This document shows positions 1 to 64,000 of a stretch of DNA of 64,000 bases, one piece after another; the first letter of the stretch is position 1; the number at the start of each line of letters is the position of its first letter. The stretch spans positions 1,368-65,367 of the forward strand of contig JBBIPG010000001.1 in assembly GCA_037442925.1 (NCBI GenBank), read 5' to 3'. Source of the DNA: Candidatus Fraserbacteria bacterium (GTDB lineage Bacteria; Bipolaricaulota; Bipolaricaulia; RBG-16-55-9). The translations under genes and the position numbers were made by a program. A model generated the notes under the pieces. The model worked only from the letters and a program-made list of their open reading frames with translations, ran no database searches and was not told the origin of the DNA.

Positions 1-106
1 GATCAAGAGTTGCATCCTGTTGCACAGCAGCTCCAATGCTGAGCGAGCTGCCCAGGAGCACCAGGGTCACAGCCAGACCGACCAACTTGAGGTTCTTCTG
101 CAACAT
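1..106 (-). CDS. Secreted hypothetical protein, paralog of the 1364..1954 product (C-terminus cut by window edge)
   Basis: Reverse-complement of 1..106 starts ATG and translates MLQKNLKLVGLAVTLVLLGSSLSIGAAVQQDATLD, a signal peptide near-identical to the 1364..1954 product. AGGAGG SD 8 nt upstream. Confidence 0.5.
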   Translation of the reverse strand, partial: MLQKNLKLVGLAVTLVLLGSSLSIGAAVQQDATLD

Positions 107-168
107 TGTCTATCTCCTCCTTTAGGAGTTTGGGTTTAGAGAGGAGCGCTCGACTCTCCTGCCCTCAC
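78..168. repeat. 91-bp near-identical segment (copy 1) covering start codon, SD and 5' leader of the secreted-protein gene
   Basis: Matches 1926..2016 with about one mismatch, read by eye. Confidence 0.7.
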
Positions 169-193
169 GGTAGTTCCAATGGAAGGCTTTGGA

Positions 194-257
194 CCATCAA
201 AAACTCGATAGAAATAGCATCGTATTTGCGACGGATAGAGCATCAAAGATTTGATGG
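194..257. promoter_or_regulatory. Divergent promoter region with operator-like palindromes (copy 1)
   Basis: Three elements: a degenerate site near 194-211, CATCGTA-tt-TGCGACG near 218-233, and GCATCAA-AGAT-TTGATGG at 240-257. They are homologous to the array at 2042..2105. Confidence 0.4.
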
Positions 258-325
258 ACGACGAGAACGTATGACTATATGATCGGGTTGATCTCTGTAG
301 TGAATTGAATGGAAGGGAGGGAACT

Positions 326-1291
326 ATGCTCAAGATTCTAGTGTTGGTGATTGCCGCCCTGACCCTGCTCATCTGGCAAGTGTGGCCTATGATCTATCAG
401 GCAAGTGTAACCTCCATGTGGAGCATTGGAGAGGGGACGACTCAACAGATCTCTCTTTCTGACATGAAGAAAATCGAAACTTCAGAGGGCATCATCTACT
501 ATGAGGCGGGACAGGAGCAAGTTGCCCAAGACATAGCTGAAATACTCTTCAGGAGCCGCCGATTGATTCGACAACATCTGGGAATCGATCCTCATCTGCC
601 ATCGATCGTGCTCGTCCCTCAGCAGCCTGGGGTCGGTAGTGTAATCCTCAAGGGGATTATCGCCATTCCGCTTATGGTCCCCCCCGACATGAAAAGCCTC
701 AGGGATGCTGACGCGATAACAGATCTTTTTGTTTATTGGGTGGTACCTCATGAAAGTGTAGAATTAGTAATCGCACCGATACTCTATCACGACCGTTCCA
801 GTCGCTGGATAGGAGATGGATTAGCGCAGTACGCGGGCTATCTTGTCGCTCAGGAACTCTTCCCACAAGGGCTGGAGCGGTTCATGCGTGGCGAGTATCA
901 GCGAGTGGAGGCTCTTCTCGCGCAGGGGAACAGCGTTTACGACTTGACGAGGGAATTCTTGGTCCGAAGAGCTGAATCGGAGAACTTGCTGTCGCCACGT
1001 AACCCAGAGGAGTGGGCAGGCTATGCGGTTTCCTTGGCCCTCTGGCTCGACATCGCTAGGCGCTATGGTGAGGAAGTGATTCGAGAGCTTTGGCATAGGG
1101 TGAGCCAGCTCTCTCGCTGTGTTCTATACGTCATTTGCTTGAGCCGTCCTACAGCTAAAGATGCGGCCCGCATCCTCAGCGAGTTGACCGGAGAAGATAT
1201 TTGGCATCGCATCCAAAGCATGGATCTTCAGAAGGTTCTCGAAATCCTAAAGGCAGCTGACTCTCGAAGCTTTCCCAGCGAGGCTCCCTGA
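326..1291 (+). CDS. Membrane-anchored hypothetical protein (N-terminal TM helix, about 300-aa extracytoplasmic domain)
   Basis: ORF 305..1291. Likely ATG at 326 after AAGGGAGGG SD. Hydrophobic N-terminus LKILVLVIAALTLLIW. No family recognised; an HESVE motif was noted. Confidence 0.55.
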   Translation: MLKILVLVIAALTLLIWQVWPMIYQASVTSMWSIGEGTTQQISLSDMKKIETSEGIIYYEAGQEQVAQDIAEILFRSRRLIRQHLGIDPHLPSIVLVPQQPGVGSVILKGIIAIPLMVPPDMKSLRDADAITDLFVYWVVPHESVELVIAPILYHDRSSRWIGDGLAQYAGYLVAQELFPQGLERFMRGEYQRVEALLAQGNSVYDLTREFLVRRAESENLLSPRNPEEWAGYAVSLALWLDIARRYGEEVIRELWHRVSQLSRCVLYVICLSRPTAKDAARILSELTGEDIWHRIQSMDLQKVLEILKAADSRSFPSEAP

Positions 1292-1324
1292 GTTGCTGGC
1301 TTTGGCATGACAGAAATGTGAAGA

Positions 1325-1351
1325 GGGCCAGCCGGATTCCCAAGCTGGCCC
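1325..1351. terminator. Terminator-like hairpin between convergent genes
   Basis: GGGCCAGC-N11-GCTGGCCC 8-bp stem. No clear U-tract on either side. Confidence 0.3.
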
Positions 1352-1363
1352 TCGACCGTCGAA

Positions 1364-1954
1364 CTAGAAGATTGTACCTCCGACGCAGACCTCAACGAAG
1401 AAGGGGGGAATCTCCACCTTAATGCAAACTCTGCCACTTACTATGACGCCACCTCCTCCGGCAAAGTCTCCTCCCAGACCGACTCTTACCAGAAGCTGGC
1501 CATCGCTGGGTGATCCTTTCTTAGGACCTTCTGTATCAGCTGCTGTCGAGTTTGCGGCGAACACAGGGTAGAGGCCTTTGGAGTAGATCTGGCCGTTTAT
1601 CTCCGTTGTCTGGCGCACGTAGAGTAGACCCATGAGCAGGAGGCCACGCTCGTTCTGGGTGAAGTCTTGGATCTGCTCTTTGACTTCGTCCGTCAACTTC
1701 ACGGGCACGAAGATCGCTCGTCCAAGGGGATCGATCACGGCTTTGGGAAAGTCAAACGCCCGCGGATCGTAGCCCGATGCGATCATCTGCGACAGCAATT
1801 CAGCAACTAACGCCTGTCCAGCTGCTTCGTCCGTGTTGAGCGTACCCGGATCAAGAGTCACGCCCTCTTGGGCCTGAACTGGCCAACCGCTTGAGATTCC
1901 CACAATCGCCAACGCGACTGCTAAGCCGACCAACTTGAGGTTCTGCTGCAACAT
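1364..1954 (-). CDS. Secreted hypothetical protein with Gly-rich C-terminus
   Basis: 196-aa ORF. Signal peptide MLQQNLKLVGLAVALAIVGISSGWPVQAQEG. C-terminus GLGGDFAGGGGVIVSG. AGGAGG SD. No family recognised. Confidence 0.6.
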   Translation of the reverse strand: MLQQNLKLVGLAVALAIVGISSGWPVQAQEGVTLDPGTLNTDEAAGQALVAELLSQMIASGYDPRAFDFPKAVIDPLGRAIFVPVKLTDEVKEQIQDFTQNERGLLLMGLLYVRQTTEINGQIYSKGLYPVFAANSTAADTEGPKKGSPSDGQLLVRVGLGGDFAGGGGVIVSGRVCIKVEIPPFFVEVCVGGTIF

Positions 1955-2016
1955 TGTCTATCTCCTCCTTTAGGAGTTTGGGTTTAGAGAGGAGCGCTCG
2001 ACTCTCCTGCCCTCAC
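1926..2016. repeat. 91-bp near-identical segment (copy 2)
   Basis: Matches 78..168. Confidence 0.7.
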
Positions 2017-2041
2017 AATAAGCGCAGCCAGAGTTTCCACA

Positions 2042-2105
2042 CCATCAAGTGTTTGATGGAAGAAGCATCGCACTTGCGATGGGAGAACCATCAAAGATTT
2101 GATGG
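2042..2105. promoter_or_regulatory. Array of three palindromic operator-like sites in a divergent promoter
   Basis: CCATCAA-GTGT-TTGATGG at 2042-2059, CATCGCA-CT-TGCGATG at 2066-2081, CCATCAA-AGAT-TTGATGG at 2088-2105. The two 18-bp sites are perfect inverted repeats about 46 bp apart. Confidence 0.5.
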
Positions 2106-2180
2106 ACAAGGTGTAACTATGTGTATATGATGGATACACGTCCTCTACGGAATTGAATCGAAAGGAACTAAAGGGAGGTG

Positions 2181-2381
2181 ATGAGAGTGCAACGTTCTCA
2201 AGCCAAGAACGACTGGCAGCTCACAGTCTATATTCCCAAGACGCTGCGTGGCGAAGATCCCATCATGCAGTTGAAGCATTTGGCTCTGAGTAAGCGGCGG
2301 TCGGTCAACTTCCTGGTCGTCGAAGCCATCCGTAAGTATGTGCAAGAAATGCAACATCAGAACCCACTTGAGCAGGGATGA
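2181..2381 (+). CDS. Ribbon-helix-helix (CopG/Arc/MetJ-like) DNA-binding protein
   Basis: 67-aa ORF. QLTVYIPKTLRGE (beta strand) followed by two helices (MQLKHLALSKRRS, VNFLVVEAIRKYV) fits an RHH fold. GGGAGG SD. Confidence 0.5.
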   Translation: MRVQRSQAKNDWQLTVYIPKTLRGEDPIMQLKHLALSKRRSVNFLVVEAIRKYVQEMQHQNPLEQG

Positions 2382-2573
2382 TTACTCGACTCTCACGATG
2401 CCGTGGGCAGTAGAAGTCTGAAACTGACTAACGAGACGCTCGCAGCCATGGTGGGCACAAGCCCTCAGACGGTTTCGAGTTGTTTGGGGAGACTCCAGCG
2501 CAGGGGAATCATCGCTCGTGAGCGGGGTTGGATCAGAATTCTCGAGCCAGATGGAATGGGCGCTTTTACATAA
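2382..2573 (+). pseudogene. Crp/Fnr-family HTH C-terminal remnant (no N-terminal cNMP domain, no start codon)
   Basis: Frame opens right after a TGA and reads ...LKLTNETLAAMVGTSPQTVSSCLGRLQRRGIIARERGWIRILEPDGM*, a typical Crp/Fnr C-terminal helix-turn-helix. Only about 60 codons, and no room for the sensor domain. Confidence 0.5.
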
Positions 2574-2598
2574 ATGGCAGACCAGGACAAAGCTACTT

Positions 2599-3435
2599 CT
2601 ACGATGCGCTACCCTTGAGATACCGATGGATCTCATCGCCTATGCGTTGAGCCTCTCGGCGAGCCGCTTGCGCGAAGTCTTTTTCGTTGGAAGCATAGAG
2701 GATGCCTCGCGAGATATTGATGATAACCCGCTCGCCCTGTGAGTTTACAGCCGCGCGAACGGCCTTTTCTAAATCCCCCTTCTGGGCACCGACACCGGGC
2801 ACGAGGATGAACATCTCTTCTCCCACGATCTCCCGCACGATTCGCAGCTCATCCGGGTAGGTCGCTCCGACGACCAGGCCAATCTCCCTGCCACTTTGAG
2901 TCTGCCAGTCCTTTGCCTTCCTTGCTACGATCTCAAAGAGCTTCTGATGCCCGCATGTGAGATCCTGCAAGTCGCGCGCTCCGGGGTTGGAGGTGCGACA
3001 GAGTAGAAAGACACCGCCGTTGCGATAAGCGAGGAACGGCTCAATCGAATCAAACCCTAGATAGGGATTGACCGTGACGGCGTCGCACCCGTAGACATCG
3101 AATGCCGCTTGCGCGTATTTGCGGGCCGTGTTGGCGATATCTCCCCGCTTAGCATCCAGAATCACGGGGATCTCTGCGGGAATGTGCTCTCTCGTCTCTT
3201 TTAGGATCTCAAGACCCTGCGGTCCCAAGGCTTCATAGAAGGCGCTATTGAGCTTATACGCACACACGAGGTCATGCGTGGCGTCAATGATCTGGCCATT
3301 GAACTCAAGGATTGCCTTCGGCCCACGATGTTCTTTGAGGGAGGGAGGTATTTGATCGAGATCCGGATCGAGTCCGACACAGAGCCAACTGCGCTGTTGG
3401 CGGGCGATGCGAAGAAGTTTCTCAGAAAAACTCAT
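2599..3435 (-). CDS. pyrF: Orotidine 5'-phosphate decarboxylase (type 2)
   Basis: LCVGLDPD and DAKRGDI motifs. ORF 2599..3549 trimmed to the MSFSEKLL start. Confidence 0.85.
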   Translation of the reverse strand: MSFSEKLLRIARQQRSWLCVGLDPDLDQIPPSLKEHRGPKAILEFNGQIIDATHDLVCAYKLNSAFYEALGPQGLEILKETREHIPAEIPVILDAKRGDIANTARKYAQAAFDVYGCDAVTVNPYLGFDSIEPFLAYRNGGVFLLCRTSNPGARDLQDLTCGHQKLFEIVARKAKDWQTQSGREIGLVVGATYPDELRIVREIVGEEMFILVPGVGAQKGDLEKAVRAAVNSQGERVIINISRGILYASNEKDFAQAARREAQRIGDEIHRYLKGSAS

Positions 3436-3492
3436 TCTAGCCATCCAGCATACCGGAACGTGCGAGCCGTTGTCAAAGCGGCAAGAAGGACA

Positions 3493-3522
3493 TTGACGTG
3501 TCCCTCGGTCTGGTCTTACAAT
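3493..3522 (+). promoter_or_regulatory. Putative sigma-70-type promoter for trkA
   Basis: TTGACG - about 18 nt - TACAAT immediately upstream of trkA. Confidence 0.4.
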
Positions 3523-3538
3523 AGCGCATTCACGTAGC

Positions 3539-4858
3539 GTGATCCCCATGCTTGTAGTAGTGATTGGAGCGGGTCAGGTCGGACAGAGCATCGCACAGGC
3601 GCTGCAGCATGACCACAATGTCATCGTCATCGAGCGCGATAAGGACAACCTGGAAGCCCTCGCCGAATACGACGTGATGACCGTCGAGGGAAACGGCGCC
3701 AGCTTGAAGGTGCTGCAGGAGGCGGGTGCAGACAAGGCCGATCTTGTGATCGCGTGCACGAACATCGATGAAGCCAACATTGTGGCGTGCTCCGGCAGTA
3801 AACAGCTGGGTGCAGCGTTCACCATCGCCCGTGTTCACGATACGGAGTATCTCGACACGTGGGAGCGTGGACGGTTGGGTGTCGATTTCATGGTCTGCAG
3901 CGAAGTGCTCACGTCAGAACTCATCGCTCAGATCATCGGCGTCCCGGCGGCACGCGAAGTCCACGCTTTCGCAGAGGGCCGTATCCTCTTAGCAGAGCTT
4001 CTGATCGAAGCAGGATCTCCGCTGGTGGCACAGCCGCTCCGAGCATTGGAGTTGCCGCAAGGAACGATGATCGCCAGCATCATCCGCGACGGCAGGGTCA
4101 TCATCCCCAAAGGGGACGATGTGATCAAGATTGGGGATCTCATGGTCAGCGTCGGGATTCCCGAGGCCGTCGGTCAGCTCAATCGACAGGCCACCGGACA
4201 ATCGACGCCGCAGAACATTGTCATCATTGGCGGAGGTCGGATCGGATTCCGACTGGCCGCCACCTTGGAAAGGCAGGGACTCCGACCGAAACTCATCGAA
4301 GCAGAAAGCGAACGAAGCCGCTGGCTGGCGGAGCAACTCCCACGAAGCCAGGTCTTTCAGAGCAGTGGCACGGACCTCGAGTTCTTGGAAGCCGAGCGGA
4401 TCGGCGAGTGCGAAGCCGGGGTGTGTGTCATGGATCGAGATGAGAAGAACCTCCTCTCGGCGTTGCTCCTCAAGAGCCTGGGTGTCAAGAAAGTCATTGC
4501 AGGAGTGGTGGATACGCACTTCATCAAGGTCTTCGAGCGCGTCGGGATCGACGTGGCAGTAAGCGCTCGCAAGGTGATCGCCGAAGAGATCATCCGCTTC
4601 ACCCAGAGCCGCATCACCGGGGTATCCGTCTTGGAGGGGGATCGAGCGGAAGTGGTCGAAATGACCGTCTCCCGCAAGAGCCCGCTGGTCGGGGTTCCTC
4701 TCAAAGAATCGTGTCTTCCCAGAGAAGCGATCGTCGGTGCCATCGTGAGGAAGAAACAGGTGATCATCCCTCGGGGCGATGACGCCGTACAATCCGGGGA
4801 TCGCGTGATCATCTTCAGCAAAAAGGAAGCGGCCTCTGAGGTCGAGCGACTGCTATGA
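3539..4858 (+). CDS. trkA: Trk potassium uptake protein TrkA (two RCK_N plus RCK_C)
   Basis: VVIGAGQVGQ and IVIIGGGRIG Rossmann motifs; 439 aa. Confidence 0.9.
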   Translation: MIPMLVVVIGAGQVGQSIAQALQHDHNVIVIERDKDNLEALAEYDVMTVEGNGASLKVLQEAGADKADLVIACTNIDEANIVACSGSKQLGAAFTIARVHDTEYLDTWERGRLGVDFMVCSEVLTSELIAQIIGVPAAREVHAFAEGRILLAELLIEAGSPLVAQPLRALELPQGTMIASIIRDGRVIIPKGDDVIKIGDLMVSVGIPEAVGQLNRQATGQSTPQNIVIIGGGRIGFRLAATLERQGLRPKLIEAESERSRWLAEQLPRSQVFQSSGTDLEFLEAERIGECEAGVCVMDRDEKNLLSALLLKSLGVKKVIAGVVDTHFIKVFERVGIDVAVSARKVIAEEIIRFTQSRITGVSVLEGDRAEVVEMTVSRKSPLVGVPLKESCLPREAIVGAIVRKKQVIIPRGDDAVQSGDRVIIFSKKEAASEVERLL

Positions 4859-6321
4859 AGTTGGTCGTTGACGTCCGATCTTCTGTCCATGTCATCGCCA
4901 TTCTCCTTCAGTGGTTTGCTTTGGCTTTCCTCTTGCCTCTGGCAGTTGCGTTCTTTTATGGCGAGATTCTCTGGCCTTGGCTGCTGTCTCTGGGGGTAGC
5001 GTTGCTGCTGGGCACGGGTCTGCGGGTGCTCACGCGCACGAGCAGAGAAATAAGAGCCCGCGAGGCGTTTCTAGTCGTCGGGTTGGGATGGCTCCTGGTT
5101 GCCCTGGTTGGATGCCTGCCTTATGTATGGCTAGGGGTACTCTCGCCGATCGACGCGCTGTTCGAGTCCATGAGCGGATTTACTACGACTGGTGCCACTG
5201 TGATCGCTGACATAGAGTCCCAGTCCCGATCTCTCTTGTTCTGGCGCGCTCTCAGTCAATGGCTGGGGGGAATGGGCATCATCGTGTTGGCCATTGCGGT
5301 CTTGCCCAGGCTTGCCGTGGGGGGACGACAGCTGGTGGAAGCGGAAGTCCCCGGCCTGGAGATGGAACGACTGGCTCCCCATATCCGCGACACGATCCGA
5401 ACGATCGGCAAAGTGTATCTCAGCTTGAGCTTGGCCGAAGTGCTGGTCCTGCTTGTTACGGGTGTTTCTCTATACGAAGCAGTGGCACACACGTTTACGA
5501 CGCTGGCCACAGGAGGCTTTGGCACACGGAGCCGAAGTATAGAGCCCTTCTCACCTCTCACGCAATGGGTCATCACGTTTTTCATGGTGGTGGGGGGCAC
5601 GAACTTCGCACTCTTCTATCGAGGGTATCGGGCCAAGCTGGGCTTTGGCTCCATCTTCGTTCGAGATGAGGAATTTCGCTTCTACATGGCGACCCTTCTT
5701 CTTGCCAGTCTATTGCTGTTCGTGAGTTTGCTGCGCCTGTATCCGGGAGTAGAAGAGGCACTTCGGTATAGCACGTTTCAAGTTGTATCCATTATGACTA
5801 CGACGGGCTATGCCAGTACAGATTTCAACGAATGGGGCTCGACTGCCAAGTTGATATTACTGGCACTCATGTTCTTGGGTGGGAGCGCCGGTAGCACGGC
5901 GGGCTCGATCAAGCTCGTCCGGACGCTGCTCATCTTCAAGCTGATATGGCGCGAGATCCGGCAGCTCCTGCACCCGCAAGCGGTCATACCCATCCGATTG
6001 GGGTCACGTGTGATCAGCGAGGAGGCTCTCAAAGGCGTGATGATCTTTGCCATCGTCTATGTGACGATTTTCGCCTTGGGAAGCATTCTGCTCATGTTGG
6101 ATCTAGAGCGCGTGGGTGGAGTTCAAGTGCTGGACGCGGTGAGCGCCGTTGCTTCCGCCCTGGGAAACGTGGGACCCGGCTTCGGGATTGTGGGACCGAT
6201 GGCCAACTACGCGACTCTGCCGGAGACGTCAAAACTTCTTCTGACAGCGCTCATGTGGATTGGGCGTCTGGAAATCTTCCCGGTGATTGTGCTCCTGACG
6301 AGAAGCTACTGGCGGGGATGA
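4855..6321 (+). CDS. trkH: Potassium transporter TrkH/KtrB family
   Basis: Multi-TM protein with GGFGTRS and TTTGYA-like selectivity motifs. ATGA overlap with trkA. Confidence 0.9.
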   Translation: MKLVVDVRSSVHVIAILLQWFALAFLLPLAVAFFYGEILWPWLLSLGVALLLGTGLRVLTRTSREIRAREAFLVVGLGWLLVALVGCLPYVWLGVLSPIDALFESMSGFTTTGATVIADIESQSRSLLFWRALSQWLGGMGIIVLAIAVLPRLAVGGRQLVEAEVPGLEMERLAPHIRDTIRTIGKVYLSLSLAEVLVLLVTGVSLYEAVAHTFTTLATGGFGTRSRSIEPFSPLTQWVITFFMVVGGTNFALFYRGYRAKLGFGSIFVRDEEFRFYMATLLLASLLLFVSLLRLYPGVEEALRYSTFQVVSIMTTTGYASTDFNEWGSTAKLILLALMFLGGSAGSTAGSIKLVRTLLIFKLIWREIRQLLHPQAVIPIRLGSRVISEEALKGVMIFAIVYVTIFALGSILLMLDLERVGGVQVLDAVSAVASALGNVGPGFGIVGPMANYATLPETSKLLLTALMWIGRLEIFPVIVLLTRSYWRG

Positions 6322-6325
6322 GCAA

Positions 6326-6934
6326 ATGGCTCAAGCCCGACGTACCTTCGTCATCTTGGGCCATACGGCTGCGATCACGCCTCACTTCACTCTCAATGAC
6401 CTGCCCGGAAGCGCCGGAAGACTCGACATTCTTTGTCGCTGCGTGACGGCTGCTTTCTGTCTCTCGCACGGCATTCGCACTGCTGTCCAGGTCTATCTGG
6501 TCTTGAGGGATCAAGTGGCCGTGCGCTTGGAGGGTTCCCGGCTAAAACGCTTGAACCCTGACGAGCACAGCACGGGTGCCCTGATCAAACGAGCGTTGGA
6601 GGCTTTACCCAACGTACGCCCCGGTGAGCAATGCGAGAGCACGCCGGGCGTCTTCGTCTCCCTCGGCGGATTGCAGACTGTTCTAGACAAACTCCAAGCA
6701 GAAGGAATCGCACTCTATCTGCTCCATGAGCACGGCAAGGACCTTCGCAGCGTAGAGATCAAGGAGCCAGTCGCCTTCGTCTTGAGCGATCACCAGGATT
6801 TCCACTCTTCCGAAGAAGCTCTTATGGCCGGCTACCCACGATTGAGTTTAGGCCCGGTAATTCTTCACGCCGATCACTGCATTGCGATTGTCCATAACGA
6901 GTTGGATCGCAGAGTAAGCCAGATGCTAAAATGA
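6326..6934 (+). CDS. trmY: tRNA (pseudouridine54-N1)-methyltransferase TrmY-like (SPOUT, DUF358/COG1901)
   Basis: LNDLPGSAGRLDILCRCVTAAFCLSHGIR and LHADHCIAIVHNELDRR match archaeal TrmY signatures, as recalled from memory. Confidence 0.65.
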   Translation: MAQARRTFVILGHTAAITPHFTLNDLPGSAGRLDILCRCVTAAFCLSHGIRTAVQVYLVLRDQVAVRLEGSRLKRLNPDEHSTGALIKRALEALPNVRPGEQCESTPGVFVSLGGLQTVLDKLQAEGIALYLLHEHGKDLRSVEIKEPVAFVLSDHQDFHSSEEALMAGYPRLSLGPVILHADHCIAIVHNELDRRVSQMLK

Positions 6935-6958
6935 ACCACTACAACTACTATTATTACT

Positions 6959-7438
6959 ATGGAAGGCAAACCCGTCCGTGAATCGCTCGTGGAGATGGTC
7001 CAGGTAGTGCGCCCGGGCGATGCCAATCCTCTCGGCATTGCATTCGGGGGCACGGTGGTGGCTTGGATGGACATGGCTGCAGGAGTGGCTGCAGTCCGCC
7101 ATGCGAGAAGACCGGTTGTGACAGCATCCATTGATAATCTCAGTTTCCTCTCGCCGATTCACATCGGTGAGTGGGTGGTCATCCGGGCGGCGGTCAACTA
7201 CACCCACCGAACGTCCATGGAGGTCGGTGTCTGGATCGAATCGGAGAATCCCTTGACCGGAGAGCGCAAACCCACAACCCACGGCTATCTCACCTTTGTG
7301 GCCCTGGATGATTCTGGTCAACCTACACCTGTGCCTCCTGTCTTGCCGGAAACGTATGAGGAGAAGCAGCGCTACGAGGAGGCCAAGCGACGACGGGAAT
7401 ACAAGCTCAAGATGCGCGACGAAGAGCCGAAGTCTTAA
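6959..7438 (+). CDS. Acyl-CoA thioesterase (hotdog fold, YciA-like)
   Basis: VRPGDANPLGIAFGGTVVAWMD motif. Confidence 0.75.
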   Translation: MEGKPVRESLVEMVQVVRPGDANPLGIAFGGTVVAWMDMAAGVAAVRHARRPVVTASIDNLSFLSPIHIGEWVVIRAAVNYTHRTSMEVGVWIESENPLTGERKPTTHGYLTFVALDDSGQPTPVPPVLPETYEEKQRYEEAKRRREYKLKMRDEEPKS

Positions 7439-7488
7439 GTGACTCCTCTGTTGATTGACGCTTCACTTTGAATTAGAATAGTGACAGG

Positions 7489-8187
7489 ATGAATTTCGAT
7501 CGGCAGGGGGCGGAGGAGTCGTTTAGCGGTTCGCCTCAAAAAGACCGCCAGCTCATGGTCGAACGGTTGCGCGCTCAAGGCGTCCGGGATGAGCGTGTGC
7601 TTGAGGTCATAAGCCGCATTCCCCGACACTGCTTCGTCGGTGAAGAGTATTGGGACCAAGCCTATGCGAATCACCCCCTACCCATTGAAGATGGTCAGAC
7701 GATCTCCCAACCCTATATTGTGGCACTGATGACGGAGCTACTGGCACCCAAACAGAGCGACAGAGTCTTGGAGATCGGGACCGGCTCCGGCTATCAGACG
7801 GCCATTCTTGCAGAGCTGACAGCGGACGTTTACACTATAGAGCGGTCTCGCGTGCTTTTGGAGAAGGCGCGAGCGCGATTGAAGGCTGCAGGATATCAGA
7901 ATGTGCACTTTCGTCTGGGCGATGGTACGGTGGGTTGGGAAGAATACTCACCGTACAGTGCGATCATTGCTACCGGTGCGGTCCCTAAGGTGCCGCCGTC
8001 GTTGATCCAGCAGCTGGCCGAGGGCGGCCGGTTGGTTCTTCCCGTGGGAGATCGACAAGTGCAAAGACTCTGGCTGATTGAACGTCACGAAGCAGAACTG
8101 GATAAGAGAGAACTCTGTTTCTGCAGCTTTCTGCCTCTGGTGGGAAAGGAGGGATGGCCTGAGGAGGAACGAACTCGCCATCATTGA
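7489..8187 (+). CDS. pcm: Protein-L-isoaspartate O-methyltransferase
   Basis: TISQPYIVALMTELL and VLEIGTGSGYQTAILAEL. Confidence 0.9.
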   Translation: MNFDRQGAEESFSGSPQKDRQLMVERLRAQGVRDERVLEVISRIPRHCFVGEEYWDQAYANHPLPIEDGQTISQPYIVALMTELLAPKQSDRVLEIGTGSGYQTAILAELTADVYTIERSRVLLEKARARLKAAGYQNVHFRLGDGTVGWEEYSPYSAIIATGAVPKVPPSLIQQLAEGGRLVLPVGDRQVQRLWLIERHEAELDKRELCFCSFLPLVGKEGWPEEERTRHH

Positions 8188-8274
8188 CATAGCGTGCGTT
8201 ATCGCATCGACGTGCAAGCTCATCCAACATCGCAATCGTAATCGTCCACTAACAAAGGGGAGGGGACACTACAT

Positions 8275-9315
8275 ATGCGAAAGCTATGCGTACTGGTTGG
8301 AGTTTTAACTCTCGTCGGATTCATCTTGGCAGGCTGTGGACCGGGCAATCAAGCGCCCACAGTGAGCGTGACCAGCCCACAGGTAACTCAGGGTAAAGCG
8401 ACATCTAACAGCAAAGCCGTCTCCTTTGAAGTCAAAGGAGAAGACAAAGATCTACCTCAGGGCCAAAAGCTAACATACTCCTGGGATTTCGGTGACAACA
8501 AACCCACCAGCAAGAAGGACACGCAGGACGCCAAGATCACCTACACCTATGATAAGGCGGGGACCTACACCGTGAAGGTCGTGGCCACCGATGACAAGAA
8601 GGCCAAGAGCAAGGAAGTCAGCATCCAACTGGAAGTAAAGAACGCTCCACCCACAGCGGACGCCAAGGCCACACCCACGAGCGGTCAAGCCCCGCTGACT
8701 GTGCAGTTCGATGCCAGCGGTTCCAAGGATGCCGATGGCACGATCGCCAGCTACGAGTGGGACTTCGGCGATGGCCAGAAAGGCTCAGGCCAGAAAGTCA
8801 ATCACGACTATGTTGAACCCAAGACCTACACCGTCACGTTGACCGTGACCGACTCTGACGGAGCCAAGGCAACCAAGACTCTTACCATCACCGTGGAGGC
8901 GGCTTCCCAGGGAAAAGTCTGGGAAGTCCAGATGGAGCTTGAGGGCGGGAAGTTCTACTTCGAGCCCGCCGTGCTCAAGATCAATGTCGGTGATACCGTG
9001 CGCTGGGTCTGCAAGAGCGGCTGTCCTCATAGCGCAACGGCCTACACGAAGACGAACGGCAAAGCGGATGGACTGCCCGCGGGCGCGGCCTCATGGGATT
9101 CCAAGCTGGTGAACCAGGATGGTACGTTCGCGTTCACGTTCAGCGGACCGGAAGGGAGCTACCCCTACTTCTGCATCCCGCACGTTGCCTTGGGACAAGT
9201 GGGGCTCATCATCGTGGGCAAGTACACAGACTTGAGCGCCGACTTCCTGAGTAGCTTGCAGGGTGCGGAAAAGACGGAGATGCAAAAACTCATCGATCAG
9301 GCGAAGACGCTTTGA
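8275..9315 (+). CDS. Lipoprotein with two PKD domains and a C-terminal plastocyanin-like cupredoxin domain
   Basis: LAGC lipobox. Two WDFGD...YT PKD signatures. C-terminal CPHS ... YFCIPHVALGQ copper site (His, Cys, His, Gln). Confidence 0.7.
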   Translation: MRKLCVLVGVLTLVGFILAGCGPGNQAPTVSVTSPQVTQGKATSNSKAVSFEVKGEDKDLPQGQKLTYSWDFGDNKPTSKKDTQDAKITYTYDKAGTYTVKVVATDDKKAKSKEVSIQLEVKNAPPTADAKATPTSGQAPLTVQFDASGSKDADGTIASYEWDFGDGQKGSGQKVNHDYVEPKTYTVTLTVTDSDGAKATKTLTITVEAASQGKVWEVQMELEGGKFYFEPAVLKINVGDTVRWVCKSGCPHSATAYTKTNGKADGLPAGAASWDSKLVNQDGTFAFTFSGPEGSYPYFCIPHVALGQVGLIIVGKYTDLSADFLSSLQGAEKTEMQKLIDQAKTL

Positions 9316-10175
9316 CATTCTCTATCGTCGCTTGCGATCTCAAATCTGAGGAGTGGGGCGTCGCGGTTCAGTCGAAGTTCTTCGCGGTGGGCTCCGTCGT
9401 GCCGTGGGCTCAGGCCAATGTAGGCGCCGTCGCAACCCAAGCCTATGCGAACACGAGCTATGGCCCCCGAGGGCTTCGATTGCTGAGTTCGGGTCTTACT
9501 GCCAAAGAAGCGCTGGACCGACTTCTCTCCGACGATGAGGGTCGCGAACATCGACAGGTAGCACTGATAGACTCCCAGGGTCGTTCGGCAGCCTTCACCG
9601 GCAAGGAGTGTTATCCCTGGGCGGGCCATACAGAGAAACCGGGCTATGCCTGTCAGGGGAATATCCTAGCGGGGGAGGCTGTCGTACACGCCATGGCGGA
9701 AGCCTTCGAGGGAACCCGCGGTTCACTCGCGGAGCGTCTCATCGCTTCCCTTCGGGCCGGTCAGCAGGCAGGAGGGGATAAACGCGGTCAGCAATCGGCG
9801 GCGCTTCTCCTCGTGAGGGAGAAGGGTGGGTATGGAGGGTTCACCGATCGCCTGATGGATTTGCGGGTGGACGATCACCCTCAGCCCATCGAGGAGCTGG
9901 CACGCTTGCTGCGACTCCATCAGCTCTACTTCGGAAAGACGGCGGAGAAGATCCAGCTGGGCAAGAGTGAAGTCAAATCGATCCAGAAGATGCTTCGCGC
10001 CCTCGGCTATTACCGGGGTGCGATCCATAGCACCCTGGACGAGTTGACCCTTCAGGCCCTTGAGGATTTCCACAACGTGGAGAATCTGGAGATGCGGCGA
10101 CTTCAGACGCCCGACGTCTTAGATGTCGAAGTCTATCGATTCATGGAGGAGAAGTATCGAGCTCTTGGCCATTGA
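9312..10175 (+). CDS. DUF1028 (Ntn-hydrolase-like) protein with C-terminal peptidoglycan-binding domain
   Basis: MTFSIVACD N-terminus (Thr2). C-terminal LRALGYYRG...LDELTLQAL resembles PG_binding_1. Confidence 0.65.
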   Translation: MTFSIVACDLKSEEWGVAVQSKFFAVGSVVPWAQANVGAVATQAYANTSYGPRGLRLLSSGLTAKEALDRLLSDDEGREHRQVALIDSQGRSAAFTGKECYPWAGHTEKPGYACQGNILAGEAVVHAMAEAFEGTRGSLAERLIASLRAGQQAGGDKRGQQSAALLLVREKGGYGGFTDRLMDLRVDDHPQPIEELARLLRLHQLYFGKTAEKIQLGKSEVKSIQKMLRALGYYRGAIHSTLDELTLQALEDFHNVENLEMRRLQTPDVLDVEVYRFMEEKYRALGH

Positions 10176-10196
10176 GGACAATAAATGAAAGAGAAA

Positions 10197-10217
10197 GCCC
10201 CCGCCTGTGGCGGGGGC
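10197..10217. terminator. Stem-loop terminator after the DUF1028 gene
   Basis: GCCCCCGCC-tgt-GGCGGGGGC perfect 9-bp stem. A-rich upstream, weak T-run downstream. Confidence 0.45.
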
Positions 10218-10340
10218 TTCGTCCTCCACTTGCGGTGGTGAGAGGAAATTAGAGTAGAGGGACATCAGAAATTATAGCTCCTTCGGCTTCCCGCGTCGGT
10301 GATCTCGATTACATTAGGTGTGTTCGATCTTCCCAAGACA

Positions 10341-10369
10341 TTGAATGCGGAAGATCCGCAAGCTATCAT
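10341..10369 (+). promoter_or_regulatory. Putative promoter for the 10389 operon
   Basis: TTGAAT - 17 nt - TATCAT. Spacer contains GCGG-aagat-CCGC inverted repeat. Confidence 0.4.
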
Positions 10370-10388
10370 ACGCTTCGGGTGATCTCGT

Positions 10389-11045
10389 ATGCGAAGGGTG
10401 CTTCGTGTCTTCTTGCAGGCCACTTTCTGGAGTGTTATGGGTGTGGGGTTCTGGGTGTTGGCACAGACTGGTGACTACTTCCAGGATTATCCAGGTGGCT
10501 TCACTCAGGCTACCTATGAGATTACCACAAATGAGTTGGAGAACCCGATCACGTTGAGTTTTGAGATCGAGCCGGCATCCGCAGATCTCTTCACCGTCAC
10601 CAGCACCAACCGAGTGACGGCTCGACGGGAAGACTTAGCGATGGGCGTCACCAGTGGAGTCGCGCAAGCGCAGCTGCTCATTCAGGATGAAGCGGTGCGA
10701 GCCCTTCTCGAGAACCGCAAGAATCTTCGGCCACAGACTTCGTTCATACTGCCGAGTGGAGCGCGGTTCGCCAGCGCGGAACGTGAAACGATAGCCGGTG
10801 TGTCGGTCCTCTGTGGCATGCTGACCCAGCCTGACAGACCCACTCAACGCATCTTCCTGGCGATCACGGAAGATCCAACCTTGCCCTTTCCTCCGTGGAT
10901 TGAGCAGCAAGAAGAGCGTAGCTCAGGTGAGACGGTGGGTTCATTCGATGTCTGTGCCTCGCTTCTTCCACTGGCTCAGCAGTCGGGTCGGTTGTATGCC
11001 AAGGTCTTTGAGTTAAAGTTGACCCAGTTTGAGCATCGTGAGTGA
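10389..11045 (+). CDS. Secreted hypothetical protein
   Basis: 218 aa, N-terminal signal/TM. Overlaps downstream permease by 17 nt (operon). Confidence 0.5.
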   Translation: MRRVLRVFLQATFWSVMGVGFWVLAQTGDYFQDYPGGFTQATYEITTNELENPITLSFEIEPASADLFTVTSTNRVTARREDLAMGVTSGVAQAQLLIQDEAVRALLENRKNLRPQTSFILPSGARFASAERETIAGVSVLCGMLTQPDRPTQRIFLAITEDPTLPFPPWIEQQEERSSGETVGSFDVCASLLPLAQQSGRLYAKVFELKLTQFEHRE

Positions 11046-12237
11046 ACCATCGCGGTTTCGCCTCAGTCTGGATCTACTGCACTTGGCATGGGGGAACCTG
11101 CTGCGCCGTCCGATGAGATCCGTGTTGACAGTTGTGGGAATCGGGATCGGGATGACAGCGGTGGTGGGGCTTCTTGGGCTCACCGGTGGCCTGCAGCGAG
11201 TGTTGGAGGCGCAGTTTCAGCGGCTGGGACACGACCTTGTGCTCATCCTGCCGGGGGTAAGTCGTGGGCTTTCACCCTCGGAATCGATGGAGTTCGCATG
11301 GCAGAGTCTTCGCTCAGTACCTGGAGTCGCTCAATTGGGAGCCATGCTTCGCCAGACGCTCCCCGTCTCCACGGAGAACGCTCAGGGTTTTCTGATCGTT
11401 CTGGGGCTCTCTCCAGAGACTATGAACAACGCCGATCGCTTCTTTGCTCGCTTTGAGCTGGCAGAAGGGAGACTGCCAACTGCTGGAAGCCAGGAAGTCT
11501 TGCTGACTCAGAGAGCGGCACGTGATTTGAATCTACACGTAGGTGAAATCATTCGCGTATCCGATCGGGAATTTTGGACCAGCGGCGTGCTTCGTCCCAC
11601 AGGGGACTCACAGATGGAGGGAGCGATCGTTGTCCCGTTATCAGAGATGTGGGAGCTGACCGGGCGAGTCAACTCTGCGTCACTCGTCTGGGTTCAGGCA
11701 CAATCCGGCTATGACGTGGAAGTGCTGGCGACTTCCCTGGAAGCAGAGCTGCGTTCGAGTTCCATGGCAGGAAGCTTTACCGTGCAGACTTCCCAGCGTC
11801 TCGCCGACATCGTTCAGATCGTGCTGGGGGTGCTGCGGGCTGCTCTTACGGGCATTGCCGCCGTGGCCCTTCTGGTCGGAGGGATTGGGCTCATGAACAC
11901 CATGTATATGGCCGTCTTGGAGCGAACCCGAGAGATCGGCGTCCTGGTTTCGTTAGGTGCTCGTCAGAGCCAAATCCTGACGCTCTTCTTGATGGAAGCG
12001 GGATTCTTGGGGCTTCTTGGGGGAATAGTGGGAGTCCTTTTGGGAATGGGGCTGGCGACGACCATGGCTACCCTGATAGCGCAGGCAGCTCGTGCGCCGG
12101 GATTCGCGCCGGAGGCGAGCGCGTCGCTCATTGGGCTCTCTCTGCTATTCTCGATGGGCTTGGCGATGCTTGCGGGTGCGCTGCCTGCGCGTCGCGCAGC
12201 TTCATTGCACCCGGTGGATGCGCTACGCTATGAGTAA
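11029..12237 (+). CDS. ABC transporter permease, MacB/FtsX-like
   Basis: MacB-type periplasmic domain plus C-terminal FtsX 4-TM region. 402 aa. Confidence 0.8.
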   Translation: MSIVSEPSRFRLSLDLLHLAWGNLLRRPMRSVLTVVGIGIGMTAVVGLLGLTGGLQRVLEAQFQRLGHDLVLILPGVSRGLSPSESMEFAWQSLRSVPGVAQLGAMLRQTLPVSTENAQGFLIVLGLSPETMNNADRFFARFELAEGRLPTAGSQEVLLTQRAARDLNLHVGEIIRVSDREFWTSGVLRPTGDSQMEGAIVVPLSEMWELTGRVNSASLVWVQAQSGYDVEVLATSLEAELRSSSMAGSFTVQTSQRLADIVQIVLGVLRAALTGIAAVALLVGGIGLMNTMYMAVLERTREIGVLVSLGARQSQILTLFLMEAGFLGLLGGIVGVLLGMGLATTMATLIAQAARAPGFAPEASASLIGLSLLFSMGLAMLAGALPARRAASLHPVDALRYE

Positions 12238-12252
12238 AGTGCGAAGCAGCAG

Positions 12253-12282
12253 TTGACGCATCTTGCAATGTTTCGTTATGCT
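12253..12282 (+). promoter_or_regulatory. Putative promoter for prs
   Basis: TTGACG - 17/18 nt - TATGCT. Confidence 0.35.
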
Positions 12283-12308
12283 GAAGAACCCGGAAGAGGA
12301 GGAACTAC

Positions 12309-13253
12309 ATGGGGGGCGAGCTCAAACTTGTTGCGGGGAATTCCAATCTTGCTCTGGCTGAGGAGATCAGTGCTTGTCTAGGGGTTCCGCTCTGTGATGC
12401 GGAAGTTGGGCGCTTCCCCGATGGTGAAATCAATGTTCACATCAAGGAGACCGTACGCGGTGCGGACGTGTTTGTGATTCAATCGACTTCGCCTCCGGTC
12501 AATGAGCACTTGGTGGAGCTGCTCTTGATTCTCGATGCGTTGCGGCGCGCCTCTGCTGGGCGGATCACGGCCGTCATCCCGTACTATGGCTACGCCCGCC
12601 AAGACCGAAAGCACATCGGGCGTGTGCCCATCAGCGCCAAGCTCGTGGCCAATCTCATTGAGACTGCCCGAGCCGACCGTGTTCTCACACTCGATCTGCC
12701 TGCTGGCCAACTTCAGGGCTTTTTCGATATCCCAGTGGACAACCTGAGAATCGATCCCATCTTCGCCGACTATTTCTCACGCGAGGGCCTGGATCAAGGC
12801 TCCGTGATCGTGGCTCCCGATGTGGGTGCCGCTCGCAGAGCCAGTGGTGTGGCGGAACGCCTCGGTCTGCCTTACGCCATCGTAGAAAAGGTACGGCTCA
12901 GTGACAAGACCGGTCAAGTGCAAGCGCGCCACGTGATCGGCGAGGTAGAGGGCCAGCGAGCCATTCTCGTCGATGACATCATCTCGACCGGTGGGACCGT
13001 ACTGGCCGCCACAGATCTGCTATTGGCAAGTGGAGCACGGGAAGTCCATGCTGCGTTCTCGCACGGGGTCTTTGCCGGCGATGCCATGCAACGGATCGAG
13101 AACTCACGGCTTCAGAGTGTCATCGTAACCAATACCATTCCCCCGCCGATCAGCCCCAAGCTAACCCACATCTCCGTGGGCAAGCTCTTCGCGGATATCA
13201 TTGAACGCATTCACGAGGAGCAGTCCGTCAGCAAGCTCTTCCCCCACTACTGA
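12309..13253 (+). CDS. prs: Ribose-phosphate pyrophosphokinase
   Basis: VVAPDVGAARRA and DDIISTGGT PRPP-binding motifs. Confidence 0.92.
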   Translation: MGGELKLVAGNSNLALAEEISACLGVPLCDAEVGRFPDGEINVHIKETVRGADVFVIQSTSPPVNEHLVELLLILDALRRASAGRITAVIPYYGYARQDRKHIGRVPISAKLVANLIETARADRVLTLDLPAGQLQGFFDIPVDNLRIDPIFADYFSREGLDQGSVIVAPDVGAARRASGVAERLGLPYAIVEKVRLSDKTGQVQARHVIGEVEGQRAILVDDIISTGGTVLAATDLLLASGAREVHAAFSHGVFAGDAMQRIENSRLQSVIVTNTIPPPISPKLTHISVGKLFADIIERIHEEQSVSKLFPHY

Positions 13254-13310
13254 GGTTCATTGGCGTTTCCGCACGAAATTCGCTATGATAAAAGACCGTG
13301 CGGAGGGGTC

Positions 13311-14015
13311 ATGCAGATGGCTTATGAACTGAGTGCTGAGATTCGTACGCAGAAGAACCCAAGAGAGTTGAGGCGCCAAGGGCACGTCCCAGGCGTGATC
13401 TACGGTCCAGAGATACATCATTTGGTCTCGTTCGCCCAGAAAGAGCTGGAGGCTCTTTTGGGAAGGATCACCCGCAGCTCGCGCATCTCGCTCAAACTCG
13501 ATGGTGAAAAGTACGATACATTCATCAAGGAAATCCAATACGATCTTCTGACGGATCAAGTGATCCATCTCGACTTGTATCGGCCTCCTACCACGCGACC
13601 CATCACGGTGGAGGTACCCATCCGGCTTCGTGGTGAGTCCAAAGGGCGCAAGAGCGGAGGCGTCGTTGACCAGGCTCGTAGCGTCGTTCAAGTGCGTGGA
13701 GTGAGCGCTCTCATTCCTGAACTGATCGAGTTGGATGTCACGGAGCTGGATATTGGCCAAGCTCTCCACGCCAGCGATGTGAAGCTAGCAGAAGGAGTCA
13801 AGCTCGTTACCGCTGCGGAGACAGTGCTCGTCACCATCCTTGCGCCGCGCAAGGAAGAGGTGGTGGCACCCGTGGCTGTAGCTGTGGAGGAGGGTGCTGT
13901 GCCCGCTGCCGAGGGTGCGGAAGGAGCTGCCGCTCCTGGCGAGGGGAAAGAGGAAGCTATCCAAGGCGCGCCTGCCAAGGCGGCTAAGCAAGAGCCTGAG
14001 GGCAAGAAGAAGTAA
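13311..14015 (+). CDS. rplY: 50S ribosomal protein L25 / general stress protein Ctc, with A/E/K-rich C-terminal tail
   Basis: ORF 13260..14015 trimmed to ATG after GGAGGGG. prs-ctc-pth conserved order. Confidence 0.8.
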   Translation: MQMAYELSAEIRTQKNPRELRRQGHVPGVIYGPEIHHLVSFAQKELEALLGRITRSSRISLKLDGEKYDTFIKEIQYDLLTDQVIHLDLYRPPTTRPITVEVPIRLRGESKGRKSGGVVDQARSVVQVRGVSALIPELIELDVTELDIGQALHASDVKLAEGVKLVTAAETVLVTILAPRKEEVVAPVAVAVEEGAVPAAEGAEGAAAPGEGKEEAIQGAPAKAAKQEPEGKKK

Positions 14016-14054
14016 TCTCAAGAAGCTCTTTGGGCTTACTGAGAGCTTTACTTC

Positions 14055-14621
14055 ATGCCTGCGCGAATCCGCAAGGTGGCTATTGGCTTAGGCAATCCCG
14101 GCCCTCAGTACGAGCGCACGCGCCATAATCTGGGGTTCCTGGTGATTGATCGTTGGGTGGATCGCTTGCAGAGAAAACCCGAACGCATCGAATCGCAGAC
14201 GGCCATCCTCTACCAACATAGCGGGGTTCTGCTGGCCAAACCCACGACCTACATGAATCGGAGTGGCCTGGCCGTCCGCACGATCTGCGAAAGATTCCAG
14301 TTGACCCCGGAGCAGTGCCTCATCATCTATGACGATTATGCTCTACCCTTTGGCGTTCTTCGAGCCCGAGAGCGTGGCGGACCTGGAGGACATCACGGCA
14401 TGGAGTCCATCATAGAAGAGCTCGGAACCGAGGAGATTCCTCGCTTGCGAATGGGGATCGGAGCAGCTTCCGCTCACGAAGACCTCACAGACTATGTACT
14501 AGGAGAATTCACGCCGGAAGAAGAGAAGCGGTTGGACGAGTACCTCTCTCGCGCGGCGGATGCGATGGATTGTTTCTTTCAGCACGACGTTGAGGCCGTG
14601 ATGAATCGCTTCAACGGGTGA
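14055..14621 (+). CDS. pth: Peptidyl-tRNA hydrolase
   Basis: GLGNPG...RHN motif at N-terminus. Confidence 0.92.
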   Translation: MPARIRKVAIGLGNPGPQYERTRHNLGFLVIDRWVDRLQRKPERIESQTAILYQHSGVLLAKPTTYMNRSGLAVRTICERFQLTPEQCLIIYDDYALPFGVLRARERGGPGGHHGMESIIEELGTEEIPRLRMGIGAASAHEDLTDYVLGEFTPEEEKRLDEYLSRAADAMDCFFQHDVEAVMNRFNG

Positions 14622-14624
14622 TTG

Positions 14625-15353
14625 TTACGGGTGATCGTTGCCCAAATACGCTTGCTGCACAATGGGGTTCTTTATGATGTCCTCTGGAGGGCCCTCGGCG
14701 ATCAGTTCACCAAAGCTCATCACGAGAACGCGATCGACCAGGCGCATCACGCTTCGCACGTTGTGATCCACAATTACAACCGTCATCCCTTGCGCCCGAA
14801 GCTCTTGGATCGTCTGTGAGAGTTCATCCGCTTCGCTTGGGGTGAGGCCGGCAAAGGGTTCATCGAGCAGAAGAAGCTCCGGTTCCGTAGTAATGGCTCG
14901 GGCGATCTCCAAGCGCCTCAGGCCGGCGTAGGGCAGCATGGCTGGCAGCCTGTCGAGTTCGGGCAGGAGCCCGAGTCGCTCTGCCACGTGTATGATGTGA
15001 GCTCGGTCATGGAGCATCTGTGGGAAAAGATGGTTGGATAGAGCACAGAGTTCGAGGTTCTCCCAGACCGTCATGCCTGGACAGCACTGGACGCTCTGAA
15101 AGGCTCGTGCGATCCCCAGTTCGACGATCTGATGCGCCTTTCGGTGAGTGATGTCGTGCCCTTTAAAGTGAATTCTCCCGCGATCGGGCTTGAGCGTTCC
15201 CATGATCAAGTGGAAGACTGTCGTTTTGCCAGCTCCATTCGGCCCAATCAGCCCCATGATCGTGCCCTGCTCCACCTTAAGATCGAGCTGGTGGACGGCC
15301 TGCAACCCACCAAAGGCTTTGCTGATCTTGTGGGTTTCCAGGATGGCGCTCAC
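14625..15353 (-). CDS. livG: Branched-chain amino acid ABC transporter ATP-binding protein (LivG-like)
   Basis: Walker A GPNGAGKTT, signature, Walker B. ORF 14625..15491 trimmed to a GTG start at the livM stop. Confidence 0.85.
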   Translation of the reverse strand: MSAILETHKISKAFGGLQAVHQLDLKVEQGTIMGLIGPNGAGKTTVFHLIMGTLKPDRGRIHFKGHDITHRKAHQIVELGIARAFQSVQCCPGMTVWENLELCALSNHLFPQMLHDRAHIIHVAERLGLLPELDRLPAMLPYAGLRRLEIARAITTEPELLLLDEPFAGLTPSEADELSQTIQELRAQGMTVVIVDHNVRSVMRLVDRVLVMSFGELIAEGPPEDIIKNPIVQQAYLGNDHP

Positions 15354-16411
15354 TGCTGGCTCCTCCCTGTGTGGATCTGGATCTCGTCTACCGGCCTGCA
15401 GAGAAGATCTCCCATGAGCAGGGGAAGAAGACCCTTCCGGGCAAAGAGAACGAGGAATACGAGCAGGATCCAAAAGAGCAGCGAAATCCATCCCTGTCCC
15501 TCGAGAATGTGAAGCGCCTCCACTTGGGAAGGCAGTGCGCTTAGGTATTGCTGGCCAAGTTTTGTGATATACGCTCCGATCAGCGGCCCGATGATCGTTC
15601 CCAAGCCACCCGCGACACTGGCCACAATGATCGAGAGCGATAGATCGAGGCTCAGGACACCATCAAGACCTGCAGGCTGCAGAGCCGCCAGTACCGGAAG
15701 ATGCACGTAGGCGGCCCCGGCCAGGCCCGCTGCCGACGCGCTCACCATGAACGCCACCACTTTGAATTTGGCTGGACTCAGCCCTGAGGCTTCCACGGCG
15801 GCTTCATTGTCACGAATCGCCCTAAAGATCGCGCCCCATCTTGAGTGAGCAATCACCAACAATCCAGCACCAATCAATGCCATAAGACCCAGCGAATAAT
15901 AGTACGTCACGAGCTTGACTCTCTCCAGCGGGACATCGTACCCCAAGGGGGGGAAGAAGTTCTTCGGTGTGAAACTCATCCCGGAGATCCCTTCTGTCAC
16001 ATCGGAGTAGATGAGAACCAGCTTGTAGACAGCGATCAGTGCGAGGAGCGTGACCAACGCCAAATAGGGCCCTCGCAGACGGATGGCAGGGATCCCAATC
16101 AGGGCTCCCACGATGACAGATGTGCCCATACCGAGTGGGATCGTCACCCAGGGCGGCCACTCAAGGTGGGTGCCTGCCAGACCGCTGGTATAGGCAGCTA
16201 CGCCGATGAAGAGCGCATGGCCCAGATTCATCTGACCTGCATAACCGGCAAGAAGATCCCAGCTCATGGCAAAGATGGCAAAGAAGTTGGCGAAGATGAG
16301 AGGTGCATACCACTCCTTGGGCACGAGGTTGAAAGCTGGCAGCAAGGCGAGCGTGCCCACAACGCTAGCAAAGACAAGATACGAAGCACGCGATTGCCTC
16401 CTGCGGTTCAT
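15350..16411 (-). CDS. livM: Branched-chain amino acid ABC transporter permease (LivM-like)
   Basis: Multi-TM, 353 aa, overlaps livH. Confidence 0.85.
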   Translation of the reverse strand: MNRRRQSRASYLVFASVVGTLALLPAFNLVPKEWYAPLIFANFFAIFAMSWDLLAGYAGQMNLGHALFIGVAAYTSGLAGTHLEWPPWVTIPLGMGTSVIVGALIGIPAIRLRGPYLALVTLLALIAVYKLVLIYSDVTEGISGMSFTPKNFFPPLGYDVPLERVKLVTYYYSLGLMALIGAGLLVIAHSRWGAIFRAIRDNEAAVEASGLSPAKFKVVAFMVSASAAGLAGAAYVHLPVLAALQPAGLDGVLSLDLSLSIIVASVAGGLGTIIGPLIGAYITKLGQQYLSALPSQVEALHILEGQGWISLLFWILLVFLVLFARKGLLPLLMGDLLCRPVDEIQIHTGRSQQ

Positions 16412-17277
16412 GGTGCGGACCTCCCCAGCAGCCCTTGAGGGCGGAAGAGGAGGATGAGCACGGTGAGCAGCAGTGAAGGGACGCCCACCCAGGGAGCACC
16501 GAGCGGGATGTGGACTTGTGGCGCGTAGTAGGTGAAGGTCTCAGCGAACCCAACGAGATGGGCAGCAAGGAGCGAACCCGGTAAGCTTCCCAGCCCTCCT
16601 AAGATGACGATCGCAAACGAGATGATCAGGGGATCCATCCACATGCGTGGGTCTATCCCTCCCGGATAGGAAAAGAATATCCCCGCCAGCCCAGCCAGAG
16701 CTCCGGAGAGGGCCCACGTTGCTGTGTACGTGCGCTCGATGTCGATGCCCACCAGCGCCGCTCCTTTGCCGCTCATCGCCATGGCTCGGATGGCCTTGCC
16801 GGAGCGCGTGCGCTCCATGAAGAGCCAGCATCCTCCCAAAGCCAGCCAAGAGACGACGAACGCGAGGATCTGCACGTTCTCTACCCTCACTACCGCGACC
16901 GTGCTCACTCCACCCAAAGGAGGCGGGAGGCTCTTAGCTCCCAAGCCAAAGGCCATGGCAACCACCTCTTGCAGCACCAGGGCAATGGCCAAGGTCACCA
17001 CCAGCGTCAGGATGGACGAATGCTGGACACGACAGATGACACTTCGATAAAGTCCCGCGGCTACGAGCGATGTGGCCAACACTCCTAGTATCACGGCCAG
17101 GACAAGAGGAAGCCCCAGGATGGTGAACGCTGTAAATGCAACATAGGCCGAGATCATCAGTAGAGCTCCGTGAGCTAGGTTCAGTACCCCTGCAACCCCG
17201 AAGAGGAGTGTAAAGCCTAGAGCCAGCAACGCGTAGACCGCACTGCGAAGCCCGGCCAATAGCAGGATTTGCTCCAT
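16408..17277 (-). CDS. livH: Branched-chain amino acid ABC transporter permease (LivH-like)
   Basis: Multi-TM, 289 aa. Confidence 0.85.
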   Translation of the reverse strand: MEQILLLAGLRSAVYALLALGFTLLFGVAGVLNLAHGALLMISAYVAFTAFTILGLPLVLAVILGVLATSLVAAGLYRSVICRVQHSSILTLVVTLAIALVLQEVVAMAFGLGAKSLPPPLGGVSTVAVVRVENVQILAFVVSWLALGGCWLFMERTRSGKAIRAMAMSGKGAALVGIDIERTYTATWALSGALAGLAGIFFSYPGGIDPRMWMDPLIISFAIVILGGLGSLPGSLLAAHLVGFAETFTYYAPQVHIPLGAPWVGVPSLLLTVLILLFRPQGLLGRSAP

Positions 17278-17335
17278 AGTCTCACTGAGCTAGCATGGGT
17301 TGTAGAGTGTGCGCCCTCTACTGTGCTCAGCTCGT

Positions 17336-18682
17336 TCAGGCCGCTGGCGGCAGCAGGAAACTCGAGTTCTTAAACTCCGGTGGCCAGACAACCCGGCGAT
17401 CGGGTCTTCCGGCGGCATCTTTTTGCCACTGGACCCACTTGGGCACGACCAAGACCTCTCCCGAGGCGGGATCTCGGGTGAAGGGATCATGGGGTCGAGG
17501 ATCGTCTTTGCCTTGAAAGCGAATGCGCCCGACCGTTCCCACGAGATCTGTCTCTTCGAGAGCCGTAATCAGCTCTTCACGGTAGTTGCTATAGGCGCTC
17601 GCATTCGTGGGGTCCGGGGGAGGCTCACCGATACGCTCGACCGCTTGCTGGAAGACGAAGAGTGCATCATAGGTCGTATAGGCCATGTAGAGCGGTTGTG
17701 CCGGAGCGGTCTTGAACTCTTCCACATACTTTTGGAAGAAGGGTAGAGTTCGGTCGGTGATCGCCGTGGCTCCCGTGGCGGCATCGGCATAGACGTGGGA
17801 AATGACTCTGCCCTCCGTGTTGGCCCAGTATTCGAATGCCTGACCGGAGACGTTGATCCCCAAGACCGGCAGACGAGGCCCCAAGTTATACCACTGACGG
17901 ACGAACCCAAAGCCGTTATCCCGAATGAACGACACGATGAATGCCTCTGATCCCGACTGCGAGGCTTGAGAGAGACCGGCGCTAAAATCGAAATTCCTCT
18001 CGCCCGGAAAGCGGAAGGCCGAGACGATGCTCAAGCCTGCGCCGGGAAGTTGCTCCTGCAAAAAGCCCTGGTAGTCTCGACCGAAGAGATCATCCTCGAT
18101 CACGAGGCTCACTCTCTTCAGCTTCAACTCGTCCACCAGCAAGCCCTTGGCGGCACGGACGGTATCTTGAGTGAGCAAATCAGAGTCGATCATCAAGCGG
18201 AAGTAGTACTTGAAGTTGTTGTAATCTTCTATGACTTTGTCCGTCGTCTTCGGCGTGGAGGTGCCGGTATTCAAAAACGGCGTCTTCAGGCGGGGTAACA
18301 TGTTATTCACCAGGGGTATGACGGTCTCATCCAGAAACCCTCCGACGATGATGATGCATTGCTGAGTGGTGGCCAGCTCTTCGAAGCGCTGGGAAGCGAT
18401 CCGTGGATCGAGTTGATCATCCCGAATGATGAGCTGAATCTGCCGCCCCAGGATACCTCCGCTTTCGTTGATCTCTTGCTCGGCGATCTGGGCTCCTCGC
18501 TGAGCGGATACACCCAGCGGGAGATTGAAGACGAGAGGCAAGAGAAGCCCAATCTTAATGGGAAGAGCCGAACTTTGAGCCGCGGCGAAGTGTGGTGCCA
18601 GAGCGAGCGTGCCCAATGTGGCACTTACAGTTTTGAGGAACGCACGTCGGCTGATGCCCCCCTCGGAGTCTTTTGCTTGCAT
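17336..18682 (-). CDS. ABC transporter substrate-binding protein (type 1 PBP, Liv family) with Tat signal
   Basis: SRRAFLK twin-arginine motif, 448 aa. Confidence 0.85.
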   Translation of the reverse strand: MQAKDSEGGISRRAFLKTVSATLGTLALAPHFAAAQSSALPIKIGLLLPLVFNLPLGVSAQRGAQIAEQEINESGGILGRQIQLIIRDDQLDPRIASQRFEELATTQQCIIIVGGFLDETVIPLVNNMLPRLKTPFLNTGTSTPKTTDKVIEDYNNFKYYFRLMIDSDLLTQDTVRAAKGLLVDELKLKRVSLVIEDDLFGRDYQGFLQEQLPGAGLSIVSAFRFPGERNFDFSAGLSQASQSGSEAFIVSFIRDNGFGFVRQWYNLGPRLPVLGINVSGQAFEYWANTEGRVISHVYADAATGATAITDRTLPFFQKYVEEFKTAPAQPLYMAYTTYDALFVFQQAVERIGEPPPDPTNASAYSNYREELITALEETDLVGTVGRIRFQGKDDPRPHDPFTRDPASGEVLVVPKWVQWQKDAAGRPDRRVVWPPEFKNSSFLLPPAA

Positions 18683-18839
18683 ATGGACCTCCTCAATTTT
18701 GTGTGAAGATTGACACTATCATGACAACTTTCGGCAACCAGATCAATGGGTCTACTCTGCCACGGGTGTGCCGTCAAGTCTTATGGACAAGGCACTTGAC
18801 TTCGTCGCAGGAGCAGGACTAGAGTGAAGATGGCAGGAG

Positions 18840-20120
18840 GTGGTCCCCATGCAGGTGTGCCTGCGTAGCTTAACCGCTAGAGCATGGGTTGGGGTGCTCC
18901 TGGGTCTGCTCACGGGATTCGATCCCACCTGGGCCCAGCAAGGAGGGGGAGGAAGCCCTCTCGCTCCAGAGGTGCTCTTCATCGATTTCCCCCAGCAGAT
19001 CCCCTCGGATGGGAGCAAGGTCTTCGGTCGGGTGAGTTTTCGGGATACGGACGCCAACATCACGCTCGCCAAGTTCGAGGTGGTGGAAGCCACAGATTTT
19101 GCGTCGTTCAGCTTCGATCCTAAAGTCGAGGGTAAGAAGGAAGGGGTCTTCGAGTTTTTCGTCTTCTCCAAGATTGCCCAGCGGGTCACCCTCAAGGTCA
19201 CGTTGGCCGATGGCGCTGGGAACACGAGCTTCCCCAAAGAGTTCACGTTCGAGGCCGTTTCGCTGATCGAGTTTGTCACGCAGTGGGGAAGCTTGGGCAG
19301 CGGCAATGAGCAGTTCAAAGATCTAGGGGGACTCGCTCTGGATCGTCAGGGGAACATCTACGTCACGGACTTCGACAATAGCAGAGTGCAGAAGTTCTCG
19401 TCGGATGGAACCCTGATCGCAATCTGGGGAGGTCGCGGCAGTGCGCCGGGTCGACTGGATGGTCCTCTGGGCATTGCCGTGGACAGTCAGGGGAACGTCT
19501 ATGTGGCGGAGGCAGGAAACCGGCGGGTTCAGAAATTCAGTTCCGAGGGGAGGTATCTACTCCATTGGGGGAGCTTCGGCAACGATCCCGGACAATTCAA
19601 TTCCCCAACAGGGGTCGCTGTAGATCGCAACGGGAACGTTTATGTAGCGGATCAAACGACTGGGGTCATTCAAGCCTTCACCCCCACGGGAGCCTTTCTG
19701 CGACGCTGGGGCACCCAGGGGAGTGGCGAAGGTCAGCTGCGCAACACCATGGACTTAGTTGTTGACCAAAACGATACTATCTATGTGGCCGATACGGGCA
19801 ACCGCCGCATTGTGACCTTCAGCACTGATGGCGCCTTCTTGGGACAGTGGGGCACCGAAGGCTCGCGCGACGGTCAGTTTCTTGAACCCCGAGGAGTCAC
19901 AGTGGATCTGGAAGGCAACGTCTATGTGGCCGATAAAGGGAACCATCGCATTGCCAAGTTCTCGCGTGAAGGCAGGCTACTGGCTCAATGGGGCAGTGCG
20001 GGCAGTGGCCAAGGAGAATTCTCGGAGCCTGTGGATCTTGCGGTCGACTCGAACTGGGTGATCTACATTGCGGATGAGGGCAACCACCGCATACAAGCCC
20101 TCAAGTTCAAGATGCCGTAA
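18840..20120 (+). CDS. Secreted NHL-repeat beta-propeller protein
   Basis: Six repeats of G..G.F..P.G.AVD..GN.YV.D..N.R.Q.F. N-terminal signal. Confidence 0.7.
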   Translation: MVPMQVCLRSLTARAWVGVLLGLLTGFDPTWAQQGGGGSPLAPEVLFIDFPQQIPSDGSKVFGRVSFRDTDANITLAKFEVVEATDFASFSFDPKVEGKKEGVFEFFVFSKIAQRVTLKVTLADGAGNTSFPKEFTFEAVSLIEFVTQWGSLGSGNEQFKDLGGLALDRQGNIYVTDFDNSRVQKFSSDGTLIAIWGGRGSAPGRLDGPLGIAVDSQGNVYVAEAGNRRVQKFSSEGRYLLHWGSFGNDPGQFNSPTGVAVDRNGNVYVADQTTGVIQAFTPTGAFLRRWGTQGSGEGQLRNTMDLVVDQNDTIYVADTGNRRIVTFSTDGAFLGQWGTEGSRDGQFLEPRGVTVDLEGNVYVADKGNHRIAKFSREGRLLAQWGSAGSGQGEFSEPVDLAVDSNWVIYIADEGNHRIQALKFKMP

Positions 20121-20550
20121 GGTTGCTTCTAGACATGGATCTTCGACGGCGATCCAGAAAGCCCTGTAAGATCAAAACTGCAGCCAGTTGATCCCGGATT
20201 CCTTTGCGCTTCCGGCGACTGAGATCGGCTTCGAGTAAGACACGCTCTGCTTCGACGGTGGTGAGCCGCTCGTCGAACAGTTCGACGGGAAGCTTCAGCG
20301 CTTCTCGCAGTTGGCTCTGAAACTGCAAAGTCTCTTCGGCCTTGGGTCCGGGTGACCCATTCATATTGACCGGTAGCCCAACGACGATCAACTCCACGCC
20401 TTCGCTCTGAACGACGCCCTTGAGATACTCAAGATCACTCTGCCATGAGCGGCGCGTATAGACAGCAAGTCCGCGGGCAACGGTGTGCGTCTCATCGCTG
20501 ATGGCCAGTCCGATGCGCTTTTCGCCCAGATCTAGCGCGAGAATCTTCAT
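20107..20550 (-). CDS. ruvX: Putative pre-16S rRNA nuclease / Holliday junction resolvase RuvX (YqgF)
   Basis: MKILALDLGEKRIGLAISD N-terminus. Confidence 0.85.
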   Translation of the reverse strand: MKILALDLGEKRIGLAISDETHTVARGLAVYTRRSWQSDLEYLKGVVQSEGVELIVVGLPVNMNGSPGPKAEETLQFQSQLREALKLPVELFDERLTTVEAERVLLEADLSRRKRKGIRDQLAAVLILQGFLDRRRRSMSRSNLTAS

Positions 20551-20615
20551 CCCCTTACATTAACGGCGCGCGACTGGTTCGTCAAACACGGTATAATGGC
20601 GCAAGAGAGGAGACC

Positions 20616-21872
20616 ATGTCAGAACTGCTCGCGAAGGCCCAGGAGATCCTGCGACAGGAGGTGATCTGCAACCGCTGTCTCGGGCGTTGCTTTGCCAAGT
20701 CGGGCACGGGGTTAACGAACGAAGAGCGCGGGAAGGCTCTGCGAGTTCTTGCTGCAATGCACAAGCGCCAGCCATTCGTGGCCTCACAAGAGTGCTCGAT
20801 CTGTCAGAGTATTTTCACAACCGTGGATCGTTGGGTGGAGCAAGCTCTGCAGCGAATAGAAGGCTACGAGTTTCAGACATATCTCATGGGAACCCGCATT
20901 CCCTTGGAGATCGAGGCCGCGGAGCGATCGCTTTGGGAGAAGTATCACATTGGCGTTCAGTGTACGGAACCCATCAAGCAAGAGTTCAATCGCGAGGTGG
21001 GAAAGCGCTTTGGGATCATCATGTCCGCTCGTGGTCAACCCATTCTGGTGGATTTTCGAGAGCCGGAAGTTGTCTTTTTGATGGATCTAGAGCGCAATCA
21101 ACTGAAAGTGCGAGTCCACTCGCTCTTCCTCTATGGCCGGTATCGTAAGCTCGTACGAGGCATTCCGCAGACGAAGTGGCCCTGCCGTACGTGTCGTGGG
21201 CGAGGATGTGAGGAGTGCGATTACACGGGAAAGACGTATCCAGAGAGCGTAGAAGAGCTTATTGCTGAACCCGTACTAAGGGCAGCAAAAGGGAAGGCAC
21301 ATGCGCTTCATGCGGCGGGACGGGAGGATGTAGACGCTCGCATGTTGGGTAGCGGGCGGCCTTTCGTTCTGGAAATCACATCGCCTCGAAAACGAAGTCT
21401 GGACTTGGAACTGTTGACGAGAGAGATCAACAGACTGGCACAGGGCAAAGTGGAGGTGGGTGCGCTTCGCTTCGTCAAGAGCAAGGTTGTCGAGCACATC
21501 AAAGAGCTGGAAGCTCAGAAATCGTATCGTGCGGATGTCGCATTGGGTCGTGAAATTCATGAAGAAGAACTGCAACATGCTTTGCATCAGCTGATTGGCG
21601 ATATTGAGCAGCGGACTCCTCGCCGAGTGCGCCATCGGCGGGCCGATCTTGTGAGAACCCGAAGAGTTCTTGCTATCGACGGAAGACTCACAGGACCGTG
21701 CGCGGCCCTCATCGAGATTGTCTGCGATGGCGGACTCTACGTGAAAGAGCTCATTTCCGGAGATGAGGCTCGCACGCGCCCGAGTCTTTCAGGGTTATTG
21801 GGCACACGTGCACAAGTGGTAGAACTCGATGTTCTGGATGTTCTGGGCGGAATCAATCTGCCCGAAACTTGA
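20616..21872 (+). CDS. pus10: tRNA pseudouridine synthase Pus10 (archaeal/eukaryal type)
   Basis: N-terminal CNRCLGRCFAKSGTGLTNEERGKALRV zinc-ribbon region. Catalytic HAAGREDVDARMLGSGRPFVLE motif. 418 aa. Confidence 0.8.
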   Translation: MSELLAKAQEILRQEVICNRCLGRCFAKSGTGLTNEERGKALRVLAAMHKRQPFVASQECSICQSIFTTVDRWVEQALQRIEGYEFQTYLMGTRIPLEIEAAERSLWEKYHIGVQCTEPIKQEFNREVGKRFGIIMSARGQPILVDFREPEVVFLMDLERNQLKVRVHSLFLYGRYRKLVRGIPQTKWPCRTCRGRGCEECDYTGKTYPESVEELIAEPVLRAAKGKAHALHAAGREDVDARMLGSGRPFVLEITSPRKRSLDLELLTREINRLAQGKVEVGALRFVKSKVVEHIKELEAQKSYRADVALGREIHEEELQHALHQLIGDIEQRTPRRVRHRRADLVRTRRVLAIDGRLTGPCAALIEIVCDGGLYVKELISGDEARTRPSLSGLLGTRAQVVELDVLDVLGGINLPET

Positions 21873-22953
21873 AGACTTGGGCCGCGACAAAAAACGTGAT
21901 AGCCAGCCAGAGCCCAATATAGAGTAACTCCGGTCCTAGGGACGTAAGCGGCGCGTCATTGATCGAAATTGCGCGTAGGGCTTTCAGCAACGGCGTCAAC
22001 GGCAGAAATTGCACTAAAGAGTGCACTGCTGTAGGCAGATTGTCCGTCGAGAAGAACGCCCCCGATAGGAACAGCATGGGCATCCCGATCACTTGAGCCA
22101 GGCCGCTCGCTCCGCTGGCCGTCCGACTCAGCCCAGCGACAATGAAGCCGAGATTGAGAAAGATCAGTGTGCCCACAAGCGTCAATGCATACAGATTCAC
22201 GAGGTTTCCGTGGATGGTCGCGCCAAAAAGGCTTGTCCCCACAACCAGAATCAACGACGCTTGAAGGAAGACGAGCACGAGGTACGCCAGCACTTGGCTA
22301 ATAATAAAGGTGCGGGGCGGAAGCGGTGTACTGCGAATTCTCTTCAAGATGCGCTGCTCGCGGTAGCGCGTCATATCCACGGCAATCAAGATGATCCCGT
22401 TGAACATAAGACCCATGCCCATGATCCCCGGCAGGAGGAAATCCATGTATTTCACGGTGCGCGCTTCGAGCGATTCTTCTTTGAGAGCAAAGAGCCTGGG
22501 CACTCCAATCAACTTCAAGTTCAACTCGTTCACTAGCTGATTGAGTGCACTGCGCACCAACTCATACTCAATGAGGTTCGCTTTGTCATAGTATACGGTG
22601 AACTCAATCGTTTCTGAAAGTGTGCCGTCTGAACCCAGAGCACGGAACGACTCAGGGATGATGATCGCGGCTTCGATCTTCCCGTCCTTGAGCGCCCTCT
22701 TTGCAGCAGCTTCGCTTGTGATGTCGTCATGGAGCTGGAAGTACTTGATCTGGCGCATCGCAGCGATGAGTTGCTTCGATACATCCGTGCCGGCTTGATC
22801 GATGATTGCCAGCCGAGCTGTGCCTCCACCTTCGAAGTTGAAGAGCCCAAAGATGACGATGAACATGACCGGAAAGGCCAAACCCCAAAAGAGCGTGAGC
22901 CGGTCTCGGAATATGATCTTGAGCGAAGCGATAAACAGCTTGAGGTAAGTCAA
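21853..22953 (-). CDS. ABC-2 family transporter permease
   Basis: 366 aa, large N-terminal extracytoplasmic loop plus 5 C-terminal TM helices. Operon with ATPase. Confidence 0.75.
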   Translation of the reverse strand: MTYLKLFIASLKIIFRDRLTLFWGLAFPVMFIVIFGLFNFEGGGTARLAIIDQAGTDVSKQLIAAMRQIKYFQLHDDITSEAAAKRALKDGKIEAAIIIPESFRALGSDGTLSETIEFTVYYDKANLIEYELVRSALNQLVNELNLKLIGVPRLFALKEESLEARTVKYMDFLLPGIMGMGLMFNGIILIAVDMTRYREQRILKRIRSTPLPPRTFIISQVLAYLVLVFLQASLILVVGTSLFGATIHGNLVNLYALTLVGTLIFLNLGFIVAGLSRTASGASGLAQVIGMPMLFLSGAFFSTDNLPTAVHSLVQFLPLTPLLKALRAISINDAPLTSLGPELLYIGLWLAITFFVAAQVFKFRAD

Positions 22954-23873
22954 TCTCTCAGCTCCTTGCCGGTCAGTTCCAGAAAGACGTCTTCCAGATT
23001 GGCGGGCAAGACTTCGATGTCTTCGAGTGGAATCTTCTCGGCCTCGATCACCTTGAGTAGCGACGGCAGACTGTCCAAAGCTTTGGTGACCCGCAGCTGA
23101 TATTTCGGGGCATGATCGCGGATCTCTTGGACGCTCAGCACGCCTTCAACAGCTTGGAACGCGCTTGCTGGCAATTGCTTTTCCGTGATCACGTTGATGC
23201 GGTAGCTCGACTTTAAACCATGAACAAGATTGGTCGGCGTGTCGAGCGCCACGATCACGCCAAGATCAATAATTGCGACGCGATCGCAGAGCAGTTGGGC
23301 CTCTTCCATGTAGTGCGTCGTCAGAATGACCGTCTTGCCCTTCGCATTGATCTCCCTGATAAAATCCCAAAGGTGCCGACGGGCCTGAGGATCAAGCCCG
23401 GTCGTGGGCTCATCCAGAAAGACGACCTCGGGATCATTGACGAGACTGGCAACGATAGAGAATCGCTGCTTCTGGCCGCCGGAAAGATGCTTGACCAGAG
23501 AGTTCTTCTTTTCGAGTAAACCGACGATGGAAAGCAGTTGATCGACATCCACTTTCGTTCGGTAGAAGCTGGCAAAGAGATCGAGGATTTCCGCCAGCGT
23601 CAAGAAGTCAAAGTACGCTGAGGCTTGAAGCTGGATGCCGATCTTCTGCTTGACCTTCTTGCTTTCCCTGTGTGAGTCGCATCCCAAGACCCACGTGCGC
23701 CCGGAGGTGGGCTCTTGCAATCCTTCGATGACCTCGAGAGTTGTGGTCTTACCAGCGCCATTGGGGCCGAGCATCCCGAAGATCTCACCTTGCTCGACTT
23801 CAAACGAAATATCATCGATGGCAACGAGAGTGCCAAAGCGCTTGGTCAGATGCTCAACGCGGATGACCGCCAT
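22950..23873 (-). CDS. ABC transporter ATP-binding protein (DrrA-like)
   Basis: GPNGAGKTT, LSGGQKQR, Walker B. Confidence 0.9.
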   Translation of the reverse strand: MAVIRVEHLTKRFGTLVAIDDISFEVEQGEIFGMLGPNGAGKTTTLEVIEGLQEPTSGRTWVLGCDSHRESKKVKQKIGIQLQASAYFDFLTLAEILDLFASFYRTKVDVDQLLSIVGLLEKKNSLVKHLSGGQKQRFSIVASLVNDPEVVFLDEPTTGLDPQARRHLWDFIREINAKGKTVILTTHYMEEAQLLCDRVAIIDLGVIVALDTPTNLVHGLKSSYRINVITEKQLPASAFQAVEGVLSVQEIRDHAPKYQLRVTKALDSLPSLLKVIEAEKIPLEDIEVLPANLEDVFLELTGKELRD

Positions 23874-23875
23874 GT

Positions 23876-24298
23876 TTACGCTTTTGGATTGATGTGATAC
23901 TCGTAGGAGATCTCGGCTCGCCCTTTAAGCGTGTTGGACACGGTGCAGTATTTCTCAAGCGATAGCTCGATCGCTTGCTTGAACGCTTCTTCCGAGATGT
24001 TCTGGCCCCAGATCTTGTAGGTCAGGTGAATCTTCTTGATGTACTTCGGTAGTTCGGTGGCTCGTTCCTCATTCACTTCGATCTCAAAATCGTTGAAATC
24101 GATGCGCTTCTTCTTCAAGATCGAGACCACGTCCATGCCGGTGCAACCTGCCGCGGCGATGAGCACGAGTTCCACTGGGCTGGGCCCGGCGTTGAAGCCA
24201 CCTACATCGGCAGACGTATCCACCACAACTGCATGATTGCTACCGGATGATCCCACAAACTGCAGTCCCCGGTTCCAGACGATCTTGGCCGTGGCCAT
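23876..24298 (-). CDS. OsmC/Ohr family protein
   Basis: 140 aa with paired Cys (CTGMD) typical of OsmC. Confidence 0.75.
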   Translation of the reverse strand: MATAKIVWNRGLQFVGSSGSNHAVVVDTSADVGGFNAGPSPVELVLIAAAGCTGMDVVSILKKKRIDFNDFEIEVNEERATELPKYIKKIHLTYKIWGQNISEEAFKQAIELSLEKYCTVSNTLKGRAEISYEYHINPKA

Positions 24299-24405
24299 AG
24301 GTTCCTCCTTGGACGAGATTTTAGTAAGTGGACGACGCCAAGGTCTACGAGATCAAGAATGATCTGTGGGATCTGACTTTGAGCTTCATGGTCTTCACTC
24401 CTTGA

Positions 24406-24921
24406 TTAAGCCTTCTCAAACACCAGATCGCCGTGCTTCTTGATGTACTCGATAATGCCACCCTCGTTTAAGATCTGCATCATCACCGGTGGGATGCGCC
24501 CGGCCTGAAGCTGCGTCCCCTTCGTCTTGTTGTGAATCATGCCTTGCGAGAGATCGATCTCAAGCTCATCTCCTTGGGCAATCTGATCGGTGTCCACCAC
24601 AAGAGCGGGCATTCCGATGTTGAAGCAGTTGCGATAGAAGATGCGAGCGAAGGACTTTGCCAAGACGATGGGCACGCCAGACAATTTGATCAGCCTCGCT
24701 GCATGTTCCCGAGAAGATCCCTGACCAAAATTGCGCCCACCTACAACGATATACTTCTCTTTGCTCTCAAGAGCAGCCGGAGCGAACTTGGGATCGGCGT
24801 CTTCCAAGACGTGTTTGACGAATTCATCCATCTTGTCCCGGAGATTGGCATAGCGTCCCGGTGCGATGAGATCTGTAGAAACATAGTCTCCAAACTTCCA
24901 GGCTTTGCCTCGGATGATCAT
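24406..24921 (-). CDS. leuD: 3-isopropylmalate/homoaconitate dehydratase small subunit (archaeal-type short LeuD)
   Basis: 171 aa, GDYVSTDLIAPGRY. Confidence 0.85.
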   Translation of the reverse strand: MIIRGKAWKFGDYVSTDLIAPGRYANLRDKMDEFVKHVLEDADPKFAPAALESKEKYIVVGGRNFGQGSSREHAARLIKLSGVPIVLAKSFARIFYRNCFNIGMPALVVDTDQIAQGDELEIDLSQGMIHNKTKGTQLQAGRIPPVMMQILNEGGIIEYIKKHGDLVFEKA

Positions 24922-26229
24922 GGCGTGTACGCCTCCTCTAGAGTCTGGACTTCACTCTGCCCGGTTTTCAGATAGGGCCTGGGATCAGCAATCATGCCCT
25001 CGATGGCGGTCGCTGCCGCTGTCGCAGGCGAAGCGAGATAGACGAATGAGTTGGGATTGCCCAAGCGTCCCTTGAAGTTGCGGTTCTGAGTTGCGACACA
25101 GACTTCACCATCTGACAAGAGCCCAAACTGCATGCCCGGACACGGCCCGCAAGCCGCATGGGCTACTATAGCTCCTGCCTCTTCCAACGCCTTGATGTAT
25201 CCCTTCTTGAGAGCTTGGTGATAGACCCAGCGCGAGCCAGGGTACACCAGAAAGCGCGTGCCCTTGGGTACCTGATGTCCCTTCACGATCTCTGCTGCGA
25301 CGGCAAGGTCCTCCAGTCTGCCATTCGTGCACGTTCCCAAGAAGACTTGATGGACTTTTACTCTCTTCTTAGCCACTTCGCATATGGACACCACATTGCC
25401 GGGAGTGTGCGGCTCCGAAACCATGGGTTCCAGCTTCGAGACATCAATCTCATAGATCTTCTCGTATCTGGCGCTGCGGTCCGGCTTGATCGGCTTCCAT
25501 TGGGCTTCGCGTCCATGAAGCTTCATCCAACGCTTCGTCTGCTGATCCGAAGGGAAGAGTCCGAGCTTGGCTCCACATTCTTGTGCCATGCTGGTGATTG
25601 TGAAGCGTGCATCCATAGAGAGCTTTTTCACCAAGTCCCCGCCGTATTCCATGGCTTTATAGGCAGCTCCATCTTCCCCAATGAGTTTGATAATGTGAAG
25701 AATGATGTCTTTTGCATAGACCCCGTGGGGAAGATCACCGTTCAGTTCAAAGCGAAGCGTCTCCGGCACGCGGAACCATTGCTTGCCCAACGCCATAGCT
25801 ACAGCCGTATCGGTCGAGCCCATTCCGGTGGCAAAGGCGCACATGCCAGCCGATGTGCTTGTGTGTGAATCGGCTCCCACGACTACATCTCCCGGCTTGA
25901 CGTAGCGCTCCGTGAGCAGGATGTGGCTGATCCCCTCACCCATCTCTGCCAGAATGCATCCCGTGTCTTCTGCAAACTTCCTCAGGCGGCCGTGCATATT
26001 GGCGTATTCGGGCCGTCCCGGTGGCCCCAGGTGATCGAGCACGATCATCGCGCGCTCCGGATGCTTCAAGTAATCGCGGCCCATGAGTTGTCGGATCACG
26101 TCGAAGGTGAGCGTGCCGGTGCCATCTTGCACGATGGCCATATCCACTTCACAAAGTGCAATATCACCAGCCTTCACCTCATGCCCCAATTTCATCGAAA
26201 GAATCTGCTCTGCCAGTGTGAGTCCCACA
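24918..26229 (-). CDS. leuC: 3-isopropylmalate/homoaconitate dehydratase large subunit
   Basis: Aconitase-family Cys ligands. ORF 24918..26270 trimmed to GTG (VGLTLAEQIL). Confidence 0.85.
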
Positions 26230-26370
26230 GTTGGAATCCTCCCTCTTGGTGATCGCGCTGAGTATAGCATAGAAGTACAGAATGTGCGAGTGCCTCACGC
26301 AGAGCGATGTTGCGGCCTGGAAGGCTTATCGCTATGCTGGAGTTTACCTTTCGTAGAGAGGGATGAGCAC

Positions 26371-27879
26371 ATGGAAGAGAAACTCCGCAAACTCAAAGAA
26401 TTATTGGCAAGAGTCAGTGATCTGGAATCTGCTGCGGCCGTCTTAAGTTGGGACCAAGAGACGTACATGCCTTCGGGCGGAGCAAGAGCACGAGCCGAAC
26501 AGATCGCAACTCTGGGTAAACTCGCTCACGAGTTCTTCACTTCCACTGAGATCGGGGAGCTGCTCACAGCCCTTGCTCCCTACGCCCGCCAGCTCGACTA
26601 TGATTCTGATGAGGCCAGCCTCATACGCGTTACCCAACGCGACTACGATAAGGCCGTGAAGATCCCCGCGGAGCTTGTGGCGGAGATTGCCCGCACGGGA
26701 GCGCTGGCCCGCCAAGCATGGAAGGAAGCTAAAGAGACCTCGAACTTCGCCCTCTTTCGTCCCCATCTGGAGAAGGTCGTCGATCTTTGCATTCAAAAGG
26801 CAGAAGCCCTGGGGTACGAAGATCGCATCTACGATGCGCTGCTCGATGAGTACGAGCCCGGCATGAAGACGGCGCATGTCGAGAGGATCTTCACTGACCT
26901 TAGGGCTGAACTGGTCCCGATCGTTCAGGCGATTGCCGCATGCGAAAAACCCGATGACTCGTTCCTCCACCAAGAATACGGCGAACAAGCCCAGTGGGAC
27001 TTCGGGATCGAAGTGATCAAGGATTTCGGCTTCCATTTGGAGAACGGCCGACAAGATCTATCCGCTCATCCGTTCACGACGGCGTTTTCCCTCAAAGATG
27101 TGCGGCTGACGACCCGCATCCACAAAGACTATCTGCCTTCGGGTCTCTTCAGCACGCTCCACGAGTGCGGTCATGGACTCTACAACCAGGGAATCGCGCC
27201 GGAATTGGAACGCACACCTCTGGCCGGTGGGACATCGCTTGGGGTGCACGAATCTCAGTCGCGACTATGGGAGAACCTCATCGGGCGTAGCCGTCTCTTC
27301 TGGAGTCACTACTACCCGCGCCTGACGAAGCTCTTTCCGGCTCAGCTCAAGAACGTGAGCCTGGAGCGTTTCTATCAGGCAATCAATCGCGTGGAACCTT
27401 CGTTCATCCGCGTTGAGGCCGATGAAGTTACTTACAATCTTCACGTCATGCTCCGCTTTGAGCTGGAGAATGCCCTGCTGGAAGGCCGGGTCAAAGTCAA
27501 AGATCTCCCGAAAGTCTGGAACGCGAAAATGGAGGAGTATCTGGGTATTGTGCCGCCCAATGATGCTCAGGGTGTCCTCCAAGACATCCACTGGTCTCAG
27601 GCATATCTGGGCTACTTCCCCACCTACTCGCTGGGAAACCTGATGTCGGCCCAGCTCTTTAAGCAAGCAACGCAGGACATTCCCACTCTGGCTCGGCAGA
27701 TCGAGTCGGGCCAGTTTGGTGAGCTATTGAGCTGGTTGCGCACGAACGTGCATCGTCACGGACGAAAATTCACTTCGACGGAACTGCTCGAGAGAATCAC
27801 CCAAAAGCCACTCGAAGCCCAGAGTTATCTAGAATATATCCGTGAGAAATACTCGGACATCTACGGTGAGCTGAACTAG
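26371..27879 (+). CDS. Carboxypeptidase Taq (M32) family metallopeptidase
   Basis: HECGHGLY HEXXH site and SAHPF motif. ORF 26083..27879 trimmed to MEEKLRKL. Confidence 0.9.
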   Translation: MEEKLRKLKELLARVSDLESAAAVLSWDQETYMPSGGARARAEQIATLGKLAHEFFTSTEIGELLTALAPYARQLDYDSDEASLIRVTQRDYDKAVKIPAELVAEIARTGALARQAWKEAKETSNFALFRPHLEKVVDLCIQKAEALGYEDRIYDALLDEYEPGMKTAHVERIFTDLRAELVPIVQAIAACEKPDDSFLHQEYGEQAQWDFGIEVIKDFGFHLENGRQDLSAHPFTTAFSLKDVRLTTRIHKDYLPSGLFSTLHECGHGLYNQGIAPELERTPLAGGTSLGVHESQSRLWENLIGRSRLFWSHYYPRLTKLFPAQLKNVSLERFYQAINRVEPSFIRVEADEVTYNLHVMLRFELENALLEGRVKVKDLPKVWNAKMEEYLGIVPPNDAQGVLQDIHWSQAYLGYFPTYSLGNLMSAQLFKQATQDIPTLARQIESGQFGELLSWLRTNVHRHGRKFTSTELLERITQKPLEAQSYLEYIREKYSDIYGELN

Positions 27880-27914
27880 AGAACGACAAGGCGGAAGCAC
27901 GCGCACAAAAGCAC

Positions 27915-28028
27915 CTAGACCCGGCCAATCTTTCGCGCCAAGCGACTGCGATGGCGACGCCGGGCAGCCAGCTTCCTCTTGCGTTTGCGCATCCACTTTG
28001 GCATGTATTGCCGCTTCATCTTCGACAT
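27915..28028 (-). CDS. 37-aa Arg/Lys-rich small protein, possibly ribosomal bS22-like
   Basis: Reverse-complement reads AAGGAG-N8-ATG then MSKMKRQYMPKWMRKRKRKLAARRRHRSRLARKIGRV*. Composition resembles actinobacterial bS22. Below the ORF-track length cutoff. Confidence 0.45.
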   Translation of the reverse strand: MSKMKRQYMPKWMRKRKRKLAARRRHRSRLARKIGRV

Positions 28029-28117
28029 GTCGATTTCTCCTTCTGTCAGGATTGTGCCCGTGTATCAAGACGAAACACTATTATATTATACATCGGGAGA
28101 TTCCGTGTTGCCGCTGT

Positions 28118-28146
28118 TTGACAAGATCGGCAGCAGTTGGTAGTCT
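28118..28146 (+). promoter_or_regulatory. Putative promoter for infB
   Basis: TTGACA - 17 nt - TAGTCT. Confidence 0.45.
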
Positions 28147-28195
28147 GTGACGGGCTTCTACCCACATCGAAATTCGTTTCGCGAAAGGGAGAATA

Positions 28196-30046
28196 GTGAG
28201 GAAGCAGGTCTTTAGGATTGCAAAAGAGTTGGGGATTTCGAGTAAGCAGCTATTGGCAGATCTCAAAGAGCTGGGCATAGAGAAAGCGAACAACTTCAGT
28301 GCCCTTGAGGAAGACGAGTACGAGAGAGTCCAAGCATTCTACAAGAAAGGCCAAGCGGCTGCTGGAACTCCTCGAGCCGCCGTCGGGGTGATTGAGGCAG
28401 AGCCCCCGCCTGGCAAAGAGAAAGAAAAAGCCGCACAGGAAGCAGCGGTTGCCGTAGAAGAAGCAGTCGAGCCGGAGATTACACCCGAAGAGCCCAAGGT
28501 AGTTCCGCCACCGCCCAAGCCCAAAGTAAAACCCACAGGACAACCTCGCCCGCCGGTCGTGGCAGTACTGGGCCATGTCGATCACGGGAAGACCACGTTG
28601 CTCGACCAGATCCGCAAGACCCACGTGGCTGAGGGGGAAGCAGGCGGCATCACACAGTCCATTGGTGCTTACCAAGTTGAGTTTCAAGGGCAGAAGATCA
28701 CGTTCATCGACACACCCGGCCATCGGGCCTTCGCGGGCATGCGCGCCCGAGGCGCTCAAGTGACCGATATTGCCCTGCTGGTCGTCGCAGCGGATGACGG
28801 CGTCATGGAACAGACCCGCGAGGCTCTTGCCCATGCCCGCCACGCTCAAGTCCCAATCATCGTGGTCATCAACAAGATCGACAAGACCGGAGTGGATCTT
28901 AATCGCGTTAAGAAGCAGCTCCATGAAGAGGGGCTCACACCGGAAGACTGGGGCGGAAATACCATCACCGTTCCCGTCTCGGCACTCTCGGGCCAAGGGA
29001 TCGACGAACTGCTGGAAATGATTCTGCTCGTCGCTGAGCTCGAAGAACTGCGAGCGGATCCCAAGCGGCCCGCCCAAGGTACGATCATCGAGAGCTATCT
29101 GGACCCTACGCGCGGTCCGGTGGCTACGGCCATCATCAAGGATGGTACGCTGCGAGAGCGGGAGACGGTGATTGCCGGGACAGCATCAGGTCGTATCCGT
29201 GCTCTCCTGGATGATCGAGGAAGGCGCATTCAGGAAGCGCTCCCAAGCTCACCCGTGCAGATCTTAGGACTTTCGGAAGTACCCGCAGTAGGCATTCCCC
29301 TGGAGGTAGTCGAACACCCATCCCATGCAAGGCAGCTAGTACAAGCACGCAAGGAAGAGGAGCGGAAGGCGCGCCTCCAGCGTACGCACCGCACCTGGGA
29401 AGATGTGCTGGCTCAAGCTGCTGCACAGCAAGGACTGCTCAAGCTCATCCTCAAAGCCGACACGATCGGGTCGCTCGAGGCCGTTCAGAGTGAACTGCAG
29501 GGCATGGTGATTGACGGTGCGAAGCTGGAGTTCATCTACGCAAGCGTCGGCCACGTCAACGAGAGCGATGTGCTGCTGGCGGCGTCTTCGGAAGGGGAAA
29601 TCGGTGTGTTGGGCTTCCGCGTGGATGTCGATCCCAAGGCCAAGGAACTGGCAGACCAAGAGCACGTCACGATCCGCACCTATGAGATCATCTATCAGCT
29701 CACAGACGATGTGCGCCGCGCGCTCAAGGGCCTGATCGAACCGGAGTATGAAGAAGTCACGCTCGGTGAGATCGAAGTGCGCAACGTCTTCAAGATCCCC
29801 AAGGTGGGTGTGGTCGCCGGTTGTTATGTGAAGGAAGGGCAAGTCACGCACAGTGCCCAGATCCGGGTGCTTCGAAACAAAGCGGTCGTCTTCCAAGGGC
29901 GGATCCAGAGCCTCAAACGCTTCGATCAGGACGTGCGCGATGTCTCCAAAGACAAAGAGTGCGGCATCAAGATCAAGGGCTTTGATGAGATCAAGATCGG
30001 TGATCGAATCGAAGCCTTCACGCTCCGCCTGAAAGAGTCCTTGTAG
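28196..30046 (+). CDS. infB: Translation initiation factor IF-2 (short form)
   Basis: GHVDHGKTTLLD, DTPGH, NKID G-domain motifs. 616 aa. Confidence 0.92.
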   Translation: MRKQVFRIAKELGISSKQLLADLKELGIEKANNFSALEEDEYERVQAFYKKGQAAAGTPRAAVGVIEAEPPPGKEKEKAAQEAAVAVEEAVEPEITPEEPKVVPPPPKPKVKPTGQPRPPVVAVLGHVDHGKTTLLDQIRKTHVAEGEAGGITQSIGAYQVEFQGQKITFIDTPGHRAFAGMRARGAQVTDIALLVVAADDGVMEQTREALAHARHAQVPIIVVINKIDKTGVDLNRVKKQLHEEGLTPEDWGGNTITVPVSALSGQGIDELLEMILLVAELEELRADPKRPAQGTIIESYLDPTRGPVATAIIKDGTLRERETVIAGTASGRIRALLDDRGRRIQEALPSSPVQILGLSEVPAVGIPLEVVEHPSHARQLVQARKEEERKARLQRTHRTWEDVLAQAAAQQGLLKLILKADTIGSLEAVQSELQGMVIDGAKLEFIYASVGHVNESDVLLAASSEGEIGVLGFRVDVDPKAKELADQEHVTIRTYEIIYQLTDDVRRALKGLIEPEYEEVTLGEIEVRNVFKIPKVGVVAGCYVKEGQVTHSAQIRVLRNKAVVFQGRIQSLKRFDQDVRDVSKDKECGIKIKGFDEIKIGDRIEAFTLRLKESL

Positions 30047-30085
30047 GCGGGAGACTTTCCATCCGCGGGGTGTGGGTGAGAGTAT

Positions 30086-30367
30086 ATGCGCGTTGGAATT
30101 GCGCGGATGACGCTGCGCTTGCCACAGACTTCCTCCCTCAAAGACAAACGGCGCGTTCTTAAGAGTCTTATCGCCAAAGTCAAACAGGAGTTCAACGTCT
30201 CGATTGCAGAGGTGGACGAATTGGATAACAGGCGCGTGGCCGTCCTCGGTGTGGCCTTCGTCTCCAACGACGGACGTCTCAACCAACGTGTGATCCAGCA
30301 TCTTGTCTCCCTCATCAGCCACAATCCCCAAGTGTTCGTAGAAGACTGCCAGAGCGAGATCCTTTAG
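30086..30367 (+). CDS. DUF503 (YlxP-like) protein
   Basis: 93 aa between infB and rbfA, as in Bacillus ylxP. Confidence 0.7.
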   Translation: MRVGIARMTLRLPQTSSLKDKRRVLKSLIAKVKQEFNVSIAEVDELDNRRVAVLGVAFVSNDGRLNQRVIQHLVSLISHNPQVFVEDCQSEIL

Positions 30368-30369
30368 TC

Positions 30370-30720
30370 ATGAGCCGGAAGTGGCTGGAAAGAGTCCGTG
30401 AGGAGATCAAGCGCCGTCTCAGCGAGATATTACAATATGAAGCACGCGATCCTCGGCTGCAGCTGGTCACCGTGATGGATGTTCGCGTCTCGAGCGATCT
30501 GCACTATGCGACGATCTACGTGAGTGCCACGGGGAGAGAAGCTTCCTCTGAAGAAGAAGTGGTCAAAATACTAAACGGGCATCGGGGCTTCTTTCGCTCT
30601 GAGCTTGCCAAGCAGCTTCGGCTACGCCACACGCCCGAGTTGCGCTTTGAGCTTGATCTGGTAGAAAGGCGCGCCAGACGAATTGAAGAAGTGCTCAAAG
30701 AAGAAAACCGCAAGCTCTAG
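30370..30720 (+). CDS. rbfA: Ribosome-binding factor A
   Basis: 116 aa, RVSSDLHYATIYVS typical. Confidence 0.85.
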   Translation: MSRKWLERVREEIKRRLSEILQYEARDPRLQLVTVMDVRVSSDLHYATIYVSATGREASSEEEVVKILNGHRGFFRSELAKQLRLRHTPELRFELDLVERRARRIEEVLKEENRKL

Positions 30721-31254
30721 CTATTCACGGTTGTTGGTTGCACACTCCACCAGCGCGTAGTGTTCATCGAGCCACTGCCCGATCACGTTCTCTCTCGCTC
30801 GGTGATGGGCATAGTGCATGTGAAGACACTTCACTTGGCTCCAATCTCGTAATCCTCCGATCCCGCGCTTCAAGAAGACAGAAGCCAAGCCCTTGGCTTC
30901 TATCCAGCGGCGATCACGTTCTGTCAGTTCCGCCCAGCGTTCCCGGATATAGGCCTGATGATTCTCGTGGTAACGGGCACGCAAGGATGCGTCGTCTTGG
31001 ATGAGCTTTTCGATGACTCGGATCAGACCCTGATATTCCAGCTGAGAGATCTGCTGGATCAAAGCTGGGCAACTGAGCCAGAAGAGCGTCGGGAACGGCC
31101 TCTCATCGAGGAGCGGGTAGACGCGGATCACTTGAGGATGTCTCGCCGGACAGTATCTCTCAATGGTGCGCACGCCCCTTGGGAAACGCCCAAGCTGTCC
31201 TGTCAAGATCTCAATCTCGCGTCCCGTGACCATAGCCGAAGTGAGAATAGACAA
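30721..31254 (-). CDS. Conserved hypothetical protein (possibly DUF501-like)
   Basis: 177 aa, no confident family. Abuts rbfA stop. Confidence 0.45.
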   Translation of the reverse strand: MSILTSAMVTGREIEILTGQLGRFPRGVRTIERYCPARHPQVIRVYPLLDERPFPTLFWLSCPALIQQISQLEYQGLIRVIEKLIQDDASLRARYHENHQAYIRERWAELTERDRRWIEAKGLASVFLKRGIGGLRDWSQVKCLHMHYAHHRARENVIGQWLDEHYALVECATNNRE

Positions 31255-31441
31255 TGATCCTCGCTATTGCAACTCAAAGAATCGCTATAGCCAAGACACC
31301 TGATGGGATGAGTGTGGCTAAAGAGTGTCAGAATCTTCCTCTTCCCTCGTAGAATGATGAATGCTCGTGTAGCGAGTAACCCGTAGGGACAGGAACGGCT
31401 CTTCTCTGCCTCCGGAAGAGCACTGCCCTCCACCATATCCT

Positions 31442-31472
31442 CGGCGGCCCTCCCCCCAGGGCCGCCGTTTTT
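31442..31472 (+). terminator. Intrinsic terminator on + strand with no annotated + gene upstream
   Basis: CGGCGGCCCT-cccccc-AGGGCCGCCG then TTTTT. Confidence 0.5.
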
Positions 31473-33121
31473 CATGGCAAGACATGGATCTGCCAGGGTC
31501 CAGTGACCACGATCTCCGGCCCGTTGTACTCTTCGAGTTCTCCGGTCACCTCAACCATCTGGTCCTGAAGTCCAAAGAGATCGAGGCCACTTCCCGTGAA
31601 TCTCTCCAGTGCACAGGCAGGGATGAAGGCCGTGAAGTCCGTCTTGTAGTCCTCCCCTGCGTTGAGATAGACATGGCCTTGGCGCCCTGTAGGCTCTGGC
31701 TTGTTGACGACCTGGAAACGCACAGTGACCGTTTTGCCCTCATAGAGTCGGAGATCTTCTCCAGCTTGTTCAGGGCCGAGCGAAGGAATATTGTCTGGTA
31801 CCCATGTGCGATAGACATTCGAATAGTCCGTCCACTGATCTGCAGTCTGACTCCGAACTTGATAGGCATATTCGCGGCCCGGCGTGACTTCCCGATCAAT
31901 AAAATACCAAGCCCAACCCGGAGCTTCATACTTCTGCTCACAGGCCGAGGCTGTCGAATCGCTTAGGCGGCATATCTCATAGCGGTCAATCACCCCCAGG
32001 GCATAGGGGTGCCATTGAATGAGAGATCCATCTCGCACCACGTCGAAGTGACGGACTTCCACACGGGGAGGTTGATGACTGTCCCGTTCATACGTTCGTG
32101 TATCTTCCACGAGTTGTTCGAAACTCTCTCGATATTGCTGTGCGATCTCCTCACTGTGAATGACAAGTATGTTCTCATCATTGTTCTCCATGCCACTCTG
32201 GGACCAGTTAGCGGAGCCGGTAATCACAATGCGATCATCGATGACGGCGAATTTGTGATGGAGAAGTCCCGGGTTGGCTTCCGAGACACCAATGCCGGCT
32301 TTCTCCAAATCATCGGCTTTCGAGAACTGACAGTCTGCCAGATTGAGAAAATCCCAGAGGGCTTCGATGCGTACGCCTTTTCGATAGGCTGCCAACAACT
32401 CGTCATACAGGGCAGAATCCGTGAAGGCGTAGACAGCGATCTGTATAGACTCCTGTGCGCGGCGGATCAGCTCGAGCAGGCGTTGACGCGGTTGGTCACT
32501 CGGAGAGAAATACACCTCCAGGGCGATGCCATCCACTGTGAAACGCTCGTCGTTTGTATCCCGTTTGGAGGAGCCGTAGCGGCCGGCAGAGTACATCTCT
32601 TCAAATTCGGCCTCGTAGGCTCGCGCCACGGCCTGACTCTGGATCACCACCGAGTTATTCGCATCGAAGTAGAAGCCCGATTCCGTCCAGTTGGTGGAAC
32701 CCGTCCAGACGGTGCGTTGATCGACGACCATGAATTTGTGGTGCATCAGGCGCTCATTCTCATCGAGTTTGAGTTGGACACAGCTGGCAAGTCTTGGAGG
32801 GCGGGATTGCCCGGCTTCGAGAACGAGGCGGATCGTCACGCGGCGAGTGCAGGCACGCTCAAGAGCGTCCAGAAGAGCGTGCATCGTCAGATGATACATC
32901 GCGATGTCCAGCGACGAGTCGGCGGAATCGATGAGATCGATGAGAACTTGATCGAGGCCGTTGGCTTGAGTGGACAGATGAGTCATGTCTGGAAGTCCTG
33001 CAAGTGGATTATTGAAGTAAACGATGATGCTTTCTGACGCGGACTGCGCGGCCTGGCGAGAGGCTGTGGCTCCGCACCCTGTAAGTCCGATGAGGAGAAG
33101 CAGAATCCAAAGTTTTCGCAT
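31472..33121 (-). CDS. Phospholipase D-family lipoprotein (two HKD motifs) with extra C-terminal domain
   Basis: HHKFMVVD...GSTNWT and HHKFAVID...GSANWS. LTGC lipobox. Confidence 0.8.
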   Translation of the reverse strand: MRKLWILLLLIGLTGCGATASRQAAQSASESIIVYFNNPLAGLPDMTHLSTQANGLDQVLIDLIDSADSSLDIAMYHLTMHALLDALERACTRRVTIRLVLEAGQSRPPRLASCVQLKLDENERLMHHKFMVVDQRTVWTGSTNWTESGFYFDANNSVVIQSQAVARAYEAEFEEMYSAGRYGSSKRDTNDERFTVDGIALEVYFSPSDQPRQRLLELIRRAQESIQIAVYAFTDSALYDELLAAYRKGVRIEALWDFLNLADCQFSKADDLEKAGIGVSEANPGLLHHKFAVIDDRIVITGSANWSQSGMENNDENILVIHSEEIAQQYRESFEQLVEDTRTYERDSHQPPRVEVRHFDVVRDGSLIQWHPYALGVIDRYEICRLSDSTASACEQKYEAPGWAWYFIDREVTPGREYAYQVRSQTADQWTDYSNVYRTWVPDNIPSLGPEQAGEDLRLYEGKTVTVRFQVVNKPEPTGRQGHVYLNAGEDYKTDFTAFIPACALERFTGSGLDLFGLQDQMVEVTGELEEYNGPEIVVTGPWQIHVLP

Positions 33122-33174
33122 GGCTTTTCAATTATAGCTCTGTCGTCCAACTCGAAGTCAAGGCGCTAAGACGT

Positions 33175-33203
33175 TTGAATTGCTCGGAACACAATACTAT
33201 ACT
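33175..33203 (+). promoter_or_regulatory. Putative promoter for sucD
   Basis: TTGAAT - 17 nt - TATACT. Confidence 0.4.
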
Positions 33204-33227
33204 CAAGGCGTACGAAGGGGGCGTTTG

Positions 33228-34103
33228 ATGAGCATTCTCATCGACGAACATACACGAGTGTTGGTGCAGGGAATCACGGGGAAAGAAGGGTCTTTTCACA
33301 CCCAGCGCATGGTCGAATACGGCACGAAAGTCGTCGCCGGCGTCACCCCCGGCAAGGGGGGCAGCTCGTTTGACGGAATCCCCATTTACAACAGCGTCGC
33401 GGAAGCCATGGGAAGACACGGGATCGATGCGGCGGCCATCTTCGTCCCGGCGCGCTTTGCGAGCGATGCCATCATCGAAGAGGTGGATGCCGGTATCCCG
33501 CTCATCGTGTGCATCACCGAAGGCATTCCCCTGCACCAGATGCTCAGAACCTATGAGATTGTGAGAATCCGCGGTGCCCGCCTCATTGGACCGAATTGCC
33601 CCGGTCTCCTCTCGGCGGGCAAATCCAAGATTGGAATCATCCCGGGGCAGATCTTCACGAAAGGACCCGTCGGCGTCGTATCACGCAGTGGCACGCTGAC
33701 GTACGAGATCGTTGATCAGCTCACAAGAGCAGGCATAGGGCAGACGACAGCTGTGGGCATCGGCGGTGATCCTGTGATTGGCAGCTCCTTCATCGATATG
33801 TTGGAGCTCTTCGAGAAAGACCCAGAAACGGAGCTGGTCGTGCTCGTGGGCGAGATCGGTGGCAGCGACGAGGAACAGGCAGCAGAATTCATCTGGGGTC
33901 AAATGAGCAAGCCCGTTGTCGCATATATCGCAGGATTCGCGGCCCCGGCGGGTAAGCGCATGGGACATGCCGGAGCGATCATCACGGGCTCCTTGGGAAC
34001 GGCAGAAGCGAAGGCGAAGGCCCTGGAAGCCAAGGGCATTCCGGTAGCACGCACCCCTGGTCAGATCGTCGAACTGGTGAAACAGAAGCTGCACAAAACA
34101 TAG
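33228..34103 (+). CDS. sucD: Succinyl-CoA synthetase alpha subunit (CoA-binding)
   Basis: [26 protein letters not shown] motifs. ATG after GAAGGGGG. Confidence 0.88.
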
Positions 34104-34106
34104 AAC

Positions 34107-35192
34107 ATGGGCTTTACGTGTGGGCTGGTCGGACTTCCCAATGCCGGAAAGTCGACGCTGTTTAACGCCCTCACGTCCGCCGGCGCCAAAGTCGCGAGTT
34201 TCCCCTTTAGTACCATGGAACCGCAAGTGGGCATCGTTCCTGTTCCGGATGAGCAGTTGGAGCGTCTGGCGAAACTGTTTCCGGAGAAGCGCAAAGTCCC
34301 TACAACGCTTGAGTTCATCGATATTGCAGGTCTTGTAAAGGGAGCCCATCGAGGCGAGGGTCTGGGCAATCAGTTTCTAGCGGAGATCCGCAACGTGGAT
34401 GTGATGGTGCATGTGGTGCGATGCTTTGAGGACCCCAACGTCGTCCATCCGGAGGGCACTCTCGATCCGAGGCGCGACATCGAACTCGTGGAGACAGAGC
34501 TTTTGTTGAAAGACCTTGAGACGTTGGAGAAAAAACTAAAAACTGTCGAATCCCAGGCGCGCGTGGGTGACAAGACCGCTCGCGCAGAGATCCCCTTTTA
34601 TCAGAGACTCATAGACGCGGTGGGGCGTGGCCAGGCCCTTCGGCAATTGGAGCTTCACCCCGAAGAGAAAGTGAAACTCAAAGAGATCAGCCCACTCACG
34701 CTCAAGCCGGTTCTCTATGCCGCCAATGTGGGAGAAGAGCGAAAGTATATCGAAGTCGTCGAGAAAGTGGCTGCTGAACGAGGTGGAGCTGCAGTTGTCA
34801 TCTTTGGGAAGCTCGAAATGGAGGTGGGTGAGACAACGGAAGTCCCAACGGAGCGCGAGGCGTATCTGAAAGAGTGGGGTATTGGTGAATCGGGGCTGAA
34901 AAAGCTCGTACGCGCCGGGTATAAGCTTCTTCACTTGGTGACATTCTACACGGTGGATGGCCCAGAAGTGCGCGCGTGGACGGTGCCACAAGGAATGGGG
35001 GCGCGGCAGGCCGCAGGAAAGATCCACAGCGACTTTGAGAAGCATTTCATCCACGCGGATGTGGTGCGCGTGGACGATCTCGTACAGCACGGTTCTCTGG
35101 CAAAGCTTCGTGAGCTGGGAAAATTCCATCGGCAGGGTGAAAAATACCCGGTTCAGGATGGTGACGTGATCCACTTCGTCGTGGCTGGATGA
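34107..35192 (+). CDS. ychF: Ribosome-binding ATPase YchF
   Basis: GLVGLPNAGKSTLFNALT and TGS domain. Confidence 0.92.
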   Translation: MGFTCGLVGLPNAGKSTLFNALTSAGAKVASFPFSTMEPQVGIVPVPDEQLERLAKLFPEKRKVPTTLEFIDIAGLVKGAHRGEGLGNQFLAEIRNVDVMVHVVRCFEDPNVVHPEGTLDPRRDIELVETELLLKDLETLEKKLKTVESQARVGDKTARAEIPFYQRLIDAVGRGQALRQLELHPEEKVKLKEISPLTLKPVLYAANVGEERKYIEVVEKVAAERGGAAVVIFGKLEMEVGETTEVPTEREAYLKEWGIGESGLKKLVRAGYKLLHLVTFYTVDGPEVRAWTVPQGMGARQAAGKIHSDFEKHFIHADVVRVDDLVQHGSLAKLRELGKFHRQGEKYPVQDGDVIHFVVAG

Positions 35193-35198
35193 TCTTCC

Positions 35199-35840
35199 AT
35201 GTCAGCGGGCATTCTTCATCTGCGTGCCGAGCAGGGTCTTGCTGTATCAGAACAAGAACAAGAACAGATACGCGAAGTCGTGCACGGCGGGAAGATTCTC
35301 ATCTTCCCTACAGACACCATTTACGGGTTAGGGTGCGATGCCTTCAATGACAGAGCCGTTGAGCGAGTTTATAGAATCAAAGGGCGCGCTCCGGAGCGAC
35401 CGTTCTCTGTGCACGTGGCGAGCGTTTCGGTTATCGAGCAGTATGTAGCCCCACTTACGGGACGTCAGCGTGATTTGCTAGAAAGGCTTCTGCCCGGTCC
35501 CTACACAGTGGTGATGAGAGCTTCCCCTATGGCTCCACCCATGTGTGTAAGCCATGAAGGCAAGATCGGTCTACGAGTGCCCGCGAGTCGTTCCTTCCGG
35601 CTCGTGTATGAAGCTCCCGGACGTCCGCTCGTGGGCACGAGCGCCAACCGCTCTGGCGAGCCGCCGCTACCTTCCATAGACGAGATCATCGAGCGATTCT
35701 CACATGCTGTGGACCTCATCGTTGCCACCGATGAGCCCATGACTCAAGTGAGTTCGAGTGTAATTGACATTACCGTCGATCCCCCACGGGTGTTGAGGGG
35801 AAGACTGCCCGAAGGCATTGTATGGCGGGAGGATCACTGA
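35199..35840 (+). CDS. tsaC: L-threonylcarbamoyladenylate synthase (YrdC/TsaC short form)
   Basis: ILIFPTDTIYGLGCDA motif. Confidence 0.8.
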   Translation: MSAGILHLRAEQGLAVSEQEQEQIREVVHGGKILIFPTDTIYGLGCDAFNDRAVERVYRIKGRAPERPFSVHVASVSVIEQYVAPLTGRQRDLLERLLPGPYTVVMRASPMAPPMCVSHEGKIGLRVPASRSFRLVYEAPGRPLVGTSANRSGEPPLPSIDEIIERFSHAVDLIVATDEPMTQVSSSVIDITVDPPRVLRGRLPEGIVWREDH

Positions 35841-37093
35841 TGGAGCTAGCGGCACTTGTGATCTTTCTCATCACGTACATCATCATCGCTATTCAGAAGC
35901 TGCCTTTTATTCACATCAGTCGAGCCGCGGGTGCGTTGGTCGGTGCTGTGGCCATGTGCCTCTTTGGGGTGCTCACTCCGGAGCAGGCTTATGCGGCGAT
36001 TGACCTGGACACACTCGTATTCCTTTTGGGGATGATGATCCTGGTAGCACATCTCGAGATCGCCGGTTTCTTTGAAGTTCTCGAACTATGGATTCTGCGT
36101 CGGGCGCGCAGTCGCCGGGGGTTGCTGGGCCTGGTCGTGGCTTCCAGTGGCCTGCTTTCGTCTCTTTTCATGAACGACACGATTAGCTTGATGTTCACGC
36201 CCGTTCTACTGCGTCTCACGCAACGGTTCCAGCTGAATCCACTGCCGTATCTTTTGGGGTTAGTGATGGCAGCCAATGCGGGTAGCGTCGCCACACTCAT
36301 CGGGAATCCCCAACACATGCTGATCAGCCTACGGGGTCAGCTGGGGTTCCTGGAGTTTACCGCTGCCTTGGGACCGGTGGCTCTGGTGAATCTTGTCATC
36401 ATCTTCGCTGGGCTCTGCCTCCTCTTTCGGCGTGAACTTGGGGGACCCATCTCCTTGTGGGAGGAAGGTCTTCCAGAGTATCACGACCTTGTGCGGCAGC
36501 GTGGGCTTCTGTTCGTAGGGCTCGTCGTGATGGGGCTCTTTCTCGCGTTGCTCCTGGCAGGAACTCCTCCCCAGTGGGCGGCCATCCTCTGCGCCGCTCT
36601 GCTTCTTGTGTTGAGCAGCAACCGTCCCCGCCGGGCCCTTCAGCAGGTGGATTGGACCCTCTTGCTGCTCTTTGCTGGGCTTTTCATTGTCATGCGCGGT
36701 CTGGAGGAGGTGAACTGGGTTGAGAAGCTTATGGCGTGGGTTCAGCCTTGGTTTTCTGCGGAGAGTTCTGGATTCGGCTCACTGATGCCGCTCGCAGGGA
36801 TTACCGTCTTAGCCAGCAATCTTGTGAGTAACGTGCCTGCTGTGCTGCTTTTGGCGCCGCTTCTAGAGCATACCGGGGTTGGCTCAGATTCCTGGCTGAC
36901 TCTCGCGATGTCCTCGACTCTCGCGGGCAACCTCACGATCATTGGCTCGGCAGCGAACTTGATCGTCCTGGAGATCGCTGCAACTCGCGGTGTTCATATC
37001 GGCTTCTGGAGCTATTTCCGCGTGGGACTGCCTCTGACACTGCTTACTGTTGTCATCGGTGCTCTCTGGCTGATGTTTCGTGCTCTACTATAG
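35822..37093 (+). CDS. ArsB/NhaD-superfamily anion permease
   Basis: 423 aa, about 10-12 TM. Overlaps tsaC by 19 nt. Confidence 0.6.
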   Translation: MAGGSLMELAALVIFLITYIIIAIQKLPFIHISRAAGALVGAVAMCLFGVLTPEQAYAAIDLDTLVFLLGMMILVAHLEIAGFFEVLELWILRRARSRRGLLGLVVASSGLLSSLFMNDTISLMFTPVLLRLTQRFQLNPLPYLLGLVMAANAGSVATLIGNPQHMLISLRGQLGFLEFTAALGPVALVNLVIIFAGLCLLFRRELGGPISLWEEGLPEYHDLVRQRGLLFVGLVVMGLFLALLLAGTPPQWAAILCAALLLVLSSNRPRRALQQVDWTLLLLFAGLFIVMRGLEEVNWVEKLMAWVQPWFSAESSGFGSLMPLAGITVLASNLVSNVPAVLLLAPLLEHTGVGSDSWLTLAMSSTLAGNLTIIGSAANLIVLEIAATRGVHIGFWSYFRVGLPLTLLTVVIGALWLMFRALL

Positions 37094-37115
37094 AAATCAG
37101 GCTTTGCAGGGCAAC

Positions 37116-38279
37116 TCATATGGATCGGGGATAGCGTTTGTAGCGGGCTTCGATCTCCGCAATCGAGTCGCCACCCAGCTTCTCGAGAAAGGCATCTGCG
37201 AGCGTGAGCGCAAGAACGTTCTCGGCGATCACGGAGGCGGCGGGCACGGCACAGACATCCGAACGTTCTATGTGCGCCTCCTGCCGCTCTTTGCTGATGA
37301 TATCAACAGAGTCGAGGGGACGGCTCAAGGTAGAGAGTGGCTTCATGGCCACTCTGATAATAATGGGCTCCCCTGTGCTGATGCCCCCTTCTATGCCGCC
37401 CGCCCGCGAGGTCTTGCGATAGAAGCCGGCCTCTCGTTCGTAGTAGATCGCATCGTGAGCTTCTGAGCCCCACGTGGAGGCCACCTCGAAGCTGAGTCCC
37501 ACGCCCACGGCTTTGATGGCTTGAATGCTCATCATGGCTTGAGCGATTTGGGCATCAAGTTTGCGATCCCAGTGGACGTGGCTGCCCAAGCCGGGAGGCG
37601 CACCCCGTGCGATCACTTCGAAGGCCCCGCCGACGGTGTTCTTGTCGGCCATGGCTTGTTGAATGCGGGCGATCATGGCTTTCTCCGCGCTGGGATCGAG
37701 GCAACGAACGGGTGAGGCATCGGCTTTCTCGTTCAGCATGTCTAGATCGTCATATTGGCTGTGGCTGACATCGCTCTGCGCGTTGTGGATCTGTGTGACG
37801 TGACTGGCAATTGTGATGTTGAAGTGTTCTAGGAGCTGGCGCGCGATGGCACCGAGGGCCACGCGCATGGCCGTCTCACGCGCGCTGGCTCGCTCAAGAA
37901 CATTGCGAATGTCTCGGTGCTGATATTTGATGGCACCGGCCAGATCTGCATGGCCCGGACGGGGCACAGTCACGGGTTTATAATCTGGAGGCTCCTGCCA
38001 AGGGTCCATTCGCTCTTTCCAGTTCTCCCAATCGCGATTCCAGATCACAAGGGCAATGGGACTCCCGAGCGTTCTGCCAAAGCGAATTCCCGCAAGAACT
38101 TCGACTTGATCGTTCTCGATGAGCATGCGCCCGCCGCGGCCATAACCCTGCTGCCGACGGCAAAGTTGTTTGTTGATGGCTTCTCGATTGATAGGAAGGC
38201 CTGCGGGCATTCCCTCGAGGATACCCACAAGCGCCCGTCCGTGAGATTCGCCGGCTGTCAGATATCGCAATCGGTGCAT
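37116..38279 (-). CDS. aroC: Chorismate synthase
   Basis: MHRLRYLTAGESHGRALVGILEG N-terminus. Confidence 0.92.
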   Translation of the reverse strand: MHRLRYLTAGESHGRALVGILEGMPAGLPINREAINKQLCRRQQGYGRGGRMLIENDQVEVLAGIRFGRTLGSPIALVIWNRDWENWKERMDPWQEPPDYKPVTVPRPGHADLAGAIKYQHRDIRNVLERASARETAMRVALGAIARQLLEHFNITIASHVTQIHNAQSDVSHSQYDDLDMLNEKADASPVRCLDPSAEKAMIARIQQAMADKNTVGGAFEVIARGAPPGLGSHVHWDRKLDAQIAQAMMSIQAIKAVGVGLSFEVASTWGSEAHDAIYYEREAGFYRKTSRAGGIEGGISTGEPIIIRVAMKPLSTLSRPLDSVDIISKERQEAHIERSDVCAVPAASVIAENVLALTLADAFLEKLGGDSIAEIEARYKRYPRSI

Positions 38280-38330
38280 GGCCTTCCACTATGGACGAGA
38301 GCAGTAGAGCTTGTCAACTGAAAAGAGAAG

Positions 38331-38379
38331 GGTGACAGGGGCTCATCTCGTTTGTCATGTGAGATGACTCTGTCACCCT
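38331..38379 (-). terminator. Long hairpin terminator downstream of the 38414..39265 gene
   Basis: GGGTGACAGGGGCTCATCTC-loop-GAGATGA..CTGTCACCC. Followed on the minus strand by TTCTCTTTTC. Confidence 0.5.
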
Positions 38380-38413
38380 CCGTGTCCATCGGGATGGGTC
38401 ACATTAAAGCAGC

Positions 38414-39265
38414 TCATGGCGAAACACGAATGTCCATGTCTTGTTCCACTTGGATCTGGATCCACGCAAGACCGTTGCGCTGGTCATAGCTTACTCCCAG
38501 CACCATCCCGGCATAGGGCGCACGAAGATAGAGCTTCTGCATGGCGTCTGTAAGAGCTGCCAGTCGCTCTTCGAACTGTCGCTCACCGAAGAAGAGAGCG
38601 TTCAACTTGCCCGTGAACGAAGCTCGTTCTAGTTGCAAGTCGTTGATCTGCTTCTGGATCTGCGCTAGAGTTGCAGGATCTTTCACGCAAAGCGGTTCGT
38701 CTTGCGCCACGAGCTGGTAGGGCTGAACCAGAGGCTCGCCTGCACAAGAGAGCTCTTTGAGCACGAGGTGCGAGTTGGGAACAGCTTGATTTCCACTGTC
38801 CTTCCACTCCCAATCGATGCGAGCTGCCTCCACACGCTGAGTGACCGGCCGGCCCAGCTGACGCACGATCCAGTAGGCCTCCCGGACCTCATGCAGGGGA
38901 GTTGCCCCACAAAGCTCGATTCGAAGTGCGGTGGCCATCTGTAGAGTTCGGGCGGCATAGCGAACCTGGAGCATGCCATCCTCCGCATCGTAGTCCAACT
39001 CCTCAATGCCTGGGTTAAAGCGCAGCATCGAAGGGTCCACAGAAGGCGCGATGCGTACTCGAAGCGCGCTGATCCGCGCGCGATCCTGTTCGTTCAACGT
39101 CAAGCGAAAGATCTTACTCGGTTGGATGCAAACTGCATTCACCGCATCCTCACTCCCGCCCACTCGCGAAGGGAAGTTCGCCGTCTGCGAAGCTCCCAAG
39201 ATGAGCAGCACTCCTAAAGGCACCGCTATGACCAAGAGCTTCAACGTTCCAAGCCGAGTCATCAT
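38414..39265 (-). CDS. Secreted hypothetical protein
   Basis: 283 aa, signal peptide, no family recognised. Confidence 0.5.
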   Translation of the reverse strand: MMTRLGTLKLLVIAVPLGVLLILGASQTANFPSRVGGSEDAVNAVCIQPSKIFRLTLNEQDRARISALRVRIAPSVDPSMLRFNPGIEELDYDAEDGMLQVRYAARTLQMATALRIELCGATPLHEVREAYWIVRQLGRPVTQRVEAARIDWEWKDSGNQAVPNSHLVLKELSCAGEPLVQPYQLVAQDEPLCVKDPATLAQIQKQINDLQLERASFTGKLNALFFGERQFEERLAALTDAMQKLYLRAPYAGMVLGVSYDQRNGLAWIQIQVEQDMDIRVSP

Positions 39266-39389
39266 CGTATGTCACCCCTTTCGATGGGTCGATCCATGTA
39301 CATCTACTCTTTTGGCGTTACAGAGTTTCATTTGTTTCATGGCTCGTGTTTCTGTTTCGCTTCCTTGCGGGATGCTATAATGAGTTGCT

Positions 39390-41078
39390 ATGCACGTTGA
39401 GGGGATCACGCTGGCAGCGGTGGTCAACGAACTTCGCCAGAGCATCCAGGGCGGTTTCATCCAACAGATCTATCAACCACTTGCGGATCTTCTCGTTCTC
39501 AAGCTCTACACCAGAGAGAAGCATTCATTACTCATCGCGGCTTCTCAGGACGCGCGCCTGCATCTCACGGAGCAGAAGTACGAGAATCCGTCGGTGCCTT
39601 CGCCGTTCTGCATGTTGCTGCGCAAGCATCTAAAAGGTGGGAGGATTGAGGAGATTCACCAGCCAAACTGGGAACGCATCGTGGATTTTAGTGTCGTCTG
39701 CCACCAGGGTGTCTACGTGCTGCGCGCGGAATTGATGGGATCTCATAGCAACGTGATTCTTCTAAAAGACGACGCCGTCGTGGGAGCGCTCAAAGTCACG
39801 AGCGGCCAACGCAAACTCGTTCCTCATGCCCACTATGCGCCACCATCGCCTCAAGACAAGCTGAATCTGCGTATGGCCACGAAAGAGGAACTATTTCAGG
39901 CTCTCCAGGCTCACGCAGACAAGAGTGTCAAGCAAGGTCTTCTGGGCACCATCGATGGCATTGGACCCCGCAGCGCGAGCGAGATCGTCTTGAGGGCCCG
40001 GCTACAGCCCGAAGAGACTATCGCCTCGCTGAGCAAAGAAGAGTTGGGTGCCCTCTGGGAAGTTATTGATGAATTCTTCTCCCGAATCGTTCGGGGCAAC
40101 CTGGAGCCCTGCGTCTATCTCAAAGCGGGAGAACCCTTTGACTGCACGCCGTTTCCCTTTGTGAGTTATTCCCGGCTCGAAGTGAGAAGATTCGAGAGCA
40201 TGTCTCAGGCGTTGGACGCCTGCCATCGGGAACGCCATCAAGAGCCATTCGAGCGACTCACTCGCGTCCTCGCGCAGCAGCTCAAGCACCGCCTCAACAA
40301 GACAGAGAAAGCTCTCAGCCAACTGATGAAGGATCTGGCAGATGCCGAGAGATTCCAAGAGTACAAAGAGCGTGGAGATCTTCTGATCACTCATCTTCGG
40401 CAGATTAAGAAAGGCCAGCGGCAGATCGAGGTGGAGGATCTTGCGAGGGGAGGCAAGCGGGTCATTTCGCTCGATCCGACCCTTGATCCGGCTGCCAATG
40501 CCCAGCGTTACTATGAACGCTACAAGAAGCTCAAGCGCGGAGTTGAAAAGCTCACGGAGCGACGGCACGAACTGGAAATGGAGATCAGCTATCTTCAGAA
40601 CGTGGGAGTGCAACTGGAGCAGGCGGAGAATCTCGAGGAGTTAAGAGAGCTTCAAGCCGAGCTAGAACTGGAGGGTTCTCTATCTCGATCTAGTAAGAAA
40701 AGATCTCAACCGGTATCCTCAGGTCCTCGGCGCTACCCAATAGATGGTTTCTTGGTGCTGGTCGGACGGAATGGCCGCCAGAACGACGCGCTCATCCGGC
40801 AGGCGAATCGAGAAGAGTACTGGTTGCACGCCAAAGATCGTCCGGGAGCCCATGTCGTGATTATGAGCGATCAGCGCGGTGCTGTGCCTCCAGAACGGGT
40901 CTTGTTGCGCGCAGCTCAGTTGGCTGCGTATTATTCCCGTGGGCGCGGCTCCACGAAGGTGCCTGTCACATACACGCGAGTGAAATACTTGAGGAAACCG
41001 AAGGGGGCAAGACCGGGGCTGGTCACGGTTACTCGCGAAGAAGGCACGCTCATCGTCTCCCCCAAGGAGGAGGAATGA
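39390..41078 (+). CDS. rqcH: Ribosome quality control protein RqcH (NFACT family)
   Basis: N-terminal ...ENPSVPSPFCMLLRKHLKGGRIEEI matches Bacillus RqcH. C-terminal NFACT-R/DUF814 (GRNGRQND...HAKDRPGAHVVI). Confidence 0.85.
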   Translation: MHVEGITLAAVVNELRQSIQGGFIQQIYQPLADLLVLKLYTREKHSLLIAASQDARLHLTEQKYENPSVPSPFCMLLRKHLKGGRIEEIHQPNWERIVDFSVVCHQGVYVLRAELMGSHSNVILLKDDAVVGALKVTSGQRKLVPHAHYAPPSPQDKLNLRMATKEELFQALQAHADKSVKQGLLGTIDGIGPRSASEIVLRARLQPEETIASLSKEELGALWEVIDEFFSRIVRGNLEPCVYLKAGEPFDCTPFPFVSYSRLEVRRFESMSQALDACHRERHQEPFERLTRVLAQQLKHRLNKTEKALSQLMKDLADAERFQEYKERGDLLITHLRQIKKGQRQIEVEDLARGGKRVISLDPTLDPAANAQRYYERYKKLKRGVEKLTERRHELEMEISYLQNVGVQLEQAENLEELRELQAELELEGSLSRSSKKRSQPVSSGPRRYPIDGFLVLVGRNGRQNDALIRQANREEYWLHAKDRPGAHVVIMSDQRGAVPPERVLLRAAQLAAYYSRGRGSTKVPVTYTRVKYLRKPKGARPGLVTVTREEGTLIVSPKEEE

Positions 41079-41746
41079 ACCGCTTCCGCTCGACATTTGC
41101 TTTGGCCAGCGCCACTCAGTATATCGTCTTGGCCGTCATCATCGTCTATGCCATCCAGATCATCCAGCAGCCCAAGGGGGGCTCCGGGTTCTTTGACCTC
41201 TTCGACATTTCACGCATCACTCCATTTGAACTGACCTTTGGGTTGATCACGCCTCCCGAGATCCCCGATGTCTTCTGGCAACTGGTTACGTACATGTTCT
41301 TGCATGGCAGCCTGTGGCACATACTGTTTAACATGTGGGCTCTTTGGTTGTTCGGCCATGCGCTCGAGGCGGTCTGGGGGATGCAGCGGTTTTTGGTCTA
41401 TTACTTCTTTACGGGCATAGGGGCGGGGCTGACTGTGGTGGTGATCGCCCTCTGGACCGGCCAGCCCGGCATGAACATCACGATTGGTGCTTCAGGGGCG
41501 GTCTACGGGTTGCTGCTGGCATTTGGAATGCTCTTCCCCAATCAGGCATTATACTTGTTCTTCATCCCGGTCCCGATCCCAGCCAAGTACGCGGTGCTCC
41601 TCTTGGGCGGGTTCGCCTTTGTGGCCTCGATCACCGGCATCCAGCCTGGCATAAGCAACATCGGGCATCTGGGTGGATTGCTGTTCGGATTCATCTACCT
41701 CAAAGGCCGCCGTTGGTGGGTCAGGCTTCGCGATCTTGAACGCTGA
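41075..41746 (+). CDS. Rhomboid family intramembrane serine protease
   Basis: GASGAVYGLL (GxSG) and downstream His in TM helix. Confidence 0.8.
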   Translation: MNRFRSTFALASATQYIVLAVIIVYAIQIIQQPKGGSGFFDLFDISRITPFELTFGLITPPEIPDVFWQLVTYMFLHGSLWHILFNMWALWLFGHALEAVWGMQRFLVYYFFTGIGAGLTVVVIALWTGQPGMNITIGASGAVYGLLLAFGMLFPNQALYLFFIPVPIPAKYAVLLLGGFAFVASITGIQPGISNIGHLGGLLFGFIYLKGRRWWVRLRDLER

Positions 41747-41788
41747 GCGGGAGGATTTGAGAAGGCAAGAGCCGCCTGATACAATGTC

Positions 41789-42034
41789 TTGAAAGCGAGG
41801 TCGAGCGGAATGCGAACGTTTCTTCTGGTGCTCTTTGTGCTGGATGCGCTGGTGCTGATCGGCTTGATTCTCATGCAGATGAGCCGACACGCCGGCTTGG
41901 GCGGAGCCTTCGGAGGAGGAGGAAGCCACACGGTATTCGGACGCGAAGAGCAGAGCGATCCCAAGCGCACCGCCACAGCTTGGTTGGCAGCTCTCTTTAT
42001 GGTCTTGGGACTGGCTCTCTCTTTGGTGTCGTAA
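41789..42034 (+). CDS. secG: Preprotein translocase subunit SecG
   Basis: 81 aa, two TM helices, Gly-rich loop GLGGAFGGGGS. Confidence 0.8.
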   Translation: MKARSSGMRTFLLVLFVLDALVLIGLILMQMSRHAGLGGAFGGGGSHTVFGREEQSDPKRTATAWLAALFMVLGLALSLVS

Positions 42035-43030
42035 GTGGGGGCATCCATGGCCGCTGATACGCTCATCGAGGTACGAGACCTAAAGACGTACTTTTACACC
42101 GAAGATGGCGTCGTACGCGCAGTAGATGGCGTTTCGTTCTCCCTGGAACGCCAGGGTACTATAGGAGTCGTGGGGGAGTCGGGTTGCGGTAAAAGCCAGA
42201 CGGCGCTTTCCATTATGGGACTTGTGCCCATGCCTCCGGGCAAGATCGTCGGAGGCCAGATCATCTACCACCGCAACGGAACCCCCACGGATCTCACCAA
42301 GCTCGATGCCAAGGGCCGCGAGTATCGCTCGATCCGCGGCAACGAGATCGCCATGATCTTCCAGGAGCCGATGACCTCGCTCAACCCGGTCTACACCATC
42401 GGCAACCAGATCATGGAGGCGATCATGCTCCACCAGAAGAAGACCAAGCGGGACGCTCGAGAACTGGCCATCGCCATGCTCCGCCAAGTGGGGATTCCCC
42501 TGCCGGAGCAGCGCGTGGATGAGTATCCTCACCAACTCTCCGGTGGCATGCGACAGCGTGCCATGATCGCCATGGCGCTTTCTTGCAATCCCAATCTGCT
42601 CATCGCCGATGAGCCCACGACAGCTCTGGATGTGACCATTCAGGCCCAGATTCTCGAGCTCATCAAGACGCTGCAAGATCAGTATCACATGTCGCTCATG
42701 ATGATCACCCACAACTTAGGGGTGATCGCGGAAACGGCCGACGATGTGGTCGTCATGTACATGGGAAAGGTCGTCGAGCACGCTCCTGTAGATGCAGTCT
42801 TCCACAATCCAAAGCACCCCTACACCCAGGGGTTGATGGAGTCCATTCCGGCGCTCACGAAGAAGAAGGAGCGGCTCAAGCCCATCAAAGGGGTGGTGCC
42901 CGATCCCTACAACATACCCAAGGGGTGCCCCTTCCAGACCAGGTGTCCATACGTGATGGAGACCTGCAAGGAGATGCCTCCGTTGGAGGAGGTGGAGCCG
43001 GGTCACAAAGTCGCCTGCTGGCTATATTAG
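42035..43030 (+). CDS. oppD: Oligopeptide/dipeptide ABC transporter ATP-binding protein (OppD/DppD)
   Basis: Walker [18 protein letters not shown]-terminal oligopeptide ABC extension. Confidence 0.88.
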
Positions 43031-43054
43031 TGAGTACTGTGCGTGAAGGAGTGA

Positions 43055-44116
43055 ATGGAAGTGGCGAATGAGGAATTGCTTCTGGAAGTCAAGAAACTGA
43101 AGAAGTACTTTCCTGTGAAGCGTGGGATCTTTCGGCGGACGGTTGCCCATGTCAAGGCGGTTGATGGGATCGATTTCTTCATCAAGAAGGGAGAAACGCT
43201 GGGGTTGGTGGGCGAGTCGGGCTGTGGCAAGACGACGGCAGGTCGCACCATTCTGCGACTCATCGAACCCGATCCAGGCAGCCAGATCCTCTTCCACACG
43301 AATGGCCAGATGATCGATATTGCCAAACTGCGCCCCAGACAGCTCAAGCCCCTGCGCCGCCAGATGCAGATCATCTTCCAAGATCCTTACTCCAGCTTGA
43401 ACCCGCGTATGACCATTGGCGACATTGTGGGTGAACCTCTTGTGGTTCACGGCGTGGCCCGCGGCCGGGAGCGCGAAGCGCGCGTGCGCGAGTTGCTGGA
43501 AGCCGTCGGTCTCAACCCGGCCTACATGAAGCGCTACCCCCATGAGTTCAGTGGCGGTCAGCGGCAGAGAATCGGTATCGCCCGTGCGTTGGCTCTCGAC
43601 CCTCAGCTCATCATCTGTGACGAGCCGGTTTCGGCCTTGGACGTTTCAATTCAAGCCCAAGTGCTCAACTTGTTGGAAGACCTTCAGAAAGAGTTTGGAT
43701 TGACGTATCTGTTCATCGCTCACGACTTAAGCGTGGTGCGCCACATCAGTAGCCGGATCGCCGTGATGTACTTGGGCAAGATCGTGGAGATGGCCGAAAC
43801 GGAAGAGCTGTTCAAGTCACCCAAGCATCCCTATACGGAGGCGTTGCTGTCGGCAGTTCCGGTGCCCGACCCTGCGATCAAGATGGACCGCATCATTCTC
43901 GAAGGGGACGTGCCTAGCCCTGTGAATCCGCCCTCGGGATGCGTCTTCCATCCCCGATGTCCTTACTACGCCAAGAACAAATGGGAGCCCTGCAAGAACG
44001 ATGTGCCTCCTCTTGTGGATGTGACCGGGAATGGCCACTACTCCAGCTGCCACTTCGCCCGGGAGCTCCAGCTTCATGGCGTAGAGGAGATCGTGGAGCG
44101 ACGGTCGCGCTCATAA
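43055..44116 (+). CDS. oppF: Oligopeptide/dipeptide ABC transporter ATP-binding protein (OppF/DppF)
   Basis: [17 protein letters not shown]. Confidence 0.88.
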
Positions 44117-44120
44117 GTCA

Positions 44121-44714
44121 GTGAAGCTGCTGCTCGGGACAAAAAACGACAAGAAATTCCCGGAATTTTTCCAGATTCTCGCGAATCTCCCCGTGGAATG
44201 GCTGACGTATCATGAGTGCCCCTTCCGTGACGTAAGAGAAGACGGTCGCACGTTTAAAGAAAATGCACTCAAAAAGGCTCGCCAGATCAGTCAGGCGACA
44301 GGGCTGGCCGTCTTGGCTGAGGATGCCGGCTTGGAGGTGGAGGCATTAGGAGGCAAGCCAGGTGTGTACTCGGCTCGCTTTGCAGGAGTTGCTGGTCGAA
44401 GGGCGACGGACCAGCAGAACATCGAAAAGCTTCTCAAGTTGCTGAAGGGTGTGGAAGATAGGAGGGCCCACTTTGTTTGCGTGGCTGTACTGCATTTCCC
44501 AGACGGGAAAGAGCTGATTTCTGAAGGAGAACTCAAGGGGCACATCGCTCAGGAGGCCCGAGGAACGCACGGCTTCGGCTACGACCCCGTGTTTATTCCT
44601 GAGGGCTATGAGAAGACGCTGGCAGAGCTGGGACCGTCTGTGAAAGACGAGATCAGTCATCGCAAGAAAGCGCTGGAACGACTCAAAAAAGAGCTTCAAG
44701 CTAAGGTTATTTGA
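44121..44714 (+). CDS. rdgB: dITP/XTP pyrophosphatase (Ham1/RdgB)
   Basis: GTKNDKK..., FGYDPVF motifs. Confidence 0.9.
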   Translation: MKLLLGTKNDKKFPEFFQILANLPVEWLTYHECPFRDVREDGRTFKENALKKARQISQATGLAVLAEDAGLEVEALGGKPGVYSARFAGVAGRRATDQQNIEKLLKLLKGVEDRRAHFVCVAVLHFPDGKELISEGELKGHIAQEARGTHGFGYDPVFIPEGYEKTLAELGPSVKDEISHRKKALERLKKELQAKVI

Positions 44715-44770
44715 CAGCCTCCCGAAAGTAAGCTATTCTTGATCTGGTAATACTATTATGAAACGGTAAG

Positions 44771-45022
44771 GTGATGGCCATGATCGGTAGCAAGCTGACC
44801 TCCAAAGGCCAGACGACGATTCCTAAAGAGATTCGAGACTTTCTCGGCCTGCGAGCTGGAGATCGGGTGGTCTTCCTTCGCCGGGAGGGGGAAGTCATCC
44901 TACAAGCTGTGAAGCAGACGCTTTTGGACCTGCGTGGGAGCATCCAGATTCGTAGACAGCCGGAGGACTTCGATCAGATCCGCCGACAAGTCAAGCGCCG
45001 AATGACCCGCAAGGGCGCATGA
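44771..45022 (+). CDS. vapB: AbrB/MazE-fold antitoxin (VapB-like)
   Basis: KLTSKGQTTIPKEIRD swapped-hairpin motif. Stop immediately followed by the PIN gene's ATG (TGAATG). Confidence 0.7.
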   Translation: MMAMIGSKLTSKGQTTIPKEIRDFLGLRAGDRVVFLRREGEVILQAVKQTLLDLRGSIQIRRQPEDFDQIRRQVKRRMTRKGA

Positions 45023-45451
45023 ATGACTCCGTGCTTTGTCGATACCAACATCTTCTTGCGCTTTCTCACTAGTGATGTCCCTGCTCAGGCCGAGGCGGTT
45101 GCGCAGCTACTGCGGCGAGCAGCAGACGGGAAAGTCTCCCTAAAAACGAGCGCGCTTGTGATCGCAGAGCTTGTCTGGACGTTGGAATCCTATTATGAGC
45201 TGGATCGCGAGGAGATCAAGGCCAAAGTGTTGGCGATCTTGAATACGCCGGGGTTGGAGGTGGAGGATGGCGAGCTCATTGGAGAAACCATTCTGTTCTA
45301 TGCAGAGAAGAATGTGGATTTCATTGATGCGTACCACGCTTATTGGATGAAGAGCCATGGACTCTCTCGGGTGTATACCTTCGATACGAAACACTTTACG
45401 CGGGCTGAGGGGATCATACCTCTGGTGCCGGGAGCCAAGGAGCAGGCGTAA
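45023..45451 (+). CDS. vapC: PIN-domain toxin VapC
   Basis: FVDTNIFLRFL N-terminus with acidic PIN residues. Confidence 0.8.
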   Translation: MTPCFVDTNIFLRFLTSDVPAQAEAVAQLLRRAADGKVSLKTSALVIAELVWTLESYYELDREEIKAKVLAILNTPGLEVEDGELIGETILFYAEKNVDFIDAYHAYWMKSHGLSRVYTFDTKHFTRAEGIIPLVPGAKEQA

Positions 45452-45497
45452 CACAGAGATCTTCAAGCCAAGCTTTCCTAGGACCCCATCTACACTC

Positions 45498-45525
45498 TTG
45501 CCAGATATTAAGAGCGTGTTATCAT
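45498..45525 (+). promoter_or_regulatory. Putative promoter for the protease-WD40 gene
   Basis: TTGCCA - 16 nt - TATCAT. Followed by a 6-bp hairpin in the leader. Confidence 0.35.
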
Positions 45526-45589
45526 ATGGGAGTAGGCCCGGATGTGGGTTTGAAAGAGTTCACATCTAGGCCAGAAAAGGAGGGCGCCC

Positions 45590-47064
45590 ATGCTCAAGCG
45601 TGGTCTCAGGCTTGCAGCGATACTCGGTTTCTTGTCGGTGTTGATTCTATCGGGGAGTTTTCCTGGAGTGGGGGTAATCGCAAGCGCGCAGCAAGATATT
45701 TCAGCGATCGTCGAGCGTGTCAGGCCGGCGGTCGTCGAAATCGTGACGGATAAGGGGCAAGGGAGCGGATTTATCATCACATCGGATGGGGCAGTTCTCA
45801 CTGCTTACCACGTCGTGCGGGGAGCCAGCAGCATCGAAGCTCGGTTGCCGAATGGCTCAAGCTACAGAGCAACTGTAGGAAGTATGATGAGACGTATGAC
45901 CGTGGGGGCAGCGATCTGGCCTTGCTGAGGGTAAGCGCCAGCGGCCTTCCCACAGTGAGCTTAGGCGACTCGGATACCATCAGGATTGGGCACTCCATCA
46001 TCGTCATGGGCTATCCCTTGGGTATGGGTTTTCTTGTTGGCACCGGAAACATTAGTGGCAGTGTGGATTTTGGCGGTGGGCGCACAGTCTTTGTAATTGA
46101 TGCTGCCGTCAACCCAGGCAACAGCGGCGGACCGCTCCTCAATGATGAAGGTGATGTTATTGGAGTCGTCTTCGGCAGGGCCGATGTCCCCGGGATCAGG
46201 GTGGAGGGAATCAACTTCGCTACCCCAATAAACACTGCCAAGCGTGAGTTGAGACTAAACGTACCCACTGTGCACACCCTCACCCTCGGCCACAACAGCA
46301 CAGTCCTGTCAGTAGTGTTCAGCCCCGACGGACGGCTGCTCGCCTCCGGCTCCGTGTTCTGGGACAGTAGCACGTGGAGAGGAGAGATCAAGCTGTGGGA
46401 TGTAGCCACGGGTCAGGAGATCCGCACCATCAGCCCCAGCGGTAGCTGCACTATCGAGTGGGGGATCGCGTTCAGCCCTAACGGACAATTTCTCGCCTCC
46501 GGCTCCGGGGAAGGAGTGGTCTATTTGTGGGAGGTGGCCACGGGCCGGGAGGTCCGCACCTTAACTACTGGCAACACCTTCTCAGTCTGTTGGGTGGCCT
46601 TCAGCCCGGACGGGCGGTTACTCGCCGCCGCCACCGCCACTGACGACATCAAACTGTGGGAGGTGGCCACGGGTCAGGAGATCCGCACTCTCACTGGCCA
46701 CACCTACGGTGTCCATCAAGTAGCCTTCAGTCCTGACGGAAAGTTCCTCGCTTCCGGTGCTGGTGACTATACTATCAAGCTGTGGGAGGTGACCACGGGC
46801 AAAGAGGTGCACACACTCTCCGGTCACACTGGGTCGGTGTACTCCGTAGCCTTCAGCCCAGATGGGAAGCAGCTCGCCTCAGGTTCCTGGGACGAGACAA
46901 TCAAGCTGTGGGCTGTGGCCACAGGACAAGAAGTTTGCACCCTCACAGGGCACACCGACCAGGTCAATTCGGTAGCCTACAGTCCCGATGGGAGGCTCCT
47001 TGCCTCCGCTGGCTATATGGACCATACGATTAAGCTCTGGAACATCACTGCACTGTCAGGGTGA
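45590..47064 (+). pseudogene. Secreted trypsin-like (S1/HtrA-type) serine protease fused to WD40 repeats, interrupted by a -1 frameshift near 45880
   Basis: ORF 45590..45928 carries signal peptide and the catalytic His (LTAYHVV). The next frame (45922..47064) continues with DLALLRV (Asp) and GNSGGPL (Ser), then 6-7 WD repeats. The two frames join at ...RATVG|KYDETYD. Confidence 0.7.
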
Positions 47065-47115
47065 ATGATCGGGATGATTGCGGGCAACAACACCTCAGGC
47101 AATCAGAACGGTATG

Positions 47116-47240
47116 GGCAACCCCTGCAATCACCCCTGGAACCGACCCGACGTGCCTGATGGGCAAGTGTGTCTGCCATAGATGCAAGGAAGCAACTGGC
47201 GGTCAGCAATCCGCTGTCAGCAGAGACGAAAGACTCAAAG
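47116..47240. repeat. Copy A of about 125-bp direct repeat flanking the DUF433/DUF5615 pair
   Basis: About 80% identical to 47938..48062, read by eye. Core: GTGTGTCTGCCATAGATGCAAGGAAGCAACTGGCGGTCAGCAATC. Confidence 0.6.
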
Positions 47241-47280
47241 CTGATGGCTGAAAGCTGACTGCCAATTCGCTACAATCAAC

Positions 47281-47547
47281 ATGGTGATACCCATGAAGAT
47301 CGCAGAACGCATTGAAGTCGACCATAACATCTGCCACGGCAAGCCCCGCATCGCCGGCACCCGCATCATGGTCGAACAGGTGCTGGATCTCCTAGCCGCT
47401 GGTATCCCCATTGAGCAGATCACTTCCGAGGAATACTTCCCGGATCTCACCAAAGAGGACGTACTGGCCTGCGTGGGCTTCGCCAATGCGTTCCTTAAGG
47501 GCGAAGAGTTCCATATCTACGAACCGGAGACCCCAAGCCCAGCGTGA
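47281..47547 (+). CDS. DUF433 protein (putative antitoxin)
   Basis: 88 aa, ...HGKPRIAGTRIMVEQVLDLLAAG typical of DUF433. Confidence 0.65.
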   Translation: MVIPMKIAERIEVDHNICHGKPRIAGTRIMVEQVLDLLAAGIPIEQITSEEYFPDLTKEDVLACVGFANAFLKGEEFHIYEPETPSPA

Positions 47548-47900
47548 AGATTCTGGCTGATCACTGCGTCTATGGCAAGACCGTTCAACTTCTTCGAGCA
47601 CAAGGCCATGAGGCCATCACGCTCCAGGAGTTGGGGCAGGCCAAGGTCGCTGACCATCAAGTGCTGATGCTGGCTCAGTCACTGGATGCCGTGCTGGTCA
47701 CAAACGACAAGGGATTTGGCAATATCCTGACCTATCCCCCGGAGCGCTATGGAGGCATCCTTGTACTGCGGGTGACCGCCACGAGCCAGCAACGAGTTCA
47801 TCAGATTCTATTGGATTTCTTAAAGTCACATGATCGGGAGTCGTTGCGCAAAGCGCTTGTGGTCATTGATGCCCGGACCTATCGGATCAGAAGAAGCTAG
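47544..47900 (+). CDS. DUF5615 (PIN-like) putative toxin
   Basis: 118 aa, MKILADHCV...LVTNDKGFG. 4-nt overlap with DUF433 gene. Confidence 0.6.
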   Translation: MKILADHCVYGKTVQLLRAQGHEAITLQELGQAKVADHQVLMLAQSLDAVLVTNDKGFGNILTYPPERYGGILVLRVTATSQQRVHQILLDFLKSHDRESLRKALVVIDARTYRIRRS

Positions 47901-47937
47901 CTGGCCAACGATTCCCCGTGGCTCGAAGAATCTTATG

Positions 47938-48062
47938 GACAACCTTGGCAATCACCCCGGAACCGGCCCAGCGTGCTCGATGGGTAGGTGTGTTTGCCAT
48001 AGACGCAAGGAAGCAACTAGCGGTCAGCAATCAGCTCTCAGCTAAAGGCAAGAGCTGAAGGC
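47938..48062. repeat. Copy B of about 125-bp direct repeat
   Basis: See copy A. Confidence 0.6.
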
Positions 48063-48156
48063 CACTCCCAACATTCAGGCAGATTAAATCGGGCGGTCTA
48101 GTTGCCTGAGTACCGGCCTACTGTCTAAGATGTAAAAATCGACAAATGGAGCGGTC

Positions 48157-48429
48157 ATGGCCGATGGCGATGTGGACCTTCTGGAGCGAATGCGCCGCAC
48201 ACGCAGCGGCTGGGGCGAGGATGACTTGGACAGACTTTATCGTAGCTTCAGCTTCCGCGAGATCACACGCCCCAGGGCCCCTCACCGTGTCTACGTCCAC
48301 CCTGCTCACCCTGACCTACGAGCTACTGTCGCGCGCAAAAAATCTCTGCCCAAGGGCTATCCGACCACGGCCGTACGCATCATTGATCAACTCTTGGAGA
48401 GACAGAAAGCGAAAGGGGGAAGCCCATGA
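48157..48429 (+). CDS. hicA: HicA-like mRNA interferase toxin
   Basis: 90 aa. SGWGEDDLDRLYRSFSF...HRVYVHPAHPDLRATVARKK fits HicA dsRBD-like pattern. Confidence 0.55.
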   Translation: MADGDVDLLERMRRTRSGWGEDDLDRLYRSFSFREITRPRAPHRVYVHPAHPDLRATVARKKSLPKGYPTTAVRIIDQLLERQKAKGGSP

Positions 48430-48665
48430 AGAAAGACGTAGATTATTATGACCGATTGCCTTGGAGGGTGCAGATCGAACCCGAGCGTCAAGACGACGGG
48501 ACGATCGTTTACATTGCCTCGCATCCGGAGTTTGAGGGCGTGCTGGGCAGTGGAACCACACCCGAAGAGGCGTTGGTCGATTTGCGCAAAGCACGCCGCG
48601 CGATGATCGAGGCATTGCTGTCGGAGGGTTACTCCGTGCCAGAACCAGCAGCCGTAGTGGTTTAG
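48426..48665 (+). CDS. hicB: HicB-like antitoxin (UPF0150)
   Basis: 79 aa. DGTIVYIASHPEFEGVLGSGTTPEEALVDLRKA. 4-nt overlap with hicA. Confidence 0.55.
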   Translation: MKKDVDYYDRLPWRVQIEPERQDDGTIVYIASHPEFEGVLGSGTTPEEALVDLRKARRAMIEALLSEGYSVPEPAAVVV

Positions 48666-48703
48666 CTTGGCTCTTCCTTGCTTGTGCCTGACAGCGTTGT
48701 GGA

Positions 48704-48964
48704 GTGCCAGGGAATGCGGATGAAGAACGACGCAACGAGGGGCTCAGCATCGCAGAGGTCGAACAAGCTTTGCTCAATGGACGCATTCTGGAGGATTATC
48801 CTCAAGATCCTCGCGGACCTTCGTGCCTGGTTTATGGGGATGCCGGAGGGCAGCCCATTCACGTGGTCTGCGGACGTAACCGCTCAGGATGGCTCGTGCT
48901 GATCATTGTGTATGTTCCGACAATGCCGAAATGGAAAAGCCAGACAGAAAGGAGTCAGCCATGA
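48704..48964 (+). CDS. DUF4258 putative toxin
   Basis: About 86 aa. ...ILEDYPQDPRGPSCLVYG...PIHVVCG...LIIVYVPT pattern. Start uncertain. Confidence 0.5.
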   Translation: MPGNADEERRNEGLSIAEVEQALLNGRILEDYPQDPRGPSCLVYGDAGGQPIHVVCGRNRSGWLVLIIVYVPTMPKWKSQTERSQP

Positions 48965-49107
48965 AGCCTTATGATGACTGCATCCATTGCGGCGGCCGGG
49001 TGGACGAACGCCTGGAGTGCATCGACTATCGCTACCACGGACAGCTCTTCATCCTGGGGCCGCGCCTCTCCAAGCTCGGGCTTTACATGCTGAGCGATCT
49101 GTTCTAG
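48961..49107 (+). CDS. YgiT/MqsA-type zinc-finger antitoxin-like protein
   Basis: 48 aa. MKPYDDCIHCGG...ECIDYRY. Overlaps DUF4258 stop (ATGA). Confidence 0.45.
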   Translation: MKPYDDCIHCGGRVDERLECIDYRYHGQLFILGPRLSKLGLYMLSDLF

Positions 49108-49152
49108 AATGTGCAAGGTATCCAAGAAGACAGCTAAGCTCAGGATTGGCGT

Positions 49153-49500
49153 ATGCTTCGCGAAGGAGGCGAGTGGATGATTTCTTTTGACGATTTTCTC
49201 AAGCTGGACATTCGCATGGCAGAGATCGCGGCAGCAGAGCGCGTCCCCGGCACTGACAAACTCCTTAAGTTGACGGTGAATTTGGGAAGCGAAACCCGGC
49301 AACTTGTGGCAGGTATTGCGAAATCTTACGCACCGGAGAGTCTTGTTGGAAAGAAAATACCCATCGTGACCAATCTCGAACCTAAGACCATTCGAGGCAT
49401 CGAAAGCCAAGGGATGATCCTCTGCCCTTCCACGTCCGAGGGAAAGCCGGTCTTGCTCCTGCCCGACCGGGATGTGCCACTGGGAGCCAAAGTGAAGTAA
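49153..49500 (+). CDS. csaA: tRNA-binding protein CsaA (EMAP/MetRS C-terminal-like)
   Basis: 115 aa, LDIRMAEIAAAERVPGTDKLLKLTV. Confidence 0.8.
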   Translation: MLREGGEWMISFDDFLKLDIRMAEIAAAERVPGTDKLLKLTVNLGSETRQLVAGIAKSYAPESLVGKKIPIVTNLEPKTIRGIESQGMILCPSTSEGKPVLLLPDRDVPLGAKVK

Positions 49501-49506
49501 TTGCGT

Positions 49507-51618
49507 TCACGGAGCTTGGCCTGCCTCGATCGATTCGGCAACGAGTTCGGCAATGTCCTTGTCTTGTAGGGGGAGACTCTTGTTCTTGATGCCATCCTCG
49601 AGCATGATCATACAAAAGGGGCAGGCCGTTGCCACGATCTCCGGCTTGACTTCCATCGCTTGCATGAGCCGTCGGTCGTTCACCCGTTTTTCGGGCTCCT
49701 CCTCTACCCACATGAGTCCTCCGCCCGCACCGCAACACATACCCTTCTCACGGGAGCGTTTCATCTCTACTCGCCGGGTGCCTGGAATGGCATCCAACGT
49801 CGCTCGCGGTGCATCATAGACCTTGTTGTAGCGACCCAAGTAGCAAGAATCGTGGTACGTGATCGTCTGTCGTACCTCTTTTGTGAGTCTGACTCTGCCC
49901 TCTTTGACAAGCTGGGCAATGAGCTGTGAATGATGTACAACTTCGTAATGACCGCCGAAATCTGGATATTCGTTCTGGAAGGTGTTGTAGCAATGTGGAC
50001 AGACGGTCAAGATCTTCTTGACGCCGTAGGTGTTGAATCTCTCGATGTTCTGTTGCGCCTGCATCTGGAAGAGATACTCATGACCGATGCGCCGCGCCGG
50101 ATCGCCGGTACAGGTCTCTTCTTCACCCAGAATCGCGAAGGTGATACCCGCGGCGCGCAAGATTTGAACAAGGCTTCGGGCGATCTTGTGGTTCCTCGGC
50201 TCAAAGGCCGTTGCGCATCCCACCCAGAAGAGATACTCCACTTCCGTGGCCGGATTCGCGCCTGTCGGCTGTAGCTGGCTCATGACCGGGACATTGAGCC
50301 CCTTTGCCCACTCCAGTCGCACCTCGGCGGTCATGTTCCAGGGATTGCCTCGCCCATCGAAACCCTTGAAAACATCCGTGAAGTGCGACGGGTATTTGTC
50401 CTTGATCATGACTTCGTTTCGTCGCATGGCCAAAATCTTATCCAGCTGATTGATCTGAATGGGACAGGCAGCCACACAAGCCATGCAGGTCGTGCAAGCC
50501 CAAATCTCTTCCGGTTTCACAGCCAGTGGCACGACGTCTTGCGGCTCCTTGGCTTTGCCAAAGAGCGGGACTTCTTCATAGGCGTGATCCCTCAGTTCGA
50601 GGATGATCTCCTTGGGCGAGAGGACTTTGCCGGAGATGTGTGCGGGACACTCCGCTTCGCAACGCCCACACTCCGTGCAGCTGTAGAGATCGAGGATGTC
50701 CCGCCAACTGAGGTCTTTGATCGTTTGAAGACCCAATACTTCGTTGCGCTCGAACGCACCTTCCACATCCAGCTTCGTCATGCGCCCCTGGGGAGCTGTC
50801 TTGTAGAAGATCACGTTAGGCAAGCTTGTGATGATATGAAAGTGCTTCGAGATAGGAAGATAATTCAAGAAGACGAGGATCAAGAAGAGATGGAACCACC
50901 AAGAGGCAAAATGCAGGGAGCTGAGCGCCGCTTCGTTCAGCCCAACTTGGGTGAGAAGCCATGCAGCCGTACCGCTGGCAAACGCCCAAGCACCTCGTGG
51001 ATTGCCTTCCAACGCAAAGAGCGCTCCATCGAGCAGCAGATCTGTGACCATCAGCATGAAAATCAGCAACAGAATGAAGATGGCTCCTCCGGAGAGCGTA
51101 AGTCGCGCCTTTTTCGCGATCAGCCTCTGATAGAGCCAATAGAGGCACCCCAGCATCACGAGCAGAGAGAAAGCGTCTTTCGCAAAGAAGTAGAGATTGC
51201 CCCATACGTTCACGGGAATATCGAGGCTTGGAGCGAAACCGGAAATGAATAGACTGACCGTACGCACGGCGTAGATGAGAAATCCCCAGAAGATGAAGGC
51301 GTGCATCAAGCCTGCGAATAGATCCTTGAAGAGACCTCGTTGCGCGAAGAAGTAGAGGAATGTGTTGACAAGGCGCTTGCCCCATTCGTGAAAGCGATCC
51401 TCTGGGCCTCCCCGGGCAAGCAGTTGCCATCGCCTCCACATGACGTAGGAGAAGAGTGCAAGGCTCACAAACAGCATCGCTGCCAGCCAAATACGACCGC
51501 TCAATCCAAGAAAGTCGAAATCTGTTGGGTGCATGAGTGGACTCCCCTCTACAACACTCTGACAATAGCCGAAGCGAAAGATCTCTGTCAAATGGAAGCG
51601 GGATAAAGCAGTTGACAA
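49507..51618 (-). CDS. Fe-S oxidoreductase: NarI-like cytochrome-b membrane domain fused to HdrD-like domain (2x4Fe-4S plus two CCG motifs)
   Basis: N-terminal about 6 TM. CTECGRCEAECP and CTTCMACVAACP ferredoxin motifs. CPHC.../CCGAGGG.../CPFC Cys-rich CCG domains. Confidence 0.75.
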   Translation of the reverse strand: MSTALSRFHLTEIFRFGYCQSVVEGSPLMHPTDFDFLGLSGRIWLAAMLFVSLALFSYVMWRRWQLLARGGPEDRFHEWGKRLVNTFLYFFAQRGLFKDLFAGLMHAFIFWGFLIYAVRTVSLFISGFAPSLDIPVNVWGNLYFFAKDAFSLLVMLGCLYWLYQRLIAKKARLTLSGGAIFILLLIFMLMVTDLLLDGALFALEGNPRGAWAFASGTAAWLLTQVGLNEAALSSLHFASWWFHLFLILVFLNYLPISKHFHIITSLPNVIFYKTAPQGRMTKLDVEGAFERNEVLGLQTIKDLSWRDILDLYSCTECGRCEAECPAHISGKVLSPKEIILELRDHAYEEVPLFGKAKEPQDVVPLAVKPEEIWACTTCMACVAACPIQINQLDKILAMRRNEVMIKDKYPSHFTDVFKGFDGRGNPWNMTAEVRLEWAKGLNVPVMSQLQPTGANPATEVEYLFWVGCATAFEPRNHKIARSLVQILRAAGITFAILGEEETCTGDPARRIGHEYLFQMQAQQNIERFNTYGVKKILTVCPHCYNTFQNEYPDFGGHYEVVHHSQLIAQLVKEGRVRLTKEVRQTITYHDSCYLGRYNKVYDAPRATLDAIPGTRRVEMKRSREKGMCCGAGGGLMWVEEEPEKRVNDRRLMQAMEVKPEIVATACPFCMIMLEDGIKNKSLPLQDKDIAELVAESIEAGQAP

Positions 51619-51661
51619 CTCTCACGAGAGTCCGCTATGATCTCTGAGAGGTTAGAGGGAT

Positions 51662-52312
51662 ATGCCTAGAGCAACCGTTGACTCTCATCATATCCGAGTC
51701 CTCTACGATCAGTTGGCTTCGGGCTACGATCGCCGTACTGCACTGAGCGATTTCTTATTCTTGAAGCGTTTTCGCCGACAGCTTCTGGCCTCGGCTCATG
51801 GGCGAGTTCTGGAGATCGGCATCGGAACGGGCCGAAATCTCCCCTATTATCCACGCGATTGTGACATCACGGGCGTGGATATCTCTCCCAAAATGCTTGA
51901 AGCAGCAGCACATCGAGCAGCCCAGATGGGTCTTAAGGTGAAGCTCTTGCAGATGGATGGCCATGAACTCAGCTTCCCCAGTTCTAGTTTCGACACGGTA
52001 GTGAGCAGCTTGTCGCTCTGCACCGTGATCGATCCGGTCAAAGCCCTGGCAGAGATGTCTCGGGTGAGCGTTCCCAATGGACGCATCTTGCTGCTCGAGC
52101 ACGGTCGAAGCCGATACCGCTGGGTCTGCCGCCTTCTGGATTTATTGGCGCCCCACCAGATTGGCAAGTACGGCTGCCATCCGAATCGGAATATCTTGGC
52201 GCTGGTACAAGCCGCAGATCTCGTGGTATTACAGATCGAGCGCCACTTTCTGGGTGGCATCCTGCAAGTGATCCGTGCGCGACCTCCGCGCTCTGGCACG
52301 ATCTCCAAATGA
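51662..52312 (+). CDS. Class I SAM-dependent methyltransferase
   Basis: VLEIGIGTGRNL motif I. Confidence 0.75.
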   Translation: MPRATVDSHHIRVLYDQLASGYDRRTALSDFLFLKRFRRQLLASAHGRVLEIGIGTGRNLPYYPRDCDITGVDISPKMLEAAAHRAAQMGLKVKLLQMDGHELSFPSSSFDTVVSSLSLCTVIDPVKALAEMSRVSVPNGRILLLEHGRSRYRWVCRLLDLLAPHQIGKYGCHPNRNILALVQAADLVVLQIERHFLGGILQVIRARPPRSGTISK

Positions 52313-52339
52313 GACCCCAGTGCGCAGAATGGTCTTGAG

Positions 52340-55063
52340 CTAGCTTGTCGTTGAGAAGCGCGGCTCGAGCATAAGATAGACCTGAGGCTGTGCTGTGCCG
52401 ATGCCGTAAGCAAAACCCACTCGAAGCGAGCCAGTCATGAGCCCGTATCCCAGCACGACCTGGAGTTGGAGTTCTGCTCCCAAAGCGACCCGACTTTGAT
52501 CGAGTTCTAGAGTCGATCCGACCGTTCCGGCATCCACAAATAGGCTGCCGCGAAGATCGTCAAGAAATAGGGGTGAAATGGAGTCCCCGCAGCACGCCCA
52601 CTCGATGGCCCATACAGGGAATCGATATTCTGCGGTCATCGAAACAAGCTCGGATCCTACGGAGATGTTCGCAAAGCCGCGCAGCGGATACTTCCCGCTG
52701 ACACCTCCCAGACGGAACTCCTCGCGATCGCTCCAGGCGGCACCGGCTCGGAAGAGAAACTCGTGTGGGCCGACGGGATTCTCAAACGGAAGCTGAAACT
52801 CTTCACGCCATTCCAGAGTCAACCGACGCGCCAGTCCCTGCAAGGGCCATGTCAGACTGCCCTGGATCGCCAGTGAGGAGCGGCGCTGGAACAGGTCGAA
52901 CCCTTGCGCATCCATGAGTCGTTCCGTGAGAGATACCTCGGCCGCGCCGCGCTCTTGCCCTAGAGCCAGTGTCAAGACACGCTCACGGTTCAAGCTCTCT
53001 CCCCAGGGGAATTCCAGTGCGAACTCCTGACGCTCTTGTACAGGGCTCCCCTGCACACGGAAGTGAAGGGCGGGAAAGAACTGGTTATTGATGTAGCCAA
53101 ACTCGTAGAAAAACTCGAACGTGTCGGTACTCAATCCCACGTTGAGGTCGTAGCGATGTCGATGAAGCGGATCTTCGTTTTGCGTGAAGAACCCCACTTC
53201 CGTCATTCCGACAAAGGGCACCCAGAAGGTCGGGATCAGTGCAGGCACTGGATCGTAGATCACCGGTCGCAGCTTTTGAACTTCCTTAGCAGAGAGTGCA
53301 CTGGCCATCTGAGGCGTCTTCACGCTGGCTGAGTTGCTCGAAGGCGGCTTGAGACTCCAACGGGCGGGGTCATACTCCGCACGCTGTAGGCTGAATCCGT
53401 TTTCCGTGTAGCCTACGATGAGGAGGTGCTGTCCATCGGACGAGACGGCAGGGTCAAAACTGCCGCTGAGGGAACGGGTGACACGGAAGAGCTGGCGATC
53501 TCCCAGGCGAAGAGCGTAGACATCAAAAATGCCCTCACGGTTGGACGAGAAGAGAATGAAACGGCCATCGGGTGAGAAGACGGGATCGAAGTCGAGAGCT
53601 GGGTCTTGGGTCAGAGGAATCGGTTCCCCTCCTTGGCTATTCATGAGATATATATCTTGCCCCTGCTCACTCTTCCAGAGGGAGAGCGCGATGAGTTTTC
53701 CATCCGGAGAGATGCTCATGGAGTGGACGCGTTGGTCCCTATCGAATTCCGTGAGTACTTGACGGCTCTTAGTAAGAAGATCGAAGACGACCAACGCACT
53801 TGTTCCTGCGGTGCCGTTGCGAGCGAAGAGCAAACGGCGGCCATCTAAGAAGGATTCTACCTGGTAGACTCTCTCGCCATACGTGAGACGCGCCTCGCGC
53901 CGACTTTCAAGATCATACAGGTAGAGATCATAGACGCGAGAGCCATGGGTGATGCCGAGCTTAGGATAAGTCAGTGTGATCGCATCCAGCCAGGCTGGCG
54001 GACCACATTCGCAAGCCAGCAGTGGCTGATCGTCTGTCCCGTTGGGCCGGATCCAGCGTAAGCCGGAGCTACGCTGTGGATCTTGGTGATAGTAGGCAAT
54101 GGCATCACCCAACGGGGATTCCGCGGGCCAGACACTCCAGAAATCCAGGGAGCCTAGAGGGGTTCGCGCGGTTACCCCGCCTTGGCTCTGGATCTCGTCT
54201 TGAAGCCGGGCCGAGCGCTCCTCTGCCCAGAACCGAAAGTCCTGATAGGTTTTTTCAGAGGACTGACCCGTCGCGATACTCAATGGACCTGAGAGGAAAG
54301 AACCCAGGAGATTGGTCGCATAGGCTCGGCTGATCTCTTGAATCGCTTCATGACCGTATGTTTCATCCAGATACGCCAGCAGCACGGACCCAACGAAGTA
54401 GGCTTGTACGTCAGCGGAAGGCCAAACCTTCTTCGTGTACGGGGAACTCAATTGCGCCAGAGTAGGCAAGCGCTCTGATTCAGCCATGGCCCGGAGGCTC
54501 ATCTCGGCAAGACCCGGATCGCGATGAGTCCGGTAGATGAGACCCTCTCGCCACCAGAGCGGCTTCACGAGACCGGGGGCAACGAGACTCCCGAAGATCG
54601 CCCGCAGATCCGCGGTGATTCCTTCCACTCGCGTCGCGTCAACGATACGTCCGTATTCAGAAAAGATGATCTCCTCAAGCCACGATTCCCTCGGGGAGCT
54701 CCACAGTTCAGTGGACCACCCATACGGGTGATCGATCACCATGACGTTGTGGGGAAAGATGCTCCGGACGACTGTTGTGACATCGCTACGATCCGTCAGC
54801 ACGATATAGGTCTTTGCCGGCTCGGAATACTGGAGCTTCTGAGCCCAGTACTCATGAGCTCTTTCCGCAAGGAGAGCGGCTTCCTTCGCTAATTCGAAGA
54901 GATCATCCGGGAAGAGGATCTCAAAGTGCTCGGTCTTAAGAGCCTGCCAGTTGCGAGCCGAAGCCTGCGTTCCCCAGGGCAAAGGAGTAGGTGCTCCGTC
55001 GAGAGTGATGAACCATATTGCGACAGCTGCGAGTACCCAGATCAACCACGACCTCACGTACAC
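52340..55063 (-). CDS. Large envelope protein: N-terminal domain, TolB-like PD40 beta-propeller repeats, C-terminal Omp85-family beta-barrel
   Basis: 907 aa. N-terminal signal/TM. PD40-type repeats (SPDGKLIAL..., FSPDGRFILFSS...). C-terminal YPLRGF ... LFVDAGTVG motifs typical of Omp85/BamA barrels. Confidence 0.55.
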   Translation of the reverse strand: MYVRSWLIWVLAAVAIWFITLDGAPTPLPWGTQASARNWQALKTEHFEILFPDDLFELAKEAALLAERAHEYWAQKLQYSEPAKTYIVLTDRSDVTTVVRSIFPHNVMVIDHPYGWSTELWSSPRESWLEEIIFSEYGRIVDATRVEGITADLRAIFGSLVAPGLVKPLWWREGLIYRTHRDPGLAEMSLRAMAESERLPTLAQLSSPYTKKVWPSADVQAYFVGSVLLAYLDETYGHEAIQEISRAYATNLLGSFLSGPLSIATGQSSEKTYQDFRFWAEERSARLQDEIQSQGGVTARTPLGSLDFWSVWPAESPLGDAIAYYHQDPQRSSGLRWIRPNGTDDQPLLACECGPPAWLDAITLTYPKLGITHGSRVYDLYLYDLESRREARLTYGERVYQVESFLDGRRLLFARNGTAGTSALVVFDLLTKSRQVLTEFDRDQRVHSMSISPDGKLIALSLWKSEQGQDIYLMNSQGGEPIPLTQDPALDFDPVFSPDGRFILFSSNREGIFDVYALRLGDRQLFRVTRSLSGSFDPAVSSDGQHLLIVGYTENGFSLQRAEYDPARWSLKPPSSNSASVKTPQMASALSAKEVQKLRPVIYDPVPALIPTFWVPFVGMTEVGFFTQNEDPLHRHRYDLNVGLSTDTFEFFYEFGYINNQFFPALHFRVQGSPVQERQEFALEFPWGESLNRERVLTLALGQERGAAEVSLTERLMDAQGFDLFQRRSSLAIQGSLTWPLQGLARRLTLEWREEFQLPFENPVGPHEFLFRAGAAWSDREEFRLGGVSGKYPLRGFANISVGSELVSMTAEYRFPVWAIEWACCGDSISPLFLDDLRGSLFVDAGTVGSTLELDQSRVALGAELQLQVVLGYGLMTGSLRVGFAYGIGTAQPQVYLMLEPRFSTTS

Positions 55064-55094
55064 GTACGTTCCTCTCTCCTTAAGGTTCGGATCT

Positions 55095-56144
55095 TCAGGG
55101 AAGCACCCCAGCCTCCACGGTCAATACGGGAACGCCGTCGCGGGTGACGGCCAGACTGATATTCACATTTAGGTCCGGGAAGCTAAGCGAAGTCCCCCAG
55201 CCGAAGAGCACTTCGTTCGACTCTTCTCCATCGCCCAATACCATGCCACCCTCGAAGAAGACCGACGAGAGCAGGCGGAGTCGCACGGGAATCCATCCGA
55301 GCCTCTCTCCCAGAATGTCCCTGAGATCCAACTGGAAGATCTGAGCTGAAAGCACTTCAAAGCCCTGTTCGAGCGAGAACAAGAAGAATCGATGGCCCGC
55401 AAACGAAGCGGGATAGCTGCGAAGCCCCAGATTGAAGCGAAAGCCTGGCAGGTCGGCGGGGTTATCTAACTCTCCCAGGCGAAACTCCAACGTGGTCTCA
55501 TCGACCCACAATCTGGTCGAGCTAAAGAAAGTCTGAAAGGAGCTTTCGAGGTCGGTCAGAGGCTGACCGAACAGAAACTCTCCGCGAGTCTCCAGAGTGA
55601 TGCCGAGCGGCAGTGGCCAGTGAAGGAAACCGCTCAGGTGAAAGTATCGCACATCCGGACCTTCCATCTCGCCTTCCCCTGGCCAGAGGCGCCCCAAGAA
55701 TCCCGTTCCTTGGAGCTGGCTTTGCTGGAGAACTGCGCCAAGAAGTCCCTCTCCTTCACTCCCCAGCAGTCGATTGAGTGCCAGCAGGTCCAGCGACGCA
55801 TGAATACCCTGTTCGCCTTGACGACCGAATACCAAGCTGCTCGGCCAGTCTCCATAGGAGATCCTCAGAGCGTTCTGGTATTGCAGGCCCGTTCGGAAGC
55901 GTCCCATCTGGCTCAACACGCCATAGGCTCCGCCTGCTTCCAGTTCCAACCCCAAGCCTTCCAGAGTTAATGCAAAATCCAGTCCCAGCAGCAGGCCGTC
56001 GCGATGGCTCTCCGCGATCACAGGGCGCAGATGGGGAATCGCACCGATGGGTTGCTGCTCCTGGGACCAACCACTAAACCCGCTCAAAGCGACGAGCCCC
56101 AGAGTGAGCCATGCCCAACTGTATCTCCATCCTCGATCACTCAT
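55095..56144 (-). CDS. Secreted hypothetical protein, possibly outer-membrane beta-barrel
   Basis: 349 aa, signal peptide, alternating hydrophobic pattern. Start overlaps ABC-F stop. Confidence 0.45.
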   Translation of the reverse strand: MSDRGWRYSWAWLTLGLVALSGFSGWSQEQQPIGAIPHLRPVIAESHRDGLLLGLDFALTLEGLGLELEAGGAYGVLSQMGRFRTGLQYQNALRISYGDWPSSLVFGRQGEQGIHASLDLLALNRLLGSEGEGLLGAVLQQSQLQGTGFLGRLWPGEGEMEGPDVRYFHLSGFLHWPLPLGITLETRGEFLFGQPLTDLESSFQTFFSSTRLWVDETTLEFRLGELDNPADLPGFRFNLGLRSYPASFAGHRFFLFSLEQGFEVLSAQIFQLDLRDILGERLGWIPVRLRLLSSVFFEGGMVLGDGEESNEVLFGWGTSLSFPDLNVNISLAVTRDGVPVLTVEAGVLP

Positions 56145-58095
56145 GTTGTGATGATGGAATCTGCCTCTGGAGTTCTTCCATAATAGCCGTCCATTCTCGA
56201 TACATCACATCCAAGCGCGTTTTCGCCTCTTGATACTGCTTGTTGAGCTCACGCAGGCGTTCGTGATCTTGCGCGTAGCTAGCCTCTTGCAGTGCCTCTT
56301 CGATCCGAGCGATCGTGCCTTCCCATTCCGTCACGGCGTGAGACAGTCCCGCTTCTTGTGTCTCCAGCTTCTTGCGTTCCCTTTGTCTTACTTTCTCATC
56401 GTGGCCTGCCTTTGGTGTTTGAGCCTGACGTCTTGGAGCTTTCTCTTGTTGTTTGTGCTCTTGCGCTCCTCGTTTCGTCCCCTCACCGGTACGTCTGCGG
56501 AGGTAATCTTCGTACCTTCCGCGATAGATGTAGCACTCTCCGTCACGGATCTCCCAGACTTGGGTGGCGAATCTCTGAATGAGGTACCGATCGTGGGATA
56601 CAAACAGAACCGTTCCTTCGTAGTTATGCAGTGCCTGTTCCAGCACTTCTCGTGAACTTATGTCCAAGTGGTTGGTCGGCTCATCCAGCACGAGAAAATT
56701 CCCGTCCAATTGCGCCAAGCGAGCCAGCGCGAGGCGACTGCGCTCACCGCCCGACAACTCCCCAATACGCTTATACACGTCGTCTTCGGAGAAGAGGAAA
56801 CGCCCGAGGAAGTCGCGCGCTTCACTGATGGTCTGATGCTTCCCGGCCATGAGCGCATCCAAGACCGTCTGATCACGAGCGAGCTCTTCCCACTGGCTTT
56901 GGCGGAAGTACGAAAGAATGGCGTTATGTCCCATTTGGAGTCTGCCTGCCAAAGGCGTAAGTTCTCCGACCAATGCTTTCAGGAAACTGGTCTTGCCACA
57001 ACCGTTGGGCCCGATGAGAGCCACGCGCTCGCCCCGCTCCAGTATCGCTTGTGGGATGCGAAAGAGCACCTGGGGCTGGCCATTCGCACCCGGATAACCA
57101 ATGAGGAGATCTTCTACTTCGAGAATGCGCTGACCACTGGGTTCTCCTAACGGAATGGAGAAATGAATGGATTTCGTGACCGGTGGAGCCTCTACGAGCT
57201 CTAGTCGTTCGAGTTGCTTGCGCCGCGCTTTGGCTTGCGCCTCTCGGAACCGTCCACCGGCAATGTTCTTCCGGATGAATTCCTCTGATTTCTTGATGAA
57301 TTCCTGTTGTTGATCGTAGCGTTTCTGCTGATGCCCTACCCGCTCGGTCTTGATCGCGCGATATTTTGAGTAATTGCCTGGATATTCTGTAAGTCGACCC
57401 ACTTCCAGCTCCCAGATTCGATCGGCCAGTTTGTCGATCATGAATCGATCGTGGGAGGAGAGTATGAAGCCGCCCTTCCAGTTTGCGAGATGCTCCTCGA
57501 GCCATTCGAGGGCGTCGAAATCCAGGTGATTCGTGGGCTCATCCAAGAGCAGGATTTCCGGTTCCTCGAGTAAGAGTTTGGCGAGCGCCGCACGAGCTCG
57601 CTCCCCTCCACTCAAATGGGCAACGGGCTTGTTCTCATCTTCTAGAGAAAAGCCCAGTCCCGCCAGCACTTGATGAACCTCACTCTCGTACTCATAGCCT
57701 CCTGCAAGGCGGTACGATTCCAAGAGCTCATCATATCGGTGCAGCAGTTCTTCGCTGTCCGACTCTGCTGCCAGTTTCGCCTCTAACGTTCGAAGTTCGT
57801 GCTCTTTTCGGAGCAGCTCTTGCTTCGCGGCCCGTACGGCTTCATAGAGTGTGTCGGCCCCATGCAACTGGGGCTCCTGAGCGAGATAACCGATCTTTAC
57901 GGAGCTGGCCCTTTTCACCCGACCGTCGTTCGGCTCCTCGATCCCGGTGAGCACCTTGAGCAGAGTTGATTTCCCAGAACCGTTGGGACCAATGAGTGCA
58001 ATGCGGTCGCCTCGGGCCACTTGCAGCGTGACACCCTTAAGAACGGTCTCCGCTCCAAACCGCTTTGTCAGTCCTTCCGCGCTGATGGCTGCCAT
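56137..58095 (-). CDS. ABC-F family ATPase (two tandem ABC domains, no TM)
   Basis: 652 aa. Two Walker A (GPNGSGKST, GPNGCGKTS), two signature motifs, charged linker. Confidence 0.88.
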   Translation of the reverse strand: MAAISAEGLTKRFGAETVLKGVTLQVARGDRIALIGPNGSGKSTLLKVLTGIEEPNDGRVKRASSVKIGYLAQEPQLHGADTLYEAVRAAKQELLRKEHELRTLEAKLAAESDSEELLHRYDELLESYRLAGGYEYESEVHQVLAGLGFSLEDENKPVAHLSGGERARAALAKLLLEEPEILLLDEPTNHLDFDALEWLEEHLANWKGGFILSSHDRFMIDKLADRIWELEVGRLTEYPGNYSKYRAIKTERVGHQQKRYDQQQEFIKKSEEFIRKNIAGGRFREAQAKARRKQLERLELVEAPPVTKSIHFSIPLGEPSGQRILEVEDLLIGYPGANGQPQVLFRIPQAILERGERVALIGPNGCGKTSFLKALVGELTPLAGRLQMGHNAILSYFRQSQWEELARDQTVLDALMAGKHQTISEARDFLGRFLFSEDDVYKRIGELSGGERSRLALARLAQLDGNFLVLDEPTNHLDISSREVLEQALHNYEGTVLFVSHDRYLIQRFATQVWEIRDGECYIYRGRYEDYLRRRTGEGTKRGAQEHKQQEKAPRRQAQTPKAGHDEKVRQRERKKLETQEAGLSHAVTEWEGTIARIEEALQEASYAQDHERLRELNKQYQEAKTRLDVMYREWTAIMEELQRQIPSSQHE

Positions 58096-58256
58096 GATGA
58101 ATCATTTCACAGATGAGCTGGGACTAGCTGCAACCGGATTGTATGGGAATTTTGACGGATCGGCAACAGCGTTACCCTTCCGGGAGCGATGTCCACCCTG
58201 AGAAAGCCCGTCGGACTTGCCGCGGAATTGAGCCGCACCCTATACTGAGATTACCC

Positions 58257-58319
58257 ATGAAGATCACTCACATTCATGCGCGCGAGATTCTCGATTCTCG
58301 AGGGGAAGATCCGCGATGA
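58257..58319 (+). other. 20-codon upstream ORF identical in sequence to an enolase N-terminus (eno remnant), stop overlapping the ftsB ATG
   Basis: atg aag atc act cac att cat gcg cgc gag att ctc gat tct cga ggg ... tga translates MKITHIHAREILDSRGEDPR*. Enolase N-termini read ..I.AREILDSRGNPTVEV. ATGA overlap with the ftsB start. Confidence 0.5.
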
Positions 58320-58588
58320 ATCTTCGGATCGTGCCCATCGCCATTCTCATTGGGGTCGTGGCCCTCGGTGTGCTCTTCTTCCTGCGAGGACAGGCGATTG
58401 TGAGTCTCCAAAGAGAACTTCACAAGCTTCAAATCCAACAAGAGGAACTGATTGAGGAGAATGGGTACTTGAGGGGACTCCTCGCTCGCAAGGACGATCT
58501 GGGCTATCTCGAGTATCTGGCTCGTCGTGAGCTGGGGTTGATCAAGCCGGGCGAAGAGAAGTATATTCTCATCGAAGGTGGGCCATGA
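58316..58588 (+). CDS. ftsB: Septum formation initiator (FtsB/DivIC family)
   Basis: 90 aa. N-terminal TM plus coiled coil (LQRELHKLQIQQEELIEENGYLRGLL). Confidence 0.7.
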   Translation: MNLRIVPIAILIGVVALGVLFFLRGQAIVSLQRELHKLQIQQEELIEENGYLRGLLARKDDLGYLEYLARRELGLIKPGEEKYILIEGGP

Positions 58589-61500
58589 GTTTCGTCCACT
58601 TGCACGTGCACTCAGAGTATAGCTTGCTGGATGCTACCTGCCGAATTGATCAGCTGTTGGACCGAGCTGTAGAGTTCCAGATGCCTGCGATAGCCCTTAC
58701 GGATCATGGCGTGCTCTGCGGGGCGATCGAGTTTTATCTTAAGGCCCGCGAAAGAGGCATTCAGCCGATCATCGGCTGCGAGCTCTATGTGGCTCCCGGC
58801 AGCCGCTTCGAGAAGCGGCAGACAGAAAAGTATTATCATCTCACCGTGCTCGCTCGCAACGCCACAGGGTATAGAAACCTCTTGAAGCTGACGAGTCTCG
58901 GCTACTTGGAAGGCTTCTACTATCGCCCGCGCGTGGACAAAGAGCTGCTGCGCCAATACAGCGACGGCCTGCTGGCACTTTCCGGGTGTCTTAAGAGCGA
59001 GATCAACACGCTTCTTCTTCGGGGGGATTTAGAGGCTGCTCGTGCTGCGGCGCGGGAGTTTCAAGAGATCTTTGGGCATGAATATTTCTTCATGGAACTC
59101 CAAGACCATGGTTTGGAGGACCAACGGCGGCTCAGACCCCAACTGATGGAACTGGCTCGACGAATCGGTGCTCGCCTCGTCGCCAGCAACGACGTGCATT
59201 TCCTTACCCGTGCGGATCACGAAGCTCATGAAGTCTTCATCAATATTGGCTCCAGCAAGTCCAACGAGCGGCGCAGCTATGGTCACGAATGCTATCTCAA
59301 GTCCCCCGAAGAGATGGCTCAGATCTTCCCAGACATGCCGGAGGCCCTTGAAACTACGCTGTACATTGCTGAACTATGCCAGCTCGAACTCGATCTCAGT
59401 CATCGGCATCTGCCCTACTTTGAGCTGCCCCCTTCGGAGACGAGCGCGGATCGCTACCTCGAGAAGCTGGCGTGGGAAGGTGTCCAGCAACGTTACCCGG
59501 AACTCACGGCGGAGATCGAAGAACGGCTGCGTCATGAGCTTGAGATCATCGAGCACATGGGCTTTGCCTCGTATTTCTTGATCGTTCAAGATTTCATTCG
59601 CTTTGCCAAGTCTCGCGGGATTTCGGTGGGACCGGGAAGAGGCTCTGCAGCAGGGAGCCTGGTCTGCTATGCGTTGGGCATCACCGATGTAGATCCACTT
59701 CGGTATGGACTGATCTTCGAGCGCTTTTTGAACCCCGATCGCATTGAGCTTCCGGATATCGACATCGATTTCTGCATGCGCCGCCGCGACGAAGTGATCC
59801 GATATGTAGAAGAGAAGTACGGCACGGATCACGTGGCCCAGATTGTCACATTCGATACGATGGCAGCGCGAAGCGCCGTACGCGATGTGGCGCGGGCTAT
59901 GGGCATCTCGCATGCGGATGCCGACAGAATTGCCAAACTCATCCCCTTCGGGGCTACCCTCGAACAAGCCTTGTCGGCCTCGAGAGAACTTAGGGAGCTC
60001 GGCGAGCGCGATGAGAGGATTCAGCGCTTGTTGGAAGTGGCGGGTAGACTCGAAGGGCTCGTCCGCAACCCCGCCACTCATGCCGCGGGCGTGGTCATCG
60101 CACCCAACGAGATCACGCAATATACAGCACTCATGCGTTTGAGCGATGGCGCTGTTGTCACTCAGTACGACATGATCTCTGTAGGTGCCATCGGCATGCT
60201 CAAGATGGACTTCCTGGGCTTACGGAATCTCACCGTGCTCGAAGATACGCTCAAGTTCATTCGCCAACACATGGGCCAGAAGCTGGAGCTCCGCGATATT
60301 CCGCTGGAAGACCCCAAGACCTATAGCCTGCTGCAACAGGGCCGCACCGCAGGAGTGTTCCAGCTGGAGAGCAGCGGCATTCGCGAGATGCTCAAGCGTC
60401 TGGAACCCACAGAGTTCAAAGACGTGATCGCCACGCTCGCGCTCTATCGCCCTGGGCCTTTAGAGAGCGGTATGGCCAACGACTACATCGAGCGCAAGCA
60501 CGGGCGCGAGAAGATCTCCTACCCTCACCCGAAACTCGAAGGAATTCTTCGGGACACGTATGGGTTGCCCATCTATCAGGATCAAGTGCTGATGATGGCT
60601 CGCGTGATGGCGGGCTTTTCCCTGGCTGAGGCAGACACGCTGCGGAAGGCCATCGGCAAGAAGAACAGGGCACTCATGGAAAAGATGAGGCAGAAGTTCA
60701 TTGAGGGATGCGTGAAGAACGAGATCGCCGCCCAGAAGGCCGAATCCCTCTTTACAGATATTGAGAAATTCGCGCGCTACGGCTTTGTGAAAGCCCACTC
60801 CACAGCGTATGCTCTCATCTCATACTGGACGGCCTATCTCAAAGCGAACTACCCCACATTCTACCTGGCAGCACTCTTGACGAGTGTGGCGGGCAACTCG
60901 GCCCGTGTGCGAGAGTACATCAACGAATGCCGCGAGCTGGGCATTCAGCTGCTCCCACCGGATATCAATGAGAGCCAGGCGGATTTCACACCGCGGGAGG
61001 GCAAGACCGGCAACGCCATTCGCTTTGGACTGGGCGCAATCAAGAACGTTGGACACGGCCCCATCGAGGCGATATTGAAGGCCCGTCAAGCGCGTCCGTT
61101 TGAGTCTTTCTTCGACTTCTGCCGGCGTGTCGAGGCCGATAAGCTCAACCGCGAGGTGCTCGAAAGCCTCGTCAAGGCGGGAGCCTTCTGCCAAATGGGT
61201 ACGCGCAAATATCTCTTGGAGCTTATTCCGATGGGTATGGAATTGGCCGGACGCGCCCACCGAGAGCGCCGCAGTGGCCAAGCAGCACTCTTTGGTGTGG
61301 GCGAGATCTCTCCTCTAGGAAACGCCGCCCCACGAGCGACGGTGAATGAAGAATTCTCCAAGTGGGAACTGCTCAGTTTCGAGAAGGAACTCTTGGGACT
61401 CTATGTGAGCGGGCATCCCTTAGAGGATTATGAGGACCGATTGGCTCTCTATCGCACGTGCGCGCTCAGTGCCATGGCAGAAGCTACAGAAGGTCAGGAG

Positions 61501-62034
61501 CTACAGCTGGGTGGCCGCGTGGAGAACGTGAAGATCATTCATACACAAGGCGGCAAGGATATGGCCTTTGTCACGTTGGAGGATGTCAGCGGAGAAGCGG
61601 AAGCCGTCGTATTCCCTGCGCAATATGAGCGATATCGTTCCCTGCTCAAGCGAGATCACCTGCTCTTCATCCAAGGACAACTGGGAAGTCGCAATGGGCG
61701 ACGGAGCCTGATTGCTGAGGAGATCCTGTCTTTGGAGGAACTCGACAAGAAGAGTGAACTTCACGTGTTGCTGCCTGTTGCGGCCGTGGAAGAACCCACT
61801 TTGGAAAGACTCCGCGAGACGTTGAGGAAACACGCAGGCCAATCGAAGGTTTATCTTCATATCATCGAAGGCGAGGCTCATGAGACAGTCGAAGCCGGAG
61901 GGAATCTGCATGTTCAACTCTCCCGTTCGCTTCTGGAAGAGTTGCGAACGATGCTGGGCTCAGATCGGGTCAAGATCCAGATCCGGATGCATGGCCCCGC
62001 GATGAAAGACGCACAGATGGCATGGGCAACGTGA
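58585..62034 (+). CDS. dnaE: DNA polymerase III alpha subunit
   Basis: 1149 aa. PHP domain HLHVHSEYSLLD. Pol III alpha fingers/palm motifs. Confidence 0.95.
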   Translation: MSFVHLHVHSEYSLLDATCRIDQLLDRAVEFQMPAIALTDHGVLCGAIEFYLKARERGIQPIIGCELYVAPGSRFEKRQTEKYYHLTVLARNATGYRNLLKLTSLGYLEGFYYRPRVDKELLRQYSDGLLALSGCLKSEINTLLLRGDLEAARAAAREFQEIFGHEYFFMELQDHGLEDQRRLRPQLMELARRIGARLVASNDVHFLTRADHEAHEVFINIGSSKSNERRSYGHECYLKSPEEMAQIFPDMPEALETTLYIAELCQLELDLSHRHLPYFELPPSETSADRYLEKLAWEGVQQRYPELTAEIEERLRHELEIIEHMGFASYFLIVQDFIRFAKSRGISVGPGRGSAAGSLVCYALGITDVDPLRYGLIFERFLNPDRIELPDIDIDFCMRRRDEVIRYVEEKYGTDHVAQIVTFDTMAARSAVRDVARAMGISHADADRIAKLIPFGATLEQALSASRELRELGERDERIQRLLEVAGRLEGLVRNPATHAAGVVIAPNEITQYTALMRLSDGAVVTQYDMISVGAIGMLKMDFLGLRNLTVLEDTLKFIRQHMGQKLELRDIPLEDPKTYSLLQQGRTAGVFQLESSGIREMLKRLEPTEFKDVIATLALYRPGPLESGMANDYIERKHGREKISYPHPKLEGILRDTYGLPIYQDQVLMMARVMAGFSLAEADTLRKAIGKKNRALMEKMRQKFIEGCVKNEIAAQKAESLFTDIEKFARYGFVKAHSTAYALISYWTAYLKANYPTFYLAALLTSVAGNSARVREYINECRELGIQLLPPDINESQADFTPREGKTGNAIRFGLGAIKNVGHGPIEAILKARQARPFESFFDFCRRVEADKLNREVLESLVKAGAFCQMGTRKYLLELIPMGMELAGRAHRERRSGQAALFGVGEISPLGNAAPRATVNEEFSKWELLSFEKELLGLYVSGHPLEDYEDRLALYRTCALSAMAEATEGQELQLGGRVENVKIIHTQGGKDMAFVTLEDVSGEAEAVVFPAQYERYRSLLKRDHLLFIQGQLGSRNGRRSLIAEEILSLEELDKKSELHVLLPVAAVEEPTLERLRETLRKHAGQSKVYLHIIEGEAHETVEAGGNLHVQLSRSLLEELRTMLGSDRVKIQIRMHGPAMKDAQMAWAT

Positions 62035-63350
62035 ACAGGCGTGTGCTGCGGCAAGTGGCCAAATGGCTCTACCCCGGCATGGGTGTGAAGCGCTGGGCAC
62101 TGGTCATTGGACTCTCGGCGCTCTTGCTGATCGTGGGTCTGATAGGACTGATCGGCAGGGAGAATCTGCGGATGATTTCTGGACTCTTCTCCGGCTCCGG
62201 CCTGGCGCTCTATGCTCTCATTGCCGGATTAAGCATCGTCGGTCTGGGTGGAGTCATCTTGGGAGTCAATCAACTCGTGCGCTCGATCATACGGGGCATC
62301 TCGCCGGAGTTTGAAGGAAGAGCCTCGGAAGTGATCTACAGCAAGCGGCTGTTGAGTCGAGGTCCTCACATTGTAGCCGTCGGCGGAGGCACGGGCCTCT
62401 CGACCTTGCTCCGTGGCGTAAAGCACTTGACGTCAAATATCACGGCGATCGTCACGGTCATGGATGACGGAGGGAGTTCGGGAAGACTCAGGCGGGAGAT
62501 GAACATCCTGCCCCCAGGCGACATACGTAACTGCCTGATCGCACTGGCGGAAGACGAATCGAAGATGGCCCAGCTCTTTCAGCATCGCTTTCGCACAGGC
62601 GGGGGAAGCGCTCTCAACGGCCACTCTCTGGGGAACTTGGTGTTGGCTGGCCTACAGGAGATGACAGGCTCCTTCGATCGTGCCATCGAAGAACTCAGCT
62701 CACTGCTTAACGTGCGTGGACAAGTGCTGCCAGCCACCCTGGAAGACGTTCAACTCGTGGCGGAGCTGGCCGATGGTTCGCTGGCCCGAGGAGAGTTCGA
62801 CATAGTCCAAACGAAGAAGGGCATCGTTCGGATGTCGCTGTCACAACCCCGAGTTCGCCCTTACCCCAAGGTGCTTGCAGCGATCCGTTCGGCCGATCTC
62901 ATCATTCTGGGTCCAGGGAGCCTGTTTACGAGCCTCATCCCCAATTTGCTTGTGGATGAGGTCGCCCGCGAGATCGAGTTGTCTCGAGCCATCAAATTCC
63001 ATATCGCGAATCTCATGACCCAGCCCGGCGAGACCGAGGGGTTCACATTGAAGGACCATTTGCGGGTCCTCAACGACTACATCGACCTGACCACGTTCGA
63101 CTGTGTGGTGGTGAATCGAGAAGCGATTCCCCAAGACTTGCAAGAGCGCTATCGCCTGGAGAAAGCCTCGCCTGTATGGAACGATCTGGATGCTGTAAAC
63201 GAGTATGCCCTTGAGGTCGTCGAGAGCGACTTGCTGGATATTGTAGAGCTTGAGGGAAAGCTCACCGTGAAGCACCACCCTCAGAAGTTGTCGCAAGTCA
63301 TTGCGCGCTGTGCTAAGCAGGCATTCGCGGAGCGGCTAAGAAGATTCTAA
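62022..63350 (+). CDS. yvcK: Gluconeogenesis factor YvcK/UPF0052 (CofD-like) with predicted N-terminal membrane extension
   Basis: IVAVGGGTGLSTLLRGVK...VMDDGGSSGRLRRE core. First about 100 residues hydrophobic. True start may be internal. Confidence 0.75.
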   Translation: MGNVNRRVLRQVAKWLYPGMGVKRWALVIGLSALLLIVGLIGLIGRENLRMISGLFSGSGLALYALIAGLSIVGLGGVILGVNQLVRSIIRGISPEFEGRASEVIYSKRLLSRGPHIVAVGGGTGLSTLLRGVKHLTSNITAIVTVMDDGGSSGRLRREMNILPPGDIRNCLIALAEDESKMAQLFQHRFRTGGGSALNGHSLGNLVLAGLQEMTGSFDRAIEELSSLLNVRGQVLPATLEDVQLVAELADGSLARGEFDIVQTKKGIVRMSLSQPRVRPYPKVLAAIRSADLIILGPGSLFTSLIPNLLVDEVAREIELSRAIKFHIANLMTQPGETEGFTLKDHLRVLNDYIDLTTFDCVVVNREAIPQDLQERYRLEKASPVWNDLDAVNEYALEVVESDLLDIVELEGKLTVKHHPQKLSQVIARCAKQAFAERLRRF

Positions 63351-63365
63351 GAAGAGGAGGCACCG

Positions 63366-64000
63366 TGAAACGCTACAAGCTGATGATTCCTGGCCCGATT
63401 GAACTGGAGCCCGAGATATTGGCGGAGATGGGCAAGCCTCTGGTTGCTCACTACGGCGAGGAATGGACCGACTTTTTTAACCAGACCGTTGAGCTGATGA
63501 AGAGAGTCATGCTGGCACAACGCGCGGATCTCTATCTCATCGTTGGACCAGGGAGTGCTGCCCTGGATACAGCCATCGGCAACACGATTGCCGATGGCAA
63601 GAGTATTCTGATCGCGGCGAACGGTCATTTCGGCAAGAGACTGCACGAGATCGCAACCTCGTATACGTCTCCGGAGCGGGTACATCTCGTCGAGGCTCCA
63701 CTTGGGCAGGCCATCGATCCGCCGCGCATCGAAGACGCATTGAGGAAAGCAAGAGATGTGAGGGTTGCCGCGATCGTCCACAGTGAGACGTCGACAGGTG
63801 TGCTCAACCCCCTGCGCGAGATCGCCGAGATCTGCAATAGATACGACGTAATTCTGATCGTGGATACCATCTCCTCACTGGGCGGAGTCGAATTCCGCTT
63901 CGACGAGTGGAATATTGGCATCTGTGTCAGTTCCACCCAAAAGTGCCTCGAGGTACCTCCTGGATTGGCTCCCATCGCGATCAGCCCGCAGGCCTGGGAA
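63366..64000 (+). CDS. Class-V aminotransferase (alanine-glyoxylate/serine-pyruvate type), 3' end beyond window
   Basis: GTG start after GAGGAGG. LMIPGPIELEPEIL N-terminus typical of AGXT family. Open to window end. Confidence 0.7.

What the first reader, a model, noticed from the sequence alone, without database searches (positions are those of the whole stretch)
47116..48062. 125-bp direct repeats bracketing the DUF433/DUF5615 cassette, with a conserved Cys-containing mini-frame
Two roughly 125-bp segments (47116-47240 and 47938-48062), about 80% identical, flank exactly one TA pair. This is the footprint expected of cassette insertion by site-specific or homologous recombination, or duplication of an intergenic element.

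Within the repeat, one frame encodes MGKCVCHRCKEATGGQQSAV... (copy A) versus MGRCVCHRRKEATSGQQSAL (copy B). Several of the nucleotide differences are synonymous in that frame (GGC/GGT, GTC/GTT, TCC/TCA). This hints at a selected small peptide or a structured RNA rather than neutral sequence.
Basis: seen in the sequence. Interest (0 to 1): 0.55.

Follow-up and report, generated by a model that had tools for sequence, protein, structure and literature searches.

The report
Gene-end relics flanking a toxin-antitoxin cassette
The two ~120-bp repeats are leftover 3' ends of a multi-copy beta-helix protein gene (plus a little downstream spacer) that sit next to toxin-antitoxin cassettes in Bipolaricaulota genomes; they are not a small-peptide gene or a structured RNA.

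Summary
The repeat is real: 47105-47222 vs 47927-48043, about 84% identical with one indel, two copies only in the window, bracketing one DUF433/DUF5615 pair. The interpretation needs replacing. This is the conserved C-terminus of a large family of right-handed beta-helix proteins (Pfam Beta_helix/NosD). Copy A differs from 10 intact genes by 120 synonymous vs 41 non-synonymous codons. Copy B has a frameshift and an in-frame stop. There is no Rfam hit and no shared fold. Synonymous sites of the invariant DGQVCLP codons vary freely, so the constraint is on the protein, not on a DNA site or RNA. The bracketing idea partly survives. Tails precede 10 of 12 DUF433/DUF5615 cassettes. Tail pairs also bracket DUF4258/DUF2283 and HEPN-type pairs in other genomes. 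TA modules are enriched downstream of tails (about 16/59 vs 1/24 upstream). A near-identical relative lacks the whole 4.4-kb island. Most likely these are passive gene-end relics, duplicated by homologous recombination or by tandem cassette turnover.

The parts
47065..47181 (+). Relic A: the last ~33-38 codons plus the TAG stop of a right-handed beta-helix protein gene (MIGMIAGNNTSGNQNGMGNPCNHPWNRPDVPDGQVCLP*). The frame is intact. It starts directly after, and in frame with, the TGA of the WD40 gene (47062-47064).
   Evidence: Translation. tblastn 84% to the family tail, E 5e-21. Alignment A2 with 10 family proteins; every invariant column is kept, and only the nearly invariant Gly of GNPG is changed (G->C). 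120 synonymous vs 41 non-synonymous codon differences against 10 intact genes.
47182..47245 (+). Spacer A: sequence just after the parent gene's stop, duplicated in copy B. It is shared at 82-89% only with the L002 cassette and is rich in TCAGC/GCTGA half-sites.
47248..47276 (+). Promoter-like site (CTGAAA-17-TACAAT) of the DUF433/DUF5615 operon. It lies outside the duplicated segment. It is conserved upstream of DUF433 in L002, L003a and L005, and survives as a solo copy in the 'empty' locus L070.
   Evidence: Consensus scan. Alignment A5. Function is inferred, not shown.
47281..47547 (+). DUF433 protein (putative antitoxin).
   Evidence: Pfam PF04255, E 7e-21.
47544..47900 (+). DUF5615 PIN-like protein (putative toxin). 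Its start overlaps the DUF433 stop (GTGA).
   Evidence: Pfam PF18480, E 4e-22, and PIN_10. Homologues at 75-92% identity sit in several unrelated contexts.
47904..48002 (+). Relic B: a decayed copy of the same gene end. It has a 1-nt deletion between 47958 and 47959, an in-frame TAG at 47985-47987 in place of the invariant Gln, broken GNP and Trp invariants, and the terminal TAG at 48000-48002.
   Evidence: tblastn gives NDSPWLEESYGQPWQSPRNRPSVLDG*VCLP. Alignments. The orthologous copy in L005 still has the frame and the Gln.
48003..48062 (+). Spacer B: a duplicate of spacer A. Homology to the cassette's 5' flank stops about 25-30 nt before the point where the promoter would begin.
48157..48665 (+). 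Context: the next two-gene cassette (90 aa with no Pfam hit, plus a 79-aa HicB-like protein). It occupies the position where a second DUF433 operon would follow relic B.
44698..49129 (.). Context: the whole variable TA island between Ham1 and tRNA_bind. It holds MazE-like/PIN, trypsin-WD40, relic A, DUF433/DUF5615, relic B, a HicB-like pair and a DUF4258 pair. It is absent from the close relative L070 and shorter in L005.
   Evidence: blastn of L070 vs the window aligns 41797-44697 (97%) and 49130-64000 (99%). L005 synteny. Pfam.

Best explanation
Each repeat copy is a pseudogene fragment. It consists of the last ~25-38 codons and the stop codon of a right-handed parallel beta-helix protein gene, followed by ~40-65 nt of the spacer that lies between such a gene and a DUF433/DUF5615 operon. 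The gene family is multi-copy in Candidatus Bipolaricaulota (Acetothermia) and always ends in ...GNPGxHPWNRPDVPDGQVCLP-COOH.

The similarity between the two copies is inherited coding conservation, not selection on a mini-peptide, an RNA or a DNA site. Copy A is a young relic, or was still protein-constrained until recently. Copy B is older and decaying.

Shown:
- the origin of the repeat in the beta-helix gene end;
- the lack of support for a peptide, an RNA or a DNA site;
- the recurrent linkage 'tail, spacer, promoter, DUF433/DUF5615' in several unrelated genomic contexts;
- recurrent tail-TA-tail arrangements with three different TA families;
- presence/absence polymorphism of the island.

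Inferred (about 45% for this step): the pair arose because the highly conserved gene end acts as portable homology. Either a tail-TA unit was inserted by homologous (Campbell-type or unequal) recombination into a resident tail, or two tail-TA units stood in tandem and the second operon was replaced by the HicB-like cassette. Loss of the second operon would be tolerated because the first copy still supplies antitoxin. The repeats now do nothing actively. At most they offer ~120 bp of 84% homology for deletion or excision of the cassette.
For: Origin of the repeat:
- Copy A translates to the family tail. It matches the C-terminus of the intact 570-aa NosD/Beta_helix gene in L003.
- Nine database proteins and 59 metagenome loci carry the same tail. 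Parent proteins hit PF13229 and PF05048.
- In the true frame, copy A differs from 10 intact genes by 120 synonymous and 41 non-synonymous codons. Intact vs intact gives 531:209.
- Copy B has a frameshift and a nonsense codon. A vs B in the true frame gives 2 synonymous and 8 non-synonymous.

Protein-level constraint, not DNA-level:
- DGQVCLP is invariant in 41 intact genes, yet codons vary: GAT 22/GAC 19, CAG 22/CAA 19, TGC 21/TGT 20, and all three stop codons are used.

The mini-frame is a by-product. There is no Rfam family, no tRNA and no shared fold.

Linkage to TA cassettes:
- A tail lies upstream of DUF433 in 10 of 12 cassettes and on both sides in 4.
- Double tails bracket DUF4258/DUF2283 pairs (L020, L040) and a HEPN-type pair (L058).
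- TA families occur within 1 kb downstream of about 16 of 59 tails, against 1 of 24 upstream windows (Fisher p 0.014-0.037).

Common origin of A and B: they are each other's closest relatives (83%) and share a post-stop spacer seen elsewhere only in L002.

Turnover of the island: it is absent in L070, whose flanks are 97-99% identical, and a solo cassette promoter is left behind. L005 shows an intermediate state.

No recombinase or transposase gene lies from 41.8 kb to 64 kb of the window, judged from the L070 gene list and Pfam.

Published work describes compact TA islets without mobility genes, integration by homologous recombination, and a TA flanked by duplicated res sites (PMC13617665).
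Against: - No allele with a single tail in place of the cassette was found, and no circular junction, so the recombination step is inferred only.
- Paired tails are never near-identical (79-88%). No recent event is documented, and independent decay of separate paralogues is not excluded.
- Copy A keeps an open frame and every invariant residue (only the nearly invariant Gly of GNPG is changed), and it is in frame behind the WD40 gene's TGA. It might still be expressed as a C-terminal extension and not be a dead relic.
- The 'empty' relative L070 keeps the promoter, not a tail. Simple tail x tail excision does not predict that.
- The TA enrichment rests on small numbers and a crude ORF call, and some loci were ascertained through DUF5615 itself.
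- Only one contig of the source genome could be examined.
Confidence: 0.78

Rival explanations
1. The tails are recognition sites of a site-specific recombination system (integron-attC-like, Xer/dif-like, or att sites of an element that targets the 3' end of the beta-helix genes). TA cassettes would be inserted there by a recombinase encoded elsewhere, and the insertion would duplicate the site.
For: Cassettes of three TA families are bracketed by directly repeated tails. All relics keep the extreme 3' end. The tail contains a small dyad, ATGGGCAG-GTGTGT-CTGCCAT (sequence). GGG and CCG codons are somewhat over-used at two positions of the tail.
Against: Synonymous positions of the last eight codons and the stop codon vary freely among 41 intact genes. 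The 5' limits of relics vary from 13 to 38 codons. Paired tails are 79-88% identical. I saw no R''/R' (RYYYAAC/GTTRRRY) motifs when reading the sequence, and no long imperfect hairpin on either strand. No integrase gene lies in 22 kb around the island. The core pattern is absent from viral, plasmid, genome and metagenome collections.
Confidence: 0.1
2. Independent decay. Each relic is what remains of a separate full-length beta-helix paralogue that once stood next to a TA operon. Deletions removed the gene bodies but could not extend into the addictive TA operon, so only the gene end next to the operon survives. No cassette movement through the tails is involved.
For: Intact gene followed by TA is common (L003b, L012, L042). 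Paralogues cluster: there are two tails on several contigs, and L008 has a truncated and an intact gene 2.4 kb apart. The 5' limits of relics vary. Paired tails are no more than 88% identical.
Against: The same relic, spacer and cassette unit occurs in unrelated contexts that have no beta-helix gene nearby (L002, L003a, L006, the window), so the relic travels with the cassette. A and B share a specific spacer found otherwise only in L002. Relic B is followed by a different cassette, not by a DUF433 operon.
Confidence: 0.2
3. One reading: the repeat encodes a selected Cys-rich small peptide (MGKCVCHRCKEATGGQQSAV...).
For: Both copies have the ATG and 20 similar codons. Three differences are synonymous in that frame.
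Against: The frame gives 5 synonymous vs 7 non-synonymous, no better than other frames. Reading the sequence, I see no Shine-Dalgarno-like sequence before the ATG. The ATG is ACG in 27 of 62 homologous tails. The peptide is conserved only where it overlaps DGQVCLP of the parent frame, and lengths range from 9 to 73 aa. The parent frame explains all the conservation.
Confidence: 0.02
4. The repeat is a structured non-coding RNA or a cis-regulatory leader of TA operons.
For: Both copies lie upstream of two-gene cassettes. Copy B folds somewhat better than shuffles as DNA (z -2.7 and -2.3). The spacer has TCAGC/GCTGA half-palindromes that could be antitoxin operators.
Against: No Rfam match. RNA z-scores run from +0.8 to -1.0, and the predicted structures differ between the copies. 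The conserved part is coding-derived, with third-position variation. The promoter-like site lies downstream of the repeat, so most of the repeat would not be in the operon's transcript.
Confidence: 0.03
5. Copy A is not a relic but a functional C-terminal module of the trypsin-WD40 protein. It would be reached by read-through of the TGA at 47062-47064, or it was cut off very recently.
For: It is in frame and directly adjacent. Every invariant residue is kept; only the nearly invariant Gly of GNPG is changed. A trypsin plus beta-helix plus tail fusion ORF exists in L058.
Against: The frame match has a 1-in-3 chance expectation. The trypsin-WD40 gene itself carries a frameshift. No WD40-tail protein was found in any other locus.
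Confidence: 0.07

Closest known systems
Gene remnants and duplicated sites at chromosomal toxin-antitoxin islets (for example Photorhabdus, PMC13617665)
   Same: Small TA-only islands without mobility genes. High turnover between close relatives. A TA flanked by two copies of a short sequence while a relative has a single copy or none. Proposed spread by homologous recombination.
   Different: Here the flanking repeat is the 3' end of one particular multi-copy protein gene family, not a transposon res site. The same kind of relic brackets cassettes of several TA families across an uncultured phylum.
Integron gene cassettes with attC sites (for example the ~125-bp Vibrio cholerae repeats, which also bracket TA cassettes)
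   Same: Short cassettes, often TA pairs, in one orientation, each separated by a direct repeat of about 60-130 bp.
   Different: No attC hairpin was found, I saw no R''/R' core motifs when reading the sequence, and there is no intI nearby. The repeat is coding-derived, with protein-level rather than structure-level conservation. The cassette has its own promoter-like site.
att-site duplications of integrative elements that target the 3' end of a gene (tRNA, tmRNA or protein-coding)
   Same: Direct repeats made of a gene's 3' end flank the inserted DNA. The upstream gene can stay intact (L020, L040).
   Different: No integrase. Repeat lengths and 5' limits vary. The repeats are 12-21% diverged. 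In the window neither copy is attached to an intact gene.
MITE, REP or IS termini
   Same: Short repeated intergenic DNA of about 100-130 bp.
   Different: No terminal inverted repeats. Only two copies in 64 kb. The core is absent from the genome, metagenome, viral and plasmid collections. A clear coding origin.

Membership tests
C-terminal end of the right-handed beta-helix (PF13229/PF05048) protein family ending in PDGQVCLP | Translation matches the conserved tail GNNTxGNQxGMGNPGxHPWNRPDVPDGQVCLP followed by a stop | tested here: met
   Copy A: 84% to the family tail, E 5e-21, every invariant column kept and only the nearly invariant Gly of GNPG changed. Copy B: recognisable (E 1e-4), with a frameshift and an in-frame stop.
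C-terminal end of the right-handed beta-helix (PF13229/PF05048) protein family ending in PDGQVCLP | Substitution pattern of a coding sequence in that frame (excess of synonymous changes against intact members) | tested here: met
   Copy A vs 10 intact genes: 120 synonymous, 41 non-synonymous. Intact members carry Beta_helix/NosD domains.
C-terminal end of the right-handed beta-helix (PF13229/PF05048) protein family ending in PDGQVCLP | Attached to a beta-helix domain (an intact gene, not a fragment) | tested here: not met
   The open frame is only 38 codons for A and 33 for B. No beta-helix body is present anywhere in the window. Hence relics, not genes.
Integron attC site | Imperfect inverted repeat forming a long hairpin on one strand, with R''(RYYYAAC)/R'(GTTRRRY) cores | tested here: not met
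   No inverted repeat of 20 nt or more. DNA folds differ between the copies, with z from -2.7 to +0.3. I saw no core motifs when reading the sequence; no dedicated attC model was available.
Integron attC site | Integron integrase and attI nearby | tested here: not met
   No recombinase among the genes from 41.8 to 64 kb. The rest of the genome could not be examined.
   ATG in 35 of 62 copies. Lengths 9-73 aa. No similarity after the parent gene's stop. 5 synonymous vs 7 non-synonymous.
Known structured RNA family (Rfam 15) | Covariance-model match at or near the gathering score | tested here: not met
   0 matches at gathering score. The best E-values are 1.2 and 2.8, for unrelated families.
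MITE / IS terminus | Terminal inverted repeats, target-site duplication, many dispersed copies | tested here: not met
   No inverted repeats. Two copies in the window. No matches in the public collections.
Type II TA module DUF433/DUF5615 (the bracketed cassette) | Two small overlapping genes: an antitoxin-like DUF433 and a PIN-like DUF5615 nuclease | tested here: met
   Pfam E 7e-21 and 4e-22, with a GTGA overlap. Toxicity and neutralisation were not tested.

The most novel reading that the evidence does not exclude
In Bipolaricaulota, the invariant 3' end of a multi-copy beta-helix gene family may serve as a set of landing pads for toxin-antitoxin cassettes of many families. Tail-TA units would excise and re-insert through the conserved tails. 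This could happen by recombinase-independent homologous exchange or by an undiscovered site-specific system acting at the stop-proximal sequence. The result would be integron-like arrays (gene-tail, TA, tail, TA) without an integron. That would be a concrete mechanism for how TA modules move without mobile-element genes.
Probability: 0.25. Interest if true: 0.6.

Novelty: new member of a known kind. Interest (0 to 1): 0.33.

Why it matters
For this finding, the result removes a false lead: there is no new micro-protein and no new RNA here. It also shows how out-of-frame reading of a strongly conserved coding end can look like a conserved mini-ORF. More broadly, how chromosomal TA modules spread without transposases or integrases is an open question. 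This lineage offers a tractable case. One gene family's conserved end is repeatedly found on one or both sides of TA cassettes of at least three families. One locus also shows three states (empty, short, long) among close relatives. As a by-product, the invariant PDGQVCLP C-terminus on dozens of beta-helix paralogues, for which no curated model exists, may be a sorting or processing signal of an uncultured phylum.

Tried and rejected
- Structured RNA: Rfam at gathering score on the whole window and at E<=10 on 46950-48250. Single-strand folds of both copies, both strands, as DNA and RNA. Nothing shared or significant.
- tRNA/tmRNA-derived att site: ARAGORN found none in the window.
- Widespread repeat element: exact-pattern scans with a 34-nt, a 24-nt and a 21-nt core found nothing in genome contigs (twice), metagenome contigs and viral contigs. 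blastn of the whole unit against plasmids found nothing. The tail protein in viral contigs found nothing.
- More diverged copies in the window: blastn with word size 7 and nhmmer --max found none.
- Mini-ORF: six-frame synonymous/non-synonymous counts and a family-wide test; rejected.
- DNA-level recombination site: codon-usage test on 41 intact tails; rejected as a strict site.
- Local-duplication test: partner tails rank 1-8 of about 71 in four loci, but at only 79-88% identity. This does not decide between mechanisms.
- WD40-tail fusion proteins elsewhere: none found.
- Literature: no paper holds both DUF433 and DUF5615.
- Exact-protein look-ups for strain variants through tRNA_bind returned only the same short contig. 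The ABC-F route succeeded.
Full report
1. THE OBSERVATION

The two segments are real direct repeats.
- The repeat finder reports 47134-47221 vs 47955-48042 (85% over 88 nt) and 47105-47147 vs 47927-47969 (72%).
- A gapped alignment gives about 84% identity with one 1-nt indel. blastn gives E = 2.7e-29.
- A 23-nt core occurs exactly twice, against zero in 100 shuffles.
- Sensitive searches (blastn with word size 7, nhmmer --max) find no third copy in the 64 kb.
- The repeats flank one gene pair: DUF433 (47281-47547) and a DUF5615 PIN-like protein (47544-47900).

2. WHAT IT IS NOT

- Rfam has no match at gathering score in the whole window. At E<=10 on the region it gives only chance-level hits (E 1.2 and 2.8).
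- There is no tRNA or tmRNA.
- Folding both copies on both strands, as DNA or RNA, gives z-scores between -2.7 and +0.8, and the two copies fold differently. No inverted repeat of 20 nt or more exists. So there is no attC-like hairpin and no shared RNA structure.
That is no better than other frames (4:8, 4:6).
- Exact scans for the conserved core found nothing in the genome, metagenome and viral collections, and blastn against plasmids found nothing. It is not a widespread repeat element.

3. WHAT IT IS

I fetched the genomic contexts of close homologues of the DUF5615 protein (75-92% identity) and searched them with a profile of the repeat. The repeat turned up next to DUF433/DUF5615 cassettes in unrelated contexts.

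Aligning these copies showed that window copy A and one copy in L003 share homology further upstream, with mostly third-position differences. In L003 that stretch is the end of a called 570-aa gene with NosD/Beta_helix domains.

The two translations are:
- Window 47065-47181: MIGMIAGNNTSGNQNGMGNPCNHPWNRPDVPDGQVCLP*.
- L003 gene end...MLEDISGNNTTGNQNGMGNPGNHYWNRPDIPDGQVCLP*.

Evidence that this is a real protein family:
- A protein search with the L003 C-terminus found nine proteins with the same tail. One is named by NCBI as a right-handed parallel beta-helix repeat protein of Candidatus Acetothermia.
- A metagenome scan returned 59 more loci.
- Intact members are 300-1270 aa and hit Pfam Beta_helix and NosD. 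No Pfam or NCBIfam model covers the tail.

Evidence that copy A is coding-derived and copy B is decaying:
- In the true frame, copy A differs from ten intact genes by 120 synonymous and 41 non-synonymous codons. Against L021 the count is 16 to 1. That is the signature of a sequence that was a functional coding end until recently.
- Copy B (47904-48002) has a 1-nt deletion, an in-frame TAG in place of the invariant Gln, and broken invariant residues.
- Its orthologue in L005 still has the frame and the Gln, so part of the decay is recent.

The 40-65 nt after the stop (47182-47245 and 48003-48062) are also duplicated. This spacer is shared at 82-89% only with the L002 cassette.

4. WHY THE MINI-FRAME LOOKED CONSERVED

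Among 62 non-identical tails it is ATG in 35 and ACG in 27. The string MG(R/K)(C/S)(V/A)C is simply DGQVCLP read one base out of frame. Beyond the parent gene's stop the peptides share nothing, and their lengths range from 9 to 73 aa.

5. IS THE TAIL A DNA SITE?

In 41 non-identical intact genes the residues DGQVCLP never change, but their codons do:
- GAT 22 / GAC 19
- GGG 26 / GGC 9 / GGA 6
- CAG 22 / CAA 19
- TGC 21 / TGT 20
- CTG 20 / TTG 15
- stop TGA 21 / TAG 10 / TAA 10

The constraint is therefore on the peptide. Three further points argue against a sequence-specific recombination site, though they do not exclude one. Relic 5' limits vary from 13 to 38 codons before the stop. Paired tails are 79-88% identical and never near-identical. 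No recombinase gene lies between 41.8 and 64 kb of the window.

6. WHAT SURVIVES OF THE CASSETTE IDEA

Among 12 DUF433/DUF5615 cassettes, 10 have a tail directly upstream, either an intact gene or a relic. Four have a tail on both sides (window, L006, L008, L019), and L005 has one only downstream.

Double tails also bracket other TA families:
- DUF4258-like/DUF2283 pairs in L020 and L040.
- A HEPN-type pair in L058. In L040 and L058 the second tail is followed by a VapB-like/PIN-like pair; PIN was confirmed by Pfam for L040 and judged by similarity for L058.

Within 1 kb downstream of 59 non-redundant tails, about 16-17 carry a type II TA module (DUF433/DUF5615, HicAB, MazEF, VapBC, DUF4258/DUF2283, HEPN). 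In the 24 windows upstream of intact genes there is one hit, and that one lies between two tails. Fisher's one-sided p is 0.014-0.037, depending on how conservatively the downstream count is taken. The numbers are small and the ORF call is crude.

7. THE LOCUS IS POLYMORPHIC

The window's organism belongs to Candidatus Bipolaricaulota/Acetothermia, judged from the named homologues of its ABC-F protein. Three states of the same locus were found:
- L070 (GCA_037444325.1): flanks 97% and 99% identical, but Ham1 and tRNA_bind are adjacent. The 4.4-kb island (window 44698-49129) is replaced by 92 nt. Those 92 nt contain a solo copy of the spacer and promoter-like sequence that precedes DUF433 elsewhere (GCTGAGTGCTGAAAGCTGAgTGCCAAgTCGCTACAAT).
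- L005, a more distant syntenic relative: only an 85-aa ORF, the DUF433/DUF5615 pair and the 5' half of relic B.
- The window: four TA pairs plus the trypsin-WD40 gene.

The cassette is more similar between the window and L005 (92.8%) than the housekeeping flanks are (85-88%).

8. MECHANISM

Shown: the repeats are gene-end relics plus cassette spacer. The unit 'relic, spacer, promoter-like site, DUF433/DUF5615' recurs in unrelated contexts. Tail-TA-tail arrangements recur. The island comes and goes.

Inferred: the conserved gene end is the most similar DNA stretch among dozens of paralogues, and it provides homology for recombination. There are two routes to the present arrangement.
- A tail-TA unit inserted by homologous recombination into a resident tail.
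- Two units stood in tandem and the second operon was replaced by the HicB-like cassette. Losing one of two identical addictive modules is harmless.

I give this step about 45%. The alternative is that each relic is the independent remainder of a separate paralogue, protected from deletion by its addictive neighbour (about 20%). A true site-specific system gets about 10%.

The promoter-like site (CTGAAA-17-TACAAT, 47248-47276) lies outside the duplicated segment. The repeat is therefore not the operon's promoter.

9. COMPARISON WITH KNOWN SYSTEMS

- The closest description is of compact chromosomal TA islets with high turnover, spread by homologous recombination, including one TA flanked by duplicated res sites (PMC13617665).
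- Integron arrays and 3'-end-targeting integrative elements look similar in layout, but their defining features were tested here and not met (see the membership table).
- No paper in the library mentions DUF433 together with DUF5615.

10. VERDICT

The small-peptide and RNA reading is rejected. The recombination-footprint reading is partly supported, in a modified form. The repeat itself is ordinary: pseudogene fragments. The recurrent association of one gene family's end with TA cassettes is a modestly interesting lead. Interest is 0.33, and I class it as a new member of a known kind.

Noticed in passing
window 45590-47064: The Trypsin_2 + WD40 gene is split into two ORFs (45590-45928 and 45922-47064) by a frameshift near 45880-45925. 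It is either a pseudogene or an assembly error.
   Followed up: partly
window 47062-47181; L058 2796-3638: Relic A's 38-codon ORF begins directly after, and in frame with, the WD40 gene's TGA. L058 carries an intact ORF that fuses a trypsin domain, a short beta-helix stretch and the same tail. The tail may be a C-terminal module shared by several protein types. Read-through was not tested.
   Followed up: partly
L003, L008-L069 (tails listed): A multi-copy beta-helix protein family (300-1270 aa) in Bipolaricaulota ends in the invariant ...GNPGxHPWNRPDVPDGQVCLP-COOH. No Pfam or NCBIfam model covers this tail. It could be a sorting, anchoring or processing signal.
   Followed up: partly
window 44698-49129; L070 18920-19040; L005 2388-3580: The Ham1/tRNA_bind locus has three states. 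L070 (97-99% identical flanks) is empty and keeps 92 nt with a solo cassette promoter. L005 has one TA pair. The window has four TA pairs plus the trypsin-WD40 gene.
   Followed up: yes
window 47247-47993 vs L005 2826-3572: The DUF433/DUF5615 cassette is 92.8% identical between the two genomes, while the flanking housekeeping genes are 85-88% identical. This hints at more recent exchange of the cassette.
   Followed up: no
window 47200-47276; L002, L003a, L005, L070 (alignment A5): The spacer is rich in TCAGC/GCTGA half-palindromes. A conserved block, GCTGAAAGCTGAcTGCCAAtTCGCTACAAT, precedes DUF433. These are candidates for the operator and promoter of the operon.
   Followed up: partly
window 44771-45451, 48157-48665, 48704-49107: Other cassettes of the island: a MazE-like antitoxin with a PIN toxin; a 90-aa protein with no family hit next to a HicB-like protein; and a DUF4258 protein with a 48-aa (or 72-aa) partner that has no family hit.
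   Followed up: partly
window 49082-49110: A promoter-like site (TTTACA-17-TAGAAT, 10 of 12 matches) lies upstream of tRNA_bind and overlaps the end of the last cassette ORF. A similar TAGAAT follows the Ham1 stop in L070.
   Followed up: no
L003 10514-12357 and L008 5001-9008: A shared arrangement (beta-helix gene, DUF433/DUF5615, PHP-domain gene, CoA ligase) suggests an ancestral 'gene end then TA' locus. In L003 the second toxin has degenerated to 31 aa.
   Followed up: no
loci (counts): An L-PSP (RidA-like) endoribonuclease gene lies within 1 kb downstream of seven tails. It is probably a conserved neighbour of one orthologous subgroup.
   Followed up: no

What the first reader, a model, noticed from the sequence alone, without database searches (positions are those of the whole stretch)
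52340..58095. Operon coupling an ABC-F translation ATPase to two envelope proteins, including a PD40-propeller/Omp85-barrel fusion
On the minus strand the ABC-F gene's stop overlaps the start of a 349-aa secreted beta-rich protein (ATGAGTGA overlap). This is followed 31 nt later by a 907-aa protein whose C-terminal roughly 300 residues carry Omp85/BamA barrel motifs (YPLRGF, LFVDAGTVG).

Its periplasmic part is TolB-like PD40 repeats instead of POTRA domains, behind an N-terminal domain of unknown function. An Omp85 barrel with a beta-propeller periplasmic module is not an architecture I know from BamA/TamA/TpsB families.

Tight coupling to a cytoplasmic ABC-F factor is also odd. Either the overlap is simply genome compaction, or the three genes share regulation.
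Basis: partly seen in the sequence, partly recalled or inferred. Interest (0 to 1): 0.6.

Follow-up and report, generated by a model that had tools for sequence, protein, structure and literature searches.

The report
Two paired Omp85 outer-membrane barrel genes
Behind an ordinary ribosome-associated ABC-F gene lie two outer-membrane barrel genes that always travel together in the Bipolaricaulota/Fraserbacteria group: a small Omp85-type barrel that standard annotation misses, and a large propeller-plus-Omp85 fusion whose architecture was already catalogued in 2014.

Summary
The three minus-strand genes, the ATGAGTGA overlap, the 31-nt spacer and the quoted motifs are all present.

**The pairing.** This small-barrel family is tiny: about 24 clusters among 1.84 billion representatives. 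In three unrelated genomic contexts it sits directly upstream of a WD40-Omp85 gene. Eighty mainstream WD40-Omp85 loci lack it.

**The ABC-F gene.** Its adjacency is confined to one clade in which about 17 kb is syntenic. It reflects inherited operon structure, not demonstrated functional coupling.

Function is inferred: a two-barrel outer-membrane module. I could not test whether the lineage also has a canonical BamA.

The parts
56137..58095 (-). ABC-F family ATPase gene (652 aa). Two ABC domains, the ABC_tran_Xtn linker and a C-terminal coiled-coil domain; Uup/EttA/YheS-like ribosome-associated factor.
   Evidence: NF000355 451.6 bits, cut-off 380; EttA, YbiT, YheS and Uup chains at E about 1e-87 to 1e-90.
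58138..58166 (-). Sigma-70-like promoter match (TTGCCG-17-TACAAT) about 43 nt upstream of the ABC-F start. It is the only minus-strand promoter-like match lying upstream of any of the three genes (the other minus-strand match, 58616-58644, sits inside the divergent + strand genes); none lies between them.
   Evidence: This is a consensus match only and is weak evidence.
56137..56144 (-). 8-nt overlap ATGAGTGA: the start of the small-barrel gene overlaps the ABC-F stop.
   Evidence: The same 8-nt overlap is seen in L001, L002, L003, L006, L007, L014 and L015.
55095..56144 (-). 349-aa POTRA-less ('noNterm'-type) Omp85-fold barrel. Signal peptide at residues 1-27 (56064..56144); 16-strand barrel at residues 28-349 (55098..56063).
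   Evidence: - AF2 pLDDT 87.3 with 16 strands.
- hhalign against the partner's barrel gives E 2.2e-5.
- Relative P0176 aligns full-length (E 5.4e-14) and passes the Pfam Omp85 cut-off.
- This protein itself has no Pfam, NCBIfam or PDB sequence hit.
55410..55430 (-). LGLRSYP, the small barrel's counterpart of the Omp85 loop-6 (V/I)RG(F/Y) motif. L239, S243 and Y244 are invariant; R242 is at least 90% conserved.
55245..55262 (-). VFFEGG, the small barrel's counterpart of the Omp85 (F/Y)xDxG strand motif. E298 is invariant.
55064..55094 (-). 31-nt spacer with the Shine-Dalgarno-like AAGGAGAGAGG, 7 nt before the GTG start of the 907-aa gene.
   Evidence: The small-to-large gene spacing is -4 to 39 nt in all relatives.
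52340..55063 (-). 907-aa WD40-like Omp85 protein: signal peptide, pseudo-M1-peptidase domain, TolB-like propeller and Omp85 barrel.
54179..54958 (-). N-terminal alpha/beta domain (residues 36-295), M1/gluzincin-like. It is catalytically degenerate in this protein.
   Evidence: - Peptidase_MA_2 matches 5 of 48 homologues (best E 2.4e-8).
- A profile of the domain finds M1 aminopeptidases as its best PDB hits (3cia E 0.006; ERAP2), aligned over the WLxEG(L/F)A and Y.xG region.
- Heinz & Lithgow Table S3 lists M1 structures at about 99% Phyre confidence.
54641..54664 (-). FSEYGRIV, the position of the HExxH zinc-binding motif. Both histidines are replaced (S...R). The downstream Glu (WWREGL, 54539..54556) and Tyr (AYFVGS, 54386..54403) are retained.
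53339..54178 (-). Six-bladed PD40 beta-propeller (residues 296-575).
   Evidence: - Pfam PD40 E 4.7e-13.
- TIGR02800 TolB E 2.5e-23, below its cut-off.
- The family profile hits TolB at E 1e-52.
- 24 strands in DSSP.
52343..53221 (-). 16-strand Omp85 barrel (residues 615-907). It holds YPLRGF (52673..52690) and LFVDAGTVG (52517..52543).

Best explanation
**What is shown.** The locus is an inherited operon. Its first gene is a housekeeping ribosome-associated ABC-F ATPase. Its last two genes form a lineage-specific outer-membrane module made of two Omp85-superfamily barrels.

- **Gene 2** encodes a bare 16-strand Omp85-fold barrel with a signal peptide and no periplasmic domain. It is too divergent for any curated profile to detect.
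- **Gene 3** encodes a member of the already catalogued WD40-like Omp85 subfamily. POTRA domains are replaced by an M1-aminopeptidase-like domain plus a TolB-like six-bladed propeller.
- In this clade the peptidase domain has lost both zinc-binding histidines, so it can at most bind substrate, not cleave it.

**What is inferred.** Both barrels sit in the toga-like outer membrane of a Fraserbacteria/Bipolaricaulota bacterium. The periplasmic pseudo-peptidase and propeller probably act as a receptor for unfolded polypeptide or peptide segments. The two barrels probably work as a pair in outer-membrane protein insertion, translocation or quality control, loosely comparable to the two-barrel arrangements of the mitochondrial SAM complex.

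The ABC-F gene shares a transcript, and in many genomes a start/stop overlap, with the barrel genes. It is not needed for the pair to exist.
For: **Fold and domains**
- Both AF2 models are confident (pLDDT 87.3 and 89.2).

**Sequence links for the small barrel**
- hhalign against the partner's barrel: E 2.2e-5 over 275 columns, with the LRSYP/LRGF and FFEGG/FVDAG motifs aligned.
- Relative P0176 aligns full-length (98.2%, E 5.4e-14) and passes the Pfam Omp85 gathering score (35.3 bits, cut-off 24).
- Plain HMMER with the large-barrel profile also finds two small barrels.

**Pairing**
- An exhaustive profile search of 1.84 billion representatives finds only 26 clusters, 2 of them Cache-domain false positives.
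- In every locus of the family proper where the downstream sequence is readable, a WD40-Omp85 gene follows on the same strand at -4 to 39 nt. The most distant relative, P0176, is the exception noted under evidence against.
- This holds in three different neighbourhoods: ABC-F upstream; a divergent MurF-like ligase upstream (L010, L020, L021); and PEGA/DUF4384 upstream (L022).
- None of 80 mainstream HExxH-type WD40-Omp85 loci has a matching ORF or a second barrel.

**Constraint**
- Across the clade the small barrel is 47-66% identical. ABC-F is 54-71% and the large protein 34-54%.

**Degenerate active site**
-.

**Envelope context**
- Bipolaricaulota and Fraserbacteria are diderm sister phyla of Thermotogae, with a toga and beta-barrel tethers (PMC10665443; bioRxiv 10.1101/2021.05.31.446380 and 10.1101/2025.11.21.689855).
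Against: - There is no experimental or complex-prediction evidence that the two barrels touch.
- The function is extrapolated from the superfamily. The WD40-like and noNterm Omp85 subfamilies have no characterised member.
- Pfam Omp85 is below threshold for the 907-aa protein on its own and absent for the 349-aa protein.
- The most distant small-barrel relative, P0176, is not followed by a WD40-Omp85 gene.
- The WD40-Omp85 family mostly lives without the small barrel, so the partnership is a late, clade-specific addition.
- The orientation of the N-terminal module (periplasm or cell surface) is assumed from Omp85 topology.
Confidence: 0.5

Rival explanations
1. The barrel is only an anchor. 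The 907-aa protein is basically an outer-membrane-anchored periplasmic peptidase or peptide-binding unit, with an M1 domain gated by a propeller as in tricorn or S9 peptidases. The Omp85 barrel serves only as a membrane anchor. The small barrel is an independent channel or insertase that happens to be co-inherited.
For: - Most family members keep an intact HExxH...E...Y catalytic set.
- The propeller also hits Tricorn_N/Tricorn_2nd and S9 peptidase propellers.
- Mainstream members work without any small barrel.
Against: - In this clade the catalytic histidines are gone, yet the protein is retained and conserved.
- The barrel keeps the Omp85 loop-6 and strand motifs rather than decaying into a generic anchor.
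- The pair is adjacent in three unrelated contexts.
Confidence: 0.22
2. Type V-like secretion. The N-terminal peptidase-like and propeller module is a passenger exported to the cell surface through or with the help of an Omp85 barrel, as the patatin domain of PlpD is in type Vd secretion. The small barrel would be a helper translocator.
For: - The domain order (enzyme-like passenger, then Omp85 barrel) resembles PlpD.
- Heinz & Lithgow and Bettin et al. both raise translocation as a possible role for non-POTRA and noNterm Omp85 proteins.
Against: - There is no POTRA domain, which PlpD and TpsB proteins have.
- There is no patatin or TPS domain.
- The AF2 model has a high pTM (0.88), implying a fixed packing of the propeller against the barrel end rather than a tethered passenger.
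- A folded six-bladed propeller is an unlikely passenger (my inference).
Confidence: 0.1
3. ABC-F coupling is functional. The ribosome-associated ABC-F factor is needed to translate or regulate the two envelope proteins, and the conserved start/stop overlap enforces stoichiometric co-expression.
For: - The 8-nt ATGAGTGA-type overlap is conserved in at least seven loci whose ABC-F proteins are only 54-71% identical.
- No internal promoter-like or terminator-like site separates the genes.
Against: - The whole stretch of about 17 kb (CofD, DnaE, DivIC, ABC-F, the two barrels, UbiE-type methyltransferase, CCG/Fer4, tRNA_bind) is syntenic in the same genomes, so adjacency carries no specific signal.
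- Other members of the clade have 25-49 nt gaps instead of the overlap.
- The barrel pair occurs without any ABC-F neighbour in L010, L020, L021 and L022.
- ABC-F genes of this type are universal housekeeping genes.
Confidence: 0.06

Closest known systems
WD40-like ('WD40-Omp85') subfamily of the Omp85/TpsB superfamily (Heinz & Lithgow 2014, PMC4104836)
   Same: - The order of domains is the same: an M1-aminopeptidase-like domain, a TolB-like PD40 propeller and a C-terminal Omp85 barrel, with no POTRA.
- Homologues of the 907-aa protein from Myxococcota and Gallionella carry PF07676 plus PF01103.
   Different: - In this clade the HExxH site is lost (SEYGR).
- The gene is always preceded by a small Omp85-fold barrel gene, which mainstream members lack.
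- The subfamily has no experimentally characterised member.
noNterm Omp85 proteins (Heinz & Lithgow 2014; Leptospira LIC12252/LIC12254/LIC12258, Bettin et al. 2024, PMC11358297)
   Same: The 349-aa protein is a signal peptide plus a bare 16-strand Omp85-type barrel with no periplasmic domain.
   Different: - The known noNterm groups are defined by a PF01103 hit. This family has none, except for one distant relative.
- It ends in an invariant ...GVLP rather than an aromatic residue.
- It is genetically locked to a WD40-Omp85 partner.
BamA / TamA (for example D. radiodurans BamA 8xnb, E. coli BamA, P. aeruginosa TamA 8us1)
   Same: - A 16-strand barrel.
- The loop-6 RG(F/Y) motif and the (F/Y)xDxG motif.
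- These are the best structural matches for both barrels.
   Different: - Neither protein has POTRA domains.
- NCBIfam BamA and TolB equivalog models score far below their cut-offs.
TolB (Tol-Pal system)
   Different: - There is no TolB N-terminal domain.
- The propeller is fused between a peptidase-like domain and a membrane barrel.
- TIGR02800 scores 82.7 bits against a cut-off of 343.
M1 (gluzincin) aminopeptidases / Pfam Peptidase_MA_2, including tricorn-interacting factor F3
   Same: The HExxH ... (W)xxEG(L/F)A ... Y.xG motif series is present in the family.
   Different: - Here both histidines are replaced, so this is a pseudo-enzyme.
- Sequence similarity to solved M1 structures is weak (best E 0.006).
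Mitochondrial SAM complex (Sam50 paired with a second barrel)
   Same: - An Omp85 barrel that works next to a second barrel.
   Different: This is an analogy only. No physical interaction has been shown here, and there is no homology beyond the superfamily level.
ABC-F translation factors (EttA, Uup, YheS, YbiT)
   Same: - Twin ABC domains, an inter-domain linker and a C-terminal coiled coil.
- E about 1e-87 to 1e-90 against solved ribosome-bound ABC-Fs.
   Different: The protein itself shows nothing unusual. It reaches none of the specific equivalog cut-offs (Uup 399.8 bits against 900), so its subfamily is unassigned.

Membership tests
Omp85 superfamily (907-aa protein, C-terminal part) | C-terminal 16-strand beta-barrel of the BamA/TamA/Sam50 type | tested here: met
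Omp85 superfamily (907-aa protein, C-terminal part) | Match to Pfam PF01103 at the gathering threshold | tested here: inconclusive
   - The single sequence scores 21.3 bits against a cut-off of 24 (E 2.3e-4).
- 23 of 48 homologues match at E <= 0.01, best 3e-9.
- The family profile hits BamA chains at 1e-9 to 1e-7.
Omp85 superfamily (907-aa protein, C-terminal part) | Conserved loop-6 (V/I)RG(F/Y) motif and (F/Y)xDxG strand motif | tested here: met
   YPLRGF is at 792-797 and LFVDAG at 841-846. R795, G796 and G846 are at least 90% conserved in the family.
BamA / TamA proper | One or more N-terminal POTRA domains (PF07244) | tested here: not met
   There is no POTRA hit in Pfam or NCBIfam. The AF2 model shows a peptidase-like domain and a propeller instead. 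The NCBIfam BamA model scores 12.6 bits against a cut-off of 1050.
WD40-like Omp85 subfamily (Heinz & Lithgow 2014) | PD40/TolB-like propeller N-terminal to an Omp85 barrel in one polypeptide | tested here: met
   The subfamily's domain patterns (PF07676 repeats plus PF01103) are in the paper's supplement.
WD40-like Omp85 subfamily (Heinz & Lithgow 2014) | Additional aminopeptidase (M1)-like domain at the N-terminus | tested here: met
   The domain is homologous to the HExxH-bearing domain of family members. Peptidase_MA_2 matches 5 of 48. M1 structures are the best PDB hits. In this protein it is catalytically degenerate.
M1/gluzincin metallopeptidases (as an active enzyme) | HExxH zinc-binding motif | tested here: not met
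   The aligned position reads SEYGR. The whole Fraserbacteria/Bipolaricaulia clade lacks the motif, while the L010, L020 and L022 relatives and mainstream members keep it.
noNterm Omp85 (349-aa protein) | 16-strand Omp85-type barrel with no periplasmic domain | tested here: met
noNterm Omp85 (349-aa protein) | Match to Pfam PF01103 | tested here: not met
   - None of the 34 close family members matches, even at E <= 10.
- There is no PDB sequence hit.
- The only links are indirect: relative P0176 passes the cut-off (35.3 bits) and aligns full-length, and hhalign against the partner's barrel gives E 2.2e-5.
noNterm Omp85 (349-aa protein) | Loop-6 RG(F/Y)-type and (F/Y)xDxG-type motifs | tested here: inconclusive
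   Variant forms LRSY(P) and FFEGG align with the partner's LRGF and FVDAG and are nearly invariant. Whether they sit in loop 6 and strand 13 could not be checked, because model coordinates are not exposed.
Type Vd autotransporter (PlpD-like) | Patatin passenger plus a POTRA domain before the barrel | tested here: not met
   There is no patatin or POTRA hit.
ABC-F family | Two ABC ATPase domains joined by the ABC-F linker, with no transmembrane domain | tested here: met
   PF00005 matches twice and PF12848 once. NF000355 scores 451.6 bits against 380. Ribosome-bound ABC-F structures match at E about 1e-90.
Functional two-barrel complex | Physical interaction of the 349-aa and 907-aa proteins | not testable with these tools
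Only genetic linkage in three contexts is available.

The most novel reading that the evidence does not exclude
The small POTRA-less barrel and the pseudo-peptidase/propeller Omp85 form a heteromeric, POTRA-independent Omp85 machine. This machine would be the main, or a dedicated, beta-barrel insertase of the toga-type outer membrane in Bipolaricaulota and Fraserbacteria. That would be a second bacterial solution to outer-membrane protein assembly, comparable to the two-barrel logic of the mitochondrial SAM complex.
Probability: 0.12. Interest if true: 0.8.

Novelty: new variant of a known kind. Interest (0 to 1): 0.45.

Why it matters
Omp85 proteins are the only known machines that insert beta-barrels into outer membranes. 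Almost everything known about them comes from POTRA-bearing BamA, TamA and Sam50.

This locus gives a concrete, conserved example of two non-POTRA Omp85 proteins that are genetically locked together. It comes from a deep-branching, toga-bearing lineage that now has a cultured member.

It also shows that curated profiles miss a slowly evolving Omp85-fold family altogether. This matters for genomic calls of 'diderm or monoderm' and for counts of Omp85 proteins per genome.

If the pair turns out to be a functional unit, it offers a simple system for asking what the periplasmic module of an Omp85 protein actually has to do.

The headline claim of a never-seen architecture does not hold, and the ABC-F link is ordinary.

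Tried and rejected
- **Sequence profiles on the 349-aa family.** Pfam and NCBIfam on the protein and on all 34 close relatives gave no meaningful hit. A PDB sequence search with the family profile gave only noise.
- **Weakest hits of the exhaustive search.** P0178 and P0179 are Cache-domain chemoreceptors, so I rejected them as false positives.
- **Polyangium upstream gene.** I tested it as a possible small-barrel homologue and found no similarity. It is a low-complexity protein with a PilZ-like C-terminus (my reading of the sequence; no profile was run).
- **afdb50 fold library.** It was not available.
- **Metagenome scan with A1.** I repeated the scan with a narrower alignment, A4.
- **Canonical POTRA-BamA in this lineage.**
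  - Literature searches and the Ran1 genome supplement gave no count.
  - The 64-kb window holds no other Omp85, POTRA or SLH gene.
I left the third homologue search unused because a top-120 list could not answer a lineage-restricted question.
- **P0176 locus.** I looked for a WD40-Omp85 neighbour there. The downstream gene is a convergent serine-hydrolase-like fragment (my reading of the sequence; no profile was run).
Full report
**Observation.** The ABC-F stop and the 349-aa start share ATGAGTGA. A 31-nt spacer with AAGGAGAGAGG precedes the 907-aa start. YPLRGF and LFVDAGTVG sit at residues 792-797 and 841-849.

A sigma-70-like match lies about 43 nt upstream of the ABC-F start. No promoter-like or convincing terminator-like site lies between the three genes. 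That fits one transcript, but it is weak evidence.

**Organism.** The window is about 99% identical to contig JBBIMR010000004.1 of MAG GCA_037444325.1. The closest named homologues are from Candidatus Fraserbacteria, followed by Bipolaricaulota/Acetothermia.

These phyla are described as diderm sister groups of Thermotogae. They have a toga-like outer membrane that is detached at the poles, and Omp-alpha/Omp-beta tethers (PMC10665443; bioRxiv 10.1101/2021.05.31.446380; bioRxiv 10.1101/2025.11.21.689855; PMC6092417).

**The 907-aa protein.** Pfam finds PD40 at E 4.7e-13. It finds Omp85 (PF01103) at 21.3 bits, just under the gathering score of 24.

The AlphaFold2 model built on 48 homologues is confident (pLDDT 89.2, pTM 0.88) and has four parts:

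| Residues | Part |
|---|---|
| up to ~35 | N-terminal hydrophobic helix / signal peptide |
| 39-293 | alpha/beta domain |
| ~300-572 | 24-strand, six-bladed propeller |
| 615-903 | 16-strand barrel |

- A profile of the family hits TolB at 1e-52, the whole barrel of D. radiodurans BamA at 1e-9 and E. coli BamA at 7.6e-8.
- PF01103 matches 23 of 48 homologues at E <= 0.01.

So the C-terminal part is an Omp85 barrel and there are no POTRA domains.

**The N-terminal domain.** Most homologues carry HE[HY]THI.HLD, a later W..EGLA and an invariant Y..G. Five of 48 match Pfam Peptidase_MA_2 (best E 2.4e-8). A profile of the domain finds M1 aminopeptidases as its best PDB matches, weakly (3cia E 0.006; ERAP2). 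The alignment covers the third-ligand Glu and the catalytic Tyr region.

In the window protein, and in the whole Fraserbacteria/Bipolaricaulia clade, the HExxH position reads SEYGR or similar. The Glu and Tyr are kept. The domain is therefore a pseudo-peptidase here.

**Is the architecture new?** No.
- Heinz & Lithgow (2014, PMC4104836) list a 'WD40-like' Omp85 subfamily whose propeller most resembles TolB.
- Their supplement gives its Pfam patterns (PF07676 repeats plus PF01103). For each member it lists a best barrel hit (BamA or TamA), a best WD40 hit (TolB) and a best aminopeptidase hit (M1 structures 1z5h, 4kxd, 4fgm).
- Bettin et al. (2024, PMC11358297) repeat this description.
- NCBI names Polyangium and Gallionella homologues 'BamA/TamA family outer membrane protein'.
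- A metagenome scan found more than 568 loci of the HExxH-bearing type.

**The 349-aa protein.** Pfam and NCBIfam find nothing, either for it or for any of its 34 close relatives. A PDB sequence search with the family profile also finds nothing.

Three sequence-level links support this:
- hhalign of the family against the barrel part of the 907-aa family gives E 2.2e-5 over 275 columns. LRSYP aligns with LRGF, and FFEGG with FVDAG.
- The distant relative P0176 aligns full-length (98.2%, E 5.4e-14) and passes the Pfam Omp85 gathering score (35.3 bits).
- Plain HMMER with the large-barrel profile picks up two of the small barrels.

The protein therefore belongs, by fold and by remote homology, to the 'noNterm' kind of Omp85 protein. 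It forms a family that curated profiles do not see.

**Distribution and linkage.** An exhaustive profile search of 1.84 billion cluster representatives returned 26 clusters. The two weakest are Cache-domain false positives. A scan of GTDB species genomes found seven loci. All are labelled Fraserbacteria, Bipolaricaulota, Bipolaricaulia or Acetothermia, apart from one MAG labelled Thermotogae that has the same synteny.

Within the family proper, wherever the downstream sequence could be read, a WD40-Omp85 gene follows on the same strand at -4 to 39 nt. The most distant relative, P0176, stands alone. The pairing occurs in three unrelated contexts:
1. The core clade, with ABC-F upstream.
2. L010, L020 and L021, labelled Candidatus Bipolaricaulota, with a divergent MurF-like gene upstream and an S8 peptidase downstream.
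3. L022, between a PEGA/DUF4384 gene and a CDP-alcohol phosphatidyltransferase gene.

In contexts 2 and 3 the large protein still has HExxH (HELLH, HEMVH), and the small barrel ends in a canonical aromatic residue.

The reverse does not hold. None of 80 mainstream WD40-Omp85 loci contains an ORF matching the small-barrel profile or a second Omp85 barrel. The 45 loci with at least 1.2 kb of upstream sequence have heterogeneous upstream genes. Polyangium has an unrelated upstream gene.

Across the core clade the small barrel is 47-66% identical to the window protein. That is close to ABC-F (54-71%) and above the large protein (34-54%). This is unusually slow evolution for an outer-membrane protein.

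**ABC-F.** The 652-aa protein is a standard ribosome-associated ABC-F. Its position upstream of the small barrel, often with the same 8-nt overlap, is conserved in the core clade.

However, the whole surrounding region is conserved in those genomes too: CofD, DnaE, DivIC, (enolase), ABC-F, the two barrels, a UbiE-type methyltransferase, a CCG/Fer4 protein and a tRNA-binding protein. Some members have 25-49 nt gaps instead of the overlap. The barrel pair also exists without ABC-F in two other contexts. I therefore read the ABC-F link as an inherited operon and probable co-transcription, not as functional coupling.

**Mechanism.**

*Shown:*
- Two Omp85-superfamily barrels with signal peptides.
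- One of them is bare.
- The other carries a dead M1-like domain and a TolB-like propeller.
- The two genes are tightly and repeatedly linked.

*Inferred:*
- Both sit in the toga-type outer membrane.
- The N-terminal module faces the periplasm, as is usual for Omp85 topology.
- That module binds unfolded polypeptide or peptide segments.
- The two barrels act together in protein insertion, translocation or quality control.

The rival explanations are an anchored peptidase or peptide binder, type V-like export, and true ABC-F coupling. They are listed with the evidence for and against each.

**Limits.** I could not test two things: whether these genomes also encode a canonical POTRA-BamA, and whether the two proteins interact. 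Both are straightforward next computations.

**Verdict.** The fusion architecture is already known. The cryptic small Omp85 barrel, its obligate pairing with the fusion and the loss of the peptidase site in this clade are, as far as my searches show, unreported.

Noticed in passing
window 44698..49129: This stretch of about 4.4 kb is replaced by only about 92 bp in the 99%-identical MAG contig JBBIMR010000004.1. It holds three things:
- a PIN-domain gene (45023..45451);
- a trypsin-like protease/WD40-repeat gene that appears split by a frameshift (45590..45928 and 45922..47064);
- a further small ORF (47544..47900).

It looks like a strain-variable island.
   Followed up: partly
window 20616..21872 (+): A 418-aa ORF matches Pus10_C (E 1e-66) and the archaeal-type Pus10 THUMP domain. 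As far as I know, Pus10 is normally an archaeal and eukaryotic pseudouridine synthase, so its presence in a bacterial genome is unusual.
   Followed up: no
L009 6709..8004; also upstream of the WD40-Omp85 gene in L054, L061, L072, L076, L082 and L094: Mainstream, HExxH-bearing WD40-Omp85 genes often have a different conserved upstream gene. It encodes 370-460 aa: a conserved N-terminal stretch of about 100 aa, a Pro/Ala-rich low-complexity linker and a conserved C-terminal stretch of about 110 aa that looks PilZ-like to me (...RQLVYRYVRNREP.F.DDL). In some loci it overlaps the Omp85 gene start by 4 nt. It may be a distinct partner in that branch.
   Followed up: partly
window 55098..55115 (the C-terminus of the 349-aa protein) and alignment A2: In the core clade the small barrel ends in ...GVLP, with an invariant final proline rather than the aromatic C-terminal residue usual for bacterial beta-barrels. 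The deeper-branching relatives (L010, L020, L022) end in ...F.
   Followed up: no
window 52343..52366: The 907-aa protein ends ...EPRF-STTS. It has four residues after the phenylalanine that is the last residue in most core-clade orthologues (...EPRF...GPTF...QKAF).
   Followed up: no
window 55668..55859 (residues 96-159 of the 349-aa protein): The most strongly conserved stretches of the small barrel are SYGDWP.S.V.GR.GE.G and GTGF.G.LWP...E. They flank a loop with two short predicted helices at residues 120-140. They have no counterpart in the BamA motifs, and their role is unknown.
   Followed up: no
L002 10670..12158: In one Fraserbacteria-like lineage an M48 peptidase gene and a LemA gene are inserted directly downstream of the WD40-Omp85 gene, on the opposite strand. 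The other syntenic loci lack them.
   Followed up: no
L014 (CAZMNF010000003.1): A MAG labelled 'uncultured Thermotogae bacterium' has the complete core-clade synteny and proteins 48-68% identical to the window's. Its taxonomic label may be wrong, or the module may extend into Thermotogae-affiliated lineages.
   Followed up: no

What the first reader, a model, noticed from the sequence alone, without database searches (positions are those of the whole stretch)
58257..58319. Enolase N-terminal relic acting as an upstream ORF overlapping the ftsB start
Sixteen codons upstream of ftsB encode MKITHIHAREILDSRG, the near-universal enolase N-terminus. After this the frame diverges (EDPR) and stops at a TGA overlapping the ftsB ATG (cgATGAat). 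Only these 20 codons of enolase remain.

eno-ftsB(divIC) is a conserved gene pair in many Gram-positive lineages. This looks like an eno deletion or translocation that left the first 20 codons as a leader peptide, now positioned for termination-reinitiation coupling into ftsB. It also implies the functional eno lies elsewhere, or is the source of a duplication.
Basis: seen in the sequence. Interest (0 to 1): 0.55.

Follow-up and report, generated by a model that had tools for sequence, protein, structure and literature searches.

The report
In-frame deletion scar of enolase gene
The 20-codon mini-gene in front of ftsB is what remains after an old ~1.2-kb in-frame deletion removed almost all of the enolase gene but kept its promoter, start codon, last four codons and stop/start overlap, so the essential downstream genes ftsB and dnaE are still expressed; it is a tidy natural example of a known kind of event, not a new mechanism.

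Summary
Window 58257..58319 encodes MKITHIHAREILDSRGEDPR*, and its TGA overlaps the ATG of a DivIC/FtsB gene (58316..58588), which in turn overlaps dnaE.

Nine or more related Bipolaricaulota/Fraserbacteria loci carry a full 421-426-aa eno at exactly this position, in the block ABC-F(-)/eno/ftsB/dnaE/cofD. In the closest of them, eno ends ...W-E-x-x-R* on the same ATGA overlap. The "EDPR*" tail is therefore the original last four eno codons, not a diverged frame. The relic is an in-frame internal deletion of about 404 codons.

The same junction occurs in four other assemblies, with up to 9% coding divergence, so the deletion is real, old and fixed in a sub-clade. A conserved promoter (TTGCCG-18-TATACT) ends 10 nt before the ATG (leaderless-type), and an SD-like GAGGGGAAG lies before the ftsB start. 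Both were retained.

Evidence that the mini-ORF itself is selected is mixed. In the most diverged relative it has drifted at the neutral rate (ATG to GTG, enolase motif lost). Its open frame there could be chance (about 12%). No RNA structure or Rfam family was found.

No second enolase was found, but whole genomes could not be searched. Verdict: a gene-deletion scar that preserves operon expression. Moderate to low interest.

The parts
58217..58246 (+). Promoter-like element of the former eno gene, TTGCCG-18 nt-TATACT. It now drives the relic-ftsB-dnaE-cofD unit. The -10 box ends 10 nt before the relic ATG, a leaderless-type arrangement.
   Evidence: Found by the consensus scan. TTGyCs-N17/18-TATACT is present upstream of eno or the relic in all 11 loci compared, although the rest of the intergenic region is diverged. 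No transcription start site has been mapped.
58257..58304 (+). eno codons 1-16 (MKITHIHAREILDSRG), the 5' remnant of the deleted enolase gene.
   Evidence: It is orthologous to the start of full-length eno in L026 (MKITRVHAREILDSRG), L024 and L029 (MKIAEI[LH]AREILDSRG) at the same syntenic position.
58302..58307 (+). Deletion junction (GGG|GAA). Gly16 (GGN) of eno is joined to the codons that follow the penultimate Trp (TGG GAA) of the ancestral 3' end. There is 2-3 nt of G microhomology, and about 404 codons (about 1.2 kb) were removed in frame.
   Evidence: Inferred by comparing the relic with the 5' ends (CGn GGn) and 3' ends (TGG GAR/AAG/AGG ... TGA) of intact eno in L024, L026, L029 and L031. 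L023 has the same junction architecture, DS[L]G-E-G-A-R*.
58305..58319 (+). The last four eno codons plus stop (E-D-P-R-TGA). The TGA overlaps the ftsB ATG (ATGA).
   Evidence: Intact relatives end ...W-E-L-P-R* (L026)...W-E-R-F-R* (L024)...W-K-G-R-L* (L029) and ...W-R-P-L* (L031), all with the same 4-nt ATGA overlap onto ftsB.
58300..58308 (+). Shine-Dalgarno-like purine run GAGGGGAAG, 8-12 nt upstream of the ftsB ATG.
   Evidence: Read from the sequence. GGGGGAAG is retained in all four deleted loci, including the diverged L023. The equivalent TGGGAG, TGGAAGGG and TGGAGG lie in the eno 3' ends of intact relatives. The organism uses GGAGG-type SD sites at about half of its genes.
58316..58588 (+). 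ftsB/divIC (90 aa), the first intact gene of the unit.
   Evidence: Pfam PF04977 DivIC, E=5e-9. Homologues are 55-98% identical in related loci.
58585..62034 (+). dnaE (DNA polymerase III alpha, 1149 aa). Its start overlaps the ftsB stop (ATGA).
   Evidence: Pfam PHP, DNA_pol3_alpha, finger, HHH_6 and OB domains. The synteny holds in all related loci.
62022..63350 (+). cofD-family gene. It overlaps the dnaE end by 13 nt and is the last conserved member of the eno-ftsB-dnaE-cofD block.
   Evidence: Pfam PF01933 CofD, E=6e-104. It holds the same position in L023-L030, L114, L115 and L118.
56137..58095 (-). Divergently transcribed ABC-F ATPase. It is the upstream boundary of the locus and a synteny anchor.
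   Evidence: Pfam ABC_tran x2 plus ABC_tran_Xtn. It has the same position and orientation next to full-length eno in L002, L024-L029 and L113. A promoter-like TTGCCG-17-TACAAT lies on the minus strand at 58166..58138.

Best explanation
The 63-nt ORF is the scar of a single in-frame internal deletion of about 1.2 kb that removed codons 17 to about 420 of the ancestral enolase gene. It occurred in a sub-clade of Fraserbacteria-like Bipolaricaulota.

Shown:
- The ancestral locus was ABC-F(-) / eno / ftsB / dnaE / cofD, with the eno stop overlapping the ftsB start (ATGA).
- The deletion kept the eno promoter, the eno start codon in its leaderless-type context, the first 16 codons, the last 4 codons, the SD-like purine run inside the eno 3' end, and the ATGA overlap.
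- The same junction is inherited by at least two species-level lineages.

Inferred:
- ftsB and dnaE are essential and appear to depend on the eno promoter and on translation signals embedded in the eno 3' end. Only deletions with both end-points inside eno could survive. An in-frame deletion also lets ribosomes that start at the eno ATG terminate exactly where they always did, on the ftsB start. An out-of-frame deletion would make them run out of frame into ftsB or create a fusion protein.
- The mini-ORF is probably still translated in the window organism and delivers ribosomes to the ftsB start (termination-reinitiation). This contribution is likely facultative, because ftsB has its own SD-like element.
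- The 20-residue peptide itself has no function.
For: Synteny: full-length eno (421-426 aa) lies between the same ABC-F and ftsB-dnaE genes in L002, L024/25, L026-28, L029/30, L031, L113, L115-117 and L118-120.

Junction: the relic tail E-D-P-R-TGA matches the W-E-x-x-R* C-termini and the ATGA overlap of the closest intact eno genes. The deletion is in frame.

Real and fixed: the relic is identical in L001 and L114 (NCBI MAG GCA_037444325.1). It has one substitution in L022. It shows the same architecture, though diverged, in L023. Coding divergence from the window is 0.5%, 5.6% and 9.1% respectively.

Retained signals: TTGyCs-N17/18-TATACT is conserved in all 11 loci, and the -10 box ends 8-10 nt before the ATG in the closest lineages. 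The SD-like GGGGAAG is retained in all four deleted loci. Other genes in the window have the same TATAAT-N8-ATG arrangement.

Mild constraint: between the window and L022 the relic has 1 change in 59 nt, against 13.5% at four-fold sites of ftsB plus dnaE (Fisher p=0.006).

Laboratory analogue: Keio-type deletions are deliberately built as short in-frame scar ORFs, keeping the downstream RBS, to preserve translational coupling (PMC8547470).
Against: - No transcription or translation data exist. The promoter, the leaderless start and the coupling are all inferred from sequence.
- In L023 the relic has diverged at the neutral rate (25% against 26% at four-fold sites). Its start is GTG, a 10-nt insertion separates it from the -10 box, and the enolase motif is gone. 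Yet ftsB is intact, which argues that mini-ORF translation is dispensable.
- The still-open, in-frame ORF in L023 has about a 12% chance of arising without selection.
- The window-L022 conservation is not significant against the local benchmark. ftsB's own four-fold sites show 3/44 changes and the upstream intergenic region shows 15/161.
- In-frame status alone has a prior of 1 in 3.
- In E. coli, scar ORFs of 34 codons were often too short to restore coupling (PMC8547470).
- No RNA structure that would make ftsB initiation depend on upstream translation was detected (z-scores -0.6 to +2.0).
Confidence: 0.62

Rival explanations
1. Inert scar. The deletion history is the same, but the mini-ORF plays no role at all. 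FtsB is initiated independently at its own SD-like site on a transcript from the old eno promoter. The relic ORF is decaying neutrally and is open only because too little time has passed.
For: In L023 the relic diverges at the neutral rate with two indels, ATG to GTG and a 10-nt insertion upstream, while ftsB stays intact. The purine run GGGGAAG before the ftsB ATG is the best-conserved part of the relic. The organism uses SD sites widely. No occluding RNA structure was found. The open frame in L023 is compatible with chance (about 0.12). Short scar ORFs couple poorly in E. coli (PMC8547470).
Against: The window, L114 and L022 keep a perfect ATG in the ancestral leaderless-type context. They show 1 change in 59 nt against 13.5% neutral divergence (p=0.006). 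The deletion is in frame and keeps the exact ancestral termination site. L023 also remains in frame after a net 3-nt indel.
Confidence: 0.3
2. Selected regulatory leader peptide. The relic has been co-opted as a uORF whose peptide or codon content senses a signal, by stalling or attenuation, and tunes ftsB-dnaE expression.
For: Only the position of the ORF immediately upstream of ftsB, its overlap with the ftsB start, and the low divergence between the window and L022.
Against: The peptide sequence is not conserved in L023: VKITRMHAWAQDSLGEGAR against MKITHIHAREILDSRGEDPR. There is no significant secondary structure or alternative hairpin. There is no terminator-like site between the ORF and ftsB and no Rfam match. 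The sequence is fully explained as inherited eno codons.
Confidence: 0.04
3. Assembly artefact or rare population variant. The deletion would be a mis-assembly or a minority allele in one sample, not a feature of the organism.
For: The sequences are metagenome-derived and no read-level data were available.
Against: The same junction is found in five separate assemblies from at least four data sets: the window; L001 from SRR11582170; L022 from ERR15087765; L023 from ERR14373513; and L114 from GCA_037444325.1. These differ from one another by 0.5-9% in flanking genes.
Confidence: 0.01
4. Duplicated 5' fragment. The relic would be a copy of the start of an eno gene located elsewhere, inserted upstream of ftsB.
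For: None beyond the sequence similarity to enolase N-termini. That similarity is generic: 81 unrelated metagenomic enolases share the peptide pattern.
Against: The relic sits exactly where the full eno sits in all relatives, behind the same conserved promoter. It also carries the native eno 3' end and the ATGA overlap. No enolase with this N-terminus from this lineage was found elsewhere.
Confidence: 0.02

Closest known systems
Engineered in-frame 'scar' deletions (Keio-collection design in E. coli)
   Same: These keep the start codon, a few terminal codons and the native stop of the deleted gene. A short in-frame ORF terminates at the original site, and the downstream gene's ribosome-binding site, which lies inside the 3' end of the deleted gene, is preserved. 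The stated purpose is to avoid polar effects and keep translational coupling (PMC8547470).
   Different: Here the event is natural, has no FRT scar and leaves 20 codons rather than 34. In E. coli even 34-codon scars often failed to restore normal levels of the downstream protein, so the efficiency of coupling here is uncertain.
Conserved eno-divIC(ftsB) operons, e.g. eno-divIC-Rv1025(DUF501)-ppx2 in Actinobacteria
   Same: Enolase lies immediately upstream of the FtsB/DivIC gene in one transcription unit (bioRxiv 10.64898/2026.08.31.746906). The same adjacency holds in every intact Bipolaricaulota relative examined here.
   Different: In this phylum the downstream partners are dnaE and cofD, not DUF501-ppx2. 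A DUF501 gene exists in the window but lies 27 kb away, at 30721..31254(-). In the window clade eno has been deleted.
Translational coupling at overlapping stop/start codons (ATGA / TGATG), as in the E. coli trp operon (Oppenheim & Yanofsky 1980, cited in PMC8547470; otherwise from my own knowledge)
   Same: There is a four-base ATGA overlap between the upstream ORF's stop and the downstream start. The same overlap recurs at ftsB-dnaE and at several other gene pairs in the window.
   Different: The upstream 'gene' is only 20 codons and non-functional. Dependence of ftsB initiation on upstream translation is untested, and ftsB has an SD-like site of its own.
Gene remnants and pseudogenes left by gene loss in bacterial genomes
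   Same: This is a short, non-functional fragment of a once-functional gene at its original locus. It shows neutral decay in one descendant lineage (L023).
   Different: Most remnants are frameshifted or truncated debris. This one retains both translational boundaries of the parent gene in frame. The likely reason is that essential genes downstream depend on them.

Membership tests
Gene remnant (unitary pseudogene) produced by internal deletion | Sequence homology to the functional gene | tested here: met
   14 of 16 residues and about 77% of the nucleotides are identical to the eno start of L026. Pfam Enolase_N positions 1-15 match (E=0.046; weak only because the match is short).
Gene remnant (unitary pseudogene) produced by internal deletion | Located at the orthologous (syntenic) position of the intact gene in relatives | tested here: met
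   ABC-F(-)/eno/ftsB/dnaE/cofD is found in nine or more related lineages. The relic lies between the same ABC-F and ftsB genes.
Gene remnant (unitary pseudogene) produced by internal deletion | Loss of the parts needed for function | tested here: met
   Only 20 codons remain of 421-426. No Enolase_C domain or catalytic motif occurs anywhere in the 64-kb window.
Gene remnant (unitary pseudogene) produced by internal deletion | Evolves without constraint on the encoded protein | tested here: inconclusive
   The rate is neutral against L023 (25% against 26% at four-fold sites). Between the window and L022 there is only 1 change in 59 nt against 13.5% (p=0.006), and this is not significant against local ftsB four-fold sites, 3/44.
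Translationally coupled gene pair (termination-reinitiation) | Stop codon of the upstream ORF overlaps or abuts the downstream start codon | tested here: met
   The ATGA lies at 58316-58319. It is the same in L022, L114 and L023, and in the intact eno-ftsB junctions of L024, L026, L029, L031 and L115.
Translationally coupled gene pair (termination-reinitiation) | Upstream ORF is actually translated | not testable with these tools
   There is only indirect support: the ancestral ATG and the conserved promoter, with the -10 box ending 10 nt upstream. Ribosome profiling or reporter assays are needed.
Translationally coupled gene pair (termination-reinitiation) | Downstream initiation depends on upstream translation (no independent SD, or SD/start masked by structure) | tested here: not met
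   An SD-like GAGGGGAAG lies 8-12 nt upstream of the ftsB ATG and is conserved. Predicted folding is no stronger than for shuffled sequence, and the small hairpin around the AUG is not conserved in L023.
Regulatory leader peptide / attenuator uORF | Conserved peptide or codon content, with alternative RNA structures or a terminator | tested here: not met
   The peptide is scrambled in L023. There is no significant structure, no terminator between the ORF and ftsB and no Rfam hit.
Enolase (phosphopyruvate hydratase; Pfam PF03952 + PF00113) | N-terminal capping domain and C-terminal TIM-barrel with catalytic residues | tested here: not met
   Only residues 1-16 and the last 4 remain.
Leaderless (or near-leaderless) mRNA start | -10 promoter element within about 10 nt of the start codon, ATG start, no SD | tested here: met
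   TATACT ends 10 nt before the ATG in the window and 8-9 nt before it in L002, L024, L026 and L031. No SD is present. The transcription start itself has not been mapped and cannot be tested here.

The most novel reading that the evidence does not exclude
The whole relic-bearing sub-clade, at least two species-level lineages about 9% apart, may have no enolase at all. It would then live with lower glycolysis and gluconeogenesis disconnected, in a phylum where the pathway is otherwise complete. In addition or instead, the mini-ORF may be actively maintained in the window/L022 lineage as a ribosome-delivery device for the essential ftsB gene. That would make it a natural case of a pseudogene remnant exapted as a coupling uORF.
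Probability: 0.25. Interest if true: 0.55.

Novelty: new member of a known kind. Interest (0 to 1): 0.3.

Why it matters
This is a clean natural counterpart of the 'non-polar in-frame deletion' that geneticists engineer on purpose. It shows how the need to keep essential downstream genes expressed (ftsB, dnaE) limits which gene-loss events can survive in an operon with embedded, overlapping translation signals.

It also flags a Bipolaricaulota/Fraserbacteria sub-clade that has lost the phylum's conserved enolase copy. If no replacement exists, that would be a notable metabolic gap, because a cultured member of the phylum has complete glycolysis (bioRxiv 10.1101/2025.11.21.689855).

For annotation, it is a reminder that a perfect 16-residue family signature can be a scar rather than a gene start.

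Tried and rejected
1. Full-length eno in the window. Motif scans of all six frames and Pfam annotation of about 50 ORFs found none, and no other glycolytic gene either.
2. Relocated native eno. A protein search with the closest intact Eno (L026) gave only syntenic orthologues at 73% identity or less. None carried the relic N-terminus. Three further candidates (P0026, P0079, P0084) all turned out to be eno-ftsB-dnaE loci of other lineages.
3. JGI metagenome scan for close FtsB relatives: nothing found.
4. Metagenome scan for the relic's N-terminal peptide as a degenerate DNA pattern. It gave 81 hits, all from unrelated high-GC soil or gut enolases with different upstream DNA.
5. RNA structure that could enforce coupling: not better than shuffled controls and not conserved.
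6. Known RNA families in the gap: none.
7. Selection on the open frame in L023. A simulation gives about 12% by chance, so this is not evidence of selection.
8. A first four-fold-site benchmark was contaminated by an indel in dnaE. It was redone on aligned codons.
The relic-bearing MAGs therefore could not be searched for eno afterwards.

Full report
**Observation**

Window 58257..58319 (+) encodes MKITHIHAREILDSRGEDPR*. Its TGA (58317-58319) overlaps the ATG (58316) of a 90-aa ORF. That ORF is a DivIC/FtsB-family protein (PF04977, E=5e-9). Its stop in turn overlaps the start of dnaE (58585..62034) in another ATGA. A cofD-family gene follows, and a divergent ABC-F ATPase lies upstream (56137..58095, minus strand). 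The 64-kb window contains no full-length enolase and no other glycolytic gene. The description is therefore accurate.

**What it is**

Searching with the DnaE N-terminus found a Candidatus Bipolaricaulia MAG (L002, 68% DnaE identity). It has the same gene order, but with a complete 421-aa eno between ABC-F and ftsB.

FtsB homologues and their contigs (34/36, 48, 49) extend this. L024/25, L026-28, L029/30, L031, L113 (Candidatus Fraserbacteria RBG_16_55_9), L115-117 and L118-120 all carry eno-ftsB-dnaE(-cofD). The block is therefore conserved across the phylum.

Only the window and its closest relatives lack eno and have a ~220-nt gap instead. These relatives are L001 (identical), L114 (NCBI MAG GCA_037444325.1, 0.5% coding divergence), L022 (5.6%) and L023 (9.1%). 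Five assemblies from at least four data sets share the junction. It is neither an assembly artefact nor a one-off variant. It is an old deletion fixed in a sub-clade.

**Anatomy of the deletion**

The closest intact eno genes start MKIT/A..(H/L)AREILDSRG. They end ...W-E-L-P-R* (L026)...W-E-R-F-R* (L024)...W-K-G-R-L* (L029) and ...W-R-P-L* (L031), and each stop overlaps the ftsB ATG as ATGA.

The window's tail, GAA GAT CCG CGA TGA (E-D-P-R-*), fits this C-terminal pattern. The relic is therefore eno codons 1-16 fused in frame to the last four codons. About 404 codons (about 1.2 kb) were removed. The junction lies in a short G-run shared by Gly16 (GGN) and the penultimate Trp (TGG). This microhomology is an inference from relatives.

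L023 shows the same architecture (…DSLG-E-G-A-R*), so the event is shared by descent. The stop/start overlap is ancestral, not newly created.

**Retained expression signals**

A promoter-like TTGCCG-18-TATACT (58217-58246) has counterparts (TTGyCs-N17/18-TATACT) upstream of eno or the relic in all 11 loci, within otherwise diverged intergenic DNA. In the closest lineages the -10 box ends only 8-10 nt before the ATG and there is no Shine-Dalgarno sequence. This is a leaderless-type arrangement, also seen at two other genes in the window (39390+, 33121-).

The TGG-GAR codons at the eno 3' end form a purine-rich, SD-like element 8-10 nt before the ftsB ATG. The relic keeps this as GAGGGGAAG (58300-58308), and it is the best-conserved part of the relic in L023. 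The organism uses GGAGG-type SD sites at roughly half of its genes and has several ATGA overlaps.

**How it most likely works**

Shown: an in-frame deletion preserved the promoter, the start codon, the termination site and the ftsB ribosome-binding region.

Inferred: ftsB and dnaE are essential and sit behind eno. Only deletions confined to the interior of eno would survive. Of the three possible frames, only the native one ends translation on the ftsB start. One alternative frame runs to 58455, inside ftsB (ORF 58276..58455). The other would fuse the peptide to FtsB.

In the window organism the mini-ORF is probably translated and hands ribosomes to ftsB. This role is likely facultative.

**Tests of selection on the mini-ORF**

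The results are mixed.

- Between the window and L022 the relic has 1 change in 59 nt, against 13.5% at four-fold degenerate sites of ftsB plus dnaE (p=0.006). The local benchmark is also low, however: ftsB four-fold sites show 3/44 and the upstream intergenic region shows 15/161.
- Against L023 the relic diverges at exactly the neutral rate (25% against 26%). It also has two indels (net -3), ATG to GTG, a 10-nt insertion between the -10 box and the start, and loss of the enolase motif (VKITRMHAWAQDSLGEGAR*).
- A simulation gives about 12% probability that such a sequence stays open, in frame and start-bearing by chance.
- Folding shows no structure beyond shuffled controls, and the small hairpin is not conserved. 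No Rfam family matches.

The peptide is not functional, a regulatory leader-peptide role is unsupported, and obligatory coupling is unlikely. In E. coli, engineered in-frame scar ORFs of 34 codons, designed for the same purpose, often fail to restore the level of the downstream protein (PMC8547470). That result also cautions against assuming efficient coupling from a 20-codon ORF.

**Where is enolase?**

A search with the closest intact Eno found only syntenic orthologues at 73% identity or less. Three candidates that I followed up were again eno-ftsB loci of other lineages.

The relic's N-terminal peptide is generic. The relic-bearing MAGs could not be searched as whole genomes.

The clade may have a non-orthologous or relocated eno, or none at all. 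This stays open. A cultured Bipolaricaulota strain has complete glycolysis including enolase (bioRxiv 10.1101/2025.11.21.689855), so true absence would be notable.

**Comparison with what is known**

The eno-divIC/ftsB adjacency is known in Actinobacteria as eno-divIC-Rv1025(DUF501)-ppx2 (bioRxiv 10.64898/2026.08.31.746906). Here it is shown for Bipolaricaulota with different downstream partners (dnaE, cofD).

The relic meets the criteria of a syntenic gene remnant. It has the geometry of a translationally coupled pair but fails the 'dependence' criterion. It fails the criteria for a regulatory leader peptide. The closest functional analogue is the engineered non-polar in-frame deletion.

**Verdict**

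It is a new, well-documented member of a known kind of event. Interest is about 0.3, and would rise to about 0.55 if the clade truly lacks enolase or if the mini-ORF proves to be selected.

Noticed in passing
window 30721..31254 (-): This is a DUF501 (PF04417) gene, E=5e-41. In Actinobacteria this family is the invariant neighbour of divIC in the eno-divIC-DUF501-ppx2 operon. Here it lies about 27 kb from ftsB, next to a PLD-domain gene.
   Followed up: no
window 20616..21872 (+): This is a Pus10-type pseudouridine synthase with an archaeal-type THUMP domain (PF21238 E=1e-66, PF22023 E=3e-23). From my own knowledge, Pus10 is typical of archaea and eukaryotes, so a bacterial copy may reflect horizontal transfer.
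   Followed up: no
window 45590..45928 and 45922..47064 (+): Two overlapping ORFs split a Trypsin_2 peptidase domain. The N-terminal part is in the first ORF. The C-terminal part, plus a WD40 beta-propeller, is in the second. This could be a frameshifted gene (pseudogene or sequencing error) or programmed frameshifting.
   Followed up: no
window 52340..55063 (-) and 55095..56144 (-): A 907-aa protein combines Tricorn-N/PD40 beta-propeller repeats with a weak Omp85-like C-terminal match. It is followed by a 349-aa ORF with no Pfam family. This pair is conserved next to ABC-F in every related locus and may form an outer-membrane module of unknown function.
   Followed up: partly
window 39390 (+) and 33121 (-) gene starts: TATAAT-like boxes end 8 nt before the ATG of an NFACT-family gene and of a PLD-domain gene, with no SD. 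This suggests that leaderless mRNAs are used repeatedly in this organism alongside strong GGAGG sites.
   Followed up: partly
window 58538..58567 (+), inside ftsB: A promoter-like TTGATC-18-TATATT ends 17 nt before the dnaE ATG. It may be an internal promoter that would make dnaE partly independent of the eno promoter.
   Followed up: no
L023 about 1307..1331: A 10-nt insertion (TATACTcaactgaactGGGATTACCC) lies between the conserved -10 box and the relic start, together with ATG to GTG. This would turn a leaderless-type start into a leadered one with no obvious SD, which is consistent with the mini-ORF having lost translation in that lineage.
   Followed up: partly
L115 and L118 (eno upstream regions): In more distant Bipolaricaulota the same TATACT box lies 26-36 nt before the eno ATG, with a clear SD (GGGAGAGGG / GGGAAGGAA). 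The leaderless-type arrangement therefore appears to be a derived feature of the Fraserbacteria-like group.
   Followed up: no
L076 606..652 (+): A high-GC soil contig has an enolase start encoding exactly MKITHIHAREILDSRG (43 of 48 nt identical to the relic), but its ORF stops after 124 codons. It is an unrelated lineage and the stop is probably a frameshift error. It shows that this N-terminal peptide is not lineage-specific.
   Followed up: partly
window 24406..24921 (-) and about 24921..26294 (-): An aconitase/IPM-isomerase small-subunit gene is followed on the same strand by a 458-codon open frame that is probably the large subunit. My crude gene picker instead chose an overlapping plus-strand ORF with no Pfam hit (25158..25868). 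Annotation here needs care.
   Followed up: no
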